Shown: positions 1-64,000 of the stretch, piece after piece
Position numbering within the stretch: the first letter of the stretch is position 1
Layout of the letters: the number at the start of each line of letters is the position of its first letter
DNA from: a virus
Lineage: Duplodnaviria; Heunggongvirae; Uroviricota; Caudoviricetes
Length of the DNA: 64,000 bases
Virus record (IMG/VR): IMGVR_UViG_3300042562_001169
Reading direction: 5' to 3' (one strand)
Program-made: the position numbers and the translations under genes
The notes under the pieces: model-generated
Told to the model about the DNA's origin: nothing
Seen by the model: only the letters and a program-made list of their open reading frames with translations
The model's database searches: none

Positions 1-58
1 TGATTTTAATTGTTCGTCAGTTACTTGTGGTTGCATAAATCTTTTTATTATAAATATA

Positions 59-409
59 TTAATCTACATTAATGTCTAGTGTTCTTATCATCCACATAGG
101 TTTTTCTTTGGATTCTATTGCTTGTAACCATTCACGAGGTGTTGGAACGTAATTGAAACAATCTTCTTTTATATGGTCGGTTAATATATATCGTGTATAA
201 ACAACTTTCCCATCTGAGTTGGTAAAGTGACTACCAAACCTTTGTTCTGCTTCGTGAATACCCATACTATGATGTCTGAACATTCTGTGTATTGAGTGTG
301 GCACCCAAAGTTTGCTTTCGTCTAGCCATTCGTGAAGGAATAGATAGTCGGTGTATAGTCCGCCATATTTTTTTGCGGATGATTTTGCGTGGATTACTGA
401 ATGTGCCAT
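59..409 (-). CDS. hypothetical protein (116 aa, His-rich)
   Basis: Clean ORF ending before the divergent junction at 410-475. No motif recognised. Confidence 0.5.
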   Translation of the reverse strand: MAHSVIHAKSSAKKYGGLYTDYLFLHEWLDESKLWVPHSIHRMFRHHSMGIHEAEQRFGSHFTNSDGKVVYTRYILTDHIKEDCFNYVPTPREWLQAIESKEKPMWMIRTLDINVD

Positions 410-475
410 AAATTTGATATTTTATTTGGTTATTAACTATTTATAATTATAATTAAAATTACCACATAGAAAAGA

Positions 476-994
476 ATGAAATTAATAATAACGGAATCCA
501 AACATAAGAGCGTCGTATTCAAATACTTTGATAAGTTTGGGGGTGAGGTAGATAATCAATTCATCAATATGTTTAAGTTGGATGATAGAACTGGTATGGT
601 TAGTTATGATGATGCTTACAAATACTTAATTGAGTGGAGAGGTGAGGAAGAATCAAAAGAACTTGCCAAAACTTTATTACTTCAGAATCCCCATCATATA
701 GATGAGTATGGTGGATACGATTTCTTCTTTGAGGTGGATGACATTGACTATTGGGAATTGGATGAAAAACAACCAAATGTTGTTGTTAGTGTAAAAGTTA
801 ATGATTTGTCGGGAACAGTTACCGTTTCAAATGGTGAGAATAGAACATTAGAAGATGCGTTAAATGATGATGATTATGGGTGGGAAGTTAGTGACGAGGT
901 TCAGTGGGGTATAAATGATTATTTCAAGGAGAACATAACATCAAAAACAGGAATTAAAGTAATATTTGATTCAGAATATATTAGTCAACAATAA
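476..994 (+). CDS. MKIIITE-family paralog (N-term MKLIITESKHK...VFKYFD; C-term WG..YFKEN..KV)
   Basis: ATG start. Carries the conserved N-terminal signature shared by many ORFs in this window. Confidence 0.6.
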   Translation: MKLIITESKHKSVVFKYFDKFGGEVDNQFINMFKLDDRTGMVSYDDAYKYLIEWRGEEESKELAKTLLLQNPHHIDEYGGYDFFFEVDDIDYWELDEKQPNVVVSVKVNDLSGTVTVSNGENRTLEDALNDDDYGWEVSDEVQWGINDYFKENITSKTGIKVIFDSEYISQQ

Positions 995-995
995 T

Positions 996-2027
996 ATGAA
1001 GCCACATTTACAAGAATATATAGACGAATTTAATTCCGGAGAATTTGAAGATTTACTTGGATTCTTTGGTAGTATGGAACAAATACTTAAGTTCTTCCAT
1101 AAACAAAATCTATTACAATATATTGACCCTTTTGACGATAATTTAAGTGATTATCAACTAGAGATACTGAATTACTTATTAAACGTCTTAAACGATAAAG
1201 AAACATTAAAATATTGTATAGCTCAATTAGATGATATAGAATTTAAAGATGATGGATGTTATTTAAGAATTACAGATAAAGAAGACTTAGCTGAGTTGTT
1301 TGATAATAATGGAAGAAATTTAACTGCAAGAGATTATGTTAAAGCCATATTTGGTGAAGATAATTGGGAACATTACAGCAATACTACCGATGATGTATAT
1401 AGAGATGTTATTGAAGAGTTGAACCCCGAGAACATAGAACGATTAAAACAACATATGTTAGATGTGTTAACTAATTGGAAAATTGAGGTTGATGATAGTT
1501 CACCTGATTTATTTAACAATTATTCTGAAGAAGGTATTTTTTATTTAACACCGGAGAATGTTGGTGATGTTATTGGTGATGAAGAATCATTTATGTATTT
1601 ACTTGATAATGATTATTTACCTGATGTAACCGGTGACTTATATAGTATTCATTCCAATGCTTATAACAATGCGTATGAAACAGAAATATATAATGACGCT
1701 ATGAGTGAATTAGAAACATTCTTTGATGTGAAATCGGGTAAATGGGAATCAAGACCAACAAGTCATAATCCTGACAAACTTATTGAAACCTATATAATAA
1801 AATTTAATCCAAACGAGGTTGTTAATTCTATTAAGAAATTTGTTGCGGATACTAGTAATTGGGGGTATTATGCGAATAACCTTGATTATGTTACTAGTTG
1901 GTTAAATATGATGAATACTTTTATGGACAATGGTGATGAACCTTGGCTTGACTTTAGAATGCCGGATTACCCGGATAGTGGTTTAGTTGATAAATACATA
2001 AATGAAATATTTCCTGACTACATATAA
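996..2027 (+). CDS. hypothetical protein (~343 aa)
   Basis: The track start at 966 is TTG. The first ATG is at 996, immediately after the upstream stop (992-994), giving a coupled arrangement. Confidence 0.55.
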   Translation: MKPHLQEYIDEFNSGEFEDLLGFFGSMEQILKFFHKQNLLQYIDPFDDNLSDYQLEILNYLLNVLNDKETLKYCIAQLDDIEFKDDGCYLRITDKEDLAELFDNNGRNLTARDYVKAIFGEDNWEHYSNTTDDVYRDVIEELNPENIERLKQHMLDVLTNWKIEVDDSSPDLFNNYSEEGIFYLTPENVGDVIGDEESFMYLLDNDYLPDVTGDLYSIHSNAYNNAYETEIYNDAMSELETFFDVKSGKWESRPTSHNPDKLIETYIIKFNPNEVVNSIKKFVADTSNWGYYANNLDYVTSWLNMMNTFMDNGDEPWLDFRMPDYPDSGLVDKYINEIFPDYI

Positions 2028-2392
2028 TGGAAGATAGAAAAATAGAATCAATTAAAAAAAACATCGTTAAATTGTTTGATGAGGTTATGGTTATAGAAGG
2101 TCAATATGGTATGCCTTATTCTAGTGGTGAGGATTATGCGGATTGGTCTGTTACTTATAAGATTGATAAAATTAGTCTTTGGAACGTCACACGATATAAA
2201 CGTTGTCAATATGGTGGGACCATATATCTTAATCCAATTGAAATTAAGGTTGGGTTTGAAGGTGATTGGGAATATATGAAATACATCACAGATTTACCAA
2301 GTTGGATTGAAGATGAAATTAAAGATTCAATTCTTGATGAGGTTGAAACTTGGTTTCCCAATGTTTGTGCGGATGTTGATTTTTCTTATTAA
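2027..2392 (+). CDS. hypothetical protein (121 aa; C-term ...TWFPNV, family-like)
   Basis: ATG overlaps the upstream stop (ATGG/TAATGG coupling). Confidence 0.5.
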   Translation: MEDRKIESIKKNIVKLFDEVMVIEGQYGMPYSSGEDYADWSVTYKIDKISLWNVTRYKRCQYGGTIYLNPIEIKVGFEGDWEYMKYITDLPSWIEDEIKDSILDEVETWFPNVCADVDFSY

Positions 2393-3045
2393 GTCAAACC
2401 ATTTCCAAATCTATCGAAATATCCAATAACAGCGTTTGAATACATATATGTGCTATCATACATATTTTTATTATTAATTATTTCTGTTATAATGTGCCAA
2501 ACCAAGTCTAATTCTTGTTCTTGAGCACTCTCGTTATAGACAAAGCTTTCAATAAATTCCCCAAGTGCGTCATCATCAATTTCTCCACCGTTAATCATTG
2601 GGTTAGTTAATTCCAACGATAAATAAAAATTAAACATTTCATGGTCTTCGTAACCAATATCCCAATTCAATACGTAACATTCCGAATTAAGTTTTTCTTC
2701 ATCATGTAACTCAATAGATGTAAAATTACTACACTTGTCATTAATTTTCTGTCTTAATTCTTGGTTAATATAAAAGTATCTTATGTTACCTACTCTACAA
2801 TATTTTTCATAAATGTCTTTTCCCCACTCTGGTAAATCTTTGGTTCCGGTCATTACCATAAAGTCGTATAGTGATTCCTCAAGGTGTCCATCAACAACAA
2901 AATTACTGTAAGATATATCGTTAGGGTTTTCTATATCCCATTCAATAGAGTCCTCGTTAAGTTGAGGATATAATAATAATCCATTGATATTAAGGGGCGT
3001 ATCTATGGTTTTAAGAAATAGTCGTAATAATTTATCTTTGTTCAT
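2389..3045 (-). CDS. hypothetical protein (218 aa)
   Basis: Long ORF convergent with the 2027-2392 gene. Confidence 0.5.
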   Translation of the reverse strand: MNKDKLLRLFLKTIDTPLNINGLLLYPQLNEDSIEWDIENPNDISYSNFVVDGHLEESLYDFMVMTGTKDLPEWGKDIYEKYCRVGNIRYFYINQELRQKINDKCSNFTSIELHDEEKLNSECYVLNWDIGYEDHEMFNFYLSLELTNPMINGGEIDDDALGEFIESFVYNESAQEQELDLVWHIITEIINNKNMYDSTYMYSNAVIGYFDRFGNGLT

Positions 3046-3087
3046 AACAATAAATATATATATTTATATAAATAATGAATATAGTTT

Positions 3088-3633
3088 ATGGGAAAATTTG
3101 AAAGTTGGTTGCAAAATTTAATTGAAAAAGAAGGATTTGACGAGGCTAAGTCAATGTTGGGTTTAACCACAATAGAATTAATTCAGAAAAGTGATTGTCA
3201 AATAGATTTTGAGATGGCAAATTATATTCTTGATTATTTATTTAGGGAAAAACTATTTCCTTGGAAATATAAAAAATGTCAATTAAGTTATGATGGGTTT
3301 AGTGGTGTAGTTAATTGGGACTGTGATTGGAGTGGTGATTTTTATAATGATTATAATGATGAAACAACATCTAGTATGGCGACACCATTTTGGGATGGTT
3401 ATGGTAATATTCCCGTTGACACTGAATTATATAAGGCGGTGGATTCAAATAATAATGGGATTTTATTAGGACCTGATGATTTGGATAATAGTCAATCTTA
3501 CACTTCTATTGAGTGGAATAAAAAATTTGATAATCTTGCCTCATACAGTATGTGGATAAGAAGATTTTACTTACCTAACGTTTATGAAGCAATCTCACAA
3601 CATTTGGATAATTATCGTAATTACGAAGATTAA
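3088..3633 (+). CDS. hypothetical protein (181 aa)
   Basis: ORF preceded by an atatttatataaat motif. Confidence 0.5.
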   Translation: MGKFESWLQNLIEKEGFDEAKSMLGLTTIELIQKSDCQIDFEMANYILDYLFREKLFPWKYKKCQLSYDGFSGVVNWDCDWSGDFYNDYNDETTSSMATPFWDGYGNIPVDTELYKAVDSNNNGILLGPDDLDNSQSYTSIEWNKKFDNLASYSMWIRRFYLPNVYEAISQHLDNYRNYED

Positions 3634-4448
3634 ATTAAAATTCTCTCGTCTGTTTTCTTTAGATATAAATCTTTTGTGTCTTTAGTTACATATAATAATA
3701 CGTCACCATTGTCATATTCTGTGTAATCATCAACAATTTCCTCAGACATACCCAACAATATTGTTTGGGAATTAAACCCAAAATTTTTAGCATCTTCTCC
3801 ATCTAATTGTTCGTCAGGTTTTGCTTTGAAGAAATAATCTTTCCAACGACCACTCCAAGATATATAATCTAAATATTGAATCTCAACTTGTTCATCACTA
3901 TATATATTTCCTGTTGCGTCACAATTTGAACAATTTACGTCTCCATCGCCACCACAATAATTGCAAGATTCTTCTCCACTACCATTACATCTTCCACAAG
4001 TCATTCTTCCGGAACCTTCACACATATCACATTCTTCACCGGCATCTTCATCCATACCTGAACCACCACAATAGTCACAATCTTCTTCACCATTACCATC
4101 GCAACGATTACATTCTGTTTCACCTGTTCCATCACAATAATCACAAGGTTCGCGTCCGTTATGACAATCAGGACAATCAACTTCAGGTTCGGTATTGTAG
4201 ATTTCAATTAACTCAACGGAATACATATTGGTTTCAATTCTGTCATAAGCTTCATCAATGTCTTGTTCCTTATTATTAATAGGAATTAAGAAACTATAAA
4301 AAATAACATCTTCAGGTGACATTCTATCTAATAATGGTTTGAAGTGTTTATCATTCCATAAAGATTGGTATACGGAGTTAGGTGATGAGTAGTCATCAAA
4401 GTAGTTTGCCGTTTTCTTAACTAATGAAAGTAATTTGTGTTTTTCCAT
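3630..4448 (-). CDS. Cys-rich protein with 8 tandem CxxCxGxG motifs (DnaJ-type zinc-finger-like repeats)
   Basis: CPDCHNG..CDYCDGTG..CNRCDGNG..CDYCGGSG..CDMCEGSG..CGRCNGSG..CNYCGGDG..CSNCDATG read directly from the translation. Confidence 0.6.
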   Translation of the reverse strand: MEKHKLLSLVKKTANYFDDYSSPNSVYQSLWNDKHFKPLLDRMSPEDVIFYSFLIPINNKEQDIDEAYDRIETNMYSVELIEIYNTEPEVDCPDCHNGREPCDYCDGTGETECNRCDGNGEEDCDYCGGSGMDEDAGEECDMCEGSGRMTCGRCNGSGEESCNYCGGDGDVNCSNCDATGNIYSDEQVEIQYLDYISWSGRWKDYFFKAKPDEQLDGEDAKNFGFNSQTILLGMSEEIVDDYTEYDNGDVLLYVTKDTKDLYLKKTDERILI

Positions 4449-4479
4449 AATATTTTAGATTACAAATATATTTATAAAT

Positions 4480-5565
4480 ATGAGAATTATAATTAAAGAA
4501 AACCAATATTTTAAAATATTAGAGAATACTGATATAGAACCGTCAAAAACAACTATTAAAAACATTTGTGATAGTGAGAAGTTCTGTAAAGCCCAAGGTA
4601 AGATTACCTTTGGTCAGTTACGAGCAATTGTTGAGAGTGCTACAAAACAAAGAATATTTAAACACGTTGGTGAAGGTGGTGTTAAAGCGACAATTAGATT
4701 ATTGCCTTGGTTCTTACCACAACTTATGATTCCTGGTATTGTTGGTGGAGTTATTAGAGCCGTTAACAAAATATTAAAACCAAGTTTAACTGAAACTGAA
4801 AATTATAAAACTTTTTGGGGTAAAGTAATTCTTAAATCATTTCAGGTTGCTGAGGGTGATTTACATTTAAGTGACCCCTTCTCTAAGATATTCTTCATAT
4901 CCGATGGTTTAATGACTATGATGGATGATAAATATAAAATTAGGTTTGCTAGACATATTGCAGAAATTGCTTCAAACAAACCGGATGACGAAGAAGTTCC
5001 TGAGTATTTTGTTGAGAATGAGTTAAGACATTGGGTTAACGATAAGTTTTTATTGGACCCACCATTATCATCAAGGTTAAACGAACAAGAGGAAATTGTG
5101 GATACAACACCCAACTTTAATAAATTAGTTTATCTACCTGAAGAGAAAGCTATGATTGGTGCCTATATGATTACCGGGGATAGTGGGAAGATGATTGATG
5201 TATTAAACATTCACGAACAATTGGATAATGCTGGTTTGTTTATGGATGGTGCGGAATCATACAACATTCATATATTCTTTAGTAAGTTACCAAAATCTCA
5301 AATAGAAATGTTAGGTCCGGTTGAAGGTAAAGAAGGTTTTGAATTTATTAAAATACCTTATTGGTTGTATAAGAAAATGTCTACAGAATTATCTATCAGA
5401 CGATACACAAAATTAAAAAGATTATCGATTGCTCGAAGTCAGGTAAATGATTACTTTCTTAAATTAATTAACAATCCGGATGTTGAGAGGTATTTTAATA
5501 TAGTTGATACGGATGATATTAGTCAACAAAGATTTAAATCATATCAAAGACATTACAAACCTTAA
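4480..5565 (+). CDS. hypothetical protein, 361 aa (N-term MRIIIKENQYFKIL, family-like leader)
   Basis: Long ORF preceded by the tatatttataaat motif 4 nt before the ATG. Confidence 0.55.
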   Translation: MRIIIKENQYFKILENTDIEPSKTTIKNICDSEKFCKAQGKITFGQLRAIVESATKQRIFKHVGEGGVKATIRLLPWFLPQLMIPGIVGGVIRAVNKILKPSLTETENYKTFWGKVILKSFQVAEGDLHLSDPFSKIFFISDGLMTMMDDKYKIRFARHIAEIASNKPDDEEVPEYFVENELRHWVNDKFLLDPPLSSRLNEQEEIVDTTPNFNKLVYLPEEKAMIGAYMITGDSGKMIDVLNIHEQLDNAGLFMDGAESYNIHIFFSKLPKSQIEMLGPVEGKEGFEFIKIPYWLYKKMSTELSIRRYTKLKRLSIARSQVNDYFLKLINNPDVERYFNIVDTDDISQQRFKSYQRHYKP

Positions 5566-6056
5566 ACAATTCTAAAGGTAGTGTCATCAATAGAATCGTC
5601 AGTAGTCTCAGAATTATAAATGTCGGTGTCAATCAAATCTCCATCCCAAACTGAGTAGTCACCCTCTTGATTCATTCCACGAGCGTAGTTAAATATATCA
5701 CCTTTTTCTGAGCTATAAGTTTCAATTTGATGTCTATATGTTTGTTTAACCCACTGAGTTTCCCACAAATACCAATCAAATTCTACTTTTTTAAATGTTG
5801 GTTTATTAAGGTTGTTGGTTAATCTATCTTCTTCAAACAAATCTTCATTCAATTTCCAAACATTATAAATGTAATCACAATCAAGTGAGCTATCGTTACC
5901 TCTAATTCCAAGAGTCGATTCAATAGTTTCAACACCTTCTTGTAATTCATAATCTTGGGATGATTCCAACGTTTCAAAATCAACCTCTTCCATCACCATT
6001 TTAATGAACTTAAATAGGGTTTTGTCGGGTATTGTGTCAAAGATACTTGCGCTCAT
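5562..6056 (-). CDS. hypothetical highly acidic protein (164 aa)
   Basis: D/E-rich composition. Possible DNA-mimic candidate. Confidence 0.5.
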   Translation of the reverse strand: MSASIFDTIPDKTLFKFIKMVMEEVDFETLESSQDYELQEGVETIESTLGIRGNDSSLDCDYIYNVWKLNEDLFEEDRLTNNLNKPTFKKVEFDWYLWETQWVKQTYRHQIETYSSEKGDIFNYARGMNQEGDYSVWDGDLIDTDIYNSETTDDSIDDTTFRIV

Positions 6057-6113
6057 AAAAGTTTTTTATAATAAATATGACGGATTAAAAAAAAATGTCT
6101 ATATTTGCCTCAT

Positions 6114-6845
6114 ATGGCACGACAAGCATTATATGATGATTTAGATTTAGTTTCCCGAGGTTATAGAATTAACCCCGATTGGAACAGGAATTTCCGTGAG
6201 GACCAAGATAAGGTAACCAAAGTAGTTAATGGAATTTTGGATATGAATTTAGGACCTTACATTAACCAAGAAAGAACAATGTTGTCAGAGTTTTATTTCA
6301 CAAAGTATTGGGGTGTTGGGAACTATTGTTTTGTTTATAAAATGAAAGAAGAATATAATCAAACTGAAGTTCTTATTGGGGCTATTATGGAATCAACGGA
6401 TGAAGTATTAAGATGGTATGACTTGACTACTATGATTAATTTCAATATTATTATCATCACACCACATAGAACAATTAGAAAAACTTATTTGGATTTGTTA
6501 TATGAATATGTTACTATGGCGGCTAACGGTAGATTTTTCTCAGCTCAAGATGTGATTCTTAATCACCCAAGAATTCAACAAATGAAAGAATGGGTTACAA
6601 GATATAGAGAATATGATAGAGTAACAAGAAAAACTGTTTTGAGTGACCACCCATATTCTAGAATGGAAAAAAATGGAGAACACGGTGAAATTCTACAATT
6701 AAGGTATGATGTTGATTCTAGAAAGAGAGAAACGATGAATCAATATATTGGTGGTGGACAACAAATGAGTTATTCTATAGAACAAAGACAAAGAGTTGAA
6801 AAAGAAAGTTTAATAACAAGAATAAAAAATAAAATAAAATGGTAA
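6114..6845 (+). CDS. hypothetical protein (~243 aa)
   Basis: The track start at 6105 is TTG. The ATG at 6114 lies 6 nt after a TAtaTTTG box (6100-6107). Confidence 0.5.
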   Translation: MARQALYDDLDLVSRGYRINPDWNRNFREDQDKVTKVVNGILDMNLGPYINQERTMLSEFYFTKYWGVGNYCFVYKMKEEYNQTEVLIGAIMESTDEVLRWYDLTTMINFNIIIITPHRTIRKTYLDLLYEYVTMAANGRFFSAQDVILNHPRIQQMKEWVTRYREYDRVTRKTVLSDHPYSRMEKNGEHGEILQLRYDVDSRKRETMNQYIGGGQQMSYSIEQRQRVEKESLITRIKNKIKW

Positions 6846-7051
6846 ATATGCAAACATTAGTGTTTAATAGTACAGAGAAAACAGCTGTACTTAAAGAAGG
6901 GTTTAGAGGAATGGAATTACTAAACTTTAAAGATGTTCCAACAGTAAAAGTTGAGAACGGGTATTACGAGGTAATGCAAATACAAGGAGAACAAAAAGTT
7001 CCGGTGTTAAGAGTACCAATGGCGAATACGAATATGTTAATTCAAAAATAA
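6839..7051 (+). CDS. hypothetical small protein
   Basis: Short ORF in a co-oriented block. Confidence 0.35.
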   Translation: MVNMQTLVFNSTEKTAVLKEGFRGMELLNFKDVPTVKVENGYYEVMQIQGEQKVPVLRVPMANTNMLIQK

Positions 7052-7052
7052 T

Positions 7053-7568
7053 ATGAACTACGTAGATTGGTGTATTGAACAACACCGTAAAACAAATCAT
7101 TTCTACGACAGATATTTGCCGTATGAATTTCACCTACGAATGGTGAACAATGTGTATGAGGATTTTCAACACCTATTAGATGAGGAGTTAAATGATTATT
7201 GTGGTAAAGCTGTTTGGGCTCACGATACAATAGAAGACACACGAGTATCTTATAATGATGTAAAAAATCAATTAGGAGATGAAGTTGCTGATATCGTTTA
7301 CGCAGTTACCAACGACAAAGGTAAGAATCGTAAAGAGAGAGCGGGAGACAGATACTATGAGGGTATTAGAAATACTCCGGGAGCTGTGTTTGTGAAACTA
7401 TGTGATAGAATTGCGAACGTTCAGTATGGTAAGATGACTAAATCTCGTATGTTTGAGATGTATAAAAAAGAAAACCCCGAGTTCATCCGTCAGTTGGGGT
7501 ATGATATGAACGAGTACAATGTATATGGGGATGTGTTCCATTATTTGAATAATTTATTTAGAGATTAA
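7053..7568 (+). CDS. HD-domain protein resembling the RelA/SpoT (p)ppGpp hydrolase domain (small alarmone hydrolase-like)
   Basis: Motifs HDTIEDT, LGDEVADIVYAVT and VKLCDRIANV match the SpoT/Mesh1 HD-domain blocks HDVIEDT ... VKLADRLHNM. Confidence 0.6.
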   Translation: MNYVDWCIEQHRKTNHFYDRYLPYEFHLRMVNNVYEDFQHLLDEELNDYCGKAVWAHDTIEDTRVSYNDVKNQLGDEVADIVYAVTNDKGKNRKERAGDRYYEGIRNTPGAVFVKLCDRIANVQYGKMTKSRMFEMYKKENPEFIRQLGYDMNEYNVYGDVFHYLNNLFRD

Positions 7569-7572
7569 AAAT

Positions 7573-7821
7573 ATGGAAGATTTATTAAAGTTTGTATTTA
7601 GATTTGTGTTATGGATGGCTTGGTTTACGACCACAATTATTGGTCTTAATCTTCTTAATCAAAAAGTTGATTGGCAAAACTATTTGGGTGTTTTTATCCT
7701 TTGTCTATCTCTATTGTGTGTTGTTTATTATGTTAAAAATAATTTCCACACACTATTAAATGTTGTAAAAGATAATTTATCAAAAATGGTGGTGTATTTA
7801 AAAAAAATGTTTAAAAAATAA
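7573..7821 (+). CDS. small 2-TM membrane protein
   Basis: Hydrophobic segments. Paralogous N-terminus (M..LLKFV) with the next ORF. Confidence 0.45.
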   Translation: MEDLLKFVFRFVLWMAWFTTTIIGLNLLNQKVDWQNYLGVFILCLSLLCVVYYVKNNFHTLLNVVKDNLSKMVVYLKKMFKK

Positions 7822-7826
7822 AAGAT

Positions 7827-8057
7827 ATGAAAAGTTTATTAAAGTTTTTAGGAGTATTAGTTGTGTTGTTTGTTTGGGTTGAATTGATTAACTTATCGTT
7901 CTATCTTATGGATTTATCTGACACCTATATTTTCTATGGTGGGGTTTTATTGTTGGCGTTGATAACAGTTGGACCAATCCTTTATTTTGGGGATAACATT
8001 GTAATGTTCTTGAAGAATATGAAAGGTGTTTTTAGTAGTGAGGAAAAAAAAGAATAA
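7827..8057 (+). CDS. small 2-TM membrane protein (paralog of 7573-7821)
   Basis: MKSLLKFLGVLVVLF...; tandem duplicate. Confidence 0.45.
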   Translation: MKSLLKFLGVLVVLFVWVELINLSFYLMDLSDTYIFYGGVLLLALITVGPILYFGDNIVMFLKNMKGVFSSEEKKE

Positions 8058-8085
8058 AAAAAATTGTATGTTAAACAAAATTGAG

Positions 8086-8093
8086 TATCTTTG
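8086..8093 (+). promoter_or_regulatory. Bacteroidota-type -7 box TAtcTTTG, with TTG at 8064-8066 as the -33 element
   Basis: Matches the TTTG / TAnnTTTG consensus of Bacteroidetes sigma-A promoters. Spacing about 19 nt, upstream of the 8133 gene. Confidence 0.5.
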
Positions 8094-8132
8094 TACTCTA
8101 ATTAAAAAATAATAATTTAAAAAAGTAAAAAA

Positions 8133-8972
8133 ATGAAAAGAATTTTAGCGATTGTGGGTGTAGTGGTATTGTTTTTAGCAGTATTTAATTCGTGTGAAGT
8201 AATTGATGCAGGACACGTAGGGGTTAAAGTTGATATGTATGGTTCCGGTAAAGGTGTCAATAACGTAACAGCGTGTACAGGATGGGTATTTTATAATCCT
8301 GTTACAACAAAGGTTTATGAGTTTCCAACTTTTATCCAACACAAAGAGTATAAGAATACTGAGGATGGGGACAACTCTTTCACGGTTAATACAAAAGATG
8401 GTTCCGAGTTCAGAGTATCTCCTATCTTAAACTACTCTGTAAGTGCCGATAAAGCTCCTTCAATCTTTGCGAAGTATAGAAGAACGTTACCGGAGTTAGA
8501 GGAAGGTTTCTTAAAGACGGCTATTTACGACGCATTCCGATTGGCGACCAATAAGTATACCGCAGAACAATTAATCTCTAATAGAGCACTGTTTGAAGTT
8601 GAAGTAAGAAAGTTGTTAGAATCACAGGTTGTTAAAGAAGGATTTATTGTGAATCAATTTACGTCTAATTTAGAATACCCAACATCGTTCAAGAATGCAA
8701 TTAACGCTAAGAACAACGCGGTACAGGCGGCATTAACCGCGGAGAATCAAGTACAGACTGCGACAGCTCAAGCTAAGATTAAAGTGGCGAAAGCACAAGG
8801 GGACGCTGAGGCTTTGTTAACAAACGCAAGAGCTGAGGCAGAATCAAACAAGTTGAGACAATCTACTTTAACACCAATGTTGTTACAACAACAATGGATT
8901 GAGAAATGGGATGGAGCACTTCCAAGTACTCAATTGGCTTCCGGAGCAAACACAATGTACGGATTAAAATAA
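8133..8972 (+). CDS. SPFH/band-7 (prohibitin/stomatin-like) lipoprotein
   Basis: Lipobox VFNSC after a signal peptide. Band-7 core followed by an Ala/Gln-rich coiled coil (AQAKIKVAKAQGDAEALL). Confidence 0.7.
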   Translation: MKRILAIVGVVVLFLAVFNSCEVIDAGHVGVKVDMYGSGKGVNNVTACTGWVFYNPVTTKVYEFPTFIQHKEYKNTEDGDNSFTVNTKDGSEFRVSPILNYSVSADKAPSIFAKYRRTLPELEEGFLKTAIYDAFRLATNKYTAEQLISNRALFEVEVRKLLESQVVKEGFIVNQFTSNLEYPTSFKNAINAKNNAVQAALTAENQVQTATAQAKIKVAKAQGDAEALLTNARAEAESNKLRQSTLTPMLLQQQWIEKWDGALPSTQLASGANTMYGLK

Positions 8973-8982
8973 TATTAATAAT

Positions 8983-9013
8983 GGAAAAGGGGTGAGATAA
9001 TTACTCCTTTTCC
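8983..9013 (+). terminator. rho-independent-like hairpin
   Basis: Inverted repeat ggaaaagggg...actccttttcc. Confidence 0.45.
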
Positions 9014-9035
9014 TATAATAAAATAAAAAAAAATT

Positions 9036-9395
9036 ATGTTAGGATTAGTATTGGTAGGATTATTGATTATAGATTTAATTCTCTTCGTGTCGTTTGAGTT
9101 AGTCAACATTAACGTATGTGGGTACCCACCAAAAGATGAGGATGTTTTAGAGTTCCTTGAGAAAGTTAAAAAAAGTAACCCATCACTTTTAGATGGTGCT
9201 AAACCGGATAGTATGTTACGTTCAAATGGTAACCCGTTTATCTCAAATAGTTTAAAAACTGTTTTAATGGGTTGTTATATTAATGATGTCGGTACAATAC
9301 CAAGATGGTATAAGTCGTATGGTGAGATTCAAAAATTATATGTTGAGTTGGGTGCGAATAGTAGTAAAACAAAAAAAGAAAAATTAGGATTATGA
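9036..9395 (+). CDS. membrane-anchored hypothetical protein (ends ...EKLGL)
   Basis: N-terminal TM segment. Tandem paralog of the next ORF. Confidence 0.45.
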   Translation: MLGLVLVGLLIIDLILFVSFELVNINVCGYPPKDEDVLEFLEKVKKSNPSLLDGAKPDSMLRSNGNPFISNSLKTVLMGCYINDVGTIPRWYKSYGEIQKLYVELGANSSKTKKEKLGL

Positions 9396-9760
9396 TAACA
9401 CTTTTAGTAATATTAGTAATTATTGTGTCAATAGTTTTAGTGGCGGTGGAAATAGTTAATTTATTTGAATTTGGTATACCCCCAAACGATTCTGACATTT
9501 TAGAGATGGTGGAAAAGTATGAGGTTGAGTACGAGGTAGATAAAAAATGGAACGATAAGTTTAAACTTAAAGCTTCTTATAGGTCAAACACTCCTAATAT
9601 AAATCAAACACAGTATAGTATTATATTTCCATACTACATAAGTGATGTAGGTTTAGTACCAATTTGGTATAAATCCACAAAAATAATTGAACAATTATTT
9701 AAAGACAAAATTGCAAAGTCTAAGTATAAAATAACAACAAGAGAAAAATTAGGATTATGA
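9392..9760 (+). CDS. membrane-anchored hypothetical protein (paralog, ends ...REKLGL)
   Basis: Start overlaps the upstream stop. Shares the YPPKDEDVLEFLEK/IPPNDSDILEMVEK core with the previous ORF. Confidence 0.45.
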   Translation: MITLLVILVIIVSIVLVAVEIVNLFEFGIPPNDSDILEMVEKYEVEYEVDKKWNDKFKLKASYRSNTPNINQTQYSIIFPYYISDVGLVPIWYKSTKIIEQLFKDKIAKSKYKITTREKLGL

Positions 9761-10314
9761 GATTAAATAAAAATTCAGTTAGTTCAAGACTATACAAATG
9801 GTTTTATGGTGTTAGTGAATACCAAGGGTTACCAAACAACTTATGTCCATACTTTTGGAAAGTAGTGTTGATGTATTTAACAATCATTCCATACACATTA
9901 ATATCAATCCCGGTGGTTGTTTATGATTTGTTTGATAAAAATTATAGCAATGGGGATAGAAAGACCGGTGAAAGATTAGGTATTAGTGTTGGTGTTTACA
10001 TTGCATTATTTATTCTTGCGACTTTAATCTCGGCAATACTTGCCTTATTCATTAAAGTTGAGAAAAACACTTTGTTTGAATTTTTGGTAGTTGGTGGTTG
10101 TTTATTTTGGACAGGTCTTATTGTTATCGGAGTGATTGAAGGTGTTAAACATTTGAGAGAATATTCTACAACTGATAAGTCCTATTATTCTGAAACAGAA
10201 AAGAAATGGATTTATGAAAAAACCAAAGTTAATCTAACTACAGAATTTATTAAGGCGAAGTATAATAAATATTGTCCTAAGATTGATTGGGTTAGTAATG
10301 AATCAAAAGATTAA
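9757..10314 (+). CDS. polytopic membrane protein (about 4 TM)
   Basis: Hydrophobic segments read in the translation. Confidence 0.5.
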   Translation: MRLNKNSVSSRLYKWFYGVSEYQGLPNNLCPYFWKVVLMYLTIIPYTLISIPVVVYDLFDKNYSNGDRKTGERLGISVGVYIALFILATLISAILALFIKVEKNTLFEFLVVGGCLFWTGLIVIGVIEGVKHLREYSTTDKSYYSETEKKWIYEKTKVNLTTEFIKAKYNKYCPKIDWVSNESKD

Positions 10315-10600
10315 TTACTTTAAAAAAATGTTGGAACACCAACACCCTAACCTCTATCATAGAGTTGGTATTAGTGCTGAGTTAGTCTCTAACTATTATC
10401 AATGTCGAGGGGTGGATGGTAGAATGAGAGCGGAACTTAATTATATCCCACAAAAATGTGAAATTGTAATTTCATTTCCCAATGTTGATTCATTATATTA
10501 CGATATGTGTTTTTATGTGGATTATCTATGGGGTGGAAACGTTGATGTAATAGCTTCATTTGATTTTAACGGAACTAATCATTTTAAATTTACAGTATAA
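10298..10600 (+). CDS. hypothetical protein
   Basis: The track start at 10283 is TTG. In-frame ATGs lie at 10298 and 10328. Confidence 0.4.
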   Translation: MNQKINYFKKMLEHQHPNLYHRVGISAELVSNYYQCRGVDGRMRAELNYIPQKCEIVISFPNVDSLYYDMCFYVDYLWGGNVDVIASFDFNGTNHFKFTV

Positions 10601-10602
10601 AA

Positions 10603-10628
10603 AACCCTCATTATGGAGGGTTTTTTTA
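10603..10628. terminator. bidirectional rho-independent terminator
   Basis: aaaaccctcattatggagggttttttt, sitting between convergent genes. Confidence 0.7.
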
Positions 10629-11213
10629 TATCTTATATTTTGTAAAGTCAGTTGAAGTTGGTTTTTCATTTTTGAAGTAATATACTTCTATCTTCCCATC
10701 ATAGTTAATTGTTTTTCTATATGCTGTTGGAACGGTTGCTCCGGACGGTAACTTAATTGATTTTGGACCGAAGATACATCTGATTTCAACTACAACTACT
10801 TTATGTGTTTTTGATAGTTCTCGTTCTCTTACTTCAAGTAATCTCCACGTTGTTCTGTTAAGGTTCTCTTGTTGTAGAGAACAATTCAGGTAAGTGAATG
10901 TTTTGAATAGAGTTTCTTTATCACAATTAAAGTCGGCCGCGGGAGCTAAATGACCTTTATCGTAAGGGTTTTTTTCGTAATCTTTAGCGTCAGATGTTTT
11001 AATTGAATCACAAACATAAAAGTCCATCCCGGTTCTTGACGCAGTTCCATTTGGACATTGAACGGTGTAACGAATAAATTTAGGTTGTTCCAACTTCTCT
11101 GAATATACAATCTCAAACATTGGTGTTTTAACCACAATACTATCTCTTAATACTTTTTGTGAAAATGATGTGAATGTGATTAGGGTAATTAATACTAATA
11201 AAATGTTTTTCAT
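10626..11213 (-). CDS. secreted DNA/RNA non-specific endonuclease (Serratia NucA family, beta-beta-alpha-Me)
   Basis: Signal peptide MKNILLVLITLITFTSFSQ. Motifs DKGHLAPAADF (compare DRGHQAP) and NCSLQQENLNRTTW (compare NxxPQ...N..W). Confidence 0.65.
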   Translation of the reverse strand: MKNILLVLITLITFTSFSQKVLRDSIVVKTPMFEIVYSEKLEQPKFIRYTVQCPNGTASRTGMDFYVCDSIKTSDAKDYEKNPYDKGHLAPAADFNCDKETLFKTFTYLNCSLQQENLNRTTWRLLEVRERELSKTHKVVVVEIRCIFGPKSIKLPSGATVPTAYRKTINYDGKIEVYYFKNEKPTSTDFTKYKI

Positions 11214-11272
11214 AATAATGTTTTACTATAAATATCGTAACCATTATTTGTTTTTGTTATATTTATAGAGGT

Positions 11273-12865
11273 ATGAAATTATTAGAAAGTATAAAACAAA
11301 TTATTACTGAGGCTTCAAAGAAAAAAATCTTAATGGATAAGATTGGTTTTAATGAGGATAATGCTGACCTATTAGATAAATTGTGTGGTCCGTTATCGGT
11401 TTGGATGGCAAAAAAAATGATGGAGTTCCAACAATATAGTAGTGGAAGGTTGGGTAATCAAGTAAAAACGGGTTCTGAATTAATAGACCAAATGAATAAC
11501 AATGGTGTTTTAAGAATGAAACAGAGTGGTATCCAATCTATTATGGATTGGGTTCGGGTTGGTTTAAACGGTAATTTGGGCGAATATAAAGATTTACCTT
11601 TTGTTGACTTGGTTTTACAGTCAAAAGAATGGCACGATAATTTGGAAATTGGACAGGGTGATATTAATTATAAAGAACAAAACCCAACTATATTAGATTT
11701 CACTGATGAAAATGGAAATGGGTTTTATTGGGCTGATTTGAATACAAAAAACTCATCAGAAGAATGTAATAGAATGGGACATTGTGGAAGAAGTTCTTAT
11801 GGATATCTTTATTCATTAAGACAAGTAATTCCGATTAACAACAAATATAAATTAAACAAATCAGTTCTAACTGCGGCAATTGGTGAGGATGGTATTATGT
11901 ATCAGTTGAAGGGTGTTAAGAACTCAAAACCAAAAGATGAATACCATCAATACATTCAACCGTTATTCTATGTGTTAGGTGGTGAAGGTGAAGAAGATGA
12001 TTATCTAATTCAAGGTTTTGGAACGGAATACGCATCTGAACAGGATTTTAAATTGTCTGACTTACCGGAACAAACAATCAAAGAATTGTATCAAAATAGA
12101 CCGGAGTTGTTCTCGTCAAGACCTATGCAACGATTGTTAGATAAGATGGGTATTATTGAAATGGAACCATTACCAACAGGATTCTCATTAGAAATTAAAC
12201 CTGAGGATTTTGATGATTATATTGATGGTGGAACTTATAATACATATACCAATAGAACAACCGGAAAACAAACAAGAACAAGTATTTTTGTTGAAATAAT
12301 GGCTGGTGACGCTTGGGATTTGTGGAATCAAGACGGTTACGAAGATTTTGGTAGTTACTTCCAATATACAGTAGACAAACCAACCGAAGAAAGATTGTGG
12401 GATATTGTTAGAAAAATGACAGAAAGAGATGGTGTTGAATTAGATGAGGATTTAGATTTAGAAGATTCTATTAAACAAGTGGATGATGATTGGGAAATAA
12501 GAAATGCTATTGGTGGTGCAATAAATGACGCTGACGCAAATGATTATGTTGATTACTTACAAAAACAAATTGAATCGGCGTTAGAATTCTATGGTAATGT
12601 ATATGAATTTAATGATACCGGAGCCAAAATCCAAGTTGATTTAGCTAATTTGGTTGATATTGATGAGGGTTGGGTTGATGAAATATTTGAAAATCATATG
12701 AATAGGGATGGTAAGTATGATTTAGAAGGAATATTTAATGAATTATTATCTGAAAGTCATATTGATAAACCTGACTTTGACCCCGATGACAGATGGTATC
12801 CATCACCTGATGATAGTGTCGTAAATGAAAATGTTAATTATAGATTAGATGATATAAGTATATGA
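11273..12865 (+). CDS. hypothetical protein, 530 aa, acidic C-terminal half
   Basis: Long ORF. A ttatatttatag motif lies 6 nt upstream of the ATG. Confidence 0.6.
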   Translation: MKLLESIKQIITEASKKKILMDKIGFNEDNADLLDKLCGPLSVWMAKKMMEFQQYSSGRLGNQVKTGSELIDQMNNNGVLRMKQSGIQSIMDWVRVGLNGNLGEYKDLPFVDLVLQSKEWHDNLEIGQGDINYKEQNPTILDFTDENGNGFYWADLNTKNSSEECNRMGHCGRSSYGYLYSLRQVIPINNKYKLNKSVLTAAIGEDGIMYQLKGVKNSKPKDEYHQYIQPLFYVLGGEGEEDDYLIQGFGTEYASEQDFKLSDLPEQTIKELYQNRPELFSSRPMQRLLDKMGIIEMEPLPTGFSLEIKPEDFDDYIDGGTYNTYTNRTTGKQTRTSIFVEIMAGDAWDLWNQDGYEDFGSYFQYTVDKPTEERLWDIVRKMTERDGVELDEDLDLEDSIKQVDDDWEIRNAIGGAINDADANDYVDYLQKQIESALEFYGNVYEFNDTGAKIQVDLANLVDIDEGWVDEIFENHMNRDGKYDLEGIFNELLSESHIDKPDFDPDDRWYPSPDDSVVNENVNYRLDDISI

Positions 12866-13572
12866 GTTTAAGTAAGGATTTAACAATTGTAATCCCCTGC
12901 AAAAATGAGGGATTAATCATAAAGAAAACTTTAGGATTGTTAAACTTGCAAAATAATATTAAAGGTGTAAATGTAATGGTTGCCGATTCTTCAACGGACG
13001 ATGGATTCACACAGAAATGTATTCTTGGTTCATACCATACCAACATCAATGTAAAAATAGTTAAAGGGGGATTTCCGGCTGAAGCCAGAAACAATGGTGT
13101 CAAAAAGATAAAAACTCCTTATGTTTTATTTTTGGATGCCGACATATTCATCAACCAATATTGTTTATTAAATTGTATGGTTGAAGTTATGAAAGAAAAT
13201 GATTATCATTTGTCAACAACTAAAATGAGAACTGACGATGGTGATTACAATTATGTGTACAAATCATTTGATGTTATCCAATACTTAACCAAATTCTCCA
13301 CACCCTTTGCGGTTGGAGGATTTATGTTATTTAATTTAGAGGAATTCAATTCATTGGGAGGATTTAATCCGGATGACAAGTTCGCTGAGGATTATCATTT
13401 AAGTTCAAAAATAAAACCAAATAAGTTTTATGTGGCAAACAAAATTGTTTATACCACATCAAGACGATTCAAGAACAAAGGTTTATTCTATATGGTTAAG
13501 ATGATGATTAAATCTTGGTTTAATAGAAATAATGATGAGTTCTTCACAAAGGAACATAATTACTGGACATAA
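12862..13572 (+). CDS. family-2 glycosyltransferase
   Basis: N-term LTIVIPCKNE, DAD motif (LFLDADIF), and GT-A fold spacing. Confidence 0.6.
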   Translation: MSLSKDLTIVIPCKNEGLIIKKTLGLLNLQNNIKGVNVMVADSSTDDGFTQKCILGSYHTNINVKIVKGGFPAEARNNGVKKIKTPYVLFLDADIFINQYCLLNCMVEVMKENDYHLSTTKMRTDDGDYNYVYKSFDVIQYLTKFSTPFAVGGFMLFNLEEFNSLGGFNPDDKFAEDYHLSSKIKPNKFYVANKIVYTTSRRFKNKGLFYMVKMMIKSWFNRNNDEFFTKEHNYWT

Positions 13573-14291
13573 TGAAATACAAAACAATAATTCTATCAGA
13601 CATTCACTTGGGTTCCAAATCAAGTAGAGCCAACGATGTTATAGAATTTCTTGAAAACAACACCACAGAGACATTAATATTAAATGGGGATATCGTTGAT
13701 GGTTGGGCACTCAAAAGAGGTGGTAAATGGACCGAAAGTCATACCAAAGTATTGAGAAAGATAATGAAGATGAGTGAGAAAGGTGTGAATGTTATTTGGC
13801 TTAGAGGAAATCACGATGAGTTCCTAAAAGATTTCATTCCATTTCATTTATCCAATCTAACAATCACGGAGGATTATACCTTCACATCCATAGATGGTCG
13901 TAAGATGTATGTGTTTCACGGAGATGTATTGGATGTATTCATTACCAAAGCAAAATTTTTAGCTCACATCGGTTCAATAGGTTATGATATAGCATTATGG
14001 ATGAATAGAGTTTACAACAAATATCGTGAGATGAGAGGGTTACCTTATTATTCCATCTCCAAAGATATTAAAAGTGGGGTTAAGAAAGCCGTTAATTTCA
14101 TAAATGATTTTGAACATAACGCAATACTATTGGCTTACAAAAAAGGATGTGATGTTGCCGTATGTGGACACATTCATCAACCGGAGTTAAAAGACAATTA
14201 TATGAATAGCGGGGATTGGTGTGAAAACTGTACCTCATTAGTGGAAACAAAAAAAGGAACGTGGAAAATAATAGAGTTTCACAAAAAATAA
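13572..14291 (+). CDS. calcineurin-like metallophosphoesterase, LpxH-like
   Basis: Motifs ILSDIHLG, LILNGDIVDGW and LRGNHDEF, similar to the UDP-2,3-diacylglucosamine hydrolase pattern D-x-H...GDxxDxW...GNHD. Confidence 0.6.
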   Translation: MKYKTIILSDIHLGSKSSRANDVIEFLENNTTETLILNGDIVDGWALKRGGKWTESHTKVLRKIMKMSEKGVNVIWLRGNHDEFLKDFIPFHLSNLTITEDYTFTSIDGRKMYVFHGDVLDVFITKAKFLAHIGSIGYDIALWMNRVYNKYREMRGLPYYSISKDIKSGVKKAVNFINDFEHNAILLAYKKGCDVAVCGHIHQPELKDNYMNSGDWCENCTSLVETKKGTWKIIEFHKK

Positions 14292-14293
14292 AA

Positions 14294-14472
14294 TGGAATA
14301 TAAGATAAATACCGAAAATAAAACTATCACAATAACTGATAGTGCTGGAAGAGTTGATGAGATTAAATCATTGATGACTTTATTCCCTGACTATACCCTA
14401 ATTACAGGTATATTCAAGAAGGAATGTGTCTGTAATCCATCCAAAGGTGGTGACGGAATTTGTAAATGTTAA
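14294..14472 (+). CDS. small Cys-containing hypothetical protein (59 aa)
   Basis: ORF just below the track's size cut-off, found by eye. Confidence 0.3.
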
Positions 14473-14671
14473 AAAAAATAACCCTAAGAGTTGAATTCTT
14501 GGGGTTTTTTATTTATATTTGTGCTATGGATAATTTAAAAAACTTTATAGTAAATAATAAATACGACTTTTTATCTTTAGGTTGTATAATTTTAATGTTC
14601 TCTGTTAGTGCGGTATTTGCCATACCATCACTTGTTTTTCTTGTAATCGGAGTAAGTGAATCAAAAAATTA

Positions 14672-15187
14672 ATGGGTAAGTTATTACCTGTACCATATCC
14701 CGGTCAATCTATGGATGAATACCGGGAACAATTAGTTAACTTCCAAAAGAATTATTGGAGTTTCTTAAAACCATCCAAAGGTGGAAGTAAGTTCATCCCT
14801 TTACCACCATTAACATTAATCAAAAAAACAAAAGAAATGAGTTCAAAAAAATTAAGCGAACACGTCGAACAAGAATTATTCGACAAAGAAAAAAGAGTTA
14901 TACCAAGTGTTTCACCTGAATACAGAGTGAAATTAAACGAAGGAGTTGACCCTAAAAAAGTTATTAAAACAACACCTGTAATCCGTAAAGAATCTGTATT
15001 GGGGTCAGTTGAGGATAAACCGGTTAAAAAGAAAAAACCATACTACAGAAAAAAATACAACAAACCAAAACCTGTTGAGGTTGTGATTCCGGAATCAACT
15101 AACCCAAACACTTTTGTTAGAGGATTTGTAATTGGGGTTATTGTTGGTATTATATTAACATCAATTATTGAAACAATTATAAATTAA
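14672..15187 (+). CDS. Lys/Pro-rich protein with a C-terminal TM anchor
   Basis: C-terminal sequence ...FVIGVIVGIILTSIIETIIN. Confidence 0.5.
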   Translation: MGKLLPVPYPGQSMDEYREQLVNFQKNYWSFLKPSKGGSKFIPLPPLTLIKKTKEMSSKKLSEHVEQELFDKEKRVIPSVSPEYRVKLNEGVDPKKVIKTTPVIRKESVLGSVEDKPVKKKKPYYRKKYNKPKPVEVVIPESTNPNTFVRGFVIGVIVGIILTSIIETIIN

Positions 15188-15314
15188 AAAACTATTATTT
15201 GTATGTGGTTCTATATTTTAATTGTAATATTTGTTGGTTTAGGTGTTGGGTCTTGGTTGTATATAATGTTTGAGTTATTTAGAAATATTGTTAGACGATT
15301 AAAAGAAAAAAAAG

Positions 15315-15632
15315 ATGTTTAAAGAGGGTGATAAGTATATCCACTTTACCAAGTATGGTGGGATAAATAAAGGTGTTGTTAGTGAATTTTTTAATACACA
15401 TTGTATTGATACTAAAAACTGTGTTGCGTATGAAGTTCCCCACGTTAGAAATGAGAATGGAATTGTATTAAATCTTAGAGAAGATGGACTTATTTATAAG
15501 ATAACGCACGAATATTCGGAAGAAGAGTGTGAAAATATAAGAAAAGTTGGGAAATATTATCAAAATAGGAAACAAAACAAAATAGATGAATATTTATCCG
15601 ATGAAGATGTATTAATCTTCCCTAATCTATAA
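15315..15632 (+). CDS. hypothetical protein
   Basis: Clean ATG ORF. Confidence 0.45.
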   Translation: MFKEGDKYIHFTKYGGINKGVVSEFFNTHCIDTKNCVAYEVPHVRNENGIVLNLREDGLIYKITHEYSEEECENIRKVGKYYQNRKQNKIDEYLSDEDVLIFPNL

Positions 15633-16145
15633 GTAATTCCAACAAAAATGAAATTCATTGCACCTGTCGCAATTCTAGTGATTTTAGTGTCGCTAGCTCT
15701 TTATTTAGTAAAGAAAAAACCTAAACAAATTGTTTCAGAGGAAGTGGTTATTGAACCACCGGTGAAGAAGAAAAGAGTGTATAAAAAGAAAACAAAGAAG
15801 GTATAATGGTAACACCTGACCCTTCCGCACCACTACCGTTATTAATCGGTGTGATTTGTTTGTTTGTGATAATAGTGTTGAGAGATGAGTTTAAAAAAGA
15901 TAAAGATAAGAGTTAAATTATTATTTGTGTTCCTTGGATGGTGTGTATCAGATATCCGAGAGAACTACGGTGATATGAAATCTCGTTATGTTTTGGAAAC
16001 CGACCCTGAATTATTTGAACTTCAAGAATTTGTTAAAGAACTAATTAAGAAAAAATGAATGATTGTGTAACTTTTTTGATGTCTGTTACGTATAATAACT
16101 GACAATAAAGTTGATGAGATAATAAATAAAAAAAACTTTAAAAAA

Positions 16146-16177
16146 GTTTGGTAGTATTAAAAAAAGTGTTATCTTTG
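16146..16177 (+). promoter_or_regulatory. complete Bacteroidota-type promoter (TTTG at 16146-16149 as -33; TAtcTTTG at 16170-16177 as -7)
   Basis: Consensus elements with 20-nt spacing. No long ORF follows. Confidence 0.5.
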
Positions 16178-16183
16178 TCAAAC

Positions 16184-16364
16184 AAATAAGGAATAAAAGA
16201 TTATGTCGAAAAAGAGGGGCGGAAACCCAAATACGTCGAAAGATGGTGACAAGGAATGTTAGGCAATCCTAAAACCTAACTGCTAAGAATCAAGTGTTAT
16301 GATTCGGGTTAACAACCTCAACTTATGGTGAAACAAAAAAAGGTTCCTTCGGGAACCTTTTTAA
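16184..16364 (+). ncRNA. candidate small RNA or micro-peptide transcript (about 180 nt) between a host-type promoter and a strong terminator
   Basis: Internal hairpins (gggcggaaaccc; gttaggcaatcctaaaacctaac). Only a 19-codon ORF is present (MSKKRGGNPNTSKDGDKEC). Ends at the hairpin aaaaaaaggttccttcgggaacctttttaat. Confidence 0.3.
16334..16364. terminator. bidirectional rho-independent terminator
   Basis: aggttccttcgggaacct flanked by an A-run and a T-run. Confidence 0.7.
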
Positions 16365-16846
16365 TTGGGCATATTTCTTGTAAACACATCACCATATCTA
16401 TCAACAATAATTGTTGGGGATTCGTTAACTCTAAATTTAAGATGGTTAGGGTGTTGAATTGATGTATTTATAATTATTTTAATCCTATTATGTGTTCCAT
16501 TTAACCACATATGATAATCAATACCCGCTACATTGTCGATAACATTAATTGAACATCTAACAACACATTCTTGCATTATTCTTCTTGCTGATTGTATTAT
16601 TGTTGATTCTATATCCATTATAGAATCGTTAATTTCATCTGGGTCAACTCTTTGAAATGAACTACTAGAACCGACAGACTCCTGAGAATGGGGGTTTTTA
16701 TACAAGTTAATTAAACTATTTTCACTTCTATGTAATCTTCTAATAAAATCTTGTTCACCTAAGATATTATTTACAACAATTTCATATATTAAAATTGGTT
16801 TTGGTTCTGTATATTCCCTTAATATCTGTCTAATTAATTCCTTCAT
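16361..16846 (-). CDS. family paralog, ILREE-type leader (MKELIRQILREYTEP...)
   Basis: The internal Met at 16846 is preceded (on the minus strand) by atatatttattact. The track start at 16885 lies further upstream. Confidence 0.5.
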   Translation of the reverse strand: MKELIRQILREYTEPKPILIYEIVVNNILGEQDFIRRLHRSENSLINLYKNPHSQESVGSSSSFQRVDPDEINDSIMDIESTIIQSARRIMQECVVRCSINVIDNVAGIDYHMWLNGTHNRIKIIINTSIQHPNHLKFRVNESPTIIVDRYGDVFTRNMPN

Positions 16847-17216
16847 AGTAATAAATATATATTTTTTCAATAAATGCTTGTGCAATTAAAGTAAATGTGT
16901 TACTTTTGTCCTATCAAACTGAAACAATAACCTTAACACATACAGAAACTATGAAAACAATTACCTTCACAATGCAAGAGATATGGGCGGCTTCTCGTCC
17001 ATCTGTTCAAAAAAGTAAAAAAGCTTACAACAGAAAACCAAAACACAATAAAGATAAGTACTAATATCAAACCCATCTCCGGATGGGTTTTTTATTTAAC
17101 GAGAGTAAAAAGTTAAAATAATTACCTTCGTTTTATTTTGGGGAGTAAAAAATTGATAAAATTACCCTCGTAATATAAACGAGAGTAATTTTTACCTTCT
17201 TGTTATATTTATAGAT

Positions 17217-17585
17217 ATGGATGTTAAAATTAGTGAGGGGAAGTTAGAGTTTTTAATGGATACTATCTTTGATGGTTTGGGTGTAGATGTCAATCGTCTA
17301 TCACACAATTTCCAAGTAAGAATGAGTTATTTAGAATTTTTAGCTTCTGTAACAACAAGACGAGAAATGGTTGCTAAATATGATTTTGAGTGGAATTACA
17401 TAATTGTGTTTGATGATAAGTTTTATGATTTGGTTAAACCTTGGGTTTCTCGGAAAGTTTATGATGTAATTAAAGAAGATTTAATTAAGAGAATTTTTAA
17501 GGTGTATACCAAGAAATATAAATCAATATATAAAGAGGAGCCTAAATCAATTAAATTTGTTGATAAGGATTTTAATAAAGTTTAA
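17217..17585 (+). CDS. hypothetical protein (MDVKISEGKLEF...)
   Basis: ttgttatatttatag lies 3 nt before the ATG. Inverted repeats sit upstream. Confidence 0.5.
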   Translation: MDVKISEGKLEFLMDTIFDGLGVDVNRLSHNFQVRMSYLEFLASVTTRREMVAKYDFEWNYIIVFDDKFYDLVKPWVSRKVYDVIKEDLIKRIFKVYTKKYKSIYKEEPKSIKFVDKDFNKV

Positions 17586-17594
17586 TAAAAAAAA

Positions 17595-17625
17595 GAAGGA
17601 AGTAGTTGTTACTTCCTTTTTTTAT
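17595..17625 (+). terminator. rho-independent terminator
   Basis: Hairpin aggaagtagttgttacttcct followed by ttttttt. Confidence 0.6.
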
Positions 17626-17640
17626 GCCTACTTTTGTCGA

Positions 17641-18132
17641 ATGGAAATGGACTTTACAAAATACTCGGTAGAAGAATTAAGAGAACTTCAAAACAAGATT
17701 GGTTATTATTTACAAACTCGTAATGATGATTTTGTTTATATCTGTGAGATTAGGTCGTATGGTAAAAATTGGGTGAATAAATACACCAATGAACTTGCTG
17801 TGAATGATTTGTGTGCTGATTACGATGGTTATGATGGTATCGTGGATGTATATACAACCAATCCGGACGCTAACATTAGTAACTATGGTGAGGTTAATTA
17901 CATTAAATCTGAGGACCAATACCGTAAGTGGAAACAGAGTGAGACATTAATCTCTCAGATAAAAAGTGCGGAAGATAAGTTGGCGAAATGGAATGATAGA
18001 GATAACATCCCATTCCATTCAAGACCAACCTTTGCTCCGATGTGGACAGAACAAGATATCCTTGGGTGGAGAAATGAATTAGAAACAATTGAGTGGGATT
18101 ATGAAGAGCCCGTTTCAATTAAAAAAAAGTGA
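17641..18132 (+). CDS. hypothetical protein
   Basis: The track start at 17557 is TTG and lies inside the terminator. The first ATG is at 17641. Confidence 0.5.
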   Translation: MEMDFTKYSVEELRELQNKIGYYLQTRNDDFVYICEIRSYGKNWVNKYTNELAVNDLCADYDGYDGIVDVYTTNPDANISNYGEVNYIKSEDQYRKWKQSETLISQIKSAEDKLAKWNDRDNIPFHSRPTFAPMWTEQDILGWRNELETIEWDYEEPVSIKKK

Positions 18133-18548
18133 AGACGATTATGATGAATAACGATTCTTATACAGGAAATGAAATGGGTGATAAACCGAAAGAGTTGACT
18201 ATGAAAGAGATTAACGAGAAATATGTTAATCGTATTATTGAGTCATTAGAGAATGACAAAGAACTTTGGGTGAGAGAAGTCATGTGTGGAATGGGAGGAT
18301 GTTTTGTGGATTATTATAGTCCAAAATATTCAACTAAAGATGGAGGAACTTTACAATTCTCGGACAAGGAATATGCCAAAGCTCATATTGATGGGAGACC
18401 TGCTTGGGAAATTCCATTTTGGATGTATCATAACCCATTTAGTGACAAGTCAAGAAGATTAAGAAGAGCGATGGATGTAATGAGAGTATATCTTATTAAC
18501 AAGAAAGACAACGAGTATAAAGATAAATTAAGTAAATCAATTGAATAA
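18129..18548 (+). CDS. hypothetical protein
   Basis: Start overlaps the upstream stop. Confidence 0.5.
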   Translation: MKTIMMNNDSYTGNEMGDKPKELTMKEINEKYVNRIIESLENDKELWVREVMCGMGGCFVDYYSPKYSTKDGGTLQFSDKEYAKAHIDGRPAWEIPFWMYHNPFSDKSRRLRRAMDVMRVYLINKKDNEYKDKLSKSIE

Positions 18549-18750
18549 TATGTGGGTAGAAACTAAAATAGTGATGGATGGTGGTTACCAAGAGGCAATC
18601 ATCTCACAAAATGAAACACAAAACGCAATTGTCTTAAATATTGTTGAGGTTGAAGAACCGGGTTCGGCAAGATTGTATATGTCTTATGATGAGGCGTTAA
18701 GATTGGCAAATGAGTTAATAGATTTTGTAAGTAAAAACAGAGGGAAATAA
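18541..18750 (+). CDS. hypothetical small protein
   Basis: Coupled ORF. Confidence 0.4.
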   Translation: MNNMWVETKIVMDGGYQEAIISQNETQNAIVLNIVEVEEPGSARLYMSYDEALRLANELIDFVSKNRGK

Positions 18751-19358
18751 TGGAAGGATACATTTATTTAGGGGAATATTACGATGTGATTGGTAGACCT
18801 GTTGCTTTACCGGATAAAAAAATAGGGTTTTCTAAAGTTCCGGTTTCAAGAGAATATCAACTCAATAGAACTAAGTCTCCGATTGGATATAGAGTTCTTG
18901 AAGTTTATAAGGTTGATAATATGAATAAGGTTGAAAAAATGTTACATTCCATATTGGATAGCCGTAGGTTAGTTGGGGAGTGGTTTAGAGATGATGAAGA
19001 TACATTAACCGGTGACTTTATTAACTTTATGATTTCTTATGGTGGTGTAGTATCAAGTATTAGTGAGATTAAAGAATCAAAAGAATTTTTAGAATCTACT
19101 CCTGATACAAGATTAATTGATTTGGCAAACAAATTATGTAACGATACAATATTAATTAGAACTTATTTAGGTAATGACTATGAAGTGACCCTTACAACGA
19201 AAGGCATGTTGGTATTCAATGGGGAGTCATTTGACACACCAAATAAGTTATACAATAATGGGGTGGTAAAGTTTGTTAAAGGTGTTAAAGGTGGTAGTGG
19301 AACAAATAACCTATCACAATTTAAATTTAAATTAACGGGTGAGCGTTTAAAAGATTAA
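18750..19358 (+). CDS. T5orf172/MUG113-like (GIY-YIG-superfamily) domain protein
   Basis: N-terminal GYIYLGEYYDVIG ... KIGFSK ... RRLVGEWF resembles the T5orf172 pattern (GxIY...KIGxT...EWF). Confidence 0.45.
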   Translation: MEGYIYLGEYYDVIGRPVALPDKKIGFSKVPVSREYQLNRTKSPIGYRVLEVYKVDNMNKVEKMLHSILDSRRLVGEWFRDDEDTLTGDFINFMISYGGVVSSISEIKESKEFLESTPDTRLIDLANKLCNDTILIRTYLGNDYEVTLTTKGMLVFNGESFDTPNKLYNNGVVKFVKGVKGGSGTNNLSQFKFKLTGERLKD

Positions 19359-19360
19359 TT

Positions 19361-19696
19361 ATGGAAAAGAAATTAGGAAAGATTGAGTCAATAAGTTTTG
19401 GTCTTGGTGGTTATCAGGGAGCAATGATTGGTCTTCACGTTACATTAGGTAATGGAAGTTGGGGTGTTGGAGATTCAAGAGCCAATTGGGATGCGGAGCA
19501 AATAAAGTGGTCCGAACATAGCAAATGGACAGAAGAAGATAGAGACGGTTGGTATGCTGAAATTATGAGATATGTTTCATCGTTACTAAAAGACGCTAAG
19601 GTTAACTCAGTTGACCAATTAAAAGGAAAACCGGTTGAGGTAACCTTTGATGGTAATATGTTAAAGAGTTGGAGAATACTAACTGAAGTATTATAG
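19361..19696 (+). CDS. hypothetical protein
   Basis: ORF in a coupled block. Confidence 0.45.
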   Translation: MEKKLGKIESISFGLGGYQGAMIGLHVTLGNGSWGVGDSRANWDAEQIKWSEHSKWTEEDRDGWYAEIMRYVSSLLKDAKVNSVDQLKGKPVEVTFDGNMLKSWRILTEVL

Positions 19697-19700
19697 TATT

Positions 19701-19910
19701 ATGGGGTGGAAATCAACAATTGATATTAGTCGTGAAGAAGCAATTAAATTAATTCAGTCAAAGATGTCTGATGAGGTTTTTAAGTCTATGTTAAATAGAG
19801 ATATTGAGTATATGATGGAAGATATGGGGTTTGGAGACAATCCGGATTGGGAATATTTTGGTCATAACTTCTTTGTTGTGAATGAAGTAAAGGAATATGA
19901 AAATGACTAA
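19701..19910 (+). CDS. hypothetical small protein
   Basis: ORF. Confidence 0.4.
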   Translation: MGWKSTIDISREEAIKLIQSKMSDEVFKSMLNRDIEYMMEDMGFGDNPDWEYFGHNFFVVNEVKEYEND

Positions 19911-20097
19911 GTTTAACTACGCAAAGATAGAGACTCCGGATGGTGAACTTGTAGGGTATATTGCTATGGAGATTGACACAGAGAATGAAGTGGCGGTGTT
20001 AGATTATGTTGCAGATAATGGATACGTTTTAATCAAATCCACAAAGGAAGAATATGATGGTGCCGATGATGAATACACCGAAATTGAGATAAGATAA
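19897..20097 (+). CDS. hypothetical small acidic protein
   Basis: ORF. Confidence 0.4.
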   Translation: MKMTKFNYAKIETPDGELVGYIAMEIDTENEVAVLDYVADNGYVLIKSTKEEYDGADDEYTEIEIR

Positions 20098-20101
20098 TAA
20101 T

Positions 20102-20128
20102 AACCCCCACAATGATTGGGGGTTTTTA
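20102..20128 (+). terminator. rho-independent terminator
   Basis: aacccccacaatgattgggggttttta. Confidence 0.7.
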
Positions 20129-20149
20129 ATTTATATGATATTTATTGTT

Positions 20150-20344
20150 ATGAAGTTAATTATAACAGAGTCACAATATGAAACCATCAACGAGATGATT
20201 AAACTTAACATTAAGGTAGGTGATACCATTATGGGTGGAAAATTTAAGAACAAGAAGGTTGTTGTGAAGACAATCGACAAGAATGAAAAGGGGGATATTA
20301 CAATAAACGGTAAACCATTGTTACGTTTTAGAATCATAGAATAA
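20150..20344 (+). CDS. MKIIITE-family paralog (MKLIITESQYETINEMIKL)
   Basis: The internal ATG at 20150 reproduces the family leader. The track start at 20135 lies within the terminator tail. Confidence 0.5.
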   Translation: MKLIITESQYETINEMIKLNIKVGDTIMGGKFKNKKVVVKTIDKNEKGDITINGKPLLRFRIIE

Positions 20345-20673
20345 TGAAGATATTGATTAAAGAAGATAAAAGAGATAGAATTGCCAAACGGTTATTAACT
20401 GAGGAATTCTCCGGAATGTATGAAGATGTTAATTATATGACAGATTCACGGGGGGAACACAAAACAATCGAATACCGTAATGGTGAAGGAATCATAATGA
20501 TTTACGGTAATACTGATAATATTTTATATATCTGTGAAGATGTCACTCGTCCACTTAATCTACTTAGTTACACACCAAAACAACTTAAAGATGTTATTGG
20601 TGAATGGTTCTCAGAGTTTTTTGAATTACCGGTTCAATATATTCATCACGTAAATAAATCAGTGTTAAACTAA
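20344..20673 (+). CDS. MKIIITE-family paralog (MKILIKEDKRDR... C-term EWFSEFFELPVQYI)
   Basis: Carries both the N-terminal and the C-terminal family motifs. Confidence 0.55.
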   Translation: MKILIKEDKRDRIAKRLLTEEFSGMYEDVNYMTDSRGEHKTIEYRNGEGIIMIYGNTDNILYICEDVTRPLNLLSYTPKQLKDVIGEWFSEFFELPVQYIHHVNKSVLN

Positions 20674-20674
20674 T

Positions 20675-21268
20675 ATGAAAGAGTTAATTAAAAAAATATT
20701 ACGAGAGGAAGTTCAGAAGAGATTTACAAAATCTAATCAAAGTTTTGAGCGTCTTATTATTAAACAGATGGAGTCTTTAATATCCGAAACAAATAGAGTT
20801 GTTGTCCCACCTGAAGAGAATTATGGAAACTTTAATGAGGAGTGGTGTAAAGGTGATAAAATTATTATGCAGGCAAGATACTTTTTCAGTAGTGAAGATA
20901 GTGATGAAGAAAAGTTTTTTGGTGGTGATTTATATGTTAATAAAGAAGAAATTGATTTTTTATCTCAAATGTTACAGGTTAGAAAACCCTATTTACTTAA
21001 TGTAATTACCGAATGGTATGATGAGAAATACGCTACCAAGTTTGGTCAAGAAACCGGACACCCGGAATTGGAGATTGATGAGACTCACGAAACGGATAGT
21101 GACCATAAATGTTATAAAATGATTAATACTTCAAACCTAAGTAGAGAATATATGATTGATTATATTGATACAAATACATTATATAAACTTAGTGAATTGG
21201 AAAAACTACCTGATGATGAGTTAGAAAGAAAATACCGAAGTGTTTATAATATCCAATTAAATAAGTAA
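20675..21268 (+). CDS. family paralog, ILREE-type leader (MKELIKKILREEVQKR)
   Basis: Tandem array member. Confidence 0.55.
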   Translation: MKELIKKILREEVQKRFTKSNQSFERLIIKQMESLISETNRVVVPPEENYGNFNEEWCKGDKIIMQARYFFSSEDSDEEKFFGGDLYVNKEEIDFLSQMLQVRKPYLLNVITEWYDEKYATKFGQETGHPELEIDETHETDSDHKCYKMINTSNLSREYMIDYIDTNTLYKLSELEKLPDDELERKYRSVYNIQLNK

Positions 21269-21648
21269 TGAAAGTATTAATAACTGAGAGCAGATTAGAA
21301 AGTTTAATCATTGATTACTTAAATGATTCGTATTACCCTGATTATGGGTGGGCAAATCCTGATGTTTATCAAAAAGATGTTAAACAATATGGTGATGTTC
21401 TTTTCTTTGTTGATGACCGAGAATCTTATATTTATTATGGTTGTAATGCAAACGCCGGTCCGGAAGATGAGTTCTTTGCGGGTTATGGTCATCTACATAA
21501 TTATAAATGTCCTTTACTGTCAATATACCCCCTTATAACTCAAAGATTGGATTCTACTTTTGGTGACATATGGAAACCAATATTCAAGAAATGGTTTGAA
21601 GATAATACAGGGTTAGAGGTTACTCAATTAACAACAAATTTCATATAA
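21268..21648 (+). CDS. MKIIITE-family paralog (MKVLITESRLESLIIDYLND... C-term KKWFEDNTGLEVTQL)
   Basis: Carries both the N-terminal and the C-terminal family motifs. Confidence 0.55.
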   Translation: MKVLITESRLESLIIDYLNDSYYPDYGWANPDVYQKDVKQYGDVLFFVDDRESYIYYGCNANAGPEDEFFAGYGHLHNYKCPLLSIYPLITQRLDSTFGDIWKPIFKKWFEDNTGLEVTQLTTNFI

Positions 21649-21947
21649 TGAAAGTATTAATAAAGGAAAGTAAGTATAATAATTTAATTGAGAACTATAT
21701 CCTCAATGGTTATCCTGTAGTTAAAAACGTGACATTTACAACAAAGGATGTTTACTTGGCTAGTGGTAATAAAAGTGAGAGAAGAACAATTCAAAGAAAC
21801 ATCATTAATGTTGGGTTTAGAGGAGGTGAGATGCAGAATAGTCCAACACGAACATTAAGAGAAATTAGAGCTGATATTAATCGTATGTTTGGTTTGGATA
21901 TTGATATGTCAGGTTCACATTGGGGTATTGAGTATAAAATGTTGTAA
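21648..21947 (+). CDS. MKIIITE-family paralog (MKVLIKESKYNNLIENYILNGYP)
   Basis: Tandem array member. Confidence 0.55.
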   Translation: MKVLIKESKYNNLIENYILNGYPVVKNVTFTTKDVYLASGNKSERRTIQRNIINVGFRGGEMQNSPTRTLREIRADINRMFGLDIDMSGSHWGIEYKML

Positions 21948-21949
21948 GT

Positions 21950-22279
21950 ATGAGAATAGTAATCACAGAAAATAAAAGAGATATGTTATTTAGAGAGGAG
22001 TTTAAAAACCTGTTTAATAAATTAACTCCAACAAGAGCCGGACATACCGAGAACATTATCTACATATACTTTGATGAGGTATATGATGATAATGCGGTTA
22101 CAGGGTTGGTATATAGACCAAGTAATCGTCAATTAATTATATATCCGGATTACTTTATTAGTTTAAGAATGTTTGTTTCATCTGAAGAAGAACTAAAGGA
22201 AATGATAGGAATATGTTATGAGGAATTAACTGATAAAATAGTTAGATATTCTTGGATTTGGATAGATAATGAGTTATGA
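21950..22279 (+). CDS. MKIIITE-family paralog (MRIVITENKRDMLFREEF)
   Basis: Tandem array member. Confidence 0.55.
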   Translation: MRIVITENKRDMLFREEFKNLFNKLTPTRAGHTENIIYIYFDEVYDDNAVTGLVYRPSNRQLIIYPDYFISLRMFVSSEEELKEMIGICYEELTDKIVRYSWIWIDNEL

Positions 22280-22605
22280 AAATATTAATCACAGAAAATA
22301 AAAGATACCAATTAGCCTACAAGATATTAGACGATATTTTGAATGGATTGACTCGTGAGGACATTGATTTAAATAAGGATTCCGTATTTAGTAACCAACA
22401 AATAATATTCAGAGATAACAGCGATGACATTTTTATGTGGTGGTCCGAAAAATACGATTTATTGGAAGTTAATAAAGTTATGTGGGAACCACTAAGATTG
22501 TTCTCATTCAGTGGAGAAGAACTTGAAAGAGTTATTCATTGGTGGGTTAAAAATAGATTAAGAATAGAACCGGAGGAGATTAATTTAATTGGTGACTATT
22601 ATTAA
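22276..22605 (+). CDS. MKIIITE-family paralog (MKILITENKRYQLAYKILDD... C-term HWWVKNRLRIEPEEI)
   Basis: Tandem array member. Confidence 0.55.
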   Translation: MKILITENKRYQLAYKILDDILNGLTREDIDLNKDSVFSNQQIIFRDNSDDIFMWWSEKYDLLEVNKVMWEPLRLFSFSGEELERVIHWWVKNRLRIEPEEINLIGDYY

Positions 22606-22656
22606 ATGTCTTTTATTCTGAACAAAAACAATAATAATGTCCGTAATAACGGACAT

Positions 22657-22714
22657 TTACATTTATTCCTACGTAAAAGTGTTGCCAATTACATTTATTC
22701 CTACGTAAAAGTGT
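22657..22714. repeat. perfect 26-nt direct repeat x2 (ttacatttattcctacgtaaaagtgt) with a 6-nt spacer, preceded by the hairpin aatgtccgtaataacggacatt
   Basis: Copies at 22657-22682 and 22689-22714, in a convergent intergenic region. Confidence 0.8.
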
Positions 22715-22777
22715 AATCAACAAATATATTTCATTTGTATAACTCCACACAATGTGTAGTGGAACGCAAACAGAATA

Positions 22778-23056
22778 TTACTTCATATTCTTTAACACAG
22801 CCTCCAACATAGAGATAGATTCCTTATCTTTTTTTGATTTCACTGACTTAGAATTAAGATACTCCAACGACTCAACCATCTCCTGTTTTTTATCCATAGG
22901 TTTGAAAGGGGAGTTTGGAACATTAATAGACTGTTTAACAACTTGTGGTTGATAAACGGGAGGAGTCACGTTAGGGTATAACGTATTATATACCTTGATG
23001 GCATTATCGGACCCCTTAGTGGTTAGACGAATGATTAAGTATTTAAGTAGTTTCAT
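22778..23056 (-). CDS. hypothetical protein (92 aa)
   Basis: Preferred over the overlapping plus-strand ORF 22752-22952. Confidence 0.4.
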   Translation of the reverse strand: MKLLKYLIIRLTTKGSDNAIKVYNTLYPNVTPPVYQPQVVKQSINVPNSPFKPMDKKQEMVESLEYLNSKSVKSKKDKESISMLEAVLKNMK

Positions 23057-23104
23057 ATTTCAAAGATACAACATATTTTTTGTTCTCACAAGATATTTAT
23101 CACT

Positions 23105-23512
23105 ATGGACATACAGGAAAACGTATATAGAATTAAACAAATAATGACTGAAGGTAAGGACGCTTATGTCTCAAGAGCTCGTTCTGACCAAGAGTATGAG
23201 GAAGAATATCCAAAATGGAAAAAAACTATAATTAAACTTTTAGAGATGGAAATAGATTCAAAGGCAGAAATTAACAATGGTAAAATAATAGTTTTGCTTA
23301 ATGGGAAAAACCTTGACAAAAATCTAATTAAATATGATAAAATAAATGAAAGATTATGGTATGATTATTCCTTACAAGAAAATTTGGAAGGTTATATACC
23401 ATACGGTTATTTATCAAGACATTTTAAATACGGACTTCAGGACTTCTTCAAAAAACATTTCCCGGACTATGGTGTTAGAGAACTAACGGCTGCGAGTTTA
23501 GTAAGTTACTAA
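23105..23512 (+). CDS. family paralog, MNLNE-type leader variant (MDIQENVYRIKQIMTEGKD)
   Basis: gatatttatcact lies before the ATG. Confidence 0.5.
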   Translation: MDIQENVYRIKQIMTEGKDAYVSRARSDQEYEEEYPKWKKTIIKLLEMEIDSKAEINNGKIIVLLNGKNLDKNLIKYDKINERLWYDYSLQENLEGYIPYGYLSRHFKYGLQDFFKKHFPDYGVRELTAASLVSY

Positions 23513-23517
23513 TGAAA

Positions 23518-23919
23518 TTATTCCAATAAATGTTTAACATCGTTATAACTTTTATTGTTATCCATACAAAAATCATATAGTTTTATAACACTATCAATCT
23601 CGGGGTGTTTATTTTTAATCCATTCCATCATAACAATATTAAATTTGTCAGAAGGTAAAGATAACATAGGTGCAAGTAGGTTTGAGAATCCGTAAATACC
23701 TTTGACAGTATAACCATCATTTATATATGTTACATTCTGACCGGTCCCAAATATTTTTTTCTTACGTCGTTTAATTCCGATAATTGATTGTTTCCCATAA
23801 GAAAATAAAAAATAACCATTCATACTGACAACCAATACTTCTTCCAACGAGGTTATCTCGTTAATTTTAGGATAGAATACACTAATGTATTTGTCTATTA
23901 TTTTAAGTTGGTCCAACAT
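23518..23919 (-). CDS. hypothetical protein
   Basis: ORF coupled to 23919-24197. Confidence 0.45.
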   Translation of the reverse strand: MLDQLKIIDKYISVFYPKINEITSLEEVLVVSMNGYFLFSYGKQSIIGIKRRKKKIFGTGQNVTYINDGYTVKGIYGFSNLLAPMLSLPSDKFNIVMMEWIKNKHPEIDSVIKLYDFCMDNNKSYNDVKHLLE

Positions 23920-24197
23920 TACACTTTGAAGATAAATTCTTTAGACATATTCTTTTTACACTCAGTTCCGATTGGGAACATACCTTGACTATTAGAAACA
24001 TCTTCACAGTCAACAGCAAGCCAATCAGTAGTCATATGAACCATAAACTTTACTTGTTCCGGTTTCATAGGTTTGTTACAACAAACACATCTCTCGGTGT
24101 GTCCATCCTTTTGTAATCTTTCGTTTTTATCGAAGTTAGGGCTGATGTATAGTTCGGTAGTGTTCATAATAATATCATTTAGATTACAAAGATACAA
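23919..24197 (-). CDS. hypothetical Cys-rich protein (possible zinc ribbon: CVCC...C..C)
   Basis: ORF. Confidence 0.45.
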   Translation of the reverse strand: MYLCNLNDIIMNTTELYISPNFDKNERLQKDGHTERCVCCNKPMKPEQVKFMVHMTTDWLAVDCEDVSNSQGMFPIGTECKKNMSKEFIFKV

Positions 24198-24244
24198 TTA
24201 TATTTTTATTTGACAAAATAACTTTCAATGATTATTATTGTTGT

Positions 24245-24493
24245 ATGAGAATTAAAGCGATATATAAGAAAAACTTAAAGATGAGTGAGGGTAAAGTGGC
24301 GGCACAGATTGCTCACGCAGTTAAGAATTTGGGAATAACACCGGTTGATAGTGATATCATAGTATTAAAGGTGTCAGATAAGAAGTTTGATGAGTTAACA
24401 TCACAGAATGATTGTTACATTCAAACAGATAAAGGTATGACCGAGGTGGAGTCGGGAACACAAACCGCGGCGGCGTGGATAGAAATACAATAA
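24245..24493 (+). CDS. minimal PTH2-family peptidyl-tRNA hydrolase-like protein
   Basis: MSEGKVAAQIAHAV matches GKGKVAAQCSHAAV. ...IQTDKGMTEVESGTQTAAA matches IQDAGRTQIAPGSQTVLGI of Pth2. Confidence 0.55.
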   Translation: MRIKAIYKKNLKMSEGKVAAQIAHAVKNLGITPVDSDIIVLKVSDKKFDELTSQNDCYIQTDKGMTEVESGTQTAAAWIEIQ

Positions 24494-24774
24494 TGATATT
24501 ACCTGCTGACTACACAAAATTAACCCAACCACAAAGGAGGGAAGTTAGACTACAATATATCAAGGAACAGAATAATCTTTGTATGTATTGTGGTGAAACA
24601 TTATATGAAGGCGCACCCGAAAGAATAACAAAAAAACCAATTACTTGGGGTTTATTTCCTCCGGGATTTTTAGACCACCCAATCCATCTTCAACATTGTC
24701 ATAAGACTAATATGACTGAAGGTGCCGTCCATAGTTATTGTAATGCCGTTCTATGGCAATACGAGGGGAGATAA
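24493..24774 (+). CDS. HNH / endonuclease VII-like zinc-finger protein
   Basis: ATGA overlap with the PTH2 stop. CMYCGE ... HLQHCHKTNMTEGAVHSYCNAVL resembles the Endo VII motif DHDHxTGxxRGLLCxxCN. Confidence 0.45.
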   Translation: MILPADYTKLTQPQRREVRLQYIKEQNNLCMYCGETLYEGAPERITKKPITWGLFPPGFLDHPIHLQHCHKTNMTEGAVHSYCNAVLWQYEGR

Positions 24775-24783
24775 AATTAAACG

Positions 24784-24810
24784 AGGGAAAGTAATTTTTC
24801 CCTTTTTTTT
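24784..24810 (+). terminator. rho-independent terminator
   Basis: gagggaaagtaatttttccc followed by tttttttt. Confidence 0.6.
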
Positions 24811-24822
24811 ATATTTATAGTT

Positions 24823-25593
24823 ATGAACTTACACGAAGATATACAAAGAATAAGACAAATGATGATTTCTGAGGAGATGGTCCAATCAGATGCGTGGAAA
24901 TCAATCAAAAAAACATTAGACATTCTTAAAAAGAAAAAGAAAGTTTTAATCTTAAGTTGTTCCAATAGATATAATTGGGATGAAAAAAACCTTGACATAC
25001 CAAAATCAAAGATGATTGCAATGTATCTTAACGATGAGTTAAAAGACTCAGTGTTAATTGATGTTTCCGAACTTAACATTGTTCCTTGTGAGGGGAATGT
25101 ATCAAGAAAAGACGGGAACAGTTGTGGATTACTTAAATCTATGCTCAAAGATAAGAAAAAGAATCCATCCGGAGACCATAGATGTTGGGCAAGTTATAAC
25201 AATCCAAAGGATGAGTTATGGAAGATATCCAAAGAGTTATTTGAGTCAGATGCTGTTGTATTCTTTAGTTCAATTAGATGGGGACAAACCAATATGTTCT
25301 ATCAGAATTTAATTGAGCGATTGACTTGGATTGAGAACAGACACGCAACATTGGGGGAATCAAATCTTGTTAAAGATATTGAGACAGGATTCATTTGTGT
25401 TGGACAGAATTGGAATGGTGAGAACGTAACTGAAACACAGAAAGAAGTTCATAAGTTTTATGGATTCAAACCAAACAATGACTTGTATTGGAATTGGCAA
25501 TATACCAAAGATGTGAATGATGAAACTCAAAAATCATATAAGGATTCACACAAGAAGTTTATTAAAGATACAAAATTACCTGAAGATAAATAA
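24823..25593 (+). CDS. flavodoxin-like-fold NAD(P)H oxidoreductase-like protein carrying the MNLHEDIQRIRQMM family leader
   Basis: KKVLILSCSNRYNWDEKNL and ESDAVVFFSSIRWGQTNMFYQNLIERL resemble the FMN-reductase/Flavodoxin_2 family motifs. Confidence 0.45.
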   Translation: MNLHEDIQRIRQMMISEEMVQSDAWKSIKKTLDILKKKKKVLILSCSNRYNWDEKNLDIPKSKMIAMYLNDELKDSVLIDVSELNIVPCEGNVSRKDGNSCGLLKSMLKDKKKNPSGDHRCWASYNNPKDELWKISKELFESDAVVFFSSIRWGQTNMFYQNLIERLTWIENRHATLGESNLVKDIETGFICVGQNWNGENVTETQKEVHKFYGFKPNNDLYWNWQYTKDVNDETQKSYKDSHKKFIKDTKLPEDK

Positions 25594-26318
25594 TGAACTT
25601 ACGACATGACATAAAAAGAATATTAAGGGAAGAAACAAATAAAGATTTAACTTCGGTAATAGAAATGTTATTAGAGGGATTTGTTAATGACCACAAAGAC
25701 ATTCTTTGTAAGGTTGAGGTTAAGCACCCGGACAAGAGAACCAAACTACCACATTCGGATAATGTTTATGAGAATTACAGAGCAACATTTTATTTAATTG
25801 CTCATAAAGGTGGGTATTCAACAACAAGAGCTCAATTGATGGATAACGTAATGAATGAGGTGTGGGATTTGGTATATAATTATACCGGACAGAAATTAGA
25901 TATGTTTACCAAACACGTAAAGAGTTGTGACGATATTATAAAAGAGAGTAAAGATAATAGTATTTCTGATATGATAAAAACTTTGGGGGTTTCTGATGCC
26001 ATTAAGTATTTTGGGAATTACTACACAATTGAGCCATACTTAAAAGTGGTTGATAAAGTTAATTTTATTAAAGAAAAAGTTAGAGAATTAAGTGATGATG
26101 GTAGTGGTGTTGGTTTACACGAGATAAATGAAGAGCCACTTCATTATAGTGATGAAGATGGGGAGGAACATCAAATAGAATGGTTAGGACTAACAAGTGT
26201 AGACATTAGTGTATATGAAGATGAGTATAGTGGTCATTTAAGGGACTATTATTCTAAGTATGAAAGTTTACCTGTGCAAATAATTGAGGAATTGGTTGAG
26301 ATATTATTAAACCACTAA
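25593..26318 (+). CDS. family paralog (MNLRHDIKRILREETNKD)
   Basis: Tandem array member, coupled start. Confidence 0.5.
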   Translation: MNLRHDIKRILREETNKDLTSVIEMLLEGFVNDHKDILCKVEVKHPDKRTKLPHSDNVYENYRATFYLIAHKGGYSTTRAQLMDNVMNEVWDLVYNYTGQKLDMFTKHVKSCDDIIKESKDNSISDMIKTLGVSDAIKYFGNYYTIEPYLKVVDKVNFIKEKVRELSDDGSGVGLHEINEEPLHYSDEDGEEHQIEWLGLTSVDISVYEDEYSGHLRDYYSKYESLPVQIIEELVEILLNH

Positions 26319-26321
26319 GAT

Positions 26322-26867
26322 ATGAATTTAAACGAGAACATACATAGAATCCATCAGATGATGGGTGTAGTGAGTGAAGATGTGAGTCCAAACACTGTTA
26401 AAACAATAATTGATATATTAGGTATTAGAGATGCTATTAATTATTATGGGGGTTATGAGAACCTTAAAAAATATCTAAATTTGGTTTATGATAGGAAGAG
26501 TGGTAAATGGGTGCACGCGAGTACATTACAGACCAATCCTGTTGATTTAAATACTATTACATCAAGAGAAGATAAGATTGAGTTTATTAAGGATACAATT
26601 TTTACTCAATACTACGGATTGTTTACTTATGGAGATGAAGGTTGGGACGAGAGTGATTATTCTGTGTTAGAGAGTACTGAAACTTATGAAAAGGTAGCAT
26701 TTACATACTATACTGATGAATTAAATGTAACAACATTTTATAGAAATGAGAATGGTGAGTTTTCATCTCAAACCGAAAATGATGACCATAGTGAAACAAT
26801 TAAATATGAGGATTTACCGGATGATATGATTAATAACGCATTTGAGTTTATAGCTAAAAAAATTTAA
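26322..26867 (+). CDS. family paralog (MNLNENIHRIHQMMGVVSED)
   Basis: Tandem array member. Confidence 0.5.
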   Translation: MNLNENIHRIHQMMGVVSEDVSPNTVKTIIDILGIRDAINYYGGYENLKKYLNLVYDRKSGKWVHASTLQTNPVDLNTITSREDKIEFIKDTIFTQYYGLFTYGDEGWDESDYSVLESTETYEKVAFTYYTDELNVTTFYRNENGEFSSQTENDDHSETIKYEDLPDDMINNAFEFIAKKI

Positions 26868-26869
26868 TT

Positions 26870-27328
26870 ATGAATTTAAACGAGAACATACATAGAATCC
26901 ATCAGATGATGGGGATTATCAATGAGAATAAAGTGGTTGATGTTGTTCAAGAAATGGGGTTATACCAAGCCACTCGTTATTTTGGGGGTTATGACAAAGT
27001 TACAAAATTAATGGGGGATTATGTGTTCTCAAATGAAGAAATGATTGATTTTATTAGAGAGGCTATAAAACATTTAGCTTACAAACATAATTCAACCGGG
27101 ATATCTACGTATGAATTAAATATGAATTCTATTCCATATGGTTCTCCTGATGAGGAGTTACATCAAATTGAGTATTTCAACCCGGAGTATGTTACCATAG
27201 ATGTTTATGGTGGTGAAGAGTATGAAAGACACAGAAGTAGTTATACTGAACGATATGAGGATTTGGATGATAATACATTAGATGAGGTTTTCCTGTTTAT
27301 GGTTGACGCAGTAGAACACTACAAATAG
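26870..27328 (+). CDS. family paralog (MNLNENIHRIHQMMGIINEN)
   Basis: The first 15 residues are identical to those of the previous ORF. Confidence 0.5.
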   Translation: MNLNENIHRIHQMMGIINENKVVDVVQEMGLYQATRYFGGYDKVTKLMGDYVFSNEEMIDFIREAIKHLAYKHNSTGISTYELNMNSIPYGSPDEELHQIEYFNPEYVTIDVYGGEEYERHRSSYTERYEDLDDNTLDEVFLFMVDAVEHYK

Positions 27329-27330
27329 AT

Positions 27331-27744
27331 ATGAGTTTACAAGATACCATAAGAAGAATATTAAGAGAGGAATCCTATTCTCCGGCGAGTGATGAATATA
27401 CTCCGGGGGAATATATTGTTCATAAATCAAATCCTATATGGAGAGACAACATAGAACTTACCGGATTACAAACATCGGTGGGGGAATGTTATCAATCACA
27501 CGTCGGTGACGATGAAGAATGTAAACCATCCATATTTGCAACAGATTCATTAGATGAAAAAGATATGTTTGATTCCACATATGACGATGACATTTGGATT
27601 ATCAATACGGAATGTGCCGGGGTTACTTGGTATAAAGACAAACATTTTGATGGTGGATATTACAAACATCATATAGTTACATTCGAGAACATATCACCGG
27701 ACTGTCTTAGATTATTATATAAAGGAACGGGGAAAAGTTATTAA
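27331..27744 (+). CDS. family paralog (MSLQDTIRRILREESYSPA)
   Basis: Tandem array member. Confidence 0.5.
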   Translation: MSLQDTIRRILREESYSPASDEYTPGEYIVHKSNPIWRDNIELTGLQTSVGECYQSHVGDDEECKPSIFATDSLDEKDMFDSTYDDDIWIINTECAGVTWYKDKHFDGGYYKHHIVTFENISPDCLRLLYKGTGKSY

Positions 27745-27812
27745 TGTATATTATAATATACAAAACACAATAAAAACGGGGATAATGTATATTATAGTAT
27801 ACATTTAACACT

Positions 27813-28070
27813 ATGGAGGCAGTATTAAAAATAGTAGATAAGTTAATAGATAAATTCATATTACCTATGGATGATGATATTATGGAATATCACATAACAT
27901 CATATGATGATACAATAGAGATTACATTTTGGATGGCAGGAACCGAATCGGAAGTTGAGGAGGAGATTGTGGAAGAATGTTGGACCGTTTTAAGTACACT
28001 TGGTTCAATACCCTACAGATTTTTATTTAGATTCACTACAGAGGGGGACAATTTCTACGAATACTCATAA
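27813..28070 (+). CDS. hypothetical acidic protein
   Basis: ORF. Confidence 0.4.
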   Translation: MEAVLKIVDKLIDKFILPMDDDIMEYHITSYDDTIEITFWMAGTESEVEEEIVEECWTVLSTLGSIPYRFLFRFTTEGDNFYEYS

Positions 28071-28122
28071 TATAAGTCCTAAACCTTATAAACCACTAAT
28101 ATAAGTCCTAAACCTTATAAAC
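28068..28122. repeat. perfect 26-nt direct repeat x2 (taatataagtcctaaaccttataaac) with a 3-nt spacer
   Basis: Copies at 28068-28093 and 28097-28122, in a convergent intergenic region. Confidence 0.8.
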
Positions 28123-28128
28123 GTGGGA

Positions 28129-28482
28129 TTAATCAATATGATATTTAGTGATATGATATCTACCACATTTATTACAATGCCAAGTAGTATATACAACCTT
28201 TTCAACGTGTAGATTATATCTTTCCATAAACCAAGGGATAAAGATATCGTTTATATCATAACCACTTGTAACACCAAACATAGATACTAATTGATTTGAT
28301 ATCTCCTCAGATAATTCAACTATTCCATTATCACGATTAAATGTGAAAGACATATCGTCACCACTATCTTTATAGATAATAAATCTATGACCAACGGAAT
28401 ACTTCCTTAAGTTACCATAGTCCATATCCAACCATTTGGTAACGACATTTTTTCTCTTGTTCTCTGTGATTATTACTTTCAT
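28129..28482 (-). CDS. MKIIITE-family paralog (MKVIITENKRKNVVTKWLDMDYG; C-term PWFMERYNLHVEKVV plus CNKCGRYH ribbon)
   Basis: Carries both the N-terminal and the C-terminal family motifs. Confidence 0.55.
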   Translation of the reverse strand: MKVIITENKRKNVVTKWLDMDYGNLRKYSVGHRFIIYKDSGDDMSFTFNRDNGIVELSEEISNQLVSMFGVTSGYDINDIFIPWFMERYNLHVEKVVYTTWHCNKCGRYHITKYHID

Positions 28483-28784
28483 ATTTGTTCTACTCTATGA
28501 CATTTCTTGGCTCTAAACCCAAACTTTTTATTACCCCAATCCAATAACAACTCACTAACTTCATCGTTATCAAATCCGAACATACTACGGATAAAATCCC
28601 ATATTTCATTTAAAACATAGAATCCTTTTACTCTACTGTTGTAAAGCATTTTGAACATTCCCTTATCGGATATGAATACTCCTTCGTGTGAGGGGAATAT
28701 CATCTTTTTTAAGTCGGGATATTCCTCTTCTAACCAATTAATGGCGAGACGGATTCGTTTGTTCTCTGTGATTATAATCTTCAT
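28479..28784 (-). CDS. MKIIITE-family paralog (MKIIITENKRIRLAINWLEEEYPD)
   Basis: Coupled to 28129-28482. Confidence 0.55.
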   Translation of the reverse strand: MKIIITENKRIRLAINWLEEEYPDLKKMIFPSHEGVFISDKGMFKMLYNSRVKGFYVLNEIWDFIRSMFGFDNDEVSELLLDWGNKKFGFRAKKCHRVEQI

Positions 28785-29035
28785 ATCAAATAAATATCTA
28801 ACAAAGATAAAACATTTTATTGATTATCCGGGGGGAATTATATATAATTAGAGTATGGAAGAATTAACATTATTAGAAGCGTTATGTATTGTGAGAACAG
28901 GTTTTGCCACAGAGGAGGAAAAACAACTTCTTTTTATGGCGGAAGATGTTATACAACAGGAAAGTAGAAGGTTACACTTAATATATAGAAAAGCGTTAAT
29001 AGAAAACGAACTAAAACAAATAAATAAATAATACT

Positions 29036-29659
29036 ATGGAATTAATAGAATCGTTACAGTGGAGATATGCCACCAAGAAAATGAATGGGGACAAAATCCC
29101 ACAAGATAAATTAGAAAGAATCTTAGAGGCGACAAGATTGGCTCCGAGTTCATATGGGTTAACACCGTATCAGGTAATCGTGGTGGAGGACCAAGAATTA
29201 AAGGAGAGATTGGTGGGAGCTTGTTACGGACAAACTCAATTAAAGGATTCATCAGCTGTATTGGTATTTGCGGTGTGGGACGAGATTACTGAATGGGCGG
29301 TGGAGAATTATATCAATGATATTGCAAACCAAAGAAATATCCCGGTAAATGTATTAGAGGATTTCAAAGGAATGATGATAGGGACAATCTCCAATATGAC
29401 GGAGGAACAAAAACAAACGTGGGCTCAGAAACAAACGTATATAGGATTAGGATTCTCATTAGTAGCATCAGCAGTAGAAGGTGTGGATTCAACTCCAATG
29501 GAGGGATTCTTACCTAATAAAGTAGATGAGGTATTAGGATTAAGAGAATTAGGATTAAAGTCTACATTAGTTCTTACATTAGGATATAGAGATACAGAAG
29601 GAGATTCATTATCTACAATGAAGAAGATAAGAAGAGATAATCTATTCATCAGAAAATAA
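29036..29659 (+). CDS. NAD(P)H nitroreductase family protein
   Basis: RLAPSSYGLTPYQVIVV ... IGLGFSLVASAVEGVDSTPMEGF matches the nitroreductase fold. GC content and codon usage are higher than the flanks. Confidence 0.75.
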   Translation: MELIESLQWRYATKKMNGDKIPQDKLERILEATRLAPSSYGLTPYQVIVVEDQELKERLVGACYGQTQLKDSSAVLVFAVWDEITEWAVENYINDIANQRNIPVNVLEDFKGMMIGTISNMTEEQKQTWAQKQTYIGLGFSLVASAVEGVDSTPMEGFLPNKVDEVLGLRELGLKSTLVLTLGYRDTEGDSLSTMKKIRRDNLFIRK

Positions 29660-29671
29660 TAGATAGAAAGA

Positions 29672-29700
29672 ACCTCACCAATTAAAGGTGGGGTTTTTTA
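29672..29700 (+). terminator. rho-independent terminator
   Basis: cctcaccaattaaaggtgggg followed by tttttt. Confidence 0.7.
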
Positions 29701-30581
29701 TTATAAGATAAAATACTAAACGATAAATCTATTCGTTCATAGTCCTACACTCCGTTCCGGAATTCACTCATAGTTTCATCCTTTACTATTTTCTTATGTA
29801 TAAGAAATCCATTTATTTATACACGTCAACTTCCATATGTATAAAAAACTCAATAATTTATACATAACAGTTTACAGTTTACTATAAACAGTCAATAGTA
29901 AACAATCCCCCCACTTATACCGGGGGAACAGAGTTCCCCCCTCTGAAGAAGGGGACAATAAAGGGACACGATTAGTTATCCGGTATGGTGTTCATTATTA
30001 ATGAATGTTCATTTGCAATGAACAATAAGATTAAATGAACATTGTAATGGATATTACGGTAACTTGTATTACGGTATCGATTAAAAAGTTATGTTTTGTA
30101 TCAATACAGTCAGTTTTAAACTCACAAGAGTGATACGAAACATAAGTTTTAATGGTATTTTGTGTCTCTATGGTGTCCCATATATAAATCATTTAGTTCG
30201 TCCATTGTAGGGTATTTAATTGTCCCCTAACGGTTCGTTGAAGTAATCTTCCTAACACCTAACGGTTCCCACGCATCATACACCATTACTGACATTTATC
30301 GCTGGGAAACACCTATAGTAAAATAATTAGTCCTGAGAGTATCGTCAGGGGGAAAAAATTGACTTCTCACTATGCTGGAACACAATAATGGTGGGAGAAA
30401 GTGGTAAACTAAGGTAAGTCTGTGGTATTAAAAGGGGGAAAAGGATTATCCCCAATGACGAAAGAGACTGACATTTTGTCAAAAACAAGAATTTTAACAT
30501 AAAAAGTTATTAACAATTCCCCCTGACAGTGTTGATAAGTGGATTGTTGATAACTATATTTAGAAAAAGTTATTAACAATT

Positions 30582-30875
30582 ATGGTACCAAAACAATACT
30601 TAACCGGATTTACCCCTACTGTCAGTGTGTCAGGTGATACATATATAGTGGATTATGAGATAGGGGAATGTGTATACACCTATTCGAGGGTGGGGAAAAG
30701 AATAAAACAGGAGGTCCTTCAACTTATCAAATGTGATATGTGGAAGGTGATTACATTAATTAATGAGGACAACCAATTAGACGAGGGGGATTATAGGGAT
30801 ATCAATATGGAAATCCGGAATCATTCCCTACGTTATGTGACTGAGTTTATAAATGGTCAGAGTCTTCATCTATAA
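30582..30875 (+). CDS. hypothetical protein (island gene, atypical codon usage)
   Basis: ORF inside the C-tract-rich island. Uses ccc/ggg/cta codons that are rare elsewhere in the window. Confidence 0.35.
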   Translation: MVPKQYLTGFTPTVSVSGDTYIVDYEIGECVYTYSRVGKRIKQEVLQLIKCDMWKVITLINEDNQLDEGDYRDINMEIRNHSLRYVTEFINGQSLHL

Positions 30876-31326
30876 TAGTTCTCTTCCACCACTTCAGGAA
30901 CTTGTTATCCGGAGAAAGGTGGGGGATGATAAGTTTGTCTATCAATATCATTATGATGGATAGAGAACCCATTACCATTAGGAAGATTAAAAATGTCAAC
31001 ATAGTTTATATTATTAAGAGTTACCGGTGATAATCACCGTCAATTAGTAAAGATACAAATAAATTATGACATTCTCAACAAAAGGGGGGATTGTTTAATA
31101 ATAATATTAAATAAAAAAAATAAACCCTTAGTGTGATTATGAGATTCGTAATAAAATGGGGGATTTATATAAAAAATATAAAGCAGGTTGGAGTCTACTC
31201 TTCCACCACTCGGTCCGCCCCCTGTCGGGTTGATTACCGATTCAGTGATACAAATATACGACTAATAATTTACACCACCAAACAAAACCGGGGATTATTT
31301 AATATTATTTCAATATATTTATCTGT

Positions 31327-31809
31327 ATGGCAAAAGAAGAAACACCAAAGGACATTACCCCAAAGAAAAGAAGGGGAATAGATATTGCAGTCAATGGACT
31401 AAGAAAGACATATCCATTTGTAATAGGGTATGAGGATGACCCGGGAGACCAATACGCAGCATCACACTACATTGATTTAATAATAGACCTACAGAAACTA
31501 TCTGACTATATGGATGTTCCTGTTAATCCCTATTGGGTGAACTTCGCAAGTCATCCGGACTATAGAAGGATATACTCCTTATGGTCCTACCTGAAGTTCC
31601 CCGAGGAAATTGAGGTTACATATGATAGAGACATATCAAACCATCCCGGATATAAATTGGGGAAGGATGTAATCTATCTACTTGAATCTATATATGAATA
31701 CATCCCCGAGGAATACAAACTGTTCTATGAGTTCACCTCTGAGTTTGCCCCCGACAAACCTATGACACTCCCCGTGACTCTAAAGGTTAACGGATACATT
31801 ATGACATAA
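31327..31809 (+). CDS. hypothetical protein (island gene, atypical codon usage)
   Basis: ORF preceded by atatatttatctgt. ccc/aga/ata-rich codon usage. Confidence 0.45.
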   Translation: MAKEETPKDITPKKRRGIDIAVNGLRKTYPFVIGYEDDPGDQYAASHYIDLIIDLQKLSDYMDVPVNPYWVNFASHPDYRRIYSLWSYLKFPEEIEVTYDRDISNHPGYKLGKDVIYLLESIYEYIPEEYKLFYEFTSEFAPDKPMTLPVTLKVNGYIMT

Positions 31810-31901
31810 GGTCATGTTCATAACCTGTTGATAACTTCTTATCATAAGTTATTAACAACTGTCACCCTGTCATGTTGATAACTTTATTTGGATATATCGA
31901 A

Positions 31902-31935
31902 TACACTCCCTACCCCCCTATAATTACATAGGGGG
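31902..31935 (+). terminator. rho-independent terminator
   Basis: cccccctataattacatagggggttttttt. Confidence 0.55.
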
Positions 31936-32040
31936 TTTTTTTGACCCCTCCCCGGTAAACACCCCCCATACCCCCTCCCTTACTACCGTGGGGGTATCCC
32001 CCCTCCCCTCCCTCCCCCTATAATAGTCCAAATAGGGGGG
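31936..32040. repeat. C-tract-rich structured segment (G-quadruplex/i-motif-capable: G5-A-G3-A-G4-A-G6 on the minus strand)
   Basis: gacccctccccggtaaacaccccccataccccctcccttactaccgtgggggtatcccccctcccctccctccccctataatagtccaaatagggggg. Confidence 0.6.
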
Positions 32041-32175
32041 ATAATCCCTTCTGCAACGTCTAAGGGTAAAAAAAACTTTATATGAAAATCGTTTTAAAAT
32101 TTCTAAAAAAATTTTTGGGAAAAAATCCCCCCAATTAATGGGGTGTCCGGATAGTGAAAAAAAATTTTTGGAAAA

Positions 32176-32207
32176 ATTTGGTGGGAATTATGGAATGTAT
32201 TATCTTT
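32176..32207 (+). promoter_or_regulatory. Bacteroidota-type promoter (TTTG ...20 nt... TAtcTTTG)
   Basis: -33 element at 32176-32179 and -7 element at 32200-32207, upstream of the 32222 ORF. Confidence 0.5.
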
Positions 32208-32221
32208 GTAAAAAATAAGAT

Positions 32222-32470
32222 ATGGGAAAAGAAACGGTTGAGCAGGGGTTTGATAGAATATACGATTCAATGGATTTTACTGAATTTTGTTTTCCTTCAT
32301 TTAAGTTGGGGGTTAAATGGGAACAAGAACAAAATGGTTTAACTATGGATGAGGGGATTGACTTTGGTAAGGAGTTATCTAAATGGGGTTACAATAAGGG
32401 TAATTCAATTGATGTTGAGATTTTGGTTAATGAGATACTTCCGGATTTATTCAAACAATTTAATAAATAA
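32222..32470 (+). CDS. hypothetical small protein
   Basis: ORF after the promoter. Confidence 0.4.
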   Translation: MGKETVEQGFDRIYDSMDFTEFCFPSFKLGVKWEQEQNGLTMDEGIDFGKELSKWGYNKGNSIDVEILVNEILPDLFKQFNK

Positions 32471-32473
32471 GAT

Positions 32474-33229
32474 ATGAGAAATATATTTTTAATCCCCACT
32501 TCAATGGAGAGTAGATTGTGGAGGGATTTGGATTCCAATAAATTGACGTTTGAAAATTTATCGAAACCCAATAGTAATGAATGTACCAAGTGTTCCAATG
32601 AGTATGTGTATATTACCTCTGATGAGAAATTTGTTAGAGATGAATATATAACTGATGGACTTGAGGTAATTAAGGCAACACCAAAGTTGGTTGATGCTCA
32701 AGGATTGGTTAATAGAAGAGAATGGAAGAAAATCGTTATGACCAATGACTTGGAATTAACTGAGAATGGTATTCAACAGATTGGGGATTTATTTTTCCGA
32801 TGGTTTGTTTTGAATCCTACCTGTGAGGAAGTTGAGATTGGTAAAACCAATAAACTCCTTGATGTATATGAGGACAAGTGGGAAGTGAGATATCACATTT
32901 ACGATATACACGAGAAACCGAAAAAGAATTTCTATTGTGGGGATGAGGTTGACTATGGGGAACAGTGTGACTTTCAATGTGAGAGATGTGTTAATTGTAC
33001 CGGAGTTGATTATGGATATCTTCCAAAGGAGGATTTGGGTTATACCACTAAGATTGGGATTAAGGTTGTCGATGGTATGGTTAGACCTCTTATGGTTCCA
33101 AAGAAATATTTTGGTGAAGTTGAACATATACATTATAGTTCGGTATTTGATTGGTTATCTAAAAAGGATTACCTATCTGATAAACGAGAAGATATACAGA
33201 GAGAGTTTGAACAATACTTAAATAAATAA
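32474..33229 (+). CDS. hypothetical Cys-rich protein (CGDEVDYGEQCDFQCERCVNC)
   Basis: ORF; terminator downstream. Confidence 0.45.
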   Translation: MRNIFLIPTSMESRLWRDLDSNKLTFENLSKPNSNECTKCSNEYVYITSDEKFVRDEYITDGLEVIKATPKLVDAQGLVNRREWKKIVMTNDLELTENGIQQIGDLFFRWFVLNPTCEEVEIGKTNKLLDVYEDKWEVRYHIYDIHEKPKKNFYCGDEVDYGEQCDFQCERCVNCTGVDYGYLPKEDLGYTTKIGIKVVDGMVRPLMVPKKYFGEVEHIHYSSVFDWLSKKDYLSDKREDIQREFEQYLNK

Positions 33230-33239
33230 TATTGATATA

Positions 33240-33267
33240 CCCCCGCTTATGTAGTTGGGGGTTTTTT
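33240..33267 (+). terminator. rho-independent terminator
   Basis: cccccgcttatgtagttggggg followed by tttttt. Confidence 0.7.
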
Positions 33268-33324
33268 ATTTGACATTGGGGATATAATTGATTATTCTTT
33301 AATTCCATAAGGTATATAACAATT

Positions 33325-33732
33325 ATGGTAAAAACAAAATCAATTTCGTTTCTCAAATACAATAGGTTTGAGTTCGGAGAACAAATCGTTAGTCAATTCG
33401 TGGTCTTTGAATGTAAGTGGCTATTCTCAATCATCTTCTTTTATTTTCATAAATCTCTTGGTAGTCAGGATAGGTTTCATACCCACGCTTTTAACGCGTG
33501 GTCTGTAAAACTGTTTGGGGGATATGATGAGCACATCTTGGATGACGAGGTTGGTGGGGAATATCATATTGTTAGACGTGAGAAGGTCTTGGTTTACTTC
33601 CCCCGGGATTCGTATCATCGGATATCTAATAGTGATGGATGTATGACGGTATTGTTCTCGGGTCCTTGGAAAAAGACTTGGAAGGAATATGTTAATGGGG
33701 AAGTTGTTCACTACGGTTGGGGTCGGGAATGA
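33325..33732 (+). CDS. hypothetical protein (135 aa; higher GC)
   Basis: ORF followed immediately by copy 1 of the 43-bp GC-rich repeat. Confidence 0.4.
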   Translation: MVKTKSISFLKYNRFEFGEQIVSQFVVFECKWLFSIIFFYFHKSLGSQDRFHTHAFNAWSVKLFGGYDEHILDDEVGGEYHIVRREKVLVYFPRDSYHRISNSDGCMTVLFSGPWKKTWKEYVNGEVVHYGWGRE

Positions 33733-33743
33733 CGGACCTCTGA

Positions 33744-33786
33744 CCACCCGAACTCCCTCCGGTCGTATTCAAATCCCCCCGCCCCC
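33744..33786 (+). repeat. 43-bp GC-rich direct repeat, copy 1 (ccacccgaactccctccggtcgtattcaaatccccccgccccc)
   Basis: 41/43 identical to the copy at 35897-35938. Both copies sit directly after stop codons. Confidence 0.85.
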
Positions 33787-33803
33787 TTTTTTTGAAAAAA
33801 TAT

Positions 33804-33834
33804 TTGTTAATATAAACTTTTTATATTATCTTTG
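33804..33834 (+). promoter_or_regulatory. Bacteroidota-type promoter (TTG ...20 nt... TAtcTTTG)
   Basis: -7 box at 33827-33834, upstream of the 33855 gene. Confidence 0.5.
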
Positions 33835-33854
33835 TGGTATTAAAATAAACTACT

Positions 33855-34931
33855 ATGATAAATCAGGAATTATTGGCTGAGGCAACAAATAAATTTAAGA
33901 CATCGAATGACGACATTAAGTTAGAGGGGAATATTATTGACCTATTGATGAAATGTTATATTAAGTATGACCCATCAAAGAGGGGGAATACTCTTCAGAA
34001 GTTGATTATCGAATATTTGGGTAAAGACGTTCTTACGATTCCGGCTACTTGGAACTGTGGGGACTTTGCGTTGGGTGTAGAATCATTCAAGGGGAATAAG
34101 TTATTGAGTAAGATTTTAAAGAAATTGGATTATATCATTGGGGAGACTAAGGTTAAGGATTCTAAATCTATGATAAAGATGAGAAATGACATTATTCAAA
34201 GATTCTTTGAAATTGTTTCAACCTTCTATGAGATTAAGACATCTTATTTGAATGATAAGGGTTCCTACACAATTGGGAACATTAGGACATATCAGAATTA
34301 TCACAACTTGATTGTTTTATTGGTTGACTGTGAGGATTCGTTTAATTATAAACTTCTTTCAATTCCGAAGGAGGATTTAAAGGAGTTTAAGATGCACCAC
34401 CAACACGGAACTAAGGAATCTAACAATGATACAAAGAACCCCCATTTATCGTTTCACGTTAAGAAGGGTTCTGATATTGAAGATAGTTTAAAGAAGTGGG
34501 AGTTACCGGGAGGTTTTGAGGGATTGAACAAGGTATGTAAGATTCAAAGTAGTAAAGTTCGTAGAAATAGTTCAAAGTTGACAAAGGAACAATATGATTA
34601 CATCATAAATGATGAGGTTAAGTTATTCTTTAGTGAACGTGGTTTTGAGGATTATGTAATTGACAATGAGATTGACATTATTCCGTATATCTACAAGAAA
34701 TTCCGTAACATTAAGAAAAGTTCATATAGTAGAGGGGAATCTTATTGGGAGAATGACATGGGTGAGGTTTTATTTTATTATCAGAACCGGTCTTACATTG
34801 TATATGATAGTGTACTTGAGGATATATCTGAAAAGTTTAATTTAACTTATAAGGATGTTATGAATTATCTATCCGTATATTTTGATTTGAGGTATCCTAA
34901 TTTGAAACACTATCAGGTTTTGGAGAATTAG
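33855..34931 (+). CDS. hypothetical 358-aa protein with a possible N-terminal PD-(D/E)xK nuclease motif (E53 ... D70 ... E97-x-K99)
   Basis: ...NCGDFALG ... DYIIGETKVK... has spacing compatible with the restriction-endonuclease-like fold. Motif-level evidence only. Confidence 0.5.
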   Translation: MINQELLAEATNKFKTSNDDIKLEGNIIDLLMKCYIKYDPSKRGNTLQKLIIEYLGKDVLTIPATWNCGDFALGVESFKGNKLLSKILKKLDYIIGETKVKDSKSMIKMRNDIIQRFFEIVSTFYEIKTSYLNDKGSYTIGNIRTYQNYHNLIVLLVDCEDSFNYKLLSIPKEDLKEFKMHHQHGTKESNNDTKNPHLSFHVKKGSDIEDSLKKWELPGGFEGLNKVCKIQSSKVRRNSSKLTKEQYDYIINDEVKLFFSERGFEDYVIDNEIDIIPYIYKKFRNIKKSSYSRGESYWENDMGEVLFYYQNRSYIVYDSVLEDISEKFNLTYKDVMNYLSVYFDLRYPNLKHYQVLEN

Positions 34932-34941
34932 ATATATTGAA

Positions 34942-34972
34942 CCCCCCGCTTTTATTGGTTGGGGGTTTTTTA
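34942..34972 (+). terminator. rho-independent terminator
   Basis: accccccgcttttattggttggggg followed by tttttt. Confidence 0.7.
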
Positions 34973-35011
34973 TTTGAAATTAATTGTTTATACTTAAGAA
35001 AAAAAGTTATT

Positions 35012-35437
35012 ATGAAAAAGTTATTGTTATTATTTGCTCTGTTGTTGATGATTGGGTGTAATATGCCTGTTTATAAAACATATCACACAGATAAAATTTA
35101 TTTAAGACAATTGGTGAATCGTGATGTTACGGAAACTCATACTTCGGGTTCGTTCTTTTTGATTGCCGGTTCGGTTAGTTCGGATAGTGAAACCCAAACT
35201 GTTATAAAAGTTATGGGTGAGGTTAATGGTGAATATCGTTTTATGCAATTTGATTTTACTAAAGCAAGAATCAAAATTGATAATAAGGTCACCACCCCAT
35301 ATATTGTTTTGAATTATGTGGACGATGAAAATAAATCAGTTGATTACTTATTGGAATACGATTACAACGTAAAGTCCGTTACCATTATTTGTCCGGAACA
35401 ATATTTACCTGAGAAATTATTACCAATTCAAATATAG
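35012..35437 (+). CDS. small lipoprotein (MKKLLLLFALLLMIGC...)
   Basis: The internal ATG at 35012 gives a classic signal peptide with Cys lipobox. The track start at 34937 lies inside the terminator. Confidence 0.5.
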   Translation: MKKLLLLFALLLMIGCNMPVYKTYHTDKIYLRQLVNRDVTETHTSGSFFLIAGSVSSDSETQTVIKVMGEVNGEYRFMQFDFTKARIKIDNKVTTPYIVLNYVDDENKSVDYLLEYDYNVKSVTIICPEQYLPEKLLPIQI

Positions 35438-35444
35438 AGATATT

Positions 35445-35894
35445 ATGGAAAACGAAGATAATATAATAAACCTTGCCAACTTTTATGATGGACCTTATGG
35501 TGGTGTTCCATCTCGGATTGCAACACCTCAACCCACCTTTAATGAGTTCCCGGATAACAAGGAAATTGATGTCCCCGAAAAATTAAAGGATGTTGTTAAG
35601 AAGATGTGTCCCGAGATTTTGAATATTGTTTCGGTTGGGTATAGAGAACAAACTGTTTATAACCCTATGAACTTTGAACCGGTATACAAGTATTTGGTTG
35701 GTGTTGATTTATATTTTGATAATCATAATGGAATGAAAAAAGGTAAACACGAATATAGTAAGGAAATTGATGATTATTTTAAAATGACATACGGTAGTGA
35801 GATGGATTTTATATCCTTTCACGTTCAGTCATTTATCTTTCCCCCCGAGAAGACCACTAAGGACAAGTTCTTTGAGTTGTTTGGTAAGGTGTAA
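35445..35894 (+). CDS. hypothetical protein (149 aa)
   Basis: ORF followed by copy 2 of the GC-rich repeat. Confidence 0.45.
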   Translation: MENEDNIINLANFYDGPYGGVPSRIATPQPTFNEFPDNKEIDVPEKLKDVVKKMCPEILNIVSVGYREQTVYNPMNFEPVYKYLVGVDLYFDNHNGMKKGKHEYSKEIDDYFKMTYGSEMDFISFHVQSFIFPPEKTTKDKFFELFGKV

Positions 35895-35896
35895 CC

Positions 35897-35938
35897 CCAC
35901 CCGAACTCCCTCCGGTCGATTTCAAATCCCCCCGCCCC
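35897..35938 (+). repeat. 43-bp GC-rich direct repeat, copy 2
   Basis: ccacccgaactccctccggtcgatttcaaatccccccgcccc. Confidence 0.85.
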
Positions 35939-35981
35939 TTTTATTTTGGAGTTGGGGGATATTTATTATAAAAGATATATT

Positions 35982-36314
35982 ATGTTTTCAGCAGGTGGAG
36001 TTTATGTAATGGTAGCAGGAATCCTATTGGGATTAGCTGTTATAGGTGGGTCAGTTTATTATGTTAATAAAATGTTTGCTGATAACACTCAGGAAATATT
36101 GGTTCGGTTTATTTTATTAATATTCACCTCATTGGTTGCGTTATTTATTGTTGATAAGGTAATTGCTTGGCAGGTTAAACTATTGAGTGATGAGCAGAAT
36201 GGGCAATTATTTGATTTGATTAAAACATTGGTGTTAATGATATTCTCGTATTACTTTGGAACTAAAGAAGGAGTTGAAACCAATGGTGACCAAAATAAGA
36301 AAGATAAAGAATGA
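35982..36314 (+). CDS. small membrane protein (3 TM)
   Basis: The ATG at 35982 is preceded by gggggatatttatt. The track start at 35946 lies in the repeat/terminator. Confidence 0.45.
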   Translation: MFSAGGVYVMVAGILLGLAVIGGSVYYVNKMFADNTQEILVRFILLIFTSLVALFIVDKVIAWQVKLLSDEQNGQLFDLIKTLVLMIFSYYFGTKEGVETNGDQNKKDKE

Positions 36315-36616
36315 AAATTATTATAACAGAAGAACAGTATGGTAGAATGTTTAATTCCAAACTTTGGTTAAGACGTAACTATGATTTGGTTAAACAGGAG
36401 TTGAAGGCTACAATGGACTTCACCCGGGACCGTATCTGTGATAAAGATGAATTTGAAAATTTTGAATATTATTTCTTCTCCGTGTTTATGGATTGCCTTC
36501 ACCCTTATTATTATGAGGAAGAGAATTTTGATTATAAGGAATTTCAAACCACGTTAACTGATATGTTCTATGTTGAATGTACCGAGTTTTATTTTAACGG
36601 TAGAGAGAAATGTTAA
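36311..36616 (+). CDS. MKIIITE-family paralog (MKIIITEEQYGRMF)
   Basis: Tandem array member. Confidence 0.55.
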   Translation: MKIIITEEQYGRMFNSKLWLRRNYDLVKQELKATMDFTRDRICDKDEFENFEYYFFSVFMDCLHPYYYEEENFDYKEFQTTLTDMFYVECTEFYFNGREKC

Positions 36617-36650
36617 CACCCCTTTTAAAGTTAAGGGATATTTATTTGAT

Positions 36651-37016
36651 ATGAGAATTATTATAACAGAAAGTAAATTTAAAAGTATGGTTACCAAAAT
36701 GGTTGGGTATGATTTATCCCACCGTATTGAGATGATTACAAGTTGGGAGAATTTAACCGGTTCGGAAAAACATAATGTATTTGGTGATAATAAATCTATT
36801 TTTGTTCAGTATCAAAACCATTATGGTCCGATGTATATATTTTCAAATTTTAAAGGACATAATTATTTGGCTCAAAATCAAAAAGGTAAACTATGGTTTA
36901 TTGTTGATACAAGTACTGGATACGAAATAGATTACTATGATTTTTTACAAATGCTTAATCTTGATATGACGGGTATTAGTTTAAGAAAAATAATCGATGA
37001 ATTTGCTGAAGAATGA
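36651..37016 (+). CDS. MKIIITE-family paralog (MRIIITESKFKSMVTKMVGYD)
   Basis: The ATG at 36651 is preceded by gggatatttatttgat. The track start is upstream, within a hairpin. Confidence 0.55.
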   Translation: MRIIITESKFKSMVTKMVGYDLSHRIEMITSWENLTGSEKHNVFGDNKSIFVQYQNHYGPMYIFSNFKGHNYLAQNQKGKLWFIVDTSTGYEIDYYDFLQMLNLDMTGISLRKIIDEFAEE

Positions 37017-37351
37017 AAATAATAATTACAGAAAGTAAAGTTGGGCAAGTAAAAAATTTAGTACAAGAAATTATTGATGATGAGTTAAATAACTTACGTC
37101 AAGAGGCTGATGAAGAGTGGGGTTTGGGTGAAATGGATGAGATAAATGAGGTTGGTTCTGTTGAAAAGATTGTTGTTGATGAAATAAAAACAACTGATGG
37201 TATTAGTGTTAATGTCAATCTTTATTTAAACACAGATAGAGAAGATTTTGAAATAATTTTACCAATGATTGAATATACTATTGAGCAATGGATTCCTAAT
37301 GCTAAAATTCATATAAACAAAATATATCTAAATGAAAATAATAATTACTGA
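37013..37351 (+). CDS. MKIIITE-family paralog (MKIIITESKVGQVKNLVQEII)
   Basis: Coupled start. Confidence 0.55.
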   Translation: MKIIITESKVGQVKNLVQEIIDDELNNLRQEADEEWGLGEMDEINEVGSVEKIVVDEIKTTDGISVNVNLYLNTDREDFEIILPMIEYTIEQWIPNAKIHINKIYLNENNNY

Positions 37352-37652
37352 GAGACAGAATAATTTATTGATGGAGGATTTACCCATTAGTCTTCGTAGA
37401 CGAATTAATTATAATATTCTTAAAGACCATTTGGATTTTTCCATATTAGAATCCGTTAATCCTTGTGATTATAGTACATTAGGGGATTTTATTGGTGAGA
37501 TGTGTGATATGATGGTTGTGGATTTTTTAGATGATTTTGAATATGATAGCGGTCTAAAAGTTAGTCCAAAAGATAAAGATGATTTTTATTATTTTATGAC
37601 TGATAATTTTGCTGATTACCTTCAAGAATTTTATGATAAACAATGTGCGTAA
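37332..37652 (+). CDS. MKIIITE-family paralog (MKIIITERQNNLLMEDL)
   Basis: Array member. Confidence 0.55.
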   Translation: MKIIITERQNNLLMEDLPISLRRRINYNILKDHLDFSILESVNPCDYSTLGDFIGEMCDMMVVDFLDDFEYDSGLKVSPKDKDDFYYFMTDNFADYLQEFYDKQCA

Positions 37653-37680
37653 CCGATATATTTATATTAAAACAAATTAT

Positions 37681-38172
37681 ATGAAAAAAATTGTAAGATT
37701 AACTGAAGGAGAGTTAACAAATTTAATAAAAAGAATATTAAAGGAGGATTCGACAAAAAATAATTGTCATAAAGAATATACAAACCCTGAATCCAATACA
37801 GACCCATACATATATAGAATGGGTCCGGAATGTATTTGGCAAACTAAAAGTGATAAAACAAAAAAACAAATAGGTAAAGAAATACCTGATTGGATTTCAT
37901 TATATAAAAATGAAAAGGCAAACCAAAAACTTGATAAATGGTTCCCAAACGCTAAATCGGATTGTTCAAAATGTAAAAATGGTGGTATTAAAAAAACCCC
38001 ACCATCTGATTTAATTAAGAAAAAAGTTGATTTAGTTAAGGGTAAAATTGGTGAAAATAAATGTCCTAAAACCATAAATTGTATGCCGTCACCTAATGGT
38101 AAACCTAACCCTTGTGATGATTTTTTTATTAGTTACTGTATCAAATCAGGTAAGACTTCGGCAACATATTAA
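37681..38172 (+). CDS. family paralog with Cys/Lys-rich C-terminus (MKKIVRLTEGELTNLIKRILKED...)
   Basis: ATG at 37681. Combines the LTE-type and ILKE-type leader motifs. Confidence 0.5.
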   Translation: MKKIVRLTEGELTNLIKRILKEDSTKNNCHKEYTNPESNTDPYIYRMGPECIWQTKSDKTKKQIGKEIPDWISLYKNEKANQKLDKWFPNAKSDCSKCKNGGIKKTPPSDLIKKKVDLVKGKIGENKCPKTINCMPSPNGKPNPCDDFFISYCIKSGKTSATY

Positions 38173-38177
38173 TAATT

Positions 38178-38639
38178 ATGAAAAAGAAAATTATAAAATT
38201 AACGGAATCAGATTTAAAAAACATTGTGATGAGAATTATCAATGAACAATTTGATATGGACTACTACGACATTATTTTGGATTTATATAACGAGGTTGGT
38301 CTTGAGGGTATGACTGATGAAGAAATTGAATATTTGAAAAGTGGCGGTGAGAGTAATGTCCCTGAAAGATTTTTGGGTGGAGACTTGGATATTGATTCTG
38401 AGGAATCTGAAGATTTTGGTGGACTTGATAGATTCAAGGAAATTATGGACGGATACAATCATAAGATTGTGGATACCGCTCCCGACGGTAAGTTGAGAGT
38501 TGTCTTTAGAGAAAACCCTGAGATATTGGAAAGACTTGATGGTGTGGTTCCGGAATCATTAATAGAAGTTAGACAAGGACATATAATCATTCTTGTTCCT
38601 GAAAATTGGACGGATGATATTTTCGGAGAAGAAATATAA
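38178..38639 (+). CDS. family paralog, acidic (MKKKIIKLTESDLKNIVMRIINEQ)
   Basis: ORF; terminator downstream. Confidence 0.5.
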   Translation: MKKKIIKLTESDLKNIVMRIINEQFDMDYYDIILDLYNEVGLEGMTDEEIEYLKSGGESNVPERFLGGDLDIDSEESEDFGGLDRFKEIMDGYNHKIVDTAPDGKLRVVFRENPEILERLDGVVPESLIEVRQGHIIILVPENWTDDIFGEEI

Positions 38640-38644
38640 TTTAA

Positions 38645-38671
38645 GACCCCACCTTGACAGTGGGGTTTTTT
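38645..38671 (+). terminator. rho-independent terminator
   Basis: gaccccaccttgacagtggggtttttt. Confidence 0.7.
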
Positions 38672-38701
38672 ATTTCTATCTTTAGACAAAACTTAAACAT
38701 T

Positions 38702-38884
38702 ATGTCAAAACATTATCAGGTAGATTATTATTTAATCTATGAAGGAGGGGGTAAAGCATCTCAATCAACAACACTAATTATGGAATCAGACTCTGATTCG
38801 GAAGCAATTAGAAAAATTAAAGGTAAGAATAATTTAACATCCAATGTTAAAGAAATTCAAATAATTAAAATAAAAAAATCTTAA
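38702..38884 (+). CDS. hypothetical small protein
   Basis: First ATG after the terminator. Confidence 0.4.
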   Translation: MSKHYQVDYYLIYEGGGKASQSTTLIMESDSDSEAIRKIKGKNNLTSNVKEIQIIKIKKS

Positions 38885-38888
38885 CATT

Positions 38889-39173
38889 ATGTCAGAACAA
38901 ACACCAAAAACAATTGCAGTATTCGCTACAGAATATTATGAAACATCAATCACCAGAGAACCGGTAGAATTAACCCTTGCAGATTATCCTGAATTGGAAG
39001 GTATGTCACAGGACGAAGCTATTAACTATGTTGAATTAAATGCTTCGGATATGGCATCAACAAATCCTGATATGTATGAATCATTGGAGGAAGAATTAAA
39101 TGATATGGATATTCGTAGAGACAAAATCACGAATGAAACCCAAGAAATTAACGCGGTAGCTGAAATGTTTTAA
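38889..39173 (+). CDS. small, strongly acidic protein (DNA-mimic candidate)
   Basis: 94 aa with a large excess of D/E over K/R. Confidence 0.45.
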   Translation: MSEQTPKTIAVFATEYYETSITREPVELTLADYPELEGMSQDEAINYVELNASDMASTNPDMYESLEEELNDMDIRRDKITNETQEINAVAEMF

Positions 39174-39180
39174 GAATTAA

Positions 39181-39210
39181 ACCCCAATTATTTATTTAGT
39201 TGGGGTTTTT
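39181..39210 (+). terminator. rho-independent terminator
   Basis: accccaattatttatttagttggggttttttt. Confidence 0.7.
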
Positions 39211-39226
39211 TTATTATCTTTGTCAA

Positions 39227-39487
39227 ATGAAAAAGTTGGTATTCAAATATTTTGACACATTTTGTTACGGGGAACTAATTCCGGATGAGGGTGACTCTAA
39301 TTGGATGAAACCATTTATTGAGTATAATGCGTTTGGATATTCAATTAACGAAAACTATCTATTTTATAATGGAGGTTTGATGGACGATGTTATGGGGATG
39401 TTTAGTGTCGGTAAAGCTGACTTTAGAGAATATTTAATGGAGTGGTTTCAAAATAGATATAATTTACCGGTATCAAATGTTGTGTAA
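39227..39487 (+). CDS. MKIIITE-family variant (MKKLVFKYFDTF...; C-term EWFQNRYNLPVSNVV)
   Basis: ATG sits 4 nt after a TAtcTTTG box (39215-39222), so the mRNA is probably leaderless. Confidence 0.5.
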   Translation: MKKLVFKYFDTFCYGELIPDEGDSNWMKPFIEYNAFGYSINENYLFYNGGLMDDVMGMFSVGKADFREYLMEWFQNRYNLPVSNVV

Positions 39488-39504
39488 TAAATAAAAATAA
39501 AAAA

Positions 39505-39783
39505 ATGAATGAGTTAACAGTTGCTGTAACGTGGAGACGAAAAGATAAAACAAATTATTTTGATATTAAATTCCCAAAGGACCAAGAGTTATTATCGGTT
39601 AAGGAATCAATAATGATGTTGGCTGCCGGTATGTCTATGTTAATTAAAGCCGGACACAAACGAGGAGATTTTAAAGATTACGAAATGTTTGAACACGTAA
39701 TTGATTATATGAAAAGTGAGTTTGTTTCTACAGAATCATTTGAAGACGCTACTATCCAACCAAACACAATTAAGAGTGAGTAA
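39505..39783 (+). CDS. hypothetical protein
   Basis: ORF. Confidence 0.45.
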   Translation: MNELTVAVTWRRKDKTNYFDIKFPKDQELLSVKESIMMLAAGMSMLIKAGHKRGDFKDYEMFEHVIDYMKSEFVSTESFEDATIQPNTIKSE

Positions 39784-40036
39784 TAAAAGAGAACAAAACA
39801 TTTTTAAATTTTTAGATATTACCTATGGTAGTTGTATATTATTTGAAAACGATACGTGTTACTATATTGCCGGTGTTTGTATCTATTACAAAAGTTCTAA
39901 ACAAGTTGGGTGGACAGGTGTTACTCATTTAGATTTAGTTAGAACTTTTGGTGAAGGAAGATACTACCCCCAACTAAACAAATGGTTCTCTGAGAAATAT
40001 AATTTAGAAGTTATTAAAACCCCCATCTTTAATTAG
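39716..40036 (+). pseudogene. family member lacking an ATG start (IFKFLDITYG ... NKWFSEKYNLEVIKTPIFN)
   Basis: Clear family C-terminal motif. The only upstream in-frame start is GTG, inside the preceding gene. Confidence 0.3.
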
Positions 40037-40056
40037 ATTGGGGGATATTTATTTAT

Positions 40057-41184
40057 ATGAATATTAAGATAAGTAAAAATCAATACGATAAATTAAAAAA
40101 GAAAATACAATTGACAATTGATTTCCCAAAAGAAATCGTTGTTAGGTTTGGAGGTTTTAAACCCGACGACTATTACCAACCAACATTTGTGTATCTTGAT
40201 GAAATGCCTGAAGATGATATTCTTAAACTAAAAGAGTTAAAAGATAGAAACGAGGGTTTAACCGTTAAACTTAATAATATTTACACAAAAGAAGAATTTG
40301 ATTTCCCGTTGGAAATTATAAATTTCACTAAATCACGAGGTAATCCATACATATTTAAATCAGAATACGAAAAGATTGAATCCGAACTTGAATCCCACGA
40401 ACTTATATTAAGTGCTGATTTATTAAAAAAATCAATTTCAAAATTTCCTCAATTTATGTTGAATACGTTATATGACCTATATCCAAATAATATTGGTAAA
40501 AATAGTTTCATTGATGGTGATGGTATTTGTAATAGTGAAGATGGGTTGATAGATATTCCAAACACAAATGTTCCCGGACAAACTTGGTCAATCCTTAATT
40601 ATTTTGATACCAATCCAATGGTTATCAAAAAACTTATTGAATGGTTTATGCACGGGGTATTTAATAATAATGAGACACCAAAGATAGTTTCTAACGAGAA
40701 ATTTAAGGAATGGATTAAAAATAATTCATCCTCATTGTTTAAAGATGGTGAATACTTGGAGGAACTCGTTAACATTAATCTTAAATCATATAAGTCAGGG
40801 GTAAAAACCGAAAATTCGGCAATTAAAAAATTAACTGAATCACCATTTAATATTGATGGAAAAAACATTAAACAATATTGTTCAGGTTCAAAACAAGATA
40901 GAGTTGATGGTAAAGATATTGAAATAACGACTACTGAAGGTGTTCGTTATGCTCAGATTAAACCATTATCGGGGTATAAGGTTAATGAAATTACAATAGA
41001 AAATAAAATTACAAAAGAATATGAGGTTAACACTTATCAAATGAAAAACTATAAGAGTAAACCAATTCAATATCTTATTTTCTCAAACGCAAAAAATATT
41101 TTAATATTTGAAAATAATAATTACAAAATTATTGGTACCGGTTTAGTAGTGTTTAAAAATCCACCATTATCTAATTTAGATTAA
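40057..41184 (+). CDS. hypothetical 375-aa protein (N-term MNIKISKNQYDKL, leader variant)
   Basis: gggggatatttattt lies before the ATG. Confidence 0.55.
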   Translation: MNIKISKNQYDKLKKKIQLTIDFPKEIVVRFGGFKPDDYYQPTFVYLDEMPEDDILKLKELKDRNEGLTVKLNNIYTKEEFDFPLEIINFTKSRGNPYIFKSEYEKIESELESHELILSADLLKKSISKFPQFMLNTLYDLYPNNIGKNSFIDGDGICNSEDGLIDIPNTNVPGQTWSILNYFDTNPMVIKKLIEWFMHGVFNNNETPKIVSNEKFKEWIKNNSSSLFKDGEYLEELVNINLKSYKSGVKTENSAIKKLTESPFNIDGKNIKQYCSGSKQDRVDGKDIEITTTEGVRYAQIKPLSGYKVNEITIENKITKEYEVNTYQMKNYKSKPIQYLIFSNAKNILIFENNNYKIIGTGLVVFKNPPLSNLD

Positions 41185-41185
41185 T

Positions 41186-41506
41186 ATGAGGGTTATAATT
41201 ACAGAAGATAAAAGGGAACGTCTTATTGATAATTTTTTATCTGAGGAATATGGTGGATTAATCCGATATGAACCTAAAAACAGACCTGACCTTATTTTTT
41301 TTGTAAAAGACACGGGAAAAGACCCTATAAAAAGAGATATTGTATTATTTTACAATAAAGATGACCAATATGCTTTTATTAATTGGAATATTGTGGATAG
41401 TATTAGAATGTTCACCGGTGATGAATGGGACTCAGAACAATTTGTTAAAAGATGGTTAAAGAAAACTTACGGGATTGACCCGATTAAATTATACAACAAT
41501 TTTTAA
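41186..41506 (+). CDS. MKIIITE-family paralog (MRVIITEDKRERLIDNFLSEEYGG; C-term KRWLKKTYGIDPIKL)
   Basis: Array member. Confidence 0.55.
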   Translation: MRVIITEDKRERLIDNFLSEEYGGLIRYEPKNRPDLIFFVKDTGKDPIKRDIVLFYNKDDQYAFINWNIVDSIRMFTGDEWDSEQFVKRWLKKTYGIDPIKLYNNF

Positions 41507-41507
41507 T

Positions 41508-42323
41508 ATGAACAAAAGATTAAAATACTTATCTCTTATTAAGAAATTAATTTCTTGCGAAAGTCGTGAGCAATTATCCGACACTATTAAAGAAATTAAT
41601 GAATTTAATAAAGAATATTCTATTACCTCAACGTCGGAAGAATTTAAAAAATTTGAAATTGCTATTGCAGTAATGAGAGTTAAATTAAAACGTAAACACG
41701 ATATTATAGAAAACCAATTGAGGGGTCAAAAACAAAATAACAAGACTAATATGAAAATAGTAATTACAGAAAGACAAGAAGATTTATTATTCAGTTTACT
41801 AACCGAAGGGGAAAACAAACCAACCAACCCAAAGTTATGGGCACAATGTCTTGCTTGGGCAAGGTCAAGATATAAAGTATGTCCAAGTGCGTATTGTAAT
41901 GGAGCTGCTGCCAAACGATATAAATCAAAAGGTGGTGGATGGAGAAAAAATAAAAAATCCACTAATGAGGCATCAAGTCCAACACAACAAGCGGCGATTG
42001 CCATCAATATGAAGAAGAAAGGGGTTGAACCAAAGAACGAAAATGTTAATGAAGATTTGAAAAGATGGTTTAAGGAGAAGTGGGTTGATGTAAGCAAAAA
42101 AGTTGACGGGAAACATCCACCCTGTGGAAGAAAGGACGCTGATGGTAAGTCATATCCAAAATGTCGTCCATCAAAAAAGGTTTCATCTGAAACACCTAAG
42201 GTGGCTTCATCATATGATAAAGATGAGAAGAAAGCGATGACACAACAAAAACGAAGAGCTGAAAAGAAAGACCCAAAAGTGGGAACAGGAAATAAACCAA
42301 CAATGACACATTACGAAAAATGA
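41508..42323 (+). CDS. MKIIITE-family paralog with Lys/Cys-rich body. The leader (MKIVITERQEDLLF) begins at 41751, and an in-frame 81-codon N-terminal extension runs from 41508.
   Basis: There is no stop codon between 41508 and 41751. Confidence 0.45.
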   Translation: MNKRLKYLSLIKKLISCESREQLSDTIKEINEFNKEYSITSTSEEFKKFEIAIAVMRVKLKRKHDIIENQLRGQKQNNKTNMKIVITERQEDLLFSLLTEGENKPTNPKLWAQCLAWARSRYKVCPSAYCNGAAAKRYKSKGGGWRKNKKSTNEASSPTQQAAIAINMKKKGVEPKNENVNEDLKRWFKEKWVDVSKKVDGKHPPCGRKDADGKSYPKCRPSKKVSSETPKVASSYDKDEKKAMTQQKRRAEKKDPKVGTGNKPTMTHYEK

Positions 42324-42691
42324 AAATAGTGATTACAGAATCTCAATACAACAAACTATTCAACGACTTAGACGATAGTTTTTTTGGAACCGTAGAAGAA
42401 ACCAACTTTGTTGTTGGTGACTTACTGACTGAGGCGGAATATCAGGGACGCAAAGTTCAACTTGGTAAAATTATGCAAGGGGATGTTAAAAAATTCAAAG
42501 TGTATGTTAAGAACGACAAAGGAAATGTTGTTAAGGTTAACTTTGGTTTTGGTGGTAAATCGGCAAAAGGAAAACGAATGGTTATCAAAAAAAATAATCC
42601 GGCTAGAAGAAAATCTTTTAGAGCAAGAATGAATTGTGATAGTCCGGGACCAAGATGGAAAGCAAGATACTGGGCTTGTAGAACTTGGTAA
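42320..42691 (+). CDS. MKIIITE-family paralog, basic (MKIVITESQYNKLFNDLDD)
   Basis: Coupled start. Confidence 0.55.
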   Translation: MKIVITESQYNKLFNDLDDSFFGTVEETNFVVGDLLTEAEYQGRKVQLGKIMQGDVKKFKVYVKNDKGNVVKVNFGFGGKSAKGKRMVIKKNNPARRKSFRARMNCDSPGPRWKARYWACRTW

Positions 42692-42692
42692 T

Positions 42693-43064
42693 ATGGATGT
42701 AAAAATTAAATACGATAAATTGTTTTCCACGTTTGAAAAAATGATGGAAGAGTATTCCAATTTGGACCACACCGAAAAATCTTACGATTCTTGGATTCAG
42801 GAAAAGGGTGGTTATATTGATTTGGATGTTATAAATTTTTATCGCGATATTGAAGAAGATTATGAAGATGATGATTGGGTTATGCAATATCAAGATAGTT
42901 CAGGTGATGAAGGAAGAGATGAAGATTTACCAATATTAAGATATGGTGATGGTTATTCATTTAAATCTGAACAGTCAATGTTTGGGCATCACTTTGATGA
43001 GTTATTAAAAGATTGGTTTGAAAAAGTATACGGGTATAATGTTAAAACAATTGAAAGGATATAA
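42693..43064 (+). CDS. family-like acidic protein (MDVKIKYDKLF...; C-term DWFEKVYGYNVKTIERI)
   Basis: ATG at 42693, right after the upstream stop. The track start at 42636 overlaps the upstream gene. Confidence 0.5.
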   Translation: MDVKIKYDKLFSTFEKMMEEYSNLDHTEKSYDSWIQEKGGYIDLDVINFYRDIEEDYEDDDWVMQYQDSSGDEGRDEDLPILRYGDGYSFKSEQSMFGHHFDELLKDWFEKVYGYNVKTIERI

Positions 43065-43456
43065 TGAATATAGAAGATGAAATAGTTCCCAAAATGATTA
43101 CCAAGTATATGAATACTTTTGGTAATAAAAAAATAAATGAAATGACTTGTTCCGACACAAAGTATAACTTCAGTGTTCATATTGTTAATTTGTATAAAGG
43201 TGAGGAACGTTGGAAGTTTGATGATAGTTGGAGAAATACATACGACTATGTTCTTGTTATTGATTCTGAGATTCCGGTCCCTAATAATATCTGTGATGAG
43301 TATAAAGAAAAACATTTTAAGGATGAAAGAGCTTTAAAATACCCGTTATTGTGGGCGTTTGACACTGAAATGATAGATGATTTAAAATATATGGGGGTTG
43401 ATTTAACCTCTTGGTCATTTGGTAAAGCGGGGTTACATTTTAAAAATAGAGAATAG
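43064..43456 (+). CDS. hypothetical protein
   Basis: Coupled ORF. Confidence 0.5.
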   Translation: MNIEDEIVPKMITKYMNTFGNKKINEMTCSDTKYNFSVHIVNLYKGEERWKFDDSWRNTYDYVLVIDSEIPVPNNICDEYKEKHFKDERALKYPLLWAFDTEMIDDLKYMGVDLTSWSFGKAGLHFKNRE

Positions 43457-43603
43457 TGATACTTATTAGTAAATCATTATTATGTCAAAATCAAAAAAAA
43501 TAGGGAAACCTAAAAAAAACAGAGTAAATGTTGTTAAGAAATTAAAGATAATGAATAAAAACAACGAAATCCTTTCAAGATTAAAATCTGAATTGTAAAA
43601 TTA

Positions 43604-43630
43604 ACCCCATCCTAAACGGTGGGGTTTTTT
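43604..43630. terminator. bidirectional rho-independent terminator
   Basis: aaccccatcctaaacggtggggtttttt, between convergent genes. Confidence 0.7.
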
Positions 43631-44334
43631 AATTTATCTTCCATCATCGAATATACCTTCTCCTTTAATTTTTTGGTGTCCTTAATTGTTAACCCGTCAA
43701 CACTAACCTCATCTAAAAATACAACACGATTTATTCCCGGAGTTAACCCAAACAAACTTGAATGATGAAGACGTTTATCTGTGTCCAACAATAACATTGG
43801 TTTAATAGGTGTTTGAGTTTCAATAGCAATTCTAAATGCTCCGTCAAAGAAATCACATAACGTATCATCCGTATCATTAAACTTACCTTCCGGAAATAAA
43901 AATATTGAAATCCCTTTTGAAATTTCTGATTTTAATTTTCTGATACTCTCAACACGACTACTTGACTCAGTCCGTTTAATTGTTATTACACAGGTTTTCC
44001 AAATGTAACCCAACAAAGGTATTGATGATGTTTCGTGTTGACCCAAAACTCTAAAAGGTTGATTGATACTCAACGCAATTGATGGTGCGTCCATATAGGA
44101 TTTATGGTTTGAGATAAAAACATATTGTTTATTCTTATCGTGAGGTTTGTCGTAAATTATTTTGTGACGAATACCAATTAAGAAGAACCAAGATTTTGCC
44201 CACAGGTTAACCACCCGGTAATTCATATTGGTCCCTTTCATACCAAAAAATGAAAATACAAATATGATTGGTGATATCAATAACATTATTAAGACAAATG
44301 TTATTAACGAATAAATTGTAAATATTTTTTTCAT
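43612..44334 (-). CDS. PlsC-type lysophospholipid (1-acyl-sn-glycerol-3-phosphate) acyltransferase
   Basis: HX4D box (FISNHKSYMDAP), FPEG motif and an N-terminal TM segment. The likely start (MKKIF) abuts the upstream stop. Confidence 0.6.
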   Translation of the reverse strand: MKKIFTIYSLITFVLIMLLISPIIFVFSFFGMKGTNMNYRVVNLWAKSWFFLIGIRHKIIYDKPHDKNKQYVFISNHKSYMDAPSIALSINQPFRVLGQHETSSIPLLGYIWKTCVITIKRTESSSRVESIRKLKSEISKGISIFLFPEGKFNDTDDTLCDFFDGAFRIAIETQTPIKPMLLLDTDKRLHHSSLFGLTPGINRVVFLDEVSVDGLTIKDTKKLKEKVYSMMEDKLKNPTV

Positions 44335-44335
44335 A

Positions 44336-45769
44336 TCAAATTTGTTTTCCATATTCAATAACGGTTTCAGTTTTTTCTTCTTGACGGTGACCGCCAACAT
44401 AAGTTCCACATACTTTATTACCATTATCAATCACGTCCTCAATTTGAGTCTCCCATCTAATATATAGAAGACTTGTTGATGGGTCGGTATAATTTCCTGA
44501 CATAGTTTTTTTTACACCGTTTTTAATCACACCATTAATTCTTCCTTTGTGGTGATATACATCTTCATAGGTTTCTTTAACACCTTCACTAATAACGTCC
44601 TTTATTAAATCTGTTGGGACATCCCAATCACATTCAATGGTGTCCGTAATACCTTTGTTAATAATCTTATCAATTATGTTTTCACCAACATATTGACGTG
44701 GGGTGGAACTTCTCACACCATCTCTAACGACAAGATGTGATTCTAAAATAAGTTCTCTACCGCTAGTATCTAAAATCAGAAGAGCATTCTTTTTTTGTTT
44801 TGTTTCTTTTACACCATTTTTAAGTGCGTCTTCCATTTTATTATCAAAAAATTTCATCACATCAACGTGACTAGTTTCTTTAACACCAATATCAATCACT
44901 TTATAAGCATCAACCCTAAGTTTTGACATATGATATTTAGTTTCCTTCACACCCTTATCAATTACTTCTTCACATAAAAATTGGAATTTATCTCCCGATT
45001 TGGTTTCTTTCACACCTTCTTTAATGACACCATTAATCCAACTTTGATTTTCGTACTCACTATATTGAGTGTCTCTCACACCATTTTGAATAACATCTTT
45101 AACGTCACCTCTAAATCCTTTATACTCGTAAATTTCTTTCACCCCATTTTGAATGATGTCGTTAATATCTCCAAGTTTTTTATCTGAACTTCCGTTATCG
45201 GTATCTTTAACAAGGAATGGTCGATGGAAATGGAGGGGGTCAGTTTTCTTCACACCATTTTCAAGAGTACCCTCAACTGATAAGGTTCTTTTATCGCCCC
45301 AATAATCGGTGTTCTTCACCCCATTTTGAATGATATCGTCAACCCCAAGAAGAGTACGTCGTAATGTGCTATTAGTTTCTTTCACCCCATTCTCAATGGT
45401 ATCGTCAACGGACCAACACGTTTTCATATGAGCCATCTTAGTTTTATTTACACCATTTTCAAGAGTATCTTCAAATTGTTGTTTTCTATCCCGGGCATCT
45501 CTAAAGAGTGTAACATAAGTTAACTCTTTATTTATAATATTGTCTTCCACCCATTTTGTGATGAGGTGTTGATTCTGAACGCAATCCAACGAAGCGTAAG
45601 CAAAAACACTTTTAAAAAAGTTGTAATTATACCACAGAGTTTTATTCTCAGTTAATTCAATCACCCATTGTTTAGTCTCAGTAAAGATTAACCAAGTGGA
45701 ATCATTGTGGGTGTAGGTATCCACACCTTCGGTAAATTCGTTGATTAGTTTATGTATAATTTTTTCCAT
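44336..45769 (-). CDS. 477-aa protein with about 15 degenerate repeats of the motif [IV]-x-N-G-V-K-[EK]-T
   Basis: Repeats read directly (ENGVNKT, IENGVKET, IQNGVKNT, LENGVKKT, IQNGVKEI, IQNGVRDT, IKEGVKET, IDKGVKET, IDIGVKET, LKNGVKET ...). Coupled to the acyltransferase. Confidence 0.6.
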   Translation of the reverse strand: MEKIIHKLINEFTEGVDTYTHNDSTWLIFTETKQWVIELTENKTLWYNYNFFKSVFAYASLDCVQNQHLITKWVEDNIINKELTYVTLFRDARDRKQQFEDTLENGVNKTKMAHMKTCWSVDDTIENGVKETNSTLRRTLLGVDDIIQNGVKNTDYWGDKRTLSVEGTLENGVKKTDPLHFHRPFLVKDTDNGSSDKKLGDINDIIQNGVKEIYEYKGFRGDVKDVIQNGVRDTQYSEYENQSWINGVIKEGVKETKSGDKFQFLCEEVIDKGVKETKYHMSKLRVDAYKVIDIGVKETSHVDVMKFFDNKMEDALKNGVKETKQKKNALLILDTSGRELILESHLVVRDGVRSSTPRQYVGENIIDKIINKGITDTIECDWDVPTDLIKDVISEGVKETYEDVYHHKGRINGVIKNGVKKTMSGNYTDPSTSLLYIRWETQIEDVIDNGNKVCGTYVGGHRQEEKTETVIEYGKQI

Positions 45770-45825
45770 ACAACAAAGATACTAAAACTATTTCTTATTA
45801 TCTAATAATAATTTATATTTTTACA

Positions 45826-46122
45826 ATGAAGAAGTTGATTATTATCAGAAAAGTGTTTAAGGAATTATATCCTGAGTTAAAGGTGCTTGTCCGGTATAAC
45901 CAAAAAAAGTATTTTGAAATCATTCTCAAAAATGTTAAAGGGTCTTATGTAGACGACACTTCATTTAAATATATGCTCACCATCCCGGGTTCTGAAAATA
46001 TTGTAATTGAAGATTTTGTTAATTCTTTATTTGGGTATTGTTCCATTCTCAATGAGGATAATTGTATAATAAAGTATTTGGATAAAAAAGGTTCCCGAAC
46101 AATCACTAAAATATTACAATAG
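45826..46122 (+). CDS. hypothetical protein
   Basis: ORF. Confidence 0.45.
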   Translation: MKKLIIIRKVFKELYPELKVLVRYNQKKYFEIILKNVKGSYVDDTSFKYMLTIPGSENIVIEDFVNSLFGYCSILNEDNCIIKYLDKKGSRTITKILQ

Positions 46123-46133
46123 ATTATTGATAG

Positions 46134-46340
46134 ATGAATAAATTTTATCTATACTTACCTATGGAAGAATCTAAAATAACAAGAACTATTAAGTTCGTAG
46201 ACAAAAAATGTGTTATGAAACCAATGGATGGAGAAACCGGTTTAACTGAAACTTGGAACACCCACCCAACCGTTGACAATCCAAGAGATGTTTTTTTTAA
46301 ACAAGAAGGAACCACATATTATTTAGTTTCATCTAAATAA
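46134..46340 (+). CDS. hypothetical small protein
   Basis: ORF. Confidence 0.4.
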   Translation: MNKFYLYLPMEESKITRTIKFVDKKCVMKPMDGETGLTETWNTHPTVDNPRDVFFKQEGTTYYLVSSK

Positions 46341-46384
46341 TTCTAACCTCCGGTTAAACGGGGGTTTTTTAATTTAATGAAAAT

Positions 46385-46879
46385 ATGAAATTTATTATTT
46401 GTTTATTGTTTTGTTTGGTTGGGTATTCACAGATTCCCAATAACATTATTATCGGAGATTCCCAAACTCCATACGTTGATAGAAACTCAAAAAAAGTAGA
46501 GAGGGTGGTTGGACTATGGAAAGGTGGGATTGCTGTCCCATACCTTACAAAAATGGTTCAGAGATATAAAGTTTCACCCAATGTCCAAAATGTTTTTTTG
46601 TGTATTGGAACCAACGACTTATATGTGGATAAAGGAATTGATAAATTATTTAAGTCAATACGGATTACATTTCCAAATACCAAGATTTATGTTATTCAGG
46701 GTTCTTGGGGTTGGGGTGGTGTTACTCACACCAAGTATGATAAGATTAAAAAATATTATAAACGATATCAAGAATTGGGTGGAACAATAATTGGACCACC
46801 AATTGGTAAAGGTGACCCCCATTGTGATTGTCCTGTATATAAAGAAATCGGAAAAGTTATTGATAATATCTTGTTGTGA
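46385..46879 (+). CDS. secreted SGNH/GDSL-family hydrolase (lipase/esterase)
   Basis: Signal peptide. Block I GDSQT and block III IGTNDL. Confidence 0.6.
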   Translation: MKFIICLLFCLVGYSQIPNNIIIGDSQTPYVDRNSKKVERVVGLWKGGIAVPYLTKMVQRYKVSPNVQNVFLCIGTNDLYVDKGIDKLFKSIRITFPNTKIYVIQGSWGWGGVTHTKYDKIKKYYKRYQELGGTIIGPPIGKGDPHCDCPVYKEIGKVIDNILL

Positions 46880-46892
46880 GATATTTATTGAT

Positions 46893-47285
46893 ATGAAAAT
46901 TATAATAACTGAGAGTAAATTAAATCAAGCGGTCATTGATTACCTGAACGAGACATACGATACCAATAACATTGGTTGGACATATGGTATTGATGATTGG
47001 GGTAATGAAGTGGACTACGCAATTGAATTTTATACTGACGATTATGATGAAGGTGATAATACTTTATTTAGATGGTATGGTGAAGATTATTGGGATAGTG
47101 ATGATGCTGATGGTTGGGGTGAACCATATCGTAGCGAATTAAAAAGTAAATCTCCTTTGTTAATATTTGAAAATGATGATGTTTTTATTGCTTTAAACGG
47201 TTATTTTGGTGATAAATGGAAACAACCATTTATTGATTGGTTTTGGGATAAATTCCACGTACCGGTTAAGACAATCAATAAGTAG
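46893..47285 (+). CDS. MKIIITE-family paralog (MKIIITESKLNQAVIDYLNETYD; C-term DWFWDKFHVPVKTINK)
   Basis: ATG at 46893 preceded by gagatatttattgat. The track start at 46791 overlaps the upstream gene. Confidence 0.55.
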   Translation: MKIIITESKLNQAVIDYLNETYDTNNIGWTYGIDDWGNEVDYAIEFYTDDYDEGDNTLFRWYGEDYWDSDDADGWGEPYRSELKSKSPLLIFENDDVFIALNGYFGDKWKQPFIDWFWDKFHVPVKTINK

Positions 47286-47366
47286 TGGAAAATAATTGAT
47301 AAAATACCTCTTTTAGTGGAAAAAAACGCCATAAATGGTATAAAATTTGATATTTAATGGAAAACT

Positions 47367-47627
47367 ATGAAAAAAATTGTATTACTTTTAATGTTGGTTT
47401 TGTTAACTTCTTGTGAAGGTTATCAGACTATGGTTTACGCTTACGGTATTCGTCAAAGACCAGAACCACAACCAAGACCAAAACGAGTGTATCATTATTA
47501 CACACCATACACTTATTATCCGGTAGTGACTCCGGTTTATGTTTATCCACGAAGATTTTCCGCACCATATTTTAATGTTAGAGGGAACAACTTTGAACAA
47601 CAACATCAGGGGGGAAGAAGACGTTAA
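47367..47627 (+). CDS. small Pro/Tyr-rich lipoprotein (MKKIVLLLMLVLLTSC...)
   Basis: Cys lipobox. Confidence 0.5.
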   Translation: MKKIVLLLMLVLLTSCEGYQTMVYAYGIRQRPEPQPRPKRVYHYYTPYTYYPVVTPVYVYPRRFSAPYFNVRGNNFEQQHQGGRRR

Positions 47628-47751
47628 TTTTTTTTAATCAATTTGGATTTTTATTTTTTTGAGATATTTATAAAAACTAGAGCATTATATTACTAGTTTT
47701 TTTTATTAAATTTATTCTTATTATTAAGATAAAAATATCAAGACCCAAATT

Positions 47752-47775
47752 CCCTCCTGTCCGGAGGGTTTTTTA
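47752..47775 (+). terminator. rho-independent terminator
   Basis: ccctcctgtccggaggg followed by tttttt. Confidence 0.7.
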
Positions 47776-47796
47776 TTTACACAGATATTTATAGTT

Positions 47797-48915
47797 ATGA
47801 AAATTAAGATTACCGAAACTCAATATAAAAATTTAGACGAAGCCGTTGGTGTCCCAACCAATATTATTTCCGTCTCCCAACAACTATACGATAAGATGAT
47901 GTTGGAACTTAGACCCAACGCCAATTTAAACGCTCAATTCCAAAAAACAATTACCTTAAAAGGTGATTTTCAAATTAACGAATATAAGTTTGACACAATA
48001 AAATTATCTTTTAATGTTCACGATTTGGATGATTATGAATTTGACGGTATAGAAAAACCTAAAGTGTTGTTAAATGGTATGACACACCACGGGAAGGTTA
48101 AGATGAATGCTAAGTTTAATTATGAGGCAAACCAAAATATGAACAAAATTGAATTGTCAATTACTTTTGTTGTTGATAATGATGCGACAAGTCAAGACGT
48201 TATTGATGAGTTTAAGAAAGAACGAACATTAATGATTTCAAGTTTGGCTCACGAACTAAAACACGCTTATGATGAATCTGTTAACCCAATAGTTCAAACA
48301 CATAAAAGAGTTGATTATAATATTGGGACTCAAAGAAGATTTGGGAATATCCCACCGTTAAATAAATTATTAAATTATATGTATTTTGCTCACACCACAG
48401 AAAATTTGGTTAGAGCAACTGAAGTATATGCCGCGTTGGAAGAGAGTGGAATCACAAAGGAAGATTTTCTTAAATTTATCACAAACCATAAAGTTTACGT
48501 TGCCTATAAAGATGGGATTAATTTAACTTACGAGGGATTAAAAGAAGATTTAAAGAATATTATTCCTCAAATTAAACAAACTTTTGACGATAGTGGTATT
48601 AGTTATCCGGAGGACGCATCTGATGATGAGATGGTTGAAGTGACATTAGAGGTATTCTTTAAAACATTATTACAATGGAAAGCTGGTGGTATGAGAGATT
48701 TTTTAACCGATGATTTTATGGAAGAACTATTTGGATTCAGAGGTGCTAAACAAAGATATTTTGATAAGTATCTTAGTAAGATTACTCGATTTGGTAACGA
48801 CTACGAGAAATTCTTCAAATATGAGATTAATCAAACAAGAAACATTTGTCTTAAGATGACAAAAAAATTAAGTAAATTATATTCCTTAATAAAAGACAAA
48901 AACCCCCAACAATAG
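47797..48915 (+). CDS. 372-aa protein with family leader (MKIKITETQYKNL) and HExxH motif (LAHELKHAYDE): putative zinc metallohydrolase
   Basis: Motifs read from the translation. The fold is not established. Confidence 0.5.
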   Translation: MKIKITETQYKNLDEAVGVPTNIISVSQQLYDKMMLELRPNANLNAQFQKTITLKGDFQINEYKFDTIKLSFNVHDLDDYEFDGIEKPKVLLNGMTHHGKVKMNAKFNYEANQNMNKIELSITFVVDNDATSQDVIDEFKKERTLMISSLAHELKHAYDESVNPIVQTHKRVDYNIGTQRRFGNIPPLNKLLNYMYFAHTTENLVRATEVYAALEESGITKEDFLKFITNHKVYVAYKDGINLTYEGLKEDLKNIIPQIKQTFDDSGISYPEDASDDEMVEVTLEVFFKTLLQWKAGGMRDFLTDDFMEELFGFRGAKQRYFDKYLSKITRFGNDYEKFFKYEINQTRNICLKMTKKLSKLYSLIKDKNPQQ

Positions 48916-48933
48916 TTGAGGGTTTTTTTATTA

Positions 48934-49266
48934 TTAAGATTTAAATTTTTCTCCTTTAACTTTCACCCATTCCAAATCACCATCTAAAATTAAGACATCA
49001 CTATATGATGGGACATCTTTAGTGTTTTCCTCGGTGTGTTTATCATCATAATCATCCCCAATAGATGGGATAACTTTAACAAAATCAGAACCTTCTTCGG
49101 TGATTGTTATTTTCCATTCACCATTATATAAAATAGTTCCTTTAGTCCCTAATGAAGTTTTAAACTTGATAGGTTTTCTCTCGGATGAGTAAGCCTCGAC
49201 CTCATCAATAATTTGTCCGTCAATCTCAATTAAATCATCGGACGCTCCGTAAATCCTTGTTATCAT
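48934..49266 (-). CDS. hypothetical protein
   Basis: ORF downstream of clpP on the minus strand. Confidence 0.45.
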   Translation of the reverse strand: MITRIYGASDDLIEIDGQIIDEVEAYSSERKPIKFKTSLGTKGTILYNGEWKITITEEGSDFVKVIPSIGDDYDDKHTEENTKDVPSYSDVLILDGDLEWVKVKGEKFKS

Positions 49267-49267
49267 A

Positions 49268-50002
49268 TTATCGTTTTAAGATTTCTTTAGAGTAAAATTC
49301 ATCAAACCCAACCATCATTTCTGTCATAGATTTGTTTGTCTCTAATCCAACGATGTTATCAATTAAACCAAACTTTTTCGCCTCATCTGAGTTGAACCAT
49401 TTGTCATTTCTTGATGACTCATACATCTCGTCAAATGTTTTCCCACAATTCTCCGCCAAGATTTTGAATAACATATAGTTATACTTCTCCGCCTCCAATT
49501 GGTTGATACGAGTGTCCTGAACATTTCCTTGTGTTCCGTGAGATACCATATGTGTCATAATTTTTGAGAAGATTAATGAACTTCTTTTTCCTTTGGCTCC
49601 TGACGATACTAATACGGAACCCATAGACGCACACATCCCAACATTTAATGTTGCAACATCCGGTTTGATGTAGTTCATAGTATCTCGGATTCCAAGACCT
49701 GACAATACGGAACCTCCCGGAGTGTCAAGATACATACTGATATCTTTTTTATCTGTGGTTTCCAAGAAGATAAGTTGAGCTTGTATGATAGATGCCATCT
49801 GACTCTCAACCGGTCCGGAAACCCAAATAATTCTGTCCATCATAAGTCGGGAGAAAATATCAAGTTGAGTTGCTCTCATCTCTCTTTCTTCCAAAATGTA
49901 TGGAGTAACACTCTCGATGTGTTTTTGGTAGTAATCCAAATTAAGTCCTGAAATACCTCTGTCGCTCATCGCGAACTTTTGAAACTCTTTTCCGTAATTC
50001 AT
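49268..50002 (-). CDS. clpP: ATP-dependent Clp protease proteolytic subunit ClpP
   Basis: Canonical blocks: LDTPGGSV, catalytic Ser in GMCASMGS and catalytic His in MTHMVSHG. Full-length match to bacterial ClpP. Confidence 0.85.
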   Translation of the reverse strand: MNYGKEFQKFAMSDRGISGLNLDYYQKHIESVTPYILEEREMRATQLDIFSRLMMDRIIWVSGPVESQMASIIQAQLIFLETTDKKDISMYLDTPGGSVLSGLGIRDTMNYIKPDVATLNVGMCASMGSVLVSSGAKGKRSSLIFSKIMTHMVSHGTQGNVQDTRINQLEAEKYNYMLFKILAENCGKTFDEMYESSRNDKWFNSDEAKKFGLIDNIVGLETNKSMTEMMVGFDEFYSKEILKR

Positions 50003-50259
50003 TATGCTTTTTGTTTGGTTGGTACTAATGTTAATGCTTTTGCAACGGCAGCATCTTTGGACTTTAATCCTTTCTCAATAAGTTTTCCGTTTTTGTAGAT
50101 TCGGAAATCATACGTCATTGAATACCCGTGTTTTTTTGTTGTATCTGGTTTTGACGTTGCTAACACATAAATGTCATTAAGACCCACTTTAACAACATAC
50201 TTCCCTTTTGAACTTTGTTTTCCCATCTTTAAATGTTTTAGATTATTAATATTGGACAA
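50002..50259 (-). CDS. small basic protein
   Basis: Its stop overlaps the clpP start (TAATG). Confidence 0.45.
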   Translation of the reverse strand: MSNINNLKHLKMGKQSSKGKYVVKVGLNDIYVLATSKPDTTKKHGYSMTYDFRIYKNGKLIEKGLKSKDAAVAKALTLVPTKQKA

Positions 50260-50325
50260 AGATATACAAAAAATGTTATTACAACAACTTTTAATTAAAA
50301 ATATTTTTATTATACTTGTGGTATT

Positions 50326-50559
50326 ATGGAGCAGAAAAAATTTGAAAAGATATTATATTCATTATATCCCGACCTTGAGGTTATGGACTACACCTTGTTT
50401 GAGAGGTATGACGTTGGTGAGGATGGTCAATTTGAGAATAAAATGACTTCGGCAATTTTTGTTACGGTTAAAGGTGAGTTTCAAAGTACCGGTGTTAGTA
50501 TTGGTGAAGATATTAGTCGTATGGCAAATATTGAAGTTGTTGTAGATAAATTTGAATAA
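50326..50559 (+). CDS. hypothetical small protein
   Basis: ORF. Confidence 0.4.
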   Translation: MEQKKFEKILYSLYPDLEVMDYTLFERYDVGEDGQFENKMTSAIFVTVKGEFQSTGVSIGEDISRMANIEVVVDKFE

Positions 50560-50979
50560 ATGGAGAAGAAACCGGATTTAGTTGTTTGGAGTGAAAAGGA
50601 TGGTTACGACGCAAAATTAAAGTCGTATCCGACGAGTGCTGGTGGTCAAGGTTTTGACTTACCTAATGTTCCGTTGTTTAGAGAACAGTCATCAAAAAAG
50701 ATGATGGATGTCTTTAACAGGGAACATCAAGAAATAAAAGAAAGGATTGAAAAGATGTATGATGAGTATAATACTTCCATTATGGTGTGGGAATCTAAAA
50801 TTTCTTTTGAGCCGATAGTAGGAAAGTCATATTTTTTATATAACTTTGCAGGAGAATTAACATTATCTCTTATTGCACCCAATGAATGGAGACGAGGAGA
50901 CGATTTTGTTGGTGAGTATTTATTAAATTCTGATAACAAATGGATAACAAAAAATCTTGCAAAGAATGTCCCTGGATAG
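50560..50979 (+). CDS. hypothetical protein
   Basis: ORF. Confidence 0.45.
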   Translation: MEKKPDLVVWSEKDGYDAKLKSYPTSAGGQGFDLPNVPLFREQSSKKMMDVFNREHQEIKERIEKMYDEYNTSIMVWESKISFEPIVGKSYFLYNFAGELTLSLIAPNEWRRGDDFVGEYLLNSDNKWITKNLAKNVPG

Positions 50980-51161
50980 TTAGGAATCACTTTAACGATA
51001 TGATTATCGGACATTCAATGAAACACGACAAGTCCCACAATTGTCATATGATACCTCCGGATAAAAGAGGTGGTCTGTGGGAAACAAAAGAAGAAACTAA
51101 ATGTATTGGTAGAAAACAATTTGAAAAACAAAAAGAATATGAAAGCAACATTATCGTATAA
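50940..51161 (+). CDS. small Cys/His-rich protein (CKECPW ... HNCH)
   Basis: ORF overlapping the end of the previous gene. Confidence 0.35.
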   Translation: MDNKKSCKECPWIVRNHFNDMIIGHSMKHDKSHNCHMIPPDKRGGLWETKEETKCIGRKQFEKQKEYESNIIV

Positions 51162-51387
51162 CTTAAACGACCCGGATGACAGAATGGCTCATATGAGAGC
51201 GGTTAAATCTTTGGATATGGCATCCGCATTATTTGAAATTACAAGAAACCTAAAAAAACAAGTTGAAAGAAAGTTTGAGAATGATGATAAAGAATATGAC
51301 GAATTTGATGGTATCCAAGAGGTATTTGAAAGAATTTACGAAATATTGGGAGATAACAGTATAGATATAGATGAATTAATTAATTAA
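51139..51387 (+). CDS. hypothetical protein (MKATLSYN...)
   Basis: Internal ATG at 51139. Confidence 0.4.
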   Translation: MKATLSYNLNDPDDRMAHMRAVKSLDMASALFEITRNLKKQVERKFENDDKEYDEFDGIQEVFERIYEILGDNSIDIDELIN

Positions 51388-51390
51388 GGT

Positions 51391-51594
51391 ATGGAACAAA
51401 CAGAATTAGAATTTATGTTCTTTATGAAAGGAACATCAGGGTCATTTATGACAAACTTATTTAAAACCATAATGAATGCTGATATAGGTAATCAAGTAAA
51501 ACTATCATTGGGATTCCCTAACGAAGTTGAGGTGGTTCGTAGATATCAAAACGAAGATGGTTATTGGCAAGAATTACAAAAAAAATTAGGGTAA
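51391..51594 (+). CDS. hypothetical small protein
   Basis: ORF. Confidence 0.4.
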   Translation: MEQTELEFMFFMKGTSGSFMTNLFKTIMNADIGNQVKLSLGFPNEVEVVRRYQNEDGYWQELQKKLG

Positions 51595-51595
51595 T

Positions 51596-51982
51596 ATGAA
51601 AAAAAATACACGAATAGCGGTAATTGCTCACGACGGGAAAAAAGCGGATATGGTCGCCTTTATTATGAAGAGATTAGATTTCTTTAAAAAGGTTGATGTT
51701 ATGGCAACAGGTACAACTGGAAAACATATTGAACACGCGGGACTTGATGTGAATTGTCTTAAATCAGGTCCTTTAGGTGGTGATGCTCAAATTGCTTCGT
51801 TAATATCTGATGGTAAAATAGACGCTGTTGTGTTTTTTATTGACCCATTAGGTCTTCATCCCCATCAGGTAGATGTGAATATGTTATTACGAATTTGTAA
51901 TGTTTATAATATACCATTGGCGACAAATTATTCCACAGCATCTTTAGTAATAAGTGGACTTAAAAAAAAATTAAAACTGTAA
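51596..51982 (+). CDS. mgsA: methylglyoxal synthase
   Basis: IAVIAHDGKK, ATGTTG, GPLGGDAQIASLI, IDAVVFFIDPLGLHPHQVDVNMLLR and NIPLATN align block-for-block with E. coli MgsA. Confidence 0.8.
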   Translation: MKKNTRIAVIAHDGKKADMVAFIMKRLDFFKKVDVMATGTTGKHIEHAGLDVNCLKSGPLGGDAQIASLISDGKIDAVVFFIDPLGLHPHQVDVNMLLRICNVYNIPLATNYSTASLVISGLKKKLKL

Positions 51983-51996
51983 CGTTAAATTAAATT

Positions 51997-52449
51997 ATGA
52001 AAAAGTTAGTATTATTATTGTGTTTAGTATTGTCATCGTGTTATGTTCCTGAAGTTCACGAAGGACCAATAGATAACACCGGACCAATTATCGTAAATCC
52101 CCCACCGGGTAGTGGAGGCGTTATCACAACACAAAGTTTGGTTGGTCAAACTTGGAAAATATTTTATTACCGAGTTGGTCCGATGGGAACGGTTATGAGT
52201 GCGAATGACACGTTAATCTTTTTAACCTCATCGACTTACACTTATAACGGATATCAATCAACATACTACTTAACCCCAACCGGTTCCGGATATAATTTAA
52301 GTTTGTATGAAACTCCTTGGGGTAATTTGAGTGGTTCAATATTATCAAACAATATAACTCAGGGACAAATATTGGGAACCAAGTTTGTGGACATCTCAAC
52401 CGGGTCGTCAAATACCACTGAGTATTACTTGTGGATGAACAAAATATAA
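51997..52449 (+). CDS. lipoprotein (MKKLVLLLCLVLSSC...), Ser/Thr/Gly-rich
   Basis: Cys lipobox. Confidence 0.5.
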   Translation: MKKLVLLLCLVLSSCYVPEVHEGPIDNTGPIIVNPPPGSGGVITTQSLVGQTWKIFYYRVGPMGTVMSANDTLIFLTSSTYTYNGYQSTYYLTPTGSGYNLSLYETPWGNLSGSILSNNITQGQILGTKFVDISTGSSNTTEYYLWMNKI

Positions 52450-52496
52450 CGATGTCTCCGACATTGATGTCGGGGACATATTAAAAAAATAATAAA

Positions 52497-53051
52497 ATGG
52501 ATAACGCAATTTACGAATACATAAAAAACGGAATAACTATTAATGGTAATCCAATTGATGGATATACTGTTTTCACAATCCCAACCCAACATTTCAAAAT
52601 TGATAATTTGGATGAATTAACGAAATGGACTTTTGAAAATGAGATTAGAAAACAGAAAGAACACGATGAATTAACTTCTGAGATATTCAAGGAAGTTCAA
52701 AAAGAAATTGACCAAGAGATTCTAAACCAATTACGTGGTGGTGAACCTAACCCGGATTTCATCCCAATGAATACGACTGATAGATTATTTCATAAATTTT
52801 TGGATGCTCCTGACCCCGATGCTGACCCGGACGTAATATGGGGTAAAAACCAATTTGTTAATATGTTATTAACCGATGATGACTTCTACCAAAAGTGGGG
52901 TGAGAATTGTTGTGAAGAATTAACTTACGAAGAAAGATATAAATATTGGTTTTCACATAACTATGAAACCGGATTTGAATATACACCAACTATTGAACCC
53001 GATTTTGATAATGATTATTTTGAACCAACACCAAAAAGAAAATTAAAATAA
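52497..53051 (+). CDS. hypothetical acidic protein (contains TDDDFYQKWGE)
   Basis: ORF. Confidence 0.5.
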   Translation: MDNAIYEYIKNGITINGNPIDGYTVFTIPTQHFKIDNLDELTKWTFENEIRKQKEHDELTSEIFKEVQKEIDQEILNQLRGGEPNPDFIPMNTTDRLFHKFLDAPDPDADPDVIWGKNQFVNMLLTDDDFYQKWGENCCEELTYEERYKYWFSHNYETGFEYTPTIEPDFDNDYFEPTPKRKLK

Positions 53052-53052
53052 A

Positions 53053-53715
53053 ATGGAATTAAGTGTAATGGAAAGGTATGTTGCATTCATTTGTAGTGAA
53101 CTACCAAAAACAAGAAGAGTATTACTAACGCCACCACCTCCAATGGAAAACGGAGAGTATGGGTATAAGAGAATGAGTAAAGTCGGACCTCACGTTTATA
53201 TGCCTGTGGAAATTGAGATTGTTGAAACATATACTCGTTCTGCTAAGTTGTGTGTCAAATTTGAGGATTATCAAATGAATGATATTTTCTATATGTCCCG
53301 TCATAAAGGACCGGATAAATTATTGGAGGAAATTGACAAGAAGATTGATAAGATTGTTAATAGAACCTTGATTGATGATGGAAGACAGGAGTGGGTTAGA
53401 GAACAATATAAAATCAAGAGTGATGATTTCCCGTTATTTAAACTTCGTCCGGGAGTTGAGGTTGATGTGTATGGTGATTTGTATAAGAGGTATCTTGTAC
53501 ATACTATTGAAGGTGTGAAAAATGGTTTTGATAGAATAAAAGGTTATTTAGATAATTGTTTAGTTGAGTTTGATGGTTCATATGAACACTTCTCTAACCC
53601 ATCATTCCAATATGGGTATAGACCTCATACACAAGAAGAATTTATTGAGAAGTTAAAAACCGACGAGGAGTTTAACAAAAAGTGGGGTGGTATGAGAAAA
53701 AATATTGTTGAGTAA
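53053..53715 (+). CDS. hypothetical protein whose C-terminus (TQEEFIEKLKTDEEFNKKWGG) copies the ThyA small-domain insert
   Basis: 19 of 23 residues are identical to ThyA TQEEFINKIKTDDEFAKKWGE. Confidence 0.5.
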   Translation: MELSVMERYVAFICSELPKTRRVLLTPPPPMENGEYGYKRMSKVGPHVYMPVEIEIVETYTRSAKLCVKFEDYQMNDIFYMSRHKGPDKLLEEIDKKIDKIVNRTLIDDGRQEWVREQYKIKSDDFPLFKLRPGVEVDVYGDLYKRYLVHTIEGVKNGFDRIKGYLDNCLVEFDGSYEHFSNPSFQYGYRPHTQEEFIEKLKTDEEFNKKWGGMRKNIVE

Positions 53716-53893
53716 TATGGAAATTAAAATAAGTAGTTTAGACCCAACCGGTGTATCAGATGAAATTTTCTCAACTGATACACATATAAAGTATTTTCGG
53801 TTTTTAGTTGAAATAGACGGAGTTAAATATATGTTAACCAAATTTGACTCTTACGTAATTGAAAATAATAACCCAAATAAAACTGAAGAGTAA
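53705..53893 (+). CDS. hypothetical small protein
   Basis: ORF. Confidence 0.35.
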   Translation: MLSNMEIKISSLDPTGVSDEIFSTDTHIKYFRFLVEIDGVKYMLTKFDSYVIENNNPNKTEE

Positions 53894-54084
53894 TGTATAT
53901 CATAGTTTGGAGAAATAGTCACCGGGAACCATTTATTGATGTGAATCATAGTCAATTTATGGAATCGTATTATAGTTACGAGGAGGCTAAGGCTGTTGCC
54001 GAAGAAATTGTTAAGAACGAAAGTGAGGGTGAACCAAGTCCTTGGTATTTTGATTATAAAATTTATGAAGAGGCAAATGGATAA
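53893..54084 (+). CDS. hypothetical small protein
   Basis: ORF. Confidence 0.35.
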   Translation: MYIIVWRNSHREPFIDVNHSQFMESYYSYEEAKAVAEEIVKNESEGEPSPWYFDYKIYEEANG

Positions 54085-54239
54085 AAAATTAGACATTAGT
54101 TGGAAATCTTATTCAAAAACCTTACCTTTGTCCAGAGAGATATATTTGGAAGTATTTGGTGAGCCAAAGACCCACGCAGAATGGGCGGATAGTTTTAATA
54201 AAATAGGAAGAATAAACGGATTAATAATAAAACACACAA

Positions 54240-54557
54240 ATGGCAACTAAAAAAGAAAAGAAAGTTAGAGAAATAATTGATTTGGACCACGATACCCTTA
54301 TGGACTTGTGGGACAATGTTGGTTATAAAGGTGATAGTCACGAATTAAATGGTGAGACATATACTCACGTTGATAAAATAAACACATCGGATAAGTCCGA
54401 CGGTGATTCTTGGGATTACATTATACAAAGAAAATCAGATGGGAAACATTTTAAATTTAATGTTTGGGATGCTGGTTCACATAATGGATATGTCTTTGAA
54501 GATAAGTTCTTAAAAGAAGTATTCCCTAAAACAGTTACAACAACCAAATATAAATAA
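54240..54557 (+). CDS. hypothetical protein
   Basis: ORF. Confidence 0.45.
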   Translation: MATKKEKKVREIIDLDHDTLMDLWDNVGYKGDSHELNGETYTHVDKINTSDKSDGDSWDYIIQRKSDGKHFKFNVWDAGSHNGYVFEDKFLKEVFPKTVTTTKYK

Positions 54558-54558
54558 A

Positions 54559-55062
54559 ATGGCGAAATACGATAATAAAAACAGAAAACCCCACTTAGGA
54601 TTACTAAATTTTGAGGGTGACACATTCAGAGCATACAAACTTGGTGTTTCTGATTACGTAATTGTGGATGACCACCACGAGATAATTGAATTTACCAATA
54701 CAAAAGGTATAATCTTTATTATGAATGGTGGTAAATCTTTAACAACAAGTTATGGTAGAACATATACCATCCCAAACGAACACGAGAACGCAAGACCATC
54801 TGACGAACAATTAAGAAGTTTCTTGGGGTTGGCATCTTTGGAACAAGAAGAAGATGATTTGGAACTTTGGGAGTCCGTTCAATATAGAATGGATGCAGAA
54901 GGTTTTGACTATTGTTTTGAGAGTTATAGTCATTGGGATGAAATCAAAGATGAAGAATTCCACCGGTTAAGAAAAGAGTTTTTAAGAACGATGGAAGAAC
55001 TGAGAAACTATATTGATAATAAAGTTGATGAAGGAAGACAAAAAGAGTGGGATGGGGAATAA
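54559..55062 (+). CDS. hypothetical protein
   Basis: ORF. Confidence 0.5.
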   Translation: MAKYDNKNRKPHLGLLNFEGDTFRAYKLGVSDYVIVDDHHEIIEFTNTKGIIFIMNGGKSLTTSYGRTYTIPNEHENARPSDEQLRSFLGLASLEQEEDDLELWESVQYRMDAEGFDYCFESYSHWDEIKDEEFHRLRKEFLRTMEELRNYIDNKVDEGRQKEWDGE

Positions 55063-55391
55063 TCCACAAGTAATTCACGATGAATTGTGGGACCATTACA
55101 GCGGGTTACCAAATCCGATGTGGTATCAACATATTACAGAATTAGAAGATGAAGAAGAAGATACAAGTGATAGTGATGATACTGAAGTTACTACTGAATA
55201 AAATAAAACAAAAAAGAAAAAGTATATGGGATTTATAGATAATCTTTACGCTGTGTATGAAAAAGTACCAGCACACGGGAGTAAAGAACATAATGTAATC
55301 TTGGCTCCTTTCAAAACTAAAGAAGAAGCAGAACAAAGCAGAATTAAATATGGTTATAACACCGATAATTATTACGTAGATATTTTGAAAT

Positions 55392-56663
55392 ATGAATAAA
55401 TTAGACAAAACATATCAGGACTTACTCCAAGACATTCTTGACAACGGAGTAGTAAAACAAGACAGAACAGGGACGGGAACAATCTCGGTATTCGGAAGAC
55501 AAATCAGACATAAAATGTCAGAAGGATTCCCATTACTTACAACCAAAAAAATGCCATTCAAAACAATCGTAACAGAACTTCTTTGGTTCTTAAGAGGTGA
55601 TACCAACATTAAGTTTTTGGTTGATAATGGATGTAATATTTGGAATGGTGATGCTTATAAGAACTACATAAATAACCCAGCTTACAAAGCTGAATCTGTT
55701 GCCGATTTAATGGGTTCACAAGCAGGTCAATTGGTAAAATGCTCAACACAAGAAGAGTTCATCAACAAAATAAAGACAGATGATGAGTTTGCTAAGAAGT
55801 GGGGTGAATTGGGTCCAATTTACGGTAAGCAATGGAGAAATTGGGGGAGGTTTGAGTATGAAGGTTTCACCCAAGAAGGTAGCGAAACATTAAATAACAT
55901 AGATGTAAATTGGAAAATACCAACAGACCAAATCCAAAACCTAATCAACGACCTTAAAACAAATCCAGACTCAAGACGATTGATGGTTAATGCTTGGAAT
56001 GTTGGAGAACTGGACCAAATGGTTCTTCCACCTTGTCATTATGGATTTCAAGTTTATACAAGAGAGTTGAGTAATGAAGAACGATTAGATTGGATGAGAG
56101 GTAATAAGTCTAAAGTAATCTTACCAATGAGAGACCCTAATATTGAGTTTTCTATGGATGAATGGTTTAGACCATACGGAGTTCCTAAACGAGCAATCTC
56201 TTTAATGTGGAATCAACGTTCAGTAGATACATTCTTAGGATTACCATTCAACATTGCTTCTTATGGATTGTTATTAGAAATAATTGCAAAAGAAGTTAAT
56301 ATGGTTCCTGACCAGTTGATTGGGAATCTTGGTGATGTTCATTTATATTCAAATCATATTGAACAAGCCAAAGAACAAATTGGAAGAGAATATACTCACC
56401 AAGAAAGAGATGAATTGTTACAACAAGAGATGGGTAGAGAAAGATATAATAAGGCGGTTGATGAATTGATGCCGTTCGGTGGGGGATTAAGTGGATATTA
56501 TGAATTTTATAAAATTCCATATAGAACAAGAGAACCTTATCGATTACCAACATTAGTAATGGTTACTAACCCCGATTTAAAGTTTGATGAATATGTTTAT
56601 GATAATTTAAAACTTGTAAACTATCAATCACATCCAACCATTAAAGCACCTTTAAGTAATTAA
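55392..56663 (+). CDS. thyA: thymidylate synthase ThyA, long form with small-domain insert and extra C-terminal insertion (423 aa)
   Basis: DRTGTGT, PLLTTKK, LPPCHYGFQVY (catalytic Cys), DTFLGLPFNIASY, GDVHLYSNH. Insert ...DEFAKKWGELGPIYGKQWR as in the L. casei/B. subtilis ThyA type. Confidence 0.9.
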   Translation: MNKLDKTYQDLLQDILDNGVVKQDRTGTGTISVFGRQIRHKMSEGFPLLTTKKMPFKTIVTELLWFLRGDTNIKFLVDNGCNIWNGDAYKNYINNPAYKAESVADLMGSQAGQLVKCSTQEEFINKIKTDDEFAKKWGELGPIYGKQWRNWGRFEYEGFTQEGSETLNNIDVNWKIPTDQIQNLINDLKTNPDSRRLMVNAWNVGELDQMVLPPCHYGFQVYTRELSNEERLDWMRGNKSKVILPMRDPNIEFSMDEWFRPYGVPKRAISLMWNQRSVDTFLGLPFNIASYGLLLEIIAKEVNMVPDQLIGNLGDVHLYSNHIEQAKEQIGREYTHQERDELLQQEMGRERYNKAVDELMPFGGGLSGYYEFYKIPYRTREPYRLPTLVMVTNPDLKFDEYVYDNLKLVNYQSHPTIKAPLSN

Positions 56664-56665
56664 AA

Positions 56666-56902
56666 ATGTTAATACATATTCAGACACAGGAATTGGAAAA
56701 AGAGTTTATAAATCCGGTTAAAAATGGGTTTGTATTTCAACCGGCAATTGATTACCAAACAAATGCCATCCACGCACAATTTGAAGGGAAAGATGTTATC
56801 ATCTTTAACTTCAAAAAGTATGGATGGTTTAACGATAACAGATTTAACACCTACAACCTATCATTAGGACCGGCAGGTATAACAATTGAAATACTATTAT
56901 GA
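56666..56902 (+). CDS. hypothetical small protein
   Basis: ORF. Confidence 0.4.
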   Translation: MLIHIQTQELEKEFINPVKNGFVFQPAIDYQTNAIHAQFEGKDVIIFNFKKYGWFNDNRFNTYNLSLGPAGITIEILL

Positions 56903-57105
56903 CTATAACACAAATAACGACACCTACTTTTGAATATGACGGTGAAAAATATAGTGTATTTATCCGAAGGTTTATAGATTTTAATGATTTTCAAAATTAC
57001 TTGGAAAGAAAGGAAAAATTAGGTAAAACAAAATTATTCATTCATTCCATATTTACATTACCTGAACAAACAGAAATTTGGATTAAATATCAAATACTAT
57101 TATGA
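56899..57105 (+). CDS. hypothetical small protein
   Basis: ORF. Confidence 0.4.
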   Translation: MTITQITTPTFEYDGEKYSVFIRRFIDFNDFQNYLERKEKLGKTKLFIHSIFTLPEQTEIWIKYQILL

Positions 57106-57320
57106 TAGTTAACGAAAAGGTGGATGATAAAGGTAGAGTTGTTGAAAAGAAAATAACAGGTTCTTACTATAATTCCATTTGGAGTTATATCTATGACGAT
57201 AAAAACCAAACCGTAACCCAAAAAAGAAGTGATTCACCTTTTTATAAAATTATTACGGATTTAATAAGTAAAACAAGTAAAATCGTTTGGAACGATGGTA
57301 AAGAAGAACAAATAATATGA
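57102..57320 (+). CDS. hypothetical small protein
   Basis: ORF. Confidence 0.4.
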   Translation: MIVNEKVDDKGRVVEKKITGSYYNSIWSYIYDDKNQTVTQKRSDSPFYKIITDLISKTSKIVWNDGKEEQII

Positions 57321-57583
57321 AAAGTCCATTAACCGGAAAAGAAATGAAACTAATGTCGGAACCATCCACAATGGATTATAAAGGTAAGACATACAATGTG
57401 ATTCACCACCATTATCTGTGTGAATTAACAAATGAACAATTCACAACATCAGAGTTAGATGAAATGAATTTATTAGAACTAAACAAACAAGTTAAACTTG
57501 ATTTTTTAGACCAATTCGAGGCAACTGAGGGGAAAATTAACATAGCAACCTTATACGAAGGTAAAGATAAACAAACAATATGA
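57317..57583 (+). CDS. hypothetical small protein
   Basis: ORF. Confidence 0.4.
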   Translation: MKSPLTGKEMKLMSEPSTMDYKGKTYNVIHHHYLCELTNEQFTTSELDEMNLLELNKQVKLDFLDQFEATEGKINIATLYEGKDKQTI

Positions 57584-57771
57584 AAGAATCGACAGAATTT
57601 GAAATGATGAGGTCACTCCATACATTATGGGTGAAAGGGTTAATAACTTTTGAACAAGTTGAACTATTATTAATTCAAAATAACCAATTAGAACTAACAT
57701 TCTTAAATAAGAATGAATTTATGGCAGAAACATTAGATGGAAAAACAAAATATAGACTCGGAGAACAATAA
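57580..57771 (+). CDS. hypothetical small protein
   Basis: ORF. Confidence 0.4.
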   Translation: MKESTEFEMMRSLHTLWVKGLITFEQVELLLIQNNQLELTFLNKNEFMAETLDGKTKYRLGEQ

Positions 57772-58090
57772 TTACTTTAAGAAAAATAAAGTAAAAATTA
57801 ATAAAATTGTTAAGGAATATGAAAATGCCACCACAAAAGAAGTTTGGGAAGGTGTAAGAGATAATTTTACCTTTGGGTTCATAGGAGCTACCTTAGTAGT
57901 TTTCATAGCAACACGGACAGATATTGCAGTTTTAATGGGGTATATAATATATTACTTCTTTATGGGTAAGATTGTGAACCGACCAAAATACGTGACTGAT
58001 TTGGGTAAGTTAATTGTATTCCCGATACCGTCAGCGTTGGGTGCATTTGCCGGATATAAATTAAGTTATGTTCTACTACATTTAATATAA
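57737..58090 (+). CDS. small membrane protein (2 TM)
   Basis: Hydrophobic segments. Confidence 0.4.
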   Translation: MEKQNIDSENNNYFKKNKVKINKIVKEYENATTKEVWEGVRDNFTFGFIGATLVVFIATRTDIAVLMGYIIYYFFMGKIVNRPKYVTDLGKLIVFPIPSALGAFAGYKLSYVLLHLI

Positions 58091-58096
58091 AAAAAA

Positions 58097-58125
58097 CCGA
58101 CTGATGTCGGTTTTGTTGTTTTAAG
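58097..58125. terminator. bidirectional terminator hairpin (accgactgatgtcggttttgtt)
   Basis: Sits between convergent genes. The stem resembles the hairpin at 52453-52478 (ccgacattgatgtcgg). Confidence 0.6.
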
Positions 58126-58888
58126 CCAAATTCAAATTAGCACTTGTCATAACTGAAGCTACTTTATCTTGATTATGTAAATTTGTACTTTTTCTATCGG
58201 AAATTGCTTGTTTAATTAATTCTTCATCAGATTTACCTGATTTAATACCTTCATCTAAACTTTTTGCAAATTTCTTAAAATATCCCGGACCATTCCAGCA
58301 AGCGTATGAAAAGTGCATTAATAAACTATCATTAGCCTCAACACGTTTTTTAAGTTCAGGATTTGTAAAATAGTTTTTTGAATTAGTGTCATATTGATTT
58401 TTCATTATTTTAGCGGCTAAAGTTTTTAATGTATCCTCTAGTTGACCCCCTCTATAATAATGTTTCCAAGTTTTACAAAACTGTTGCATACCTAAGTCAG
58501 TTTTTTCTTTATCAATAATTCTAAAAAATTCCTTACCCTCAGGTGAACTTTCAATACTACCATTGTATCTGTCAAGACCAAACATAGTTTCTGTTGATAC
58601 ACCCATTCCTTTAGTTGAATGTCCACATTTAGGATTCCAGTAACCACCTTCAAATTCGTCAATCACTTTTTTGGTTACGTTTTCCCATTTAGAATCAACA
58701 GACCCTGAACTTAAATCAAATTTTCCAATTGCCGATTTTATTTTATTTCCAAAATCACCGGTTTTAAGCATATTAACAATTGTATCTGCCAAACCTTTAA
58801 GTGCGTCACCGGCTCCTTGTTCGTTAATATTATATAATGATTTAATATTGTTTTTTTCTTCTTCGGTTATTAATAATTTTTTTGACAT
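58121..58888 (-). CDS. putative peptidoglycan hydrolase, GH108-like N-terminal motif (FEGGYWNP...STKGMGVS)
   Basis: Resembles the GH108 signature EGGYxNDPxDxGGxTxxGI. Weak, motif-level only. Confidence 0.35.
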   Translation of the reverse strand: MSKKLLITEEEKNNIKSLYNINEQGAGDALKGLADTIVNMLKTGDFGNKIKSAIGKFDLSSGSVDSKWENVTKKVIDEFEGGYWNPKCGHSTKGMGVSTETMFGLDRYNGSIESSPEGKEFFRIIDKEKTDLGMQQFCKTWKHYYRGGQLEDTLKTLAAKIMKNQYDTNSKNYFTNPELKKRVEANDSLLMHFSYACWNGPGYFKKFAKSLDEGIKSGKSDEELIKQAISDRKSTNLHNQDKVASVMTSANLNLA

Positions 58889-58940
58889 ATCAAATTTTCT
58901 TTTATTATAAATACTAACATATTTTAATATATTTATAAAT

Positions 58941-59330
58941 ATGAAAATAACGATTAAACATATTGATTCGGATGTCCCAAAAGAGAATTATGAATTTTAT
59001 AATGATTTTATCCAATATCTACAAAAATCTTATCCGTTAAAAAATAATATAATAATTAAGTTTGTTGGAAAAAGAGTTGGAGGTATGACTACCGGACAAA
59101 GAAATACTCAAAATGAGTTAATAATATTATCTAAAGGTAGAATGAATAGGGACATTTTAAGAACACTTGCTCACGAATGGGTTCACGAATATCAAAGAAC
59201 CATTTTAAATCGAGACCAAGGTCCTGATATAGGTGGAAAGAATGAAGATGAAGCAAATTCTGAGTCAGGTTCGATAATTAAGAAATTTGAACAATCTCAC
59301 CCTAAGGATGAGAAAAAAATGTATGAGTAA
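58941..59330 (+). CDS. small SprT/WLM-like zincin (LAHEWVHEYQ), with a MKITIKH leader variant
   Basis: HExxH motif in a 129-aa protein. atatatttataaat lies before the ATG. Confidence 0.4.
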   Translation: MKITIKHIDSDVPKENYEFYNDFIQYLQKSYPLKNNIIIKFVGKRVGGMTTGQRNTQNELIILSKGRMNRDILRTLAHEWVHEYQRTILNRDQGPDIGGKNEDEANSESGSIIKKFEQSHPKDEKKMYE

Positions 59331-59891
59331 TTACGTTCCTTTAATGTATACCCAATTTTTTTGATAATTTTTATTCTTTATACAGAATAACGCATATCCG
59401 TTAACAATAGGTCTCCCGGTATTATAACATCCGCAAACTAAACCCCAATTTCCGTATCTACCGTATAATTGATTAAGTAATTTCATACTTGTCCGGATAT
59501 TGAGTTCAATGTTATTTTTTAAATCCCCTTTTGATATTTTTTGTTTATGAATATAATTTGCTGTTGATGGCATAATTTGCATTGGTCCCACAGCACCGGC
59601 AAATGAAGTTTGTCCGGGTTTATATTTCCAATCAAATGGTCCTTTATAGTGAGTTTCTAAATACGCAACATTAAAGGCGATGTATTTGGGTATTTTGTAA
59701 ATATTGGAGTAGTGGTCAATTAACTCGTACATCTTTAACGGAGTTGGGGAACTCACATCCGAGTTCCCCAATTCTGAAAGTTCAATACTTAGTTTTTTTT
59801 CTACTTTATTGTTCATCAGTTTGAACGACATTGTTATAATCATTGTCGACAAAATCAGTGTCGTAAATAAGATAATTCCTCGTATTTTCAT
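59331..59891 (-). CDS. lytic transglycosylase (SLT domain) with N-terminal signal-anchor
   Basis: AYLETHY (catalytic Glu) ... SFAGAVGPMQIMPSTANYI. The likely start is MKIRGIILFTT at 59891; the track start is upstream. Confidence 0.65.
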   Translation of the reverse strand: MKIRGIILFTTLILSTMIITMSFKLMNNKVEKKLSIELSELGNSDVSSPTPLKMYELIDHYSNIYKIPKYIAFNVAYLETHYKGPFDWKYKPGQTSFAGAVGPMQIMPSTANYIHKQKISKGDLKNNIELNIRTSMKLLNQLYGRYGNWGLVCGCYNTGRPIVNGYALFCIKNKNYQKNWVYIKGT

Positions 59892-59896
59892 AGTTT

Positions 59897-60238
59897 TTAT
59901 TTTATAGTTGATGTCGAAACAGGGTTGTTTTGACCCCATACGTTTTTGGCGTATAGTTTAAAAATTGTTTTACCAATTGAGTCTTGGTATATACTATAAT
60001 TACCTGTTTTTTTCTCAATAACGATTAAATGGTTATTTTCATCTATCGCAAGATTGACTTCTGACTTAACAATTGTTCTCACTTGAACCTTTGAAATCTT
60101 GTCTTTGTTTATCATTTGGTTATAAAATATCCCGATAAAGAACGACGCAGTTACAGAACATAAGATAATTCCGTAAATTGTTACACTTTTAAAAAAAGGT
60201 GTAATTTTTTCTTTTAAACTTTTTAGTTTTTCATTCAT
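59897..60238 (-). CDS. membrane-anchored protein upstream of the transglycosylase (possible lysis accessory)
   Basis: N-terminal TM (IYGIILCSVTASFFIGIF). Confidence 0.45.
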   Translation of the reverse strand: MNEKLKSLKEKITPFFKSVTIYGIILCSVTASFFIGIFYNQMINKDKISKVQVRTIVKSEVNLAIDENNHLIVIEKKTGNYSIYQDSIGKTIFKLYAKNVWGQNNPVSTSTIK

Positions 60239-60323
60239 AATTTTTAATTTTTAATGTTTTGACAAAAATAAAGCTAAGAAACGAGTCCACCAACTTTATT
60301 AACAAAAAGTTGTTAATATCTCA

Positions 60324-60749
60324 TTACGAGATACTAACAACTTCTAAATCAAAGATTAATTTTTTTCCTGCTAAAGGATGATTGGCGTCTAAAGTAACAG
60401 TTTCTTCGTTAACTGCAATTACTAGTACATTCACCGGTCCTTGAGGTCCATTACCTTGTAATGATTCACCAACTTGAATTCCTTCAGGAACATTAGCTCT
60501 TGGAACTTCGTTAATAAACTCAGGTTTTGGTTCACCGTAAGAATCTTCAACAGAAAGCTCAATAGTTTTTTTATCACCTTCAACCATATCGATTAAACCT
60601 GATTCAAATCCTTTAATAAGTTGTCCTAATCCTAACTCAACCTCTAATGGTTCACGACCTTCAGCGATTGATGTGTCAAAGATTGTTCCGTCTTCTAATC
60701 TTCCTGTGTAATGTACTTTTACTTTACTCGTTGTTTCTACTTTTTTCAT
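60324..60749 (-). CDS. FKBP-type peptidyl-prolyl cis-trans isomerase, SlyD-like
   Basis: VKVHYTGRLEDGTIFDTS ... LAGKKLIFDLEVVSI with an inserted IF-domain segment; aligns to SlyD/FkpB. Confidence 0.8.
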   Translation of the reverse strand: MKKVETTSKVKVHYTGRLEDGTIFDTSIAEGREPLEVELGLGQLIKGFESGLIDMVEGDKKTIELSVEDSYGEPKPEFINEVPRANVPEGIQVGESLQGNGPQGPVNVLVIAVNEETVTLDANHPLAGKKLIFDLEVVSIS

Positions 60750-61057
60750 AAATTAAATGTTTTTGATAATAATAAGATTAATAAAAATAAAAATCAAACA
60801 TTATTGATTAAAAAACAAATAATCACTATAATTATATTAATAATTAACCCCCAAAAACCCTTATAATCTTATGTCAAACGAAGAACACGTTGAGGAAATG
60901 TACTATTTCGCTCACATTTCAGGAGTATTTAAAGAATTCTCAAATGAAGTAACTAAAATTAGAAATAATGACCCTAAAAAACATTTTTCGGAGGTTGTTG
61001 AAGACGTGTTTAATAAATTTGTTAACGGAGGATTAATTCAAAGTGATTTACACCTAT

Positions 61058-61363
61058 TTATTTAACATCAATTGTTGATGTTAGGTTAATATTTTCTTTT
61101 TTACCCATATATTTCCAACCTTCTAAGACCAAATGTTCCATTCCTACCGGAAATGACTCTAAACATAATTCAGGGTCGGTGGTGAGTAACTTACAATCAA
61201 CGGTAAAACATTTATTATTAGTAGAATATCGGATAAAATTGACTACAATGACGCTACCCACACCAAATAATAGTTCAAGGTCGTCTTTTAGGACAATATT
61301 TATAAAAAATTCAAAAGCTTTCTTCATATTATTAAATATAGGTGGAAAAATAGGTTTTTCCAA
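61058..61363 (-). CDS. hypothetical protein
   Basis: ORF. Confidence 0.4.
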   Translation of the reverse strand: MEKPIFPPIFNNMKKAFEFFINIVLKDDLELLFGVGSVIVVNFIRYSTNNKCFTVDCKLLTTDPELCLESFPVGMEHLVLEGWKYMGKKENINLTSTIDVK

Positions 61364-61371
61364 TTAACCAT

Positions 61372-61662
61372 TTGATTTATATTAAATCATTATTTATAAT
61401 TAAAGAAAAAACTATGTATTTAAATGTAATTTTAACGATTTTCGTGGTTGTCCAAGTTGCCACACTAGTATTAATCTATAAATGGTGGGACAAATACGGA
61501 AGAAAACTATTCACATCATTTACTGATATGAAAAAAGGATTTTCAGATAACCCATTTGTTGGTCCCACGAGTAAAGGTCCAAACCCATTTGGAAATATTC
61601 CGGATATGAGTCAAATGATGAAACAATTTGAATCTATGACCAAAAATATGGGAAAAAAGTAA
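61372..61662 (+). CDS. small membrane protein
   Basis: TM segment LNVILTIFVVVQVATLVLI. Confidence 0.4.
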   Translation: MIYIKSLFIIKEKTMYLNVILTIFVVVQVATLVLIYKWWDKYGRKLFTSFTDMKKGFSDNPFVGPTSKGPNPFGNIPDMSQMMKQFESMTKNMGKK

Positions 61663-61685
61663 GTTATAACTGAGAAAAATAGAAA

Positions 61686-61718
61686 AAGGAGTTAGTTTTT
61701 TACTAATTCCTTTTTTTA
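61686..61718 (+). terminator. rho-independent terminator
   Basis: aggagttagttttttactaattcct followed by ttttttt. Confidence 0.65.
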
Positions 61719-61733
61719 TTTGGAAAAATGTCT

Positions 61734-61741
61734 TATCTTTG
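61734..61741 (+). promoter_or_regulatory. Bacteroidota-type -7 box TAtcTTTG
   Basis: Upstream of the 61757 gene. Confidence 0.45.
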
Positions 61742-61756
61742 TAAAAAATATTAAAA

Positions 61757-62392
61757 ATGGAGCCAGAAAAAGACATATTCGACGAATGGGCGGACGAAAG
61801 AAAAAAAGAATCGTGGATTATGAGAAAACTACGTTTTATTCCGGCATGGTGGGACCACGATGGTCAATATTACCATAAATACGTTAAAATGGGTGTAAAA
61901 AACCTAATTTATTGGTTCCCAATCATATGGAAAGACAGAAATTGGGATAGTCATTACATCTTTGATATAATGAAACATAAATTATCGGGACAAGCTGATT
62001 ATATTGGACGTAGAGATTTACATACACGTGCACAAGAAGACGCAAAAAGAATGAGGTTATGTGTAAAATTGATGGGTTTGGTTCAAGAGGAGTTTTATTC
62101 TTCTGAATACTCCGATTTTCATAAAACCAAACATTGGTTTGAACCTGTTCCGGATAAACCAAATTTATCATCTTGGGAATCACGATTATTAGAAGAAAAT
62201 TTTGATGATTACTTCAAAAAATACCCATTAATTTACAAAAGAGTGTTAAATGGCGAGGGAGTATTTAATAGAGAAGGTCGTGAGGAAGATAAACAAATCA
62301 TTGCGATGAACATTGGACATATAAACCACGACAGAGCAAGAAAATTGTTATTCAAAGTGATGGAAGAAAATATCGAGAGATGGTGGGATTAA
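61757..62392 (+). CDS. hypothetical protein (211 aa, Trp-rich)
   Basis: ORF. Confidence 0.5.
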   Translation: MEPEKDIFDEWADERKKESWIMRKLRFIPAWWDHDGQYYHKYVKMGVKNLIYWFPIIWKDRNWDSHYIFDIMKHKLSGQADYIGRRDLHTRAQEDAKRMRLCVKLMGLVQEEFYSSEYSDFHKTKHWFEPVPDKPNLSSWESRLLEENFDDYFKKYPLIYKRVLNGEGVFNREGREEDKQIIAMNIGHINHDRARKLLFKVMEENIERWWD

Positions 62393-62678
62393 TATGAGCA
62401 CATTTGATGAAGTTTGGGATAAAGTTGCGGAAGAACTCCGAGGAAATCTAACTGTTGAGGAATATAAAGAGTTAATCACTCTTGAATATGTATTAACTTG
62501 GGGTTATGGAAGTCCTGAAGACGATGAACGGTTTAAAGAATTAAGAATTAAAAAACACGGAGTGTAATGAGTAACGAATTAATTTTTACAATAGTATTTG
62601 GGTTAGCTTATTTGGGTGTAATAATTCTATGGGTAGAAGGGATTGATTATATGAAAAAAAATCATCCTGATTATAAAG

Positions 62679-63032
62679 GTGAAGATTTATTTAACGAAGA
62701 AGAAGGTAAAGACGAAGAAAAAAATGATTGAAGATACAAAAGGACATTCAACAAGACATAAGGCTAAAGAATATCCATTAACATATAAAAAAAATATGAA
62801 AAACTATGTAGTTGGAATTTTAAGTATGTATGAAAATGACTTAAAATTATTTAAAGTTGAAGCTGAAGACAAATATGAGGCTTTAAAAAAAGGGATGGTG
62901 GATTTTACTTCGGAAGAGTATAAAGAACACGAACTTGAATTCCAAAATGGTGCGATATGTCCCCCCAATTTTGAATCATTAACCGGATTTTATAATGTTG
63001 GAGATATAATGACAAATGTTATAGAAATATAA
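62679..63032 (+). CDS. hypothetical protein (likely start MIEDTKGHST around 62724)
   Basis: ORF; upstream small ORFs at 62400-62568 and 62568-62732. Confidence 0.4.
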   Translation: MKIYLTKKKVKTKKKMIEDTKGHSTRHKAKEYPLTYKKNMKNYVVGILSMYENDLKLFKVEAEDKYEALKKGMVDFTSEEYKEHELEFQNGAICPPNFESLTGFYNVGDIMTNVIEI

Positions 63033-63042
63033 TATTTTTTAT

Positions 63043-63050
63043 TATCTTTG
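63043..63050 (+). promoter_or_regulatory. Bacteroidota-type -7 box TAtcTTTG
   Basis: Upstream of the 63067 gene. Confidence 0.45.
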
Positions 63051-63066
63051 TAAAAAAATAGAAATA

Positions 63067-63759
63067 ATGAGAGTTACATTTATAAGTGATACACACAACA
63101 AACACAAACAAGTCACACAGGATTTACCTGGTGGAGATTTACTAGTGCATAGTGGAGATTTAACATCTATGGGTTACGAACACGAAATCAGAGAGTTCTG
63201 TAAGTGGTTTAATAACATAGAAGGTTATACTCACAAGGTATTCATCGCCGGAAACCACGATTGGGGTTTTCAAGATAACGTTGACAAGGTAAAAGAGATA
63301 TTAGATTTCTACACCGGAATCACATATCTTCAAGATAGTGCATTGGTAATCAAAGTTGGGGATGAAAGAGAAGTAAAAATCTATGGTAGCCCTTGGCAAC
63401 CTTGGTTTCACGATTGGGCATTCAACTTACAAAAAAATGGTATGACGTTGGCAGGTAAATGGGAAGGAATCCCTGATGATACTGACATCTTACTTACTCA
63501 CGGACCAGCGTTCGGAATCTTAGACACTGTTGACGGTAGAAGATACGATAATTTAGGTTGTGAGTTATTATCTGAGAGATTAGAAAGATTAAACGTTAAA
63601 CTTCATAATGTTGGTCATATCCACACCGGATATGGTTACGTTAAAAAAGGGGACACACATCACTTTAACTCTGCGGTATTAGATGAGAGATACATCTACA
63701 CTCAAAAACCAATGACTGTTGATTGGAATCCGGATACAAACGAAGTAGAGTTTGTTTAA
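63067..63759 (+). CDS. calcineurin-like metallophosphoesterase
   Basis: FISDTHNKH, VHSGDLTSMG, IAGNHDW, LLTHGP, GHIHTGYG. Confidence 0.6.
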   Translation: MRVTFISDTHNKHKQVTQDLPGGDLLVHSGDLTSMGYEHEIREFCKWFNNIEGYTHKVFIAGNHDWGFQDNVDKVKEILDFYTGITYLQDSALVIKVGDEREVKIYGSPWQPWFHDWAFNLQKNGMTLAGKWEGIPDDTDILLTHGPAFGILDTVDGRRYDNLGCELLSERLERLNVKLHNVGHIHTGYGYVKKGDTHHFNSAVLDERYIYTQKPMTVDWNPDTNEVEFV

Positions 63760-63765
63760 TAAAAA

Positions 63766-63792
63766 ACCCCCTTAATTGGGGGTTTATTTTTT
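63766..63792. terminator. bidirectional rho-independent terminator
   Basis: aaaaaacccccttaattgggggtttatttttt. Confidence 0.7.
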
Positions 63793-63976
63793 AAGACATA
63801 ATCTGTTGTAACTTATTCATTATACGACCCTGTTCTTCTTGGAGTTGTCTAATTTTCAGTAACTGATTTGAATTTAGGTCGATACTCTCACCTTTAATTG
63901 AGGCGATTTCGTTAGACAGCTTATCAAAACTATAAGTTAATTGGCTGTACAATTGGGCTTTTTGGTCGTTGTTCAT
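63791..63976 (-). CDS. small coiled-coil protein
   Basis: ORF. Confidence 0.35.
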   Translation of the reverse strand: MNNDQKAQLYSQLTYSFDKLSNEIASIKGESIDLNSNQLLKIRQLQEEQGRIMNKLQQIMS

Positions 63977-64000
63977 ATCCCAATAATAAATAAGTAAATT

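Follow-up and report, generated by a model that had tools for sequence, protein, structure and literature searches.

PeSLs of T4-type phages combine a promoter with a polyG/polyC stem-loop, lie in intergenic DNA upstream of ORFans and have both promoter and terminator activity (PMC2839356). The locus described here is similar in that it carries an intergenic promoter-like motif together with polyG...polyC stem-loops in A/T-rich DNA (PMC2839356, PMC4122927). Nothing relevant was found in the literature on non-coding RNAs of jumbo phages. To our knowledge, nearly all that is known of lake jumbo phages comes from metagenomic contigs, which are full of ORFans.

In this study, we analysed a window of 64,000 nucleotides from a virus of the Caudoviricetes (IMG/VR record IMGVR_UViG_3300042562_001169) and focused on the stretch from 29.7 to 32.1 kb, hereafter the island. 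On comparative sequence evidence, the island is a conserved locus of a family of uncultured freshwater jumbo phages and not imported DNA.

Results

Composition and gene content

A sequence-only reading of the window had described 29700-32221 as a compositionally foreign region with only two plausible genes, pointing to recent acquisition, decayed genes and/or non-coding RNAs. The region is indeed ORF-poor, rich in G/C tracts and slightly shifted in GC, and nearly all of the repeats listed in that reading are present, but a third gene had been overlooked. ORF1 and ORF2 (Table 1) are the sole plus-strand ORFs of more than 82 aa in 29700-32221; the gene that was missed, ORFm, lies on the minus strand. 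The C-tracts were borne out: between 30 and 33 kb the density of runs of G or C of at least 4 bases is 10, 19 and 13 per kb, compared with ~2.5 per kb elsewhere, and 31-32 kb holds 12 C-runs, with at most 2 in most other 1-kb bins of the window. A GC shift does exist, although it is modest (0.35-0.38, with ~0.32 as the mean of the window). As had also been noticed, codon usage is shifted. ORF2 ranks first among 93 ORFs in GC3 (0.425), in CCC+GGG (0.05) and in the five codons named in that reading (0.15), and the same measures for ORF1 lie ~1.3 to 2 SD above the mean. The GC3 and codon trend is shared by the neighbouring genes at 33-36 kb, and the compositional shift spans 29-36 kb.

The inverted repeats around tgttcatt/aatgaaca are two nested hairpins. 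The box repeats beside both genes consist of two exact copies of AAAAAGTTATTAACAATT and three exact copies of TGTTGATAAC with further variants, all confined to 30504-30579 and 31815-31884. The paired tattacggta is present within a 41-nt insertion limited to five lineages, and cctaacggttc is repeated in this genome only. Both copies of tcttccaccact exist: the one at 30881 spells the KWWK codons of ORFm, and the one at 31196 belongs to a conserved block of non-coding DNA. For a 12-mer, two copies within 2.5 kb are close to chance (estimate ~0.2).

Table 1. Features of the island and its borders, with positions in the window
Feature	Position	Strand	Basis or remark
G/C hairpin and T-run after the nitroreductase gene	29667..29699	+	CCTCACC..GGTGGGG TTTTTT; member of repeat family D1
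e90, interrupted long hairpin, ~95 nt	29706..29800	-	folding, 10 relatives
Variable spacer (insertion hotspot) between e90 and A1	29801..29902		varies in length and sequence
A1, strongly folded domain, ~270 nt	29903..30172	+	folding, pair conservation
A2, conserved unfolded non-coding stretch	30168..30500		identity 0.6-0.9 per 50-nt bin against relatives
Left box module and promoter P1 (predicted)	30497..30581	+	boxes, hexamers; ORF1 start codon at 30582
ORF1, 97-aa conserved protein, function not assigned	30582..30875	+	conserved in relatives
ORFm, 51-aa single-pass membrane protein gene	30847..31002	-	conserved protein in 14 genomes
Element B, non-coding	31003..31326		alignments to relatives
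ORF2, 160-aa conserved protein, function not assigned	31327..31809	+	conserved in relatives
Right box module, second copy of the left module	31815..31892	+	direct repeats D5, D11, D13
T1, intrinsic terminator (predicted)	31914..31942	+	CCCCCUAU-loop-AUAGGGGG + U7; ends the ORF1-ORF2 unit
C-rich, G-poor spacer	31943..32062	+	two G/C hairpins (31989-32003, 32014-41)
A/T-rich stretch before the next gene	32063..32221		only partly conserved

Conservation among relatives

About 30 related contigs were recovered from IMG/VR (208-322 kb) and from metagenomes, mostly lake samples going by the record names; the 19-mer ATCCGGTATGGTGTTCATT, used as a probe, found 38 loci, at least 36 of which are true relatives. 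The whole 29.7-32.1 kb stretch was present in all of the recovered relatives with its internal order unchanged, at 71-85% identity and usually directly after the same nitroreductase gene, and two assemblies break within it. The genes flanking the island differ between relatives, and the variable genes all lie outside it. Its three small genes, set within ~1.7 kb of non-coding DNA, were retained across all relatives. Some relatives carry an HNH endonuclease gene (L002 only) or small palindromic insertions in the island.

The non-coding parts show ~68-92% nucleotide identity and exceed ORF1 (down to 40% at the amino-acid level) and ORF2 (down to 22%); element A keeps 67-85% even in relatives in which these two proteins stand at ~40% and ~22%. 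Codon periodicity of three bases is present in ORF1 and ORF2 and absent from the ORF-free parts. Judged by these alignments, the non-coding parts are under stronger constraint than the three small genes. Coding in alternative frames, through a recoded stop or as a small peptide was rejected, since in the ORF-free parts no frame is open across relatives and indels are not multiples of three.

The Rfam scan that the sequence-only reading had proposed as a check and the nucleotide comparison with GenBank phages were both empty. The locus matched no family in Rfam 15 (4227 models, E up to 10) and nothing in the whole window reached a gathering score; the best sub-threshold match, to an Enterococcus sRNA model, lay over the terminator (33.9 bits, where the gathering score is 52). 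Nucleotide and protein searches of GenBank phages gave no match. The island genes had no match in Pfam, PHROGs or known folds, and domain and fold searches of ORF1 and ORF2 found no DNA- or RNA-binding and no initiator-like fold. No tRNA was found in the window by ARAGORN, nor any integrase or transposase domain in the island ORFs. A Saccharicrinis MAG, the single hit of the genome-contig search, was discarded as a clue to the host because it has only the 19-mer in common, a chance match.

Folded elements at the left end

The hairpin behind the nitroreductase gene could work in both directions, since its minus-strand reading runs into a U-rich stretch. The adjacent e90 folds in the window at -22.5 kcal/mol on the minus strand (z -3.6) and at -8.9 kcal/mol on the plus strand (z -0.55). 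This fold recurs in 10 relatives, where the minus strand reaches -21 to -36 kcal/mol and is better than the plus strand by 8-21; the minus-strand advantage held in 11/11 genomes tested, with minus-strand z of -3.6 to -8.4. The consensus hairpin has 28 pairs, most of them invariant, with G-U variants on the minus strand and two doubtful compensatory pairs, and identity between genomes is 80-96%, mostly at least 90%. A covariance model (R1) found one copy per genome and two in L001, the second in another gene context. We regard e90 as a candidate for a small RNA or for the 3' structure of a transcript from the minus strand.

The variable spacer contains a 30-nt imperfect inverted repeat (I1, 29794-29823 / 29838-29867) and a promoter-like TTTACA-17-AATAGT at 29871-29899. 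It has received the HNH endonuclease ORF in L002 and ~500 nt in L016. In L001 it is only ~40 nt long, which is tight for two divergent promoters and speaks against the reading preferred below. Across this spacer, e90 and A1 face away from each other.

A1 begins with a G/C-clamped compound stem-loop at 29907-29954, a tract in which a hairpin had been correctly anticipated. A multi-helix domain follows, closed by GGACAC/GUGUCU (29964-69 / 30162-67) and including nested GUUCA hairpins (29988-30042) and a 20-bp hairpin (30086-30148). The minimum free energy was -89.9 kcal/mol on the plus strand (z -7.0) and -76.9 kcal/mol on the minus strand (z -6.2), and the plus strand was the more stable in 23/25 relatives. 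The good minus-strand fold of A1 is an observation against the preferred reading. Its 41 pairs are 98.5% paired, with compensatory double changes in four, one of these in the long-range closing helix; G-U occurs at 7 pairs and A-C at none, and the inner G/C hairpin exists in six compensating versions among relatives. The covariation score of 0.086 exceeds the 0.052 of shuffles (0/500 reach it) and the values obtained with slid partners (at most 0.034), although sequences related by descent can exceed shuffles even without structure. The covariation support for A1 and e90 is modest because most pairs never vary. A1 and e90 are strand-specific folded RNA-like elements and constitute candidate new structured RNAs. 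The earlier suggestion of non-coding RNAs is supported for e90 (minus strand) and A1 (plus strand) by their folding energies, the asymmetry between strands and the compensatory changes; it is not supported for 30168-30500.

Curved DNA and the left box module

A2 showed no excess of folding over shuffles on either strand (z -0.03 for plus, -0.64 for minus). In its right half and on to 30530, A-tracts are phased at 10.5 bp: between 30330 and 30530 AA periodicity peaks at 10.5-10.75 bp in 25/26 relatives, with a power of 1-2 against a median of 0.15. These phased tracts indicate intrinsically curved DNA. The palindrome at 30469-30481, TGACAtttTGTCA, has no second copy in the window. Conservation is strong across the 160 nt at 30168-30330, yet no fold, phasing or recognised motif was found in them, and they stand outside the model proposed below. 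A single large ornate RNA over 29893-30581 was rejected, as averaged base-pair probabilities back only 29988-30042 and 30086-30148. Its 3' half folds like shuffled sequence, and in RNAalifold the 3' blocks had no plus-strand advantage, nor did their well-kept pairs show any compensatory double change. A minus-strand ORF at 30409-30579 was rejected as a gene as well, being lost in the divergent group.

In the left box module, TTATYAACA sites lie at 30507(+), 30530(-), 30545(-) and 30570(+). The window holds 15 such sites against 5.6 expected, and 7 of them are in the two clusters. The predicted P1 reads TTGATA-17-TATATT with TATATTTA at 30555-30562, and this promoter-like module also has TGWCA-n3-TGWCA. 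All 23 relatives whose alignment reaches this far retain the first box and TATATTTA (three others stop short). The inverted boxes and the -35-like hexamer of P1 are missing from divergent lineages, a loss that again weighs against the preferred reading. As RNA, the left boxes could pair in either of two hairpins that exclude each other, and the second would cover the ORF1 start. An obligatory RNA hairpin of A-box and B-box was rejected; a site for protein binding is the better fit, given the missing B boxes of divergent lineages and the C-A pair in L005.

Genes, element B and the right end

ORFm is convergent with ORF1 and overlaps its 3' end by 29 nt. Despite divergence of the DNA, 14 genomes retain the protein and its motif IIPxLxPDNxFxKWW(K/R). 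Frames are not conserved in element B, which contains a palindrome, ACCGGTGATaATCACCGT, at 31023-31040 and two island-specific ATTCNNA..GGGGGAT units (31071-31091 and 31144-31164) that are inverted and more numerous in L002 and L033. Its conserved block at 31170-31262 has a hairpin CUGUCGG/CCGAuuCAG, whose alleles CTG-TCGG/CCGA-CAG and CAT-CCGG/CCGG-ATG compensate each other. A second TATATTTA lies at 31314-31321, 5 nt ahead of the ORF2 start.

The right box module follows ORF2 and immediately precedes T1, and the direct repeats D5, D11 and D13 flank ORF1-ORF2. It has TTATYAACA sites at 31826(-), 31849(+) and 31873(-) and a variant at 31815, together with TGTCAcccTGTCA and TTTATTTGG; it is conserved in 16 relatives, with an A/B stem that is invariant except for the C-A in L005. 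Every relative has the G/C stem and T-run of T1, and the stem shows G-U and double changes. The C-rich spacer is a diverged member of an intergenic C-rich repeat found at 33757 and 35910, the borders of the neighbouring cassette. The window contains the motif CYCC..GGT..CCCCCC..CCCC at three sites only, and relatives hold several copies of the repeat. Folding of the spacer did not exceed controls (z -0.5 and +1.0), conserved blocks are present, and its minus strand carries a G-quadruplex-type motif (the reverse complement of 31998-32018). The A/T-rich stretch contains AAAAAAATTTTTGG(G)AAAA twice (repeat D12), an inverted repeat (I7), small G/C-clamped hairpins and minus-strand terminator-like sites, and has near its end, at 32201, a promoter-like TATCTTTG (TAnnTTTG). 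The Bacteroidota-type TAnnTTTG promoter was rejected as a genome-wide signal, its enrichment in the window being weak (55 sites against 42 expected), and an ACACTCC motif was not enriched.

Discussion

The locus is one of the few pieces that this lineage keeps invariant amid reshuffled genes, and it is mostly non-coding. The explanation we put first, while giving it slightly less than an even chance, is a conserved cis-regulatory hub in which PeSL-like promoter/stem-loop cassettes are combined with new structured RNAs. All start sites, promoters and RNA ends of the locus are predictions from the DNA sequence. Transcription would diverge from the spacer, e90 leftward and an A1-led RNA rightward, and A1, as a structured 5' domain, might stabilise or regulate the latter. 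The curved DNA and the boxes would make P1 a strong, regulated promoter of the ORF1-ORF2 unit, and a single site-specific regulator, perhaps the product of ORF1 or of ORF2, would bind the boxes at both ends. At the RNA level the boxes may switch alternative hairpins, one of them covering the ORF1 start. As ORFm is read convergently, its mRNA may be antisense to that of ORF1 where the two overlap. T1 and the C-rich spacer would insulate the unit from the next cassette, and the G/C stem-loops and repeated promoter/terminator modules would act like the PeSL cassettes of T4-type phages, framing a conserved cassette.

A recently acquired foreign island with decayed genes, as proposed in the sequence-only reading, is very improbable. 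GC, GC3 and the use of rare codons are raised in ORF1 and ORF2, and the HNH endonuclease and small palindromic insertions of some relatives would suit such an origin. However, the compositional shift is modest and spread over 29-36 kb, no integrase, tRNA or transposase is present, and the whole island occurs in every relative found at 71-85% identity in the same order, while it is the neighbours that vary. The ORF-free parts are aperiodic and more conserved than the adjacent genes, and the "oddly coded" ORF1 and ORF2 are real, conserved protein genes. Odd composition with few ORFs can mark the most conserved part of a genome and not the most recent one.

The main rival to the regulatory hub, which we consider unlikely, is a replication origin, possibly transcription-primed. 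The TTATYAACA boxes would be iterons for an initiator (a host DnaA-like protein, or ORF1 or ORF2), the phased A-tracts would provide origin bending, A1 would be a strand-specific priming or assembly signal, and the G-run/C-run tracts would stabilise an RNA-DNA hybrid as in ColE1 RNA II or mitochondrial CSB II. The DnaA box consensus is TTATCCACA, and the eight TTATYAACA-type sites in two tight clusters match it at 8/9 positions; all eight have A at position 6 and so are not DnaA boxes in the strict sense, and the only two exact DnaA boxes of the window are far from the island. Curved DNA conserved in 25/26 genomes, strand-specific hairpins, A/T-rich stretches at 31090-31135 and 32060-32125, the minus-strand G-quadruplex-type motif at 31998-32018, the break of two assemblies in the island and the essential-looking, highly conserved non-coding block amid variable genes would all fit an origin. 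On the other hand, cumulative GC skew rises monotonically through 30 kb without a turning point, gene orientation does not switch there, no replication protein was recognised nearby, ORF1 and ORF2 lack an initiator-like fold, and the boxes coincide with the expected positions of promoter/operator and 3' end.

It is also possible, though to us no more probable than an origin, that A1 and e90 are stand-alone genes for trans-acting non-coding RNAs, members of new RNA families with functions unrelated to the neighbouring ORFs, for instance anti-defence RNAs, or RNAs that serve as decoys or regulators for targets in the host or the phage. Since P1 looks like the own promoter of ORF1, A1 need not be an ORF1 leader. 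Both elements outdo the ORFs in conservation, no Rfam family matches them, and e90 appears to be a separable module, because its model finds only weak matches (21-23 bits) in L008 and L023 although the rest of the island is kept; its second copy in L001 has a different gene context. However, the interval from A1 to ORF1 has no terminator-like 3' end, the sequence directly after A1 is conserved yet unfolded, and the covariation support is modest. A bolder combination, in which A1 and e90 are two new phage RNA families that form with the curved, box-studded DNA a transcription-primed origin or master switch, seems to us somewhat less probable than either of these two. If true, it would mean RNA II/RNA I-like control in a phage of more than 200 kb from an abundant uncultured freshwater lineage.

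These results provide information that may be used to find the lineage in data sets with ATCCGGTATGGTGTTCATT, to map the control of transcription and replication, and to test the two candidate RNAs.

Among known systems, type I toxin-antitoxin loci include pairs with convergent transcripts overlapping at their 3' ends, such as TxpA/RatA and BsrG/SR4. ORFm resembles these toxins in its 51 aa, one hydrophobic helix, charged tail and 29-nt 3' overlap with the convergent ORF1. It differs in its conserved polar C-terminal domain, and its partner is a protein-coding mRNA instead of a small antisense RNA. With lambda ori, P1 oriR and ColE1 RNA II/RNA I, the locus shares clustered repeats in two orientations, bent DNA, small adjacent genes, and a folded RNA of several hundred nt with G-/C-runs and a possible antisense partner. 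Unlike them, it has no skew switch, recognisable initiator or strict DnaA boxes, and its boxes lie where a transcription unit is predicted to start and to stop. Rfam families such as GOLLD and ROOL are likewise long, ORF-free, conserved, folded phage elements from uncultured communities that were found comparatively. However, in the 690-nt block here folding rises above background over only ~270 nt, and covariation is far weaker.

PeSLs and the locus have no sequence similarity, and a Shine-Dalgarno sequence is lacking in the latter. The genes framed by PeSLs are variable, whereas those framed here are conserved in all relatives. At ~100 bp, a PeSL also leaves the 270-nt domain, the 95-nt minus-strand hairpin and 330 nt of unfolded conserved DNA unaccounted for. 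The likeness lies in P1 and the G/C-tract hairpins (29907-54, 31914-35, 31989-32003, 32014-41), in the role as promoter and terminator/insulator, which for the locus is presumed only, and in the setting within small accessory genes whose content varies between relatives. In both, direct repeats bracket small ORFans, here at 30497-30581 and 31815-31892 and in the C-rich repeats at 31948, 33757 and 35910. The locus would thus extend the PeSL idea to a phage group without detectable sequence similarity to known phages.

Results

Relatives of the island (window 29700-32221), a stretch that the sequence-only reading had flagged as foreign and poor in ORFs, were found in two steps: ORF1, the first of its two rightward genes, led to two IMG/VR contigs, and a 19-mer probe from the ORF-free part (ATCCGGTATGGTGTTCATT, 29978) then recovered 5 viral and 33 metagenome loci. 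ORF1 itself has 308 relatives. By BLAST, all of 29.7-32.15 kb aligned to related loci at 71-85% identity with its internal order kept. The nitroreductase gene (84-90% identical) usually directly precedes the island in the relatives and is missing beside it in some genomes (L003, L005), while the right-hand neighbour genes vary between genomes. A constant island between variable flanks is the reverse of what a recently acquired one would show, so the recent horizontal origin that had been proposed was not borne out.

Nucleotide identity across element A, the ORF-free DNA ahead of ORF1, is 67-85%, also in genomes whose ORF1 and ORF2 proteins are ~40% and ~22% identical. In 50-nt steps, identity was 0.8-0.9 across much of element A; ORF1 gave 0.6-0.8 and ORF2 0.3-0.7. 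The third-position excess typical of coding DNA was present in both ORFs and absent from the ORF-free parts, in which no open frame is conserved across the relatives and indel lengths are not divisible by three. Decayed genes, which had also been suggested, are therefore excluded; the ORF-free parts are best read as functional non-coding sequence. An origin of the island by horizontal transfer and decay is essentially excluded.

Table. Features of the island and its surroundings (window positions unless a contig is named)
Feature	Position	Strand	Remarks
e90	29706-29800	-	folded element
Spacer	29801-29902		variable
Element A	29893-30581		ORF-free
A1	29903-30172	+	folded element
Left box cluster	30504-30579
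ORF1	30582-30875	+	97 aa
ORFm	30847-31002	-	51-aa single-pass membrane protein; protein-level conservation in 14 genomes
ATTCTCA-n7-GGGGGAT units	31071, 31144
ORF2	31327-31809	+	160 aa
Right box cluster	31815-31884		within repeated module, 31815-31892
T1	31914-31942	+	intrinsic terminator
C-rich core	31948-31975		diverged third repeat copy
G-quadruplex-type motif	31998-32018	-	GGGGGAGGGAGGGGAGGGGGG
C-rich repeat	33744-33793, 35897-35946		50 nt
C-rich repeat in relatives	L001 12861, 13274, 16688; L002 4614, 6088, 12437
Mini-insertions	before 29965		L006, L021
Mini-insertion	~30015		L036, hairpin loop
Mini-insertions	~30199		L021, L032
Tandem units	L002:3570-3640		three of 25 nt
Second e90	L001:6489-6594		85% identical
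Paralogous ORFs	28129-28482, 28479-28784	-
Paralogous ORF	36311-36616	+
Thymidylate synthase ORF	55392-56663		423 aa

The island is indeed poor in ORFs, but the view that it holds only two plausible genes overlooked ORFm, on the minus strand. The G/C tracts were confirmed, with runs of at least four G or C at 10-19/kb at 30-33 kb against about 2.5/kb elsewhere. A shift in composition exists (G+C 0.35-0.38 in the island) but is modest in size. Odd codon use holds for ORF2, which tops the 93 ORFs in GC3 (0.425), CCC+GGG (0.05) and the five codons named by the sequence-only reading (0.15); ORF1 exceeds the average by about 1.3-2 SD, and a like trend is seen in the genes at 33-36 kb. Nearly all of the listed repeats are present. 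The AAAAAGTTATTAACAATT and TGTTGATAAC boxes are confined to two clusters, and TTATYAACA occurs at 15 sites against 5.6 expected, 7 of them inside these clusters (130 nt). The tcttccaccact copy at 30881 is coding sequence of ORFm. Two other repeats are lineage-specific accidents: tattacggta is part of a 41-nt insertion seen in five lineages, and cctaacggttc is repeated in the window genome only.

A1 folds at -89.9 kcal/mol (z -7.0) on the plus strand and -76.9 (z -6.2) on the minus; among 25 distinct homologues, 23 likewise fold more stably on the plus strand. The RNAalifold consensus of 26 sequences has 41 pairs in seven helices, with 98.5% of cells paired. Its closing helix, GGACAC/GUGUCU, spans 200 nt and contains a 20-bp hairpin (30086-30148) and two nested GUUCA/UGAAC hairpins, to which the previously noticed tgttcatt/aatgaaca inverted repeats correspond. 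The reported C-tract hairpin (29907-29954) proved to be a compound stem ahead of this multi-helix domain, with an outer CCCCC/GGGGG helix around an inner G/C hairpin that exists in six mutually compensating versions. Both-sided changes occur at four pairs, one of them a switch from C-G to G-C within the long-range closing helix. The covariation score reaches 0.086, compared with 0.052 for shuffles (0/500 reach 0.086) and at most 0.034 with slid partners. Seven pairs vary to G-U and none to A-C, as expected if the plus strand folds single-stranded. With 30 of its 41 pairs invariant, A1 has covariation support that appears real but modest.

The 27-nt loop of the 20-bp hairpin (30104-30130) was compared with L001, L011, L015, L016, L021, L030, L032 and L037 and is reverse-complemented between lineages (GTCAG..CTCAC versus GTGAG..CTGAC). 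Since it is flipped even relative to the closest relative, L011, repeated flipping, as between inverted repeats, is suggested. Palindromic mini-insertions of 23-25 nt, GACAC...GTGTC(GGTC), occupy sites in the conserved non-coding element that differ by genome, and in L002 three tandem 25-nt units come after ORF2. In appearance they resemble very small mobile hairpin repeats.

e90 is 80-96% identical between genomes, and at least 90% in most. It forms a long interrupted hairpin on the minus strand only (-22.5 kcal/mol, z -3.6; plus strand -8.9, z -0.55), and in ten relatives the minus strand was better by 8-21 kcal/mol every time. Its covariance model found one copy per genome and two in L001, with weak scores of 21-23 bits in L008 and L023. 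The earlier suggestion of non-coding RNAs thus finds its counterpart in two strand-specific folded elements, A1 (plus) and e90 (minus), as candidate RNA families. They face away from each other across the spacer, which holds an HNH/endonuclease-VII-like ORF of 168 aa in L002 (L002:1058-1564, equivalent to window 29800-29900) and a ~500-nt insertion in L016, between matches to window 29873 and 29900; it is a homing or insertion hotspot. Read along the minus strand, the second e90 of L001 comes directly after homologues of the two minus-strand paralogous ORFs, a placement suggesting that e90 can serve as a module at the 3' end of transcripts from that strand.

The 330 nt at 30168-30500 are as conserved as A1. 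Neither strand shows a folding excess over shuffled controls (z -0.03, -0.64), and no helix there is supported by averaged base-pair probabilities (26 homologues). At 30330-30530, 25 of 26 genomes have AA dinucleotides spaced at 10.5-10.75 bp (power 1-2, compared with a median of 0.15). Such spacing marks A-tracts in phase with the helix and hence intrinsically curved DNA, which points to a DNA-level rather than an RNA-level feature. The 160 nt at 30168-30330 are conserved and left unexplained by our model.

The left box cluster adjoins the curved DNA; its four TTATYAACA sites alternate in orientation, and it holds the only TGACAnnnTGTCA palindrome in the window. Within it lies the region's best sigma-70-like match, TTGATA-17-TATATT, whose TATATTTA is 19 nt ahead of the ORF1 start; a second TATATTTA stands 5 nt ahead of ORF2. 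All lineages covering them retain the first box and TATATTTA. As RNA, the boxes are predicted to allow two mutually exclusive hairpins, one covering the ORF1 start. An obligatory RNA hairpin was rejected, since the inverted boxes are missing in divergent lineages and the box stem of L005 has a C-A pair; putative protein-binding sites fit better. Behind ORF2 lies a second, directly repeated copy of the box module, and after it comes an intrinsic terminator (T1), formed by a conserved G/C hairpin with U7.

A C-rich, G-poor spacer comes next; the window contains its core motif at three positions and no others (31948, 33757, 35910). The copies at 33757 and 35910 bracket the neighbouring two-gene cassette and belong to 50-nt repeats 92% identical to each other; relatives carry several copies. 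The minus-strand G-quadruplex-type motif, canonical with 1-nt loops, is identical in several relatives and degraded in L003 and L011. The ATTCTCA-n7-GGGGGAT unit is island-specific; in L002 and L033 (equivalent of 31060-31170) it is inverted, with at least three regex-matched copies and more degenerate ones by eye.

The window has a G+C of about 31-32% and is densely filled with short ORFs, mostly on the plus strand. Recognisable domains are few (nitroreductase, thymidylate synthase, ClpP, SPFH, glycosyltransferase, acyltransferase, metallophosphoesterases). The 64 kb contain no tRNA gene, Rfam match or virion gene, and no GenBank phage is similar. As the relatives comprise 208-322 kb contigs from IMG/VR and many metagenome contigs, mostly from lakes by their record names, the source is most likely an uncultured freshwater jumbo phage. 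A lone bacterial-genome match was rejected as a host clue, being a chance 19-mer match. The Pfam match of the thymidylate synthase ORF is split into two separate stretches, so this ORF probably carries an insertion. Three small ORFs share the N-terminus MK(V/I)IITE(N/E).., which suggests a multi-copy ORFan family. The start contexts of two successive genes are almost the same, TAAAAAATAAGATATGGGAAA and TAATAAATAAGATATGAGAAA (32209-32229, 32461-32481), and no Shine-Dalgarno sequence precedes any gene of the island region.

Discussion

The best-supported reading, which we favour with somewhat less than even confidence, is that the island serves as a conserved hub of regulation. An insertion-prone spacer would be flanked by two divergent structured RNAs, with e90 directed to the left and A1 to the right. 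The curved DNA and operator-like boxes would form a strong promoter of an ORF1-ORF2 unit, regulated by a putative box-binding factor. ORFm, a convergent small membrane-protein gene, overlaps the ORF1 3' end, and the repeated box module, terminator and C-rich spacer would close the unit. Of this picture, the analysis shows the conservation, the lack of coding, the folds with their strand preference, the phased A-tracts, the clustered motifs and the terminator, whereas transcript ends, promoter activity, the nature of the box-binding factor and the roles of A1 and e90 are inferred.

The iteron-like boxes, bent DNA, strand-specific hairpins and G/C runs would also suit a replication origin, possibly RNA-primed. 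We consider this unlikely, however, as no skew switch, strict DnaA boxes or initiator-like protein was found. Assemblies end inside or next to the island in L041 (IMGVR_UViG_3300027747_001761) and L043 (IMGVR_UViG_3300042935_001052), which could be due to island repeats or a genome terminus. It is just as doubtful that A1 and e90 are independent trans-acting RNAs.

Whether or not it is a regulatory hub, the island is real and more interesting than a foreign island. Among known systems it comes closest to the PeSL cassette of T4-type phages. A PeSL lies between genes and combines an early promoter with a polyG/polyC stem-loop; it works as promoter and terminator and brackets ORFans (PMC2839356). 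The two have their architecture in common but differ in sequence, in host type and in how variable the framed genes are, and PeSLs leave A1, e90 and the unfolded conserved DNA unaccounted for. The island may be a variant of phage regulatory cassettes combined with structured non-coding elements, among which A1 and e90 are, on modest covariation, two candidate new RNA families.

Follow-up and report, generated by a model that had tools for sequence, protein, structure and literature searches.

A family of C-rich intergenic elements confined to one variable locus of low-GC jumbo phages

Introduction

The closest described counterparts of the repeat studied here are the promoter-early stem-loops (PeSLs) of T4-type phages, composite terminator/promoter motifs found beside ORFans, whose shuffling they mediate (Arbiol et al. 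2010, PMC2839356; Comeau et al. 2014, PMC4122927). Like PeSLs, the element is a conserved intergenic motif repeated within a hyperplastic region, where it flanks ORFans (the cassette genes have no family matches), and its GC-rich part gives way to an AT-rich tract, in some copies to a predicted host-type promoter, and then to the next gene's start. Indels and replacements between relatives map to both motifs, and the dual role proposed for both is in regulation and homologous exchange. Unlike that of PeSLs, the GC-rich part of the element is not a stem-loop but poly-C without a poly-G partner, and there are 2–4 copies per genome in one few-kb region, whereas PeSLs occur in many copies and several regions. 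About half of the copies precede a ATATTTAT start motif rather than a recognisable promoter. The phage lineage and presumed Bacteroidota host are also different.

Among transcription signals, rut sites such as lambda tR1 share with the element C-rich, G-poor, unstructured RNA after a stop codon, many YC dimers, a position in a phage region where control of read-through matters, and a pause-prone U-tract downstream. The element is shorter (~45–50 nt), differs from rut sites in being conserved at nearly every base, and in 16 of 50 copies follows a hairpin terminator. Intrinsic terminators likewise lie after genes and are GC-rich with a T-run next, and the tail of the element resembles the 5′ arm of the phage's own terminators; in contrast to these, it has no hairpin beside its T-run.

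Results

Analysis of the window, i.e. the whole 64-kb stretch of phage DNA, confirmed a 43-bp direct repeat at 33744-33786 and 35897-35939, present there in only two copies. The first-pass annotation had put their identity at 41/43; the actual figure is 40/43, with three mismatches. Extended through the T-run, the repeat measures 50 nt (33744-33793 vs 35897-35946; 46/50 = 92% identical). No third or partial copy was found in the window at up to three mismatches for either half, or by a profile search, and 100 dinucleotide shuffles yielded no 43-mer match with up to three mismatches. Both copies do stand just after stop codons, copy 1 starting 11 nt past a TGA (33730-33732) and copy 2 starting 2 nt past a TAA (35892-35894), and the repeat is indeed GC-rich in a low-GC genome (67% G+C for the 43-mer vs 32% for the window). 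It has 24 C and 5 G per 50 nt, and both copies are among the strongest islands of C over G on the + strand. Copy 1 of the element (33744..33786, + strand; nhmmer E=2.5e-15) consists of the core CCGAACTCCCTCCGGTCG (33748-33765), the linker TATTCAAAT and a C6-G-C5 tail (33775-33786), and copy 2 (35897..35938, + strand; nhmmer E=5e-14) has the same core, the linker ATTTCAAAT and a C6-G-C4 tail.

Upstream of copy 1 lies a cupin/cysteine-dioxygenase-like gene (33325..33732, + strand; 135 aa; PHROG 4786, E=1.7e-21), whose product is 92% identical to its orthologue in L126 (L-numbers label the related phage contigs compared), where the gene is also followed by the element. Downstream of copy 1, a T7 run (33787-33793) and then GAAAAAATA make up a T-tract/A-tract (33787..33802, + strand) that may be UP-element-like and lies directly 5′ of the −33 box of a Bacteroidota-type promoter (33803..33834, + strand). 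This promoter, predicted from TTTG (33803-33806), a 20-nt spacer and TATCTTTG (33827-33834), would serve the 358-aa gene starting at ATG 33855.

Three + strand ORFs fill the space between the copies, as annotated. The first (33855..34931) encodes the 358-aa ORFan, which has no Pfam or PHROG match and 14 homologues, all hypothetical; the second (35012..35437) encodes a 141-aa lipoprotein with lipobox MKKLLLLFALLLMIGC and orthologues in L011 (75%), L142 and L290; and the third (35445..35894) encodes a 149-aa ORFan with orthologues in other contexts in L011, L003, L125, L138 and L129. A canonical intrinsic terminator, CCCCCCGC-loop-GGGGG-T6 (34939..34971, + strand; −16.5 kcal/mol, z=−3.4), lies within the cassette and holds the slot in which the element stands at orthologous junctions of other genomes. 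Copy 2 is followed by a module of TTTTATTTT, GGAGTTGGGGG and the ATATTTAT gene-start motif (35939..35966, + strand), with the next ATG at 35982. A 71-nt island comprising copy 2 and this module is 95.8% identical to L385 16688-16758, the flanks being non-homologous.

The window repeats are members of an undescribed family of ~50-nt C-rich, unstructured intergenic boundary elements, with 50 or more distinct copies among related low-GC phage contigs of 150–320 kb, always on one strand of a genome. The clade is one of uncultivated low-GC jumbo phages with Bacteroidota-type promoters and presumably Bacteroidota hosts; the index of the assembly collection lists one protein of the clade in 138 blocks. 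Of 12 distinct relatives fetched around a conserved 97-aa gene, 10 have copies downstream of it, at distances of +2.2 to +7.3 kb apart from one outlier at +10.2 kb; no copy was detected in the other two. Matches to the strict core in whole 150–320 kb contigs all fall in one cluster. Searches of INPHARED by blastn with the region and with the element gave no match, and tblastn with a large ORF gave only a weak one, to Salicola phage SCTP-2. A 16-mer scan of bacterial genomes returned, among the matches listed (at least 120), only chance ones in GC-rich genomes, none with the full element, and the literature search found no paper tying such repeats to jumbo Bacteroidota phages.

The consensus reads CCG-R-ACTCCCT-Y-CGGTCG, a 4–8 nt linker, AAT, C6-N-C5 and a T-run. 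Across copies the composition is 51% C and 15% G, and the T-run is present in 50/50 copies (length 4–10, median 7). YC dimers number 19–20 per 50 nt, and the C/G ratio is 4.6–4.8. The element is 85–98% conserved, as against 30–60% identity for the neighbouring proteins, and between genomes identity from core to tail is 85%, compared with 36% in the flank. L388 has a non-orthologous copy that shares 98% identity with copy 1 of the window. Variation is found in the linker, whose length differs by 1 and 2 nt among copies, and in the base separating the C-runs (G, A, T, AG or GA); the C-run lengths are preserved in part, yet also vary. Distant variants keep the C-tail and T-run and have lost the CCG/CGG symmetry.

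The first-pass annotation had offered a shared 3′ RNA element, for stability or termination, as its alternative to a recombination boundary. Taken as a simple terminator or 3′ structure, the alternative fails, as the element lacks a hairpin (−2.6 kcal/mol, z ~ 0), while two parts of the terminator idea stand: the element occupies a terminator slot, and a T-run closes it. RNAalifold paired only 3 bp (−1.8 kcal/mol) with no covariation, and a scan for the intrinsic terminator pattern called neither window copy. Both window copies follow + strand stops and thus have a 3′ U/T-tract co-oriented with the upstream gene; a stable GC-rich hairpin 0–3 nt before the U-tract is what they lack. The lack of a hairpin ahead of the T-run rules out classical intrinsic termination in most copies. 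Rfam gave no match at gathering thresholds; relaxing the cut-off to E up to 5 brought up RsaE at chance level only (21 bits vs a threshold of 79, E=4.9). A hairpin between CCGRA and TYCGG was rejected, since the R and Y consensus positions vary independently of each other, without covariation, and 17 of 38 copies would place A opposite C on the + strand. Pairing is better on the minus strand, but there too the counts fit independence, and distant variants lose the repeat.

A stem could instead form over a longer range, the C6-N-C5 tail pairing with an upstream or downstream G-run beside the U-tract to make an intrinsic terminator; an upstream partner would come from the preceding gene's end or from the 3′ arm of an earlier hairpin. 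The G-rich 3′ end of the cupin-like gene, GGTTGGGGTCGGG (33716..33728, + strand), could pair in this way with the C-tail of copy 1 just before the T-run, and the same pairing, of GGGGTCGGG with CCCGCCCC, is predicted for the L126 orthologue. An upstream G-run or hairpin accompanies 27/50 copies, and the canonical terminators of this phage (CCCCCCGC...) have a 5′ arm similar to the tail. The upstream G-run is, however, missing in 23/50 copies and a downstream one is found in only 6/50, a loop of 40–50 nt would be needed, and the 83-nt copy 1 region including the upstream G-run folds no better than shuffles (z=+1.0). Copy 2 can pair with GGAGTTGGGGG in a hairpin of −19.8 kcal/mol (z=−1.3), but AUAUUUAU comes next, not a U-run. 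We consider such a terminator improbable as a general account of the element.

Non-B DNA was also weighed, in the form of a G-quadruplex of the minus-strand G5-C-G6 and GGG tracts, or a plus-strand i-motif, serving as a replication, transcription-block or recombination signal. The C-run lengths are preserved around a variable, loop-like separator, and both window copies reach G4Hunter values of |1.5–1.8|, which puts them among only six such regions in the 64 kb; a conserved tract 1.8 kb upstream of the element is more G4-prone still. Against this, the third and fourth tracts, at CCC/CC, are short and only partly conserved among copies and variants, a central loop of 16–20 nt would be needed, L124, L132 and L140 have not kept the upstream tract as a G4 motif, and nothing links the element to an origin. 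This makes a non-B signal very improbable. A consensus fold of 7 sequences of the conserved C-rich region upstream gave no informative structure.

Relative to its neighbours the element keeps a close register. It begins 2–17 nt after the stop codon, and counted from its last C, the −33 box lies at +16/17 and the −7 box at +40/41 in copy 1 and 5 further copies. A predicted promoter TTTG-N17-22-TAnnTTTG with a T-tract/A-tract upstream stands in fixed register after copy 1 and 12 others (13/50). Another 27/50 copies, copy 2 among them, are followed by a ATATTTAT start with no recognisable promoter; in class A copies this motif lies at +16 to +20 from the last C. Canonical terminators are placed with the same spacing as the element, with a T-run plus 10 nt before ATATTTAT. 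At orthologous junctions a terminator alone, a terminator with the element, or the element alone is found, and a canonical terminator directly precedes the 16 copies counted above, at which a second terminator would be redundant. Convergent and divergent contexts account for ~12–14% each; a composite model fits both, and a pure terminator or pure promoter-site model does not.

The register also bears on whether the box acts as an operator or activator site on double-stranded DNA, where a phage- or host-encoded protein would recognise CCG-N9-CGG half-sites one helical turn apart together with the C-tract, and would regulate the adjacent downstream promoter and thereby the timing of the ORFan region. 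Such a site would suit a strongly conserved linear sequence without RNA structure, two variable positions that are symmetric in the CCGRA/TYCGG half-sites and vary independently, the fixed −33/−7 register, the restriction to one locus per genome, and those divergent-context copies that precede + genes with no upstream + gene to terminate. It accords poorly with the 27 copies before ATATTTAT starts and with ~6/50 copies that have no co-oriented downstream gene or promoter (L007a, L125a, L127a/b, L130 and L134). The loss of the half-site symmetry in distant variants that keep the C-tail and T-run also counts against it, and a protein that reads specific bases would not usually tolerate varying C-run lengths and a varying separator base. 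The search for a candidate regulator found none: the 97-aa and 160-aa proteins conserved nearby have no family matches, and the 160-aa protein, despite a confident model (pLDDT 87), has no PDB fold match and so gives no lead to a binding factor. Both the regulation of the downstream promoter and this mode of recognition are, on balance, unlikely.

The variable occupancy of orthologous junctions is also what might be expected of a small selfish or mobile sequence that spreads by insertion or gene conversion into post-terminator T-runs with no benefit to the phage, an optional add-on between terminator and promoter. T-rich sequence lies on both sides of some copies, e.g. TTTTTTATTG...TTTTTTATTTG in L290; a 40-nt version is identical in the window phage and three other genomes in non-orthologous contexts; copies within a genome are more alike than copies between genomes (0.906 vs 0.853, p ~ 2e-4); decayed, truncated and internally deleted copies are present; and homing-endonuclease genes often adjoin the copies. 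Yet the element has no terminal inverted repeats and no transposase, and its unrelated ends (CCG... vs ...CCCCC) and its confinement to one cluster in one orientation set it apart from MITEs. It is never dispersed in genomes of up to 322 kb, keeping instead to one syntenic few-kb cluster, its register with downstream signals is fixed, and it is retained in lineages whose proteins are only ~30% identical. A purely selfish sequence is rather improbable.

Two other origins were rejected. One was a tRNA-derived att core: the final 18 nt, TTCAAATCCCCCCGCCCC, match without a difference the T-loop, T-stem and acceptor strand that genuine tRNA genes of GC-rich phages have. ARAGORN, however, called no tRNA gene, a 5′ T-stem is missing, and the two bases ahead of TTCAAAT are free to vary and could not pair with CCCCC; nor is an integrase present, and several copies lie inside one phage genome. 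The other was coding sequence, since both window copies and L138 have an open frame for TRTPSGR.QIPPPP, as a coding extension or read-through peptide; it was dismissed because the linker has 1- and 2-nt indels and the frame is not conserved.

In related phages the repeat flanks different genes, as the first-pass annotation had envisaged for a cassette boundary: there are 2–4 copies per genome, and the cargo differs. L402 has the 358-aa gene bracketed singly, L404 and L405 have the element on just one side of it, and in L266 four copies lie within 1.6 kb with single genes in between. Pairwise comparison of genomes placed homology breakpoints at 33792/33793, 35894/35897 and 35968/35969. The proposal of a cassette-exchange boundary thus holds insofar as homology breaks at the element's edges and the cargo is variable. 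As a dedicated exchange site the element is disfavoured, for want of a consistent recombinase and of palindromic or attC-like structure, and because cassette order is fixed across at least 14 near-identical assemblies of this phage, which show the full arrangement only; exchange is accordingly not frequent on short time scales. Mosaic junctions of phages are usually intergenic in any case.

A dedicated site-specific recombination site, attC-like or res/att-like and dependent on a recombinase whose gene lies at another place in the genome, would explain direct repeats in one orientation at one locus beside a conserved block, the alternation of single genes with copies in contigs such as L266, the variable cargo (which in one genome includes a serine recombinase between copies) and the sharp breakpoints at the edges. 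The array of same-orientation repeats between single genes next to a conserved platform recalls integrons. Integron attC sites, however, have an imperfect-palindrome (R''-L''/L'-R') structure, which the element has on neither strand, and the inverted-repeat architecture of recombinase core sites is likewise missing; the element is conserved in sequence rather than structure, and the cassettes carry predicted promoters of their own. Neither Pfam nor PHROG identified a recombinase among the cassette genes, the neighbouring and conserved-block proteins gave no recombinase or integrase match, and across genomes none lies consistently near the element. Many neighbouring indels occur without the element, and the breakpoints lie at its edges, not at one fixed internal crossover. 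With cassette order as stable as it is, a dedicated site of this type is quite improbable.

Discussion

Our leading reading, which we hold tentatively, is that the element is a PeSL-like regulatory boundary box and recombination linker, probably a hairpin-independent terminator or insulator. The box lies between the end of one gene and the expression signals of the next, punctuating the hyperplastic ORFan region. It may end or attenuate upstream transcription, probably in a factor-dependent manner, e.g. through Rho loading followed by the U-tract; termination would be hairpin-independent because the element RNA is unstructured, C-rich and G-poor. Its T-tract/A-tract would form the upstream part of the next promoter. 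Since all copies, in all related genomes, share ~45 nt of near-identical sequence, the box may also be a preferred crossover point for homologous recombination, through which adjoining genes would be inserted, deleted or swapped, and this may be a cause of the mosaicism.

Several features fit this PeSL-like reading less well. A box of ~45–50 nt is shorter than typical Rho loading sites, and its exact conservation exceeds the need of a purely compositional signal, which hints at a specific binding partner. General-purpose terminators, moreover, would not keep to one few-kb region per genome. A more specific view, which we regard as doubtful, is that a specific factor, such as Rho or a protein or RNA polymerase of the phage, reads the C-rich box as a hairpin-independent signal of a new kind, and that the box defines a dedicated cassette platform. 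A single locus beside a conserved non-coding control region would then be the place where genes for injected proteins or ORFans are expressed and exchanged, in an integron-like layout with a different mechanism.

ORFan-rich hyperplastic regions are where phages evolve fastest, and few elements that organise them are known beyond the PeSLs of T4-like phages. On the PeSL-like reading, the same logic would operate in an unrelated, abundant and uncultivated clade of jumbo phages. A GC-rich part that is incapable of forming a hairpin, and yet is conserved above the level of nearby proteins, points to hairpin-independent termination or insulation in Bacteroidota phages, or to a binding factor. The ~45-nt element also provides a practical marker for finding this variable locus in metagenomes.

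A family of C-rich intergenic elements

Mismatch and profile searches confirmed the 43-bp GC-rich direct repeat described in the first-pass annotation and extended it. Copy 1 (CCACCCGAACTCCCTCCGGTCGTATTCAAATCCCCCCGCCCCC, 33744–33786) starts 11 nt past a TGA, and copy 2 (35897–35939), with three mismatches to the 43-mer, starts 2 nt past a TAA; none of 100 shuffles gave a match to the 43-mer as good as copy 2. With its T-run, the repeat, hereafter the element, is 50 nt long (33744–33793 and 35897–35946, both on the plus strand) and 92% identical between the two copies. Neither half recurred in the 64-kb window at up to 3 mismatches, and the profile search of the window returned the two known copies and no others. 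The 43-mer is 67% G+C vs. 32% for the window, with strong strand asymmetry (24 C vs. 5 G per 50 nt); an account in which the DNA itself adopts a G-quadruplex or i-motif is rated lower than the transcription-block and binding-factor readings given below. As previously described, three ORFs lie between the copies (33855–34931, 358 aa; 35012–35437, a 141-aa lipoprotein; 35445–35894, 149 aa).

Searches with either half of the repeat recovered the complete element in IMG/VR contigs of 29–34% G+C, many of 150–320 kb, and further copies were found in JGI and ENA metagenome contigs. A profile search over all fetched DNA gave at least 50 distinct copies; the element is a family, rather than a private duplication. 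The consensus (alignment A1) comprises a semi-conserved lead-in of 10–12 nt, cCCG-R-ACTCCCT-Y-CGGTCG, a 4–8-nt linker ending in (C/T)AA(A)T, and a tail of C6, one variable base, C4–6 and a T-run of 4–10 nt (median 7). Distant relatives retain CCGRACTC...TCG...AAT-C4–6-R-C3–5-T5+, with the middle rewritten and the CCG/CGG symmetry lost. Among stretches fetched from related low-GC phage contigs (L numbers), L388 holds at a gene junction a copy with an internal deletion (15945–15975, CACATAAACCGAACTCCC followed by CCTTTTTTGG), and truncated copies without the C-tail occur in L266 (2694), L279 (2080) and L281. Nothing similar was found in deposited phage genomes, the first 120 matches listed in a 16-mer search of bacterial genomes were chance matches, none with the element, and we came across no publication describing it.

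Between genomes, the core-to-tail segment averages 85% identity, vs. a background level of 36% for the 19 nt upstream, and in several element-bearing genomes nearby orthologous proteins are just 31–60% identical. L388 holds, in an unrelated context, a copy with 98% identity to copy 1, and one 40-nt version is identical across four genomes. Copies from the same genome resemble each other slightly more than copies from different genomes do (0.906 vs. 0.853, p ~2e-4), indicating some duplication or gene conversion.

Variable cargo and homology breaks

The check proposed in the first-pass annotation, whether the repeat flanks different gene content in relatives, came out positive. Against the three genes of the window, L126 has one, a 28%-identical relative of the 358-aa gene, and L011 has one gene between its first two copies and five between the next two. 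L266 packs four copies, each separated from the next by a single small gene, into 1.6 kb, and in L402 and L403 the 358-aa orthologue stands alone between two identical copies; this orthologue is flanked on one side only in L404 (copy downstream) and L405 (copy upstream). Large GIY-YIG-like genes are cargo in L136, L142 and the pairs L124–L007 and L140–L138, lying between the first two copies at L138 4711–5442 (minus strand of the locus), L136 942–2978 and L007 4387–5133; in these three relatives the proteins are 249–679 aa with repeated modules. In one genome this cargo also includes a serine recombinase (Pfam Resolvase, E = 2e-24). HNH endonuclease genes are frequent neighbours of the element.

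In pairwise DNA comparisons, homology stops exactly at element edges. It ends at 35894 against L385, with a 71-nt island (35899–35968) that is 95.8% identical between non-homologous flanks, and at 33792 against L393. In L391 a terminator adjoins the element, and in the window the cupin gene separates them. The earlier proposal of a cassette-exchange or recombination boundary is partly supported, by the varied cargo and the breaks at element edges. Very active exchange is disfavoured because at least 14 near-identical assemblies of the same phage share an unchanged gene order, and many neighbouring indels without the element also count against it. Family searches found no recombinase resemblance among the three cassette ORFs or their neighbours, the sole match nearby being a cupin-like protein encoded upstream of copy 1 (33325–33732); a true site-specific recombination site is rated lower.

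Transcription and gene-start signals at the junctions

The element spans the interval from a gene end to the signals of the next gene in fixed register. Thirteen copies, copy 1 among them, are followed by a predicted Bacteroidota-type promoter, with TTTG 16–17 nt and TAnnTTTG 40–41 nt from the last C (33803–33806 and 33827–33834 for copy 1, before the ATG at 33855). Judging from E. coli promoter architecture, the T-run and the next A-run would occupy the position of an UP element. Another 27 copies, including copy 2, are followed at +16 to +20 by the phage gene-start motif ATATTTAT. This motif, also found as (G)ATATTTAT, precedes 18 gene starts in the window by 3–20 nt (for example at 20138, 36638, 40045, 46881, 47785 and 35959) and may serve as a promoter specific to the phage or as a signal for translation initiation. 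It often lies 10–11 nt past the T-run of an ordinary hairpin terminator, or directly after a hairpin without a T-run; since the spacing is alike, the element with its T-run fills the terminator slot.

Comparison of orthologous junctions shows that element and hairpin terminator can replace each other. The lipoprotein gene is preceded by a hairpin terminator in the window and by a terminator plus element in L290, with the same TTTTTTATTTGAAATTAAT next in both; the 358-aa gene is followed by a terminator in the window, by a terminator plus element in L404 and L406, and by only half a terminator and then the element in L402. The ordinary hairpin terminators form a conserved family of their own, CCCCCCGC-TTT(T)A(T/A)TT(A/G)GTT-GGGGG-T6 (window 33240–33270 and 34939–34971; L001, L003, L125, L132, L404), whose 5′ arm resembles the C-tail of the element.

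The majority of copies lie between co-oriented genes. Convergent contexts, which lack a downstream gene, make up about 12–14%, and divergent contexts, where no gene upstream needs terminating, a similar share (about 12–14%); both are explained by a composite element but not by a terminator or promoter site alone.

Predicted structure

Folding the repeat, a check raised in the first-pass annotation, gave no stable fold, and the element is predicted to have almost no structure. Only 3 bp form in the consensus fold (–1.8 kcal/mol), without covariation; R and Y of CCGRA/TYCGG stand opposite each other but vary independently, giving A·C in 17 of 38 copies. Single copies fold at –2.6 kcal/mol on the plus strand and about –7 kcal/mol on the minus strand (both z ~0), and the canonical terminator within the cassette (34939–34971) folds at –16.5 kcal/mol (z = –3.4). 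In some copies the C-tail is predicted to pair with a G-run, the putative partner being the cupin gene end for copy 1 and downstream GGAGTTGGGGG for copy 2 (–19.8 kcal/mol, no U-run after). Upstream G-runs are missing in 23 of 50 copies and downstream ones present in only 6 of 50, and a terminator with a long-range stem is rated lower. Linker indels of 1–2 nt rule out a coding function, and no tRNA gene or Rfam family matched the element.

One locus per genome

Whole-contig pattern scans place the strict core in a single cluster per contig, for example three copies spanning 3.8 kb in a 308-kb contig and three spanning 4.3 kb in a 208-kb contig. We fetched 10 kb either side of a conserved 97-aa gene in 12 distinct relatives. 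In ten of them, copies share the strand of that gene and lie 2.2 to 7.3 kb downstream of it, with one outlier copy at +10.2 kb; no copies lie in the 10 kb upstream in the 12 relatives, and two have none detected within the fetched flanks. Clustering by the conserved block that contains the 97-aa gene means that the element is specific to a single locus, which sets it apart from both general terminator types and dispersed repeats. A selfish mini-element is rated lower.

This block consists of the 97-aa gene, a 160-aa gene (31327–31809) and a 412-nt C-rich intergenic non-coding region (31810–32221), always with the element cluster downstream. The region is 72–89% identical over 300–430 nt in relatives whose flanking proteins are 31–60% identical; nowhere else in the window is C so enriched (C minus G = 23 per 50 nt). 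Within it are TGTCA...TGTCATGTTGATAAC repeats, several C-run/G-run hairpins, a hairpin terminator (31914–31935 plus T7), a promoter at ~32199 and a tract, CCCCCCTCCCCTCCCTCCCCC, whose minus strand is G4-prone. The region has no Rfam match; its role could be that of a control region or origin, or it may encode a non-coding RNA. Homologues of the 160-aa protein form 90 clusters, none named; its confident AlphaFold model (pLDDT 87, pTM 0.82) has no significant match among solved structures.

Other features of the phage

Short conserved N-termini, MKIIITE(S/N), MKKV(V/I)RLTESDL..VKRVI.E, MNRSYSKIRHIQESN and MELNRFKQLLES, recur in dozens of small paralogous proteins (window starts e.g. 36311, 36651, 37013, 37332 and 38178; also L003, L011, L058, L266 and L378). 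These leaders all end in [L/I]-x-E, which we take to resemble the T4-type prohead protease cleavage motif and the capsid-targeting leaders of internal proteins. A 423-aa thymidylate-synthase-family protein (55392–56663) matches its 266-residue profile in two stretches, implying a large insertion; this layout may reflect a base-modification enzyme, or the presence of an intein or homing element. A 477-aa minus-strand ORF (44336–45769) is built of about ten tandem-like units of 63–66 nt (21–22 aa; repeat families D1, D2 and D6). The exact proteins of 33325–33732 and 35982–36314 are indexed in 138 and 102 blocks of a public assembly collection, in contigs up to the 0.2–1 Mb class, which makes this phage widespread. 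One copy was assigned by binning to NCBI assembly GCA_043533215.1 (contig JBFDNW010000023.1).

Relation to PeSL cassettes and possible function

The closest described system is the promoter-early stem-loop (PeSL) cassette of T4-type phages. In these phages, conserved PeSL motifs that combine a terminator with a promoter flank ORFans in hyperplastic regions and mediate modular shuffling via homologous recombination (PMC2839356, PMC4122927). The element is like a PeSL in position, in composition (a GC-rich part, an AT-rich tract, then promoter and gene start), in ORFan association and in coinciding with indel boundaries. Its GC-rich part, however, has no stem-loop, a defining PeSL feature, and we therefore treat it in working as PeSL-like, not as a member of the PeSL family.

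We infer, and favour, a role in which the C-rich box would block or attenuate transcription from upstream with the help of a factor and without a hairpin; its RNA resembles a compact Rho loading site with a U-tract behind it. A serious rival is that a specific DNA- or RNA-binding factor reads the element, as argued for by its near base-for-base conservation and its restriction to one locus. What the hairpin-less C-rich box does in these phages can be tested by experiment.

What the first reader, a model, noticed from the sequence alone, without database searches (positions are those of the whole stretch)
33855..35437. Candidate PD-(D/E)xK nuclease paired with an early lipoprotein inside the bracketed cassette: possible exclusion or defence module
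ORF 33855 has E53...D70...E97-V-K99 (NCGDFALG ... IIGETKVK), spaced as in restriction-endonuclease-like folds, plus a large unrelated C-terminal region. It has its own host-type promoter (33804-33834) and terminator. The next gene is a small Cys-lipobox lipoprotein (MKKLLLLFALLLMIGC). The best-known phage superinfection-exclusion factors (T4 Imm/Sp, T5 Llp, Cor) are small lipoproteins. A nuclease plus a membrane lipoprotein in a mobile-looking cassette is a plausible inter-phage competition system. Weak, motif-level evidence.
Basis: partly seen in the sequence, partly recalled or inferred. Interest (0 to 1): 0.65.

Follow-up and report, generated by a model that had tools for sequence, protein, structure and literature searches.

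The report
Mobile phage nuclease cassette, unlinked lipoprotein
The gene does encode a restriction-enzyme-like (PD-(D/E)xK) nuclease, but with different catalytic residues than proposed, and it is a self-contained, come-and-go gene cassette in a giant Bacteroidota phage, while the neighbouring lipoprotein is an unrelated, widely conserved phage gene and not its partner.

Summary

D70 is correct, but E53 and E97/K99 are not conserved. E97-T98-K99 sits in a lineage-specific helical insertion that most relatives lack. The catalytic set is G69-D70 ... E126-I-K128; E126 and K128 are invariant in 75 diverse relatives. The family is uncharacterised: 137 representatives and no Pfam, PHROG, NCBIfam or PADLOC match.

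Residues 241-358 belong to a small-protein family ("MKIIITE...") with about 19 hits in the window.

A ~92%-identical relative (L013) has an exactly empty site. Window ~33794-34971 (promoter, ORF, terminator) is therefore a 1.18-kb indel placed just after a C-rich 50-nt boundary element. Homologues sit in different neighbourhoods, next to that element in the eight contexts from this phage clade.

The lipoprotein (35012-35437) has 232 homologues against 14 for the nuclease, and it is adjacent to the nuclease only in this lineage. The two-gene module is not supported.

Most likely this is a selfish, homing-type or competition endonuclease carried on a PeSL-like shuffling cassette.

The parts
33744..33793 (+). 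C-rich boundary element, copy 1 (consensus ACCCGRACTCCCTYCGGTCG-N4-6-CAAATCCCCCCGCCCCC-T5-9). It lies immediately after the stop of the upstream 135-aa gene, and the insertion begins at its T-run.
   Evidence: two copies, 92% identical, none expected by chance; the same element is found in L001, L003, L007, L008, L013 and L016; no significant RNA structure (z -0.7; 3 bp consensus).
33803..33834 (+). Predicted Bacteroidota sigma-A type promoter of the nuclease gene (TTTG-N20-TATCTTTG).
   Evidence: 9 matches in the window against 3.3 expected. TATCTTTG 20 against 4.5 expected; an equivalent motif lies 47-57 nt upstream of the ATG in all six homologue loci. Consensus from PMC9723704.
33855..34931 (+). 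ORF of 358 aa: a PD-(D/E)xK endonuclease domain (aa 1-240) fused to a C-terminal domain.
34062..34064 (+). [quoted passage not shown]
   Evidence: D in 74 of 75 family members and G69 in 72 of 75. Invariant in the close family.
34074..34217 (+). Lineage-specific two-helix insertion (aa 74-121) between the D strand and the ExK strand.
   Evidence: D-to-E spacing is 9-10 residues in the shortest relatives and 56 here. Columns 97 and 99 are gaps in 71-72 of 75 members. Helices 82-97 and 104-121.
34230..34238 (+). Codons of E126-I127-K128, the (D/E)xK motif in strand 124-131.
   Evidence: E126 and K128 are invariant in 75 of 75 diverse family members.
34575..34931 (+). C-terminal domain (aa 241-358). 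It is a member of the 'MKIIITE' small-protein family that is multiplied in this phage.
   Evidence: Alignment with stand-alone homologues P0035, P0050, P0093, P0100, P0144 and window ORF 28479-28784. An iterated HMM finds 19 window ORFs. Among the nuclease-family proteins the domain is confidently detected only in the close subfamily, with two weak hits in distant members P0021 and P0018.
34939..34971 (+). Predicted intrinsic terminator (GAACCCCC...GGGGGUUU hairpin plus U-run). It forms the right end of the inserted segment.
   Evidence: dG -17.2 kcal/mol, z -3.27. The same CCCCC-N-GGGGG-T5-6 type recurs five times nearby (family D1). Similar hairpins follow the gene in L003, L004 and L008.
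33794..34971 (+). Presence/absence segment (~1.18 kb) relative to the empty-site relatives L013 and L015. The junction is ambiguous within a TTTTTT run.
   Evidence: L013 5420-5960 = window 33252-33792, and L013 5955-6879 = window 34966-35890. L015 is the same. Sequences read.
35012..35437 (+). Lipoprotein gene (141 aa; lipobox MIGC, Cys16). It is a widely conserved phage gene and not part of the nuclease cassette.
35445..35894 (+). Conserved 149-aa gene of unknown function downstream of the lipoprotein. Homologues also lie 2-3 genes downstream of the nuclease in L001 and L004.
   Evidence: No family hit.
35897..35946 (+). C-rich boundary element, copy 2.

Best explanation
ORF 33855 encodes an active-looking PD-(D/E)xK endonuclease. 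Its catalytic residues are D70, E126 and K128. A lineage-specific helical insertion lies between the two catalytic strands. The C-terminal domain is borrowed from a small-protein family that is highly multiplied in this phage.

The gene sits on a self-contained 1.18-kb unit of host-type promoter, ORF and terminator. This unit is an accessory insertion in the hyperplastic region of a jumbo phage of Bacteroidota. Related contigs reach 308-322 kb. The unit is placed directly after a conserved C-rich 50-nt boundary element.

Shown:
- the fold;
- the conserved catalytic triad;
- purifying selection;
- an exact presence/absence polymorphism;
- different genomic neighbourhoods in relatives;
- constant adjacency to the boundary element within this phage clade;
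- no linkage to the lipoprotein.

Inferred:
- The cassette moves by recombination at the short conserved terminator/promoter-type sequences, as PeSL cassettes do in T4-type phages.
- The enzyme acts as a selfish, free-standing homing-type or marker-exclusion endonuclease. It would cut the DNA of co-infecting relatives that lack it (or possibly host DNA). That would favour its own spread and the exclusion of competitors.

The lipoprotein is a separate, conserved envelope-targeted phage protein of unknown role.
For: Fold and catalytic set:
- AF2 model pLDDT 81.4.
- E126 and K128 are invariant, and G44, G69, D70, R144, D158 and F163 are at least 90% conserved, in 75 members at 16-41% identity.
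- D-to-ExK spacing is 9-10 residues in the shortest members, a canonical hairpin.
- dN/dS is 0.12-0.20 for the least saturated pairs.

Mobility:
- Empty site in L013 and L015 with the junction in a T-run.
- Only 14 close homologues.
- Neighbourhoods differ in L001, L003, L004, L007 and L008.
- Nuclease identity is discordant with the backbone. In L007 the neighbouring gene is 93% identical to its window homologue, but the nuclease is 41% identical.
- A 28%-identical, 201-aa family member occupies the same site after the cupin gene in L029 and L039, between two element copies.
- The element flanks the gene on both sides in L001 and L004, upstream in the window and L007, and downstream in L003 and L008.
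- In L007 the flanks are duplicated promoters.

Context:
- Other nuclease-type cassettes lie in the same region of relatives: GmrSD_N-like plus HNH proteins of 420-424 aa, and a T5orf172 protein.
- No methyltransferase family is listed among the called neighbour genes in any context.
- PeSL precedent: PMC2839356 and PMC4122927.
- PD-(D/E)xK is one of the known homing endonuclease folds (PMC3384342, abstract listed; the detail is from my own knowledge).
Against: - No nuclease activity, target or homing event is demonstrated.
- The gene sits at several different sites, and the junctions fall in regulatory repeats. This fits passive cassette shuffling and does not require the enzyme itself. Classical homing gives one site per enzyme.
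- The boundary element also bounds cassettes with quite different cargo, and it exists in genomes without the nuclease. The adjacency may therefore only mean 'cargo of a cassette'.
- The function of the C-terminal domain is unknown; no DNA-binding fold was identified.
Confidence: 0.5

Rival explanations
1. A restriction-like 'moron' that benefits the phage rather than itself. The nuclease would degrade host DNA, or the DNA of unrelated competing phages, for nucleotide scavenging or exclusion. The phage's own DNA would be spared by sequence avoidance or by modification.
For: The closest structural neighbours are restriction endonucleases. The unit of promoter, ORF and terminator sits between genes that are adjacent in a relative, which is the classical moron layout (morons are discussed in PMC2839356). 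The phage encodes nucleotide and sugar enzymes: ThyA, a glycosyltransferase and a metallophosphatase.
Against: No methyltransferase or other self-protection gene is linked in any context. ThyA scores as an ordinary thymidylate synthase, so there is no direct evidence of DNA modification. The distribution is very sporadic even among ~92%-identical genomes. No PADLOC match.
Confidence: 0.25
2. One reading: the nuclease and the downstream lipoprotein form one two-gene superinfection-exclusion or defence module.
For: The two genes are adjacent on the same strand in this lineage. The lipoprotein gene has no obvious TAnnTTTG box of its own in the window (read), so some read-through co-transcription is possible. 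The lipobox is invariant. The only PDB sequence hit is T5 Llp, but at E 1.5.
Confidence: 0.04
3. A housekeeping-type structure-specific nuclease (RecU/Hjc-like resolvase or a repair enzyme), or a catalytically inert DNA-binding protein, that happens to be variable among strains.
Against: These scores are lower than those of the restriction and homing enzymes. Resolvases are normally core genes at fixed positions, whereas this gene is absent from most relatives. The catalytic residues are fully conserved, which argues against an inert protein.
Confidence: 0.08
4. The nuclease recognises the conserved 45-50-bp C-rich boundary element itself. By cutting it, the enzyme triggers insertion or exchange of cassettes at element copies, acting as a repeat-targeted homing system.
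For: In all eight nuclease contexts from this clade the gene directly abuts an element copy. Two family members only 28% identical occupy the same element-adjacent site. The element is conserved as sequence and not as RNA structure. Its length is in the range of homing sites.
Against: Intact, identical element copies flank the gene in L001, so they would be self-targets. I saw no systematic sequence difference between element copies in genomes with and without the nuclease. The element also bounds many cassettes without nucleases. A more distant family member (L019) lacks the element.
Confidence: 0.1

Closest known systems
PvuII/BisI-like type II restriction endonucleases (NhoI 8q5n, Eco15I-Ntd, PvuII, NaeI, ThaI)
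   Different: There is no detectable sequence similarity and no linked methyltransferase. A 48-residue helical insertion lies between the catalytic strands. The extra C-terminal domain comes from a phage-specific family. The gene is phage-encoded and sporadic.
I-Ssp6803I, the PD-(D/E)xK homing endonuclease (2ost)
   Different: I-Ssp6803I is encoded in a group I intron and has one defined homing site (my own knowledge). This gene is free-standing and intergenic, occurs at several sites, and has no intron or intein context. Rfam finds nothing here. Homing is not shown.
Free-standing homing endonucleases of T4-type phages (seg and mob genes) and marker exclusion
   Same: Stand-alone nuclease genes with their own regulatory signals lie between conserved genes, are present or absent among close relatives, and occur in regions that also hold other nuclease genes (HNH, T5orf172). 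This comparison rests on established knowledge of T4 biology.
   Different: The T4 enzymes are GIY-YIG or HNH proteins, not PD-(D/E)xK. Cleavage of the nuclease-less allele is documented for them and untested here.
PeSL cassettes (promoter-early stem-loop) of T4-type phages, and lambdoid 'morons'
   Same: The cargo ORF is bounded by short conserved terminator/promoter-type sequences. The indel junctions fall inside those sequences. The neighbouring genes are adjacent in a relative. The setting is a hyperplastic region with alternative cargo (PMC2839356, PMC4122927).
   Different: The conserved element here is a C-rich, unstructured ~50-nt sequence plus T-run, not a stem-loop. It is present at low copy (2 in this 64-kb window; 1-3 exact-pattern matches per IMG/VR contig, 3 on the 308-kb contig and 2 on the 322-kb one). 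The promoter is of the Bacteroidota type. Mini-circles are not shown.
T5 Llp, Cor and T4 Imm/Sp superinfection-exclusion proteins (comparison for the lipoprotein only)
   Same: A small phage-encoded protein with a signal peptide and an invariant lipobox cysteine.

Membership tests
PD-(D/E)xK nuclease superfamily | alpha-beta-beta-beta-alpha-beta restriction-endonuclease-like core fold | tested here: met
PD-(D/E)xK nuclease superfamily | Conserved acidic residue at the start of strand 2 and a (D/E)xK motif in strand 3 | tested here: met
D70 in 74 of 75 members; E126 and K128 in 75 of 75. They lie in strands 71-73 and 124-131.
PD-(D/E)xK nuclease superfamily | Metal-dependent phosphodiester cleavage | not testable with these tools
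   Needs purified protein and D70A, E126A and K128A mutants.
Type II restriction-modification system | Cognate DNA methyltransferase encoded next to the endonuclease | tested here: not met
   No methyltransferase family is listed among the neighbours in any context. Most neighbours have no Pfam hit at all.
Homing endonuclease (free-standing) | Presence/absence polymorphism of the gene between otherwise collinear close relatives | tested here: met
   Window against L013 and L015: a 1.18-kb indel with flanks 92-93% identical.
Homing endonuclease (free-standing) | A single cognate insertion site, with the enzyme cleaving the empty allele | tested here: inconclusive
   There are several different neighbourhoods. 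Two divergent family members share the cupin-element site. Cleavage is untestable here.
Homing endonuclease (free-standing) | Sequence membership in a described homing endonuclease family | tested here: not met
   No Pfam, PHROG, NCBIfam or PDB sequence hit. There is only fold-level similarity to I-Ssp6803I.
PeSL-like shuffling cassette / moron | Own promoter and terminator; flanking genes adjacent in a relative | tested here: met
   The signals are predicted, not measured.
PeSL-like shuffling cassette / moron | Conserved repeated regulatory sequence on both sides, with junctions inside it | tested here: met
   The element lies on both sides in L001, L004, L029 and L039. Promoters are duplicated in L007. 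In the window the junction lies in the element's T-run.
PeSL-like shuffling cassette / moron | Excised mini-circles during infection | not testable with these tools
   Needs inverse PCR or read-level metagenome data.
Phage superinfection-exclusion lipoproteins (Llp/Cor type) | Signal peptide with a lipobox cysteine | tested here: met
   [IVF][GS]C with Cys16 invariant in 24 homologues.
Phage superinfection-exclusion lipoproteins (Llp/Cor type) | Homology or shared fold with a characterised exclusion lipoprotein | tested here: not met
Phage superinfection-exclusion lipoproteins (Llp/Cor type) | Blocks receptor use or DNA entry of superinfecting phage | not testable with these tools
   Phenotypic assay; no cultured host is known.
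Known anti-phage defence systems (PADLOC) | Match to a defence-system protein model | tested here: not met
   No hit for the nuclease, the lipoprotein or either neighbour.

The most novel reading that the evidence does not exclude
The enzyme is the founding member of a free-standing PD-(D/E)xK homing endonuclease family whose recognition site is the conserved ~50-bp C-rich boundary element itself. Cutting element copies in co-infecting genomes would drive insertion or exchange of whole gene cassettes at those elements. That would be a nuclease-driven engine of modular shuffling in jumbo phages of Bacteroidota.
Probability: 0.1. Interest if true: 0.7.

Novelty: new member of a known kind. Interest (0 to 1): 0.38.

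Why it matters
The work defines an unannotated, phage-borne branch of the PD-(D/E)xK superfamily, with 137 cluster representatives and no entry in Pfam, PHROGs, NCBIfam or PADLOC. It gives the correct catalytic residues for mutagenesis.

It also provides a clean natural example of occupied, empty and alternative-cargo alleles in uncultured jumbo phages of Bacteroidota. Gene cassettes are exchanged at a short conserved terminator/promoter-type element. The process seems analogous to the PeSL shuffling known from T4-type coliphages, but it uses a different, C-rich element.

If the nuclease proves to be a homing or exclusion enzyme, it would be, to my knowledge, only the second PD-(D/E)xK lineage with that lifestyle and the first free-standing one.

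The finding as originally framed, a nuclease-lipoprotein exclusion module, is not supported.

Tried and rejected
Searches that found nothing:
- Sequence-family searches of the nuclease found nothing usable: Pfam, PHROGs (only phrog_37730 at E 0.03), NCBIfam and PADLOC.
- PDB profile searches with alignments A2 and A3 gave only chance hits.
- The INPHARED phage collection gave no DNA or tblastn match.
- IMG/VR and GTDB scans with A2-derived peptide patterns found no close relative. Alignment A3 was too diverse to seed a scan.
- An exact-pattern scan of GTDB genomes for the lipoprotein gene found nothing, so no host genome context or prophage was seen.
- Foldseek against afdb50 was not available.
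- BFVD returned only uncharacterised viral proteins.
- Pfam on 75 family members gave one weak NOV_C hit and otherwise noise.
- Pfam and PDB searches for the C-terminal 'MKIIITE' domain found nothing.
- Rfam on 33000-36500 gave no hit.

Ideas considered and rejected:
- The 50-nt element as a tRNA fragment or attachment site. ARAGORN finds no tRNA in the window, and by eye the T-loop-like TTCAAAT has no pairing stem.
- The element as a structured terminator. Its fold z is -0.7 and the consensus has only 3 bp with no covariation.
- E97-x-K99 and E53 as catalytic residues. They are not conserved and lie in an insertion.
- An alternative motif assignment using D158-C-E160. D158 is conserved, but position 160 is not (E in 25 and D in 17 of 75), and E126/K128 are the invariant pair.
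- A systematic difference between element copies in genomes with and without the nuclease. I saw none.

A global-alignment script meant to display the junction misaligned. The junction rests on the BLAST coordinates and on the sequences read directly.
Full report
**1. What is at the coordinates**

The window carries an ATG ORF at 33855-34931 (+, 358 aa). On the same strand it is followed by a gene whose product starts MKKLLLLFALLLMIGC. That gene's ATG is at 35012 and its stop at 35437; the mechanical ORF begins at a TTG at 34937.

Upstream lies TTTG-N20-TATCTTTG at 33803-33834. This is the Bacteroidota sigma-A promoter form, with a TAnnTTTG -7 box (PMC9723704).
- The full pattern occurs 9 times in the window against 3.3 expected.
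- TATCTTTG alone occurs 20 times against 4.5 expected.
- An equivalent motif lies 47-57 nt upstream of the ATG in all six independent homologue loci, although the surrounding sequence differs.

After the stop codon a hairpin plus U6 (34939-34971) folds at -17.2 kcal/mol, z -3.3.

Two 50-nt direct repeats lie at 33744-33793 and 35897-35946. They are 92% identical, and none is expected by chance.

**2. The nuclease claim**

No family library recognises the protein: Pfam, PHROGs, NCBIfam and PADLOC all fail. Neither does a PDB sequence-profile search.

The large protein collection holds only 14 homologues at 42-100% identity, all metagenomic. An exhaustive profile search reaches 137 cluster representatives at E < 1e-3.

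The residues at 97-99 are in fact E-T-K, not E-V-K.

In an alignment of 75 diverse members (16-41% identity):
- E126 and K128 are invariant;
- G44, G69, D70, R144, D158 and F163 are at least 90% conserved;
- the D70-to-E126 spacing runs from 9-10 residues in the shortest members (180-190 aa), a canonical beta-hairpin, up to 56 here;
- residues 74-121 are therefore a lineage-specific insertion, and positions 97 and 99 are gaps in 71-72 of the 75 sequences.

An AlphaFold2 model (pLDDT 81.4, pTM 0.69) places D70 at the start of strand 71-73 and E126-I-K128 in strand 124-131. The insertion forms two helices between them.

NhoI and Eco15I are BisI-family, PvuII-like PD-(D/E)XK enzymes (PMC11347163).

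Pairwise dN/dS among six alleles is 0.12-0.20 for the least saturated pairs. The gene is therefore maintained by selection.

Conclusion: the fold assignment is right, and the catalytic assignment has to be corrected to D70/E126/K128.

**3. The C-terminal part**

Residues 241-358 also occur as stand-alone proteins of about 110-165 aa (P0035, P0050, P0093, P0100, P0144). These start MKKII(K/R)LTE(S/N)DL....

An iterated HMM finds 19 ORFs of this kind in the 64-kb window. Most begin MK(I/V/L)(I/L)ITE.

Among the nuclease-family proteins the fused domain is confidently detected only in the close subfamily; distant members P0021 and P0018 give two weak hits. Minimal family members are about 180-200 aa.

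The domain has no Pfam or PDB relative. Its role is unknown.

**4. Genomic behaviour**

The window belongs to a large phage.
- L009 and L010 (NCBI GCA_043533215.1) are the same sequence as the window.
- The lipoprotein's exact sequence is seen on contigs up to 272 kb.
- Related IMG/VR contigs are 157-322 kb.

L013, from a 226-kb contig at about 92% nucleotide identity, is collinear with window 33252-33792 and then jumps to 34966-35890. L015 does the same.

Read directly:
- L013 has ...CCCCCCGCCCCCTTTTTT|ATTTGAAATTAATTT... leading into the lipoprotein ATG.
- The window has ...CCCCCCGCCCCCTTTTTTT|GAAAAAATATTTG...[ORF]...GGTTGGGGGTTTTTT|ATTTGAAATTAATTG....

So about 33794-34971, which is exactly promoter plus ORF plus terminator, is an indel whose ends fall in T-runs.

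The other homologues sit in different neighbourhoods:
- L001: after a 423-aa GmrSD_N-like/HNH protein.
- L007: after homologues of window ORFs 35946 and 36311, and before a 424-aa HNH protein.
- L003, L004 and L008: other genes.

Nuclease identity is discordant with backbone identity. In L007 the neighbouring gene is 93% identical to its window homologue, but the nuclease is 41% identical.

In IMG/VR contigs L029 and L039 a 201-aa minimal family member occupies the same site as in the window, directly after the cupin-like gene and the C-rich element.
- It is 28% identical to the window protein, with HMM E 1e-51 and motifs GDF...FENK.
- It has its own TTTG...TATCTTTG promoter.
- It is followed by a second element copy.

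In L024 the same slot holds unrelated cargo: ORFs of 105, 376 and 120 aa.

**5. The boundary element**

Its consensus is ACCCGRACTCCCTYCGGTCG-N4-6-CAAATCCCCCCGCCCCC-T5-9.

Its properties are:
- In every copy whose gene context I read, it lies on the sense strand just after a stop codon and is usually followed by a promoter-like sequence.
- It flanks the nuclease gene on both sides in L001, L004 (a variant form), L029 and L039.
- It lies upstream only in the window and L007, and downstream only in L003 and L008.
- In L007 the flanks are duplicated promoters instead.
- It also bounds other cassettes, and it exists at 1-3 exact-pattern copies in IMG/VR contigs in which no close nuclease relative was found; two of these contigs carry the distant 201-aa family member.
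- It has no significant RNA structure: z -0.7, and a 3-bp consensus without covariation.
- It is C-rich and G-poor.

My inference is that it is a sequence-level termination or boundary signal, possibly rut-like. Together with the following promoter it would play the part that PeSLs play in T4-type phages. There, recombination between such composites deletes, inserts and circularises cargo ORFs (PMC2839356, PMC4122927).

**6. The lipoprotein**

The family has 232 homologues at 70-100% identity. Cys16 and long stretches of the mature part are invariant.

It occurs without the nuclease in L011, L013, L016 and L023-L025, and in several neighbourhoods.

Downstream of the nuclease in L001, L003, L004, L007 and L008 there are other proteins, none with a lipobox.

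A PDB profile search returns a single, non-significant hit, which happens to be T5 Llp (8a60_B, E 1.5). The clearest identities in that alignment fall in the signal peptide and lipobox.

There is therefore no evidence that this protein is an Llp homologue, and clear evidence that it is not genetically coupled to the nuclease. A role at the envelope, including exclusion, remains possible but untested.

**7. Interpretation**

Firmly shown:
- a PD-(D/E)xK fold with a conserved catalytic set;
- a selected, intact gene;
- an accessory cassette with its own signals;
- insertion at a conserved boundary element;
- several genomic contexts;
- no methyltransferase partner among the called neighbours;
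- no link to the lipoprotein.

Inferred:
- The cassette moves by recombination at the boundary and promoter repeats.
- The enzyme is a selfish, homing-type or marker-exclusion nuclease acting on relatives that lack it.
- The setting supports this: a hyperplastic region that, in relatives, also holds HNH and T5orf172 (GIY-YIG-like) genes.

Rivals:
- A restriction-like moron that attacks host or foreign DNA. I cannot exclude this.
- A structure-specific or repair nuclease. This is unlikely given the sporadic distribution.
- A nuclease that targets the boundary element itself. This is attractive because of the invariable adjacency within this clade. It is weakened by intact element copies flanking the gene and by the element's wider use.

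**8. Novelty and score**

This is a new, unannotated phage family within a very well known superfamily. It is carried by a known kind of vehicle (moron or PeSL-like cassette) in a little-studied phage group. That is useful, but it is not surprising to a specialist. The proposed two-gene exclusion module is not supported.

Interest is 0.38. The most novel reading, element-targeted homing that drives cassette shuffling, has a probability of about 0.1.

Noticed in passing
window 20135-22605, 28129-28784 (-), 36311-38639, 39200-39487, 41186-42691, 46791-47285, 476-994: There is a large paralogous family of small proteins. Most begin MK(I/V/L)(I/L)ITE(S/N/E)(K/Q)...; an iterated HMM finds 19 ORFs in 64 kb. 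The nuclease's C-terminal domain is a member. The family has no Pfam or PDB relative. It is also abundant in related IMG/VR jumbo-phage contigs.
   Followed up: partly
window 33744-33793 and 35897-35946; L001, L003, L013, L016, L024, L026-L039: A conserved C-rich, unstructured ~50-nt element plus T-run lies on the sense strand right after stop codons and is usually followed by a TTTG...TAnnTTTG promoter. It marks mosaic junctions between related phages. For example, the 251-aa gene at window 32474-33229 sits at a different position in L013. It may be a Rho-type or boundary signal and a PeSL analogue.
   Followed up: partly
L029 1373-1978 (-) and L039 4398-5003 (-): A minimal 201-aa member of the same nuclease family (28% identity) is inserted at the same cupin-adjacent site, between two element copies. 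Separate MKIIITE-family ORFs follow it. In that genome, core and 'C-terminal domain' homologues are neighbours rather than fused.
   Followed up: partly
L001 4559-5830, L007 7191-8465, L013 4142-5404, L029 2561-3823 (-): Proteins of 420-424 aa with a weak GmrSD_N (DUF262)-like N-terminus and a C-terminal HNH motif lie next to the nuclease slot in relatives. The window has no homologue. They look like a second mobile nuclease cassette of the same region.
   Followed up: partly
window 55392-56663: This thymidylate synthase is 423 aa long and matches the ThyA models in two to four separate stretches. That implies an insertion relative to the 264-318-position ThyA models it matches.
   Followed up: no
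window 18750-19358: This ORF is a homologue (68% identity) of the L001 T5orf172/MUG113-domain protein, which belongs to the GIY-YIG-like superfamily. It may be another selfish nuclease-type gene.
   Followed up: no
window 28068-28093 and 28097-28122: A perfect 26-nt direct repeat (TAATATAAGTCCTAAACCTTATAAAC, twice, 3 nt apart) lies in an intergenic gap next to the minus-strand paralogue pair 28129-28784.
   Followed up: no
window 33325-33732: The upstream 135-aa gene matches phrog_4786, 'cysteine dioxygenase' (cupin-like), at E 1.7e-21. It is 92% identical in relatives and serves as the conserved left anchor of the insertion site.
   Followed up: no
window 35012-35437 against L013 5960-6003: In L013 the lipoprotein gene is preceded by a TATATTTG -7 box. 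In the window the corresponding sequence is TATACTTAAG. The lipoprotein here may therefore depend on read-through from the nuclease promoter.
   Followed up: no
window 8133-8972; 12862-14291; 29036-29659: These auxiliary genes are an SPFH/Band-7 protein (phrog_200), a family-2 glycosyltransferase plus metallophosphatase pair that is also conserved in relatives L004 and L019, and a nitroreductase.
   Followed up: no
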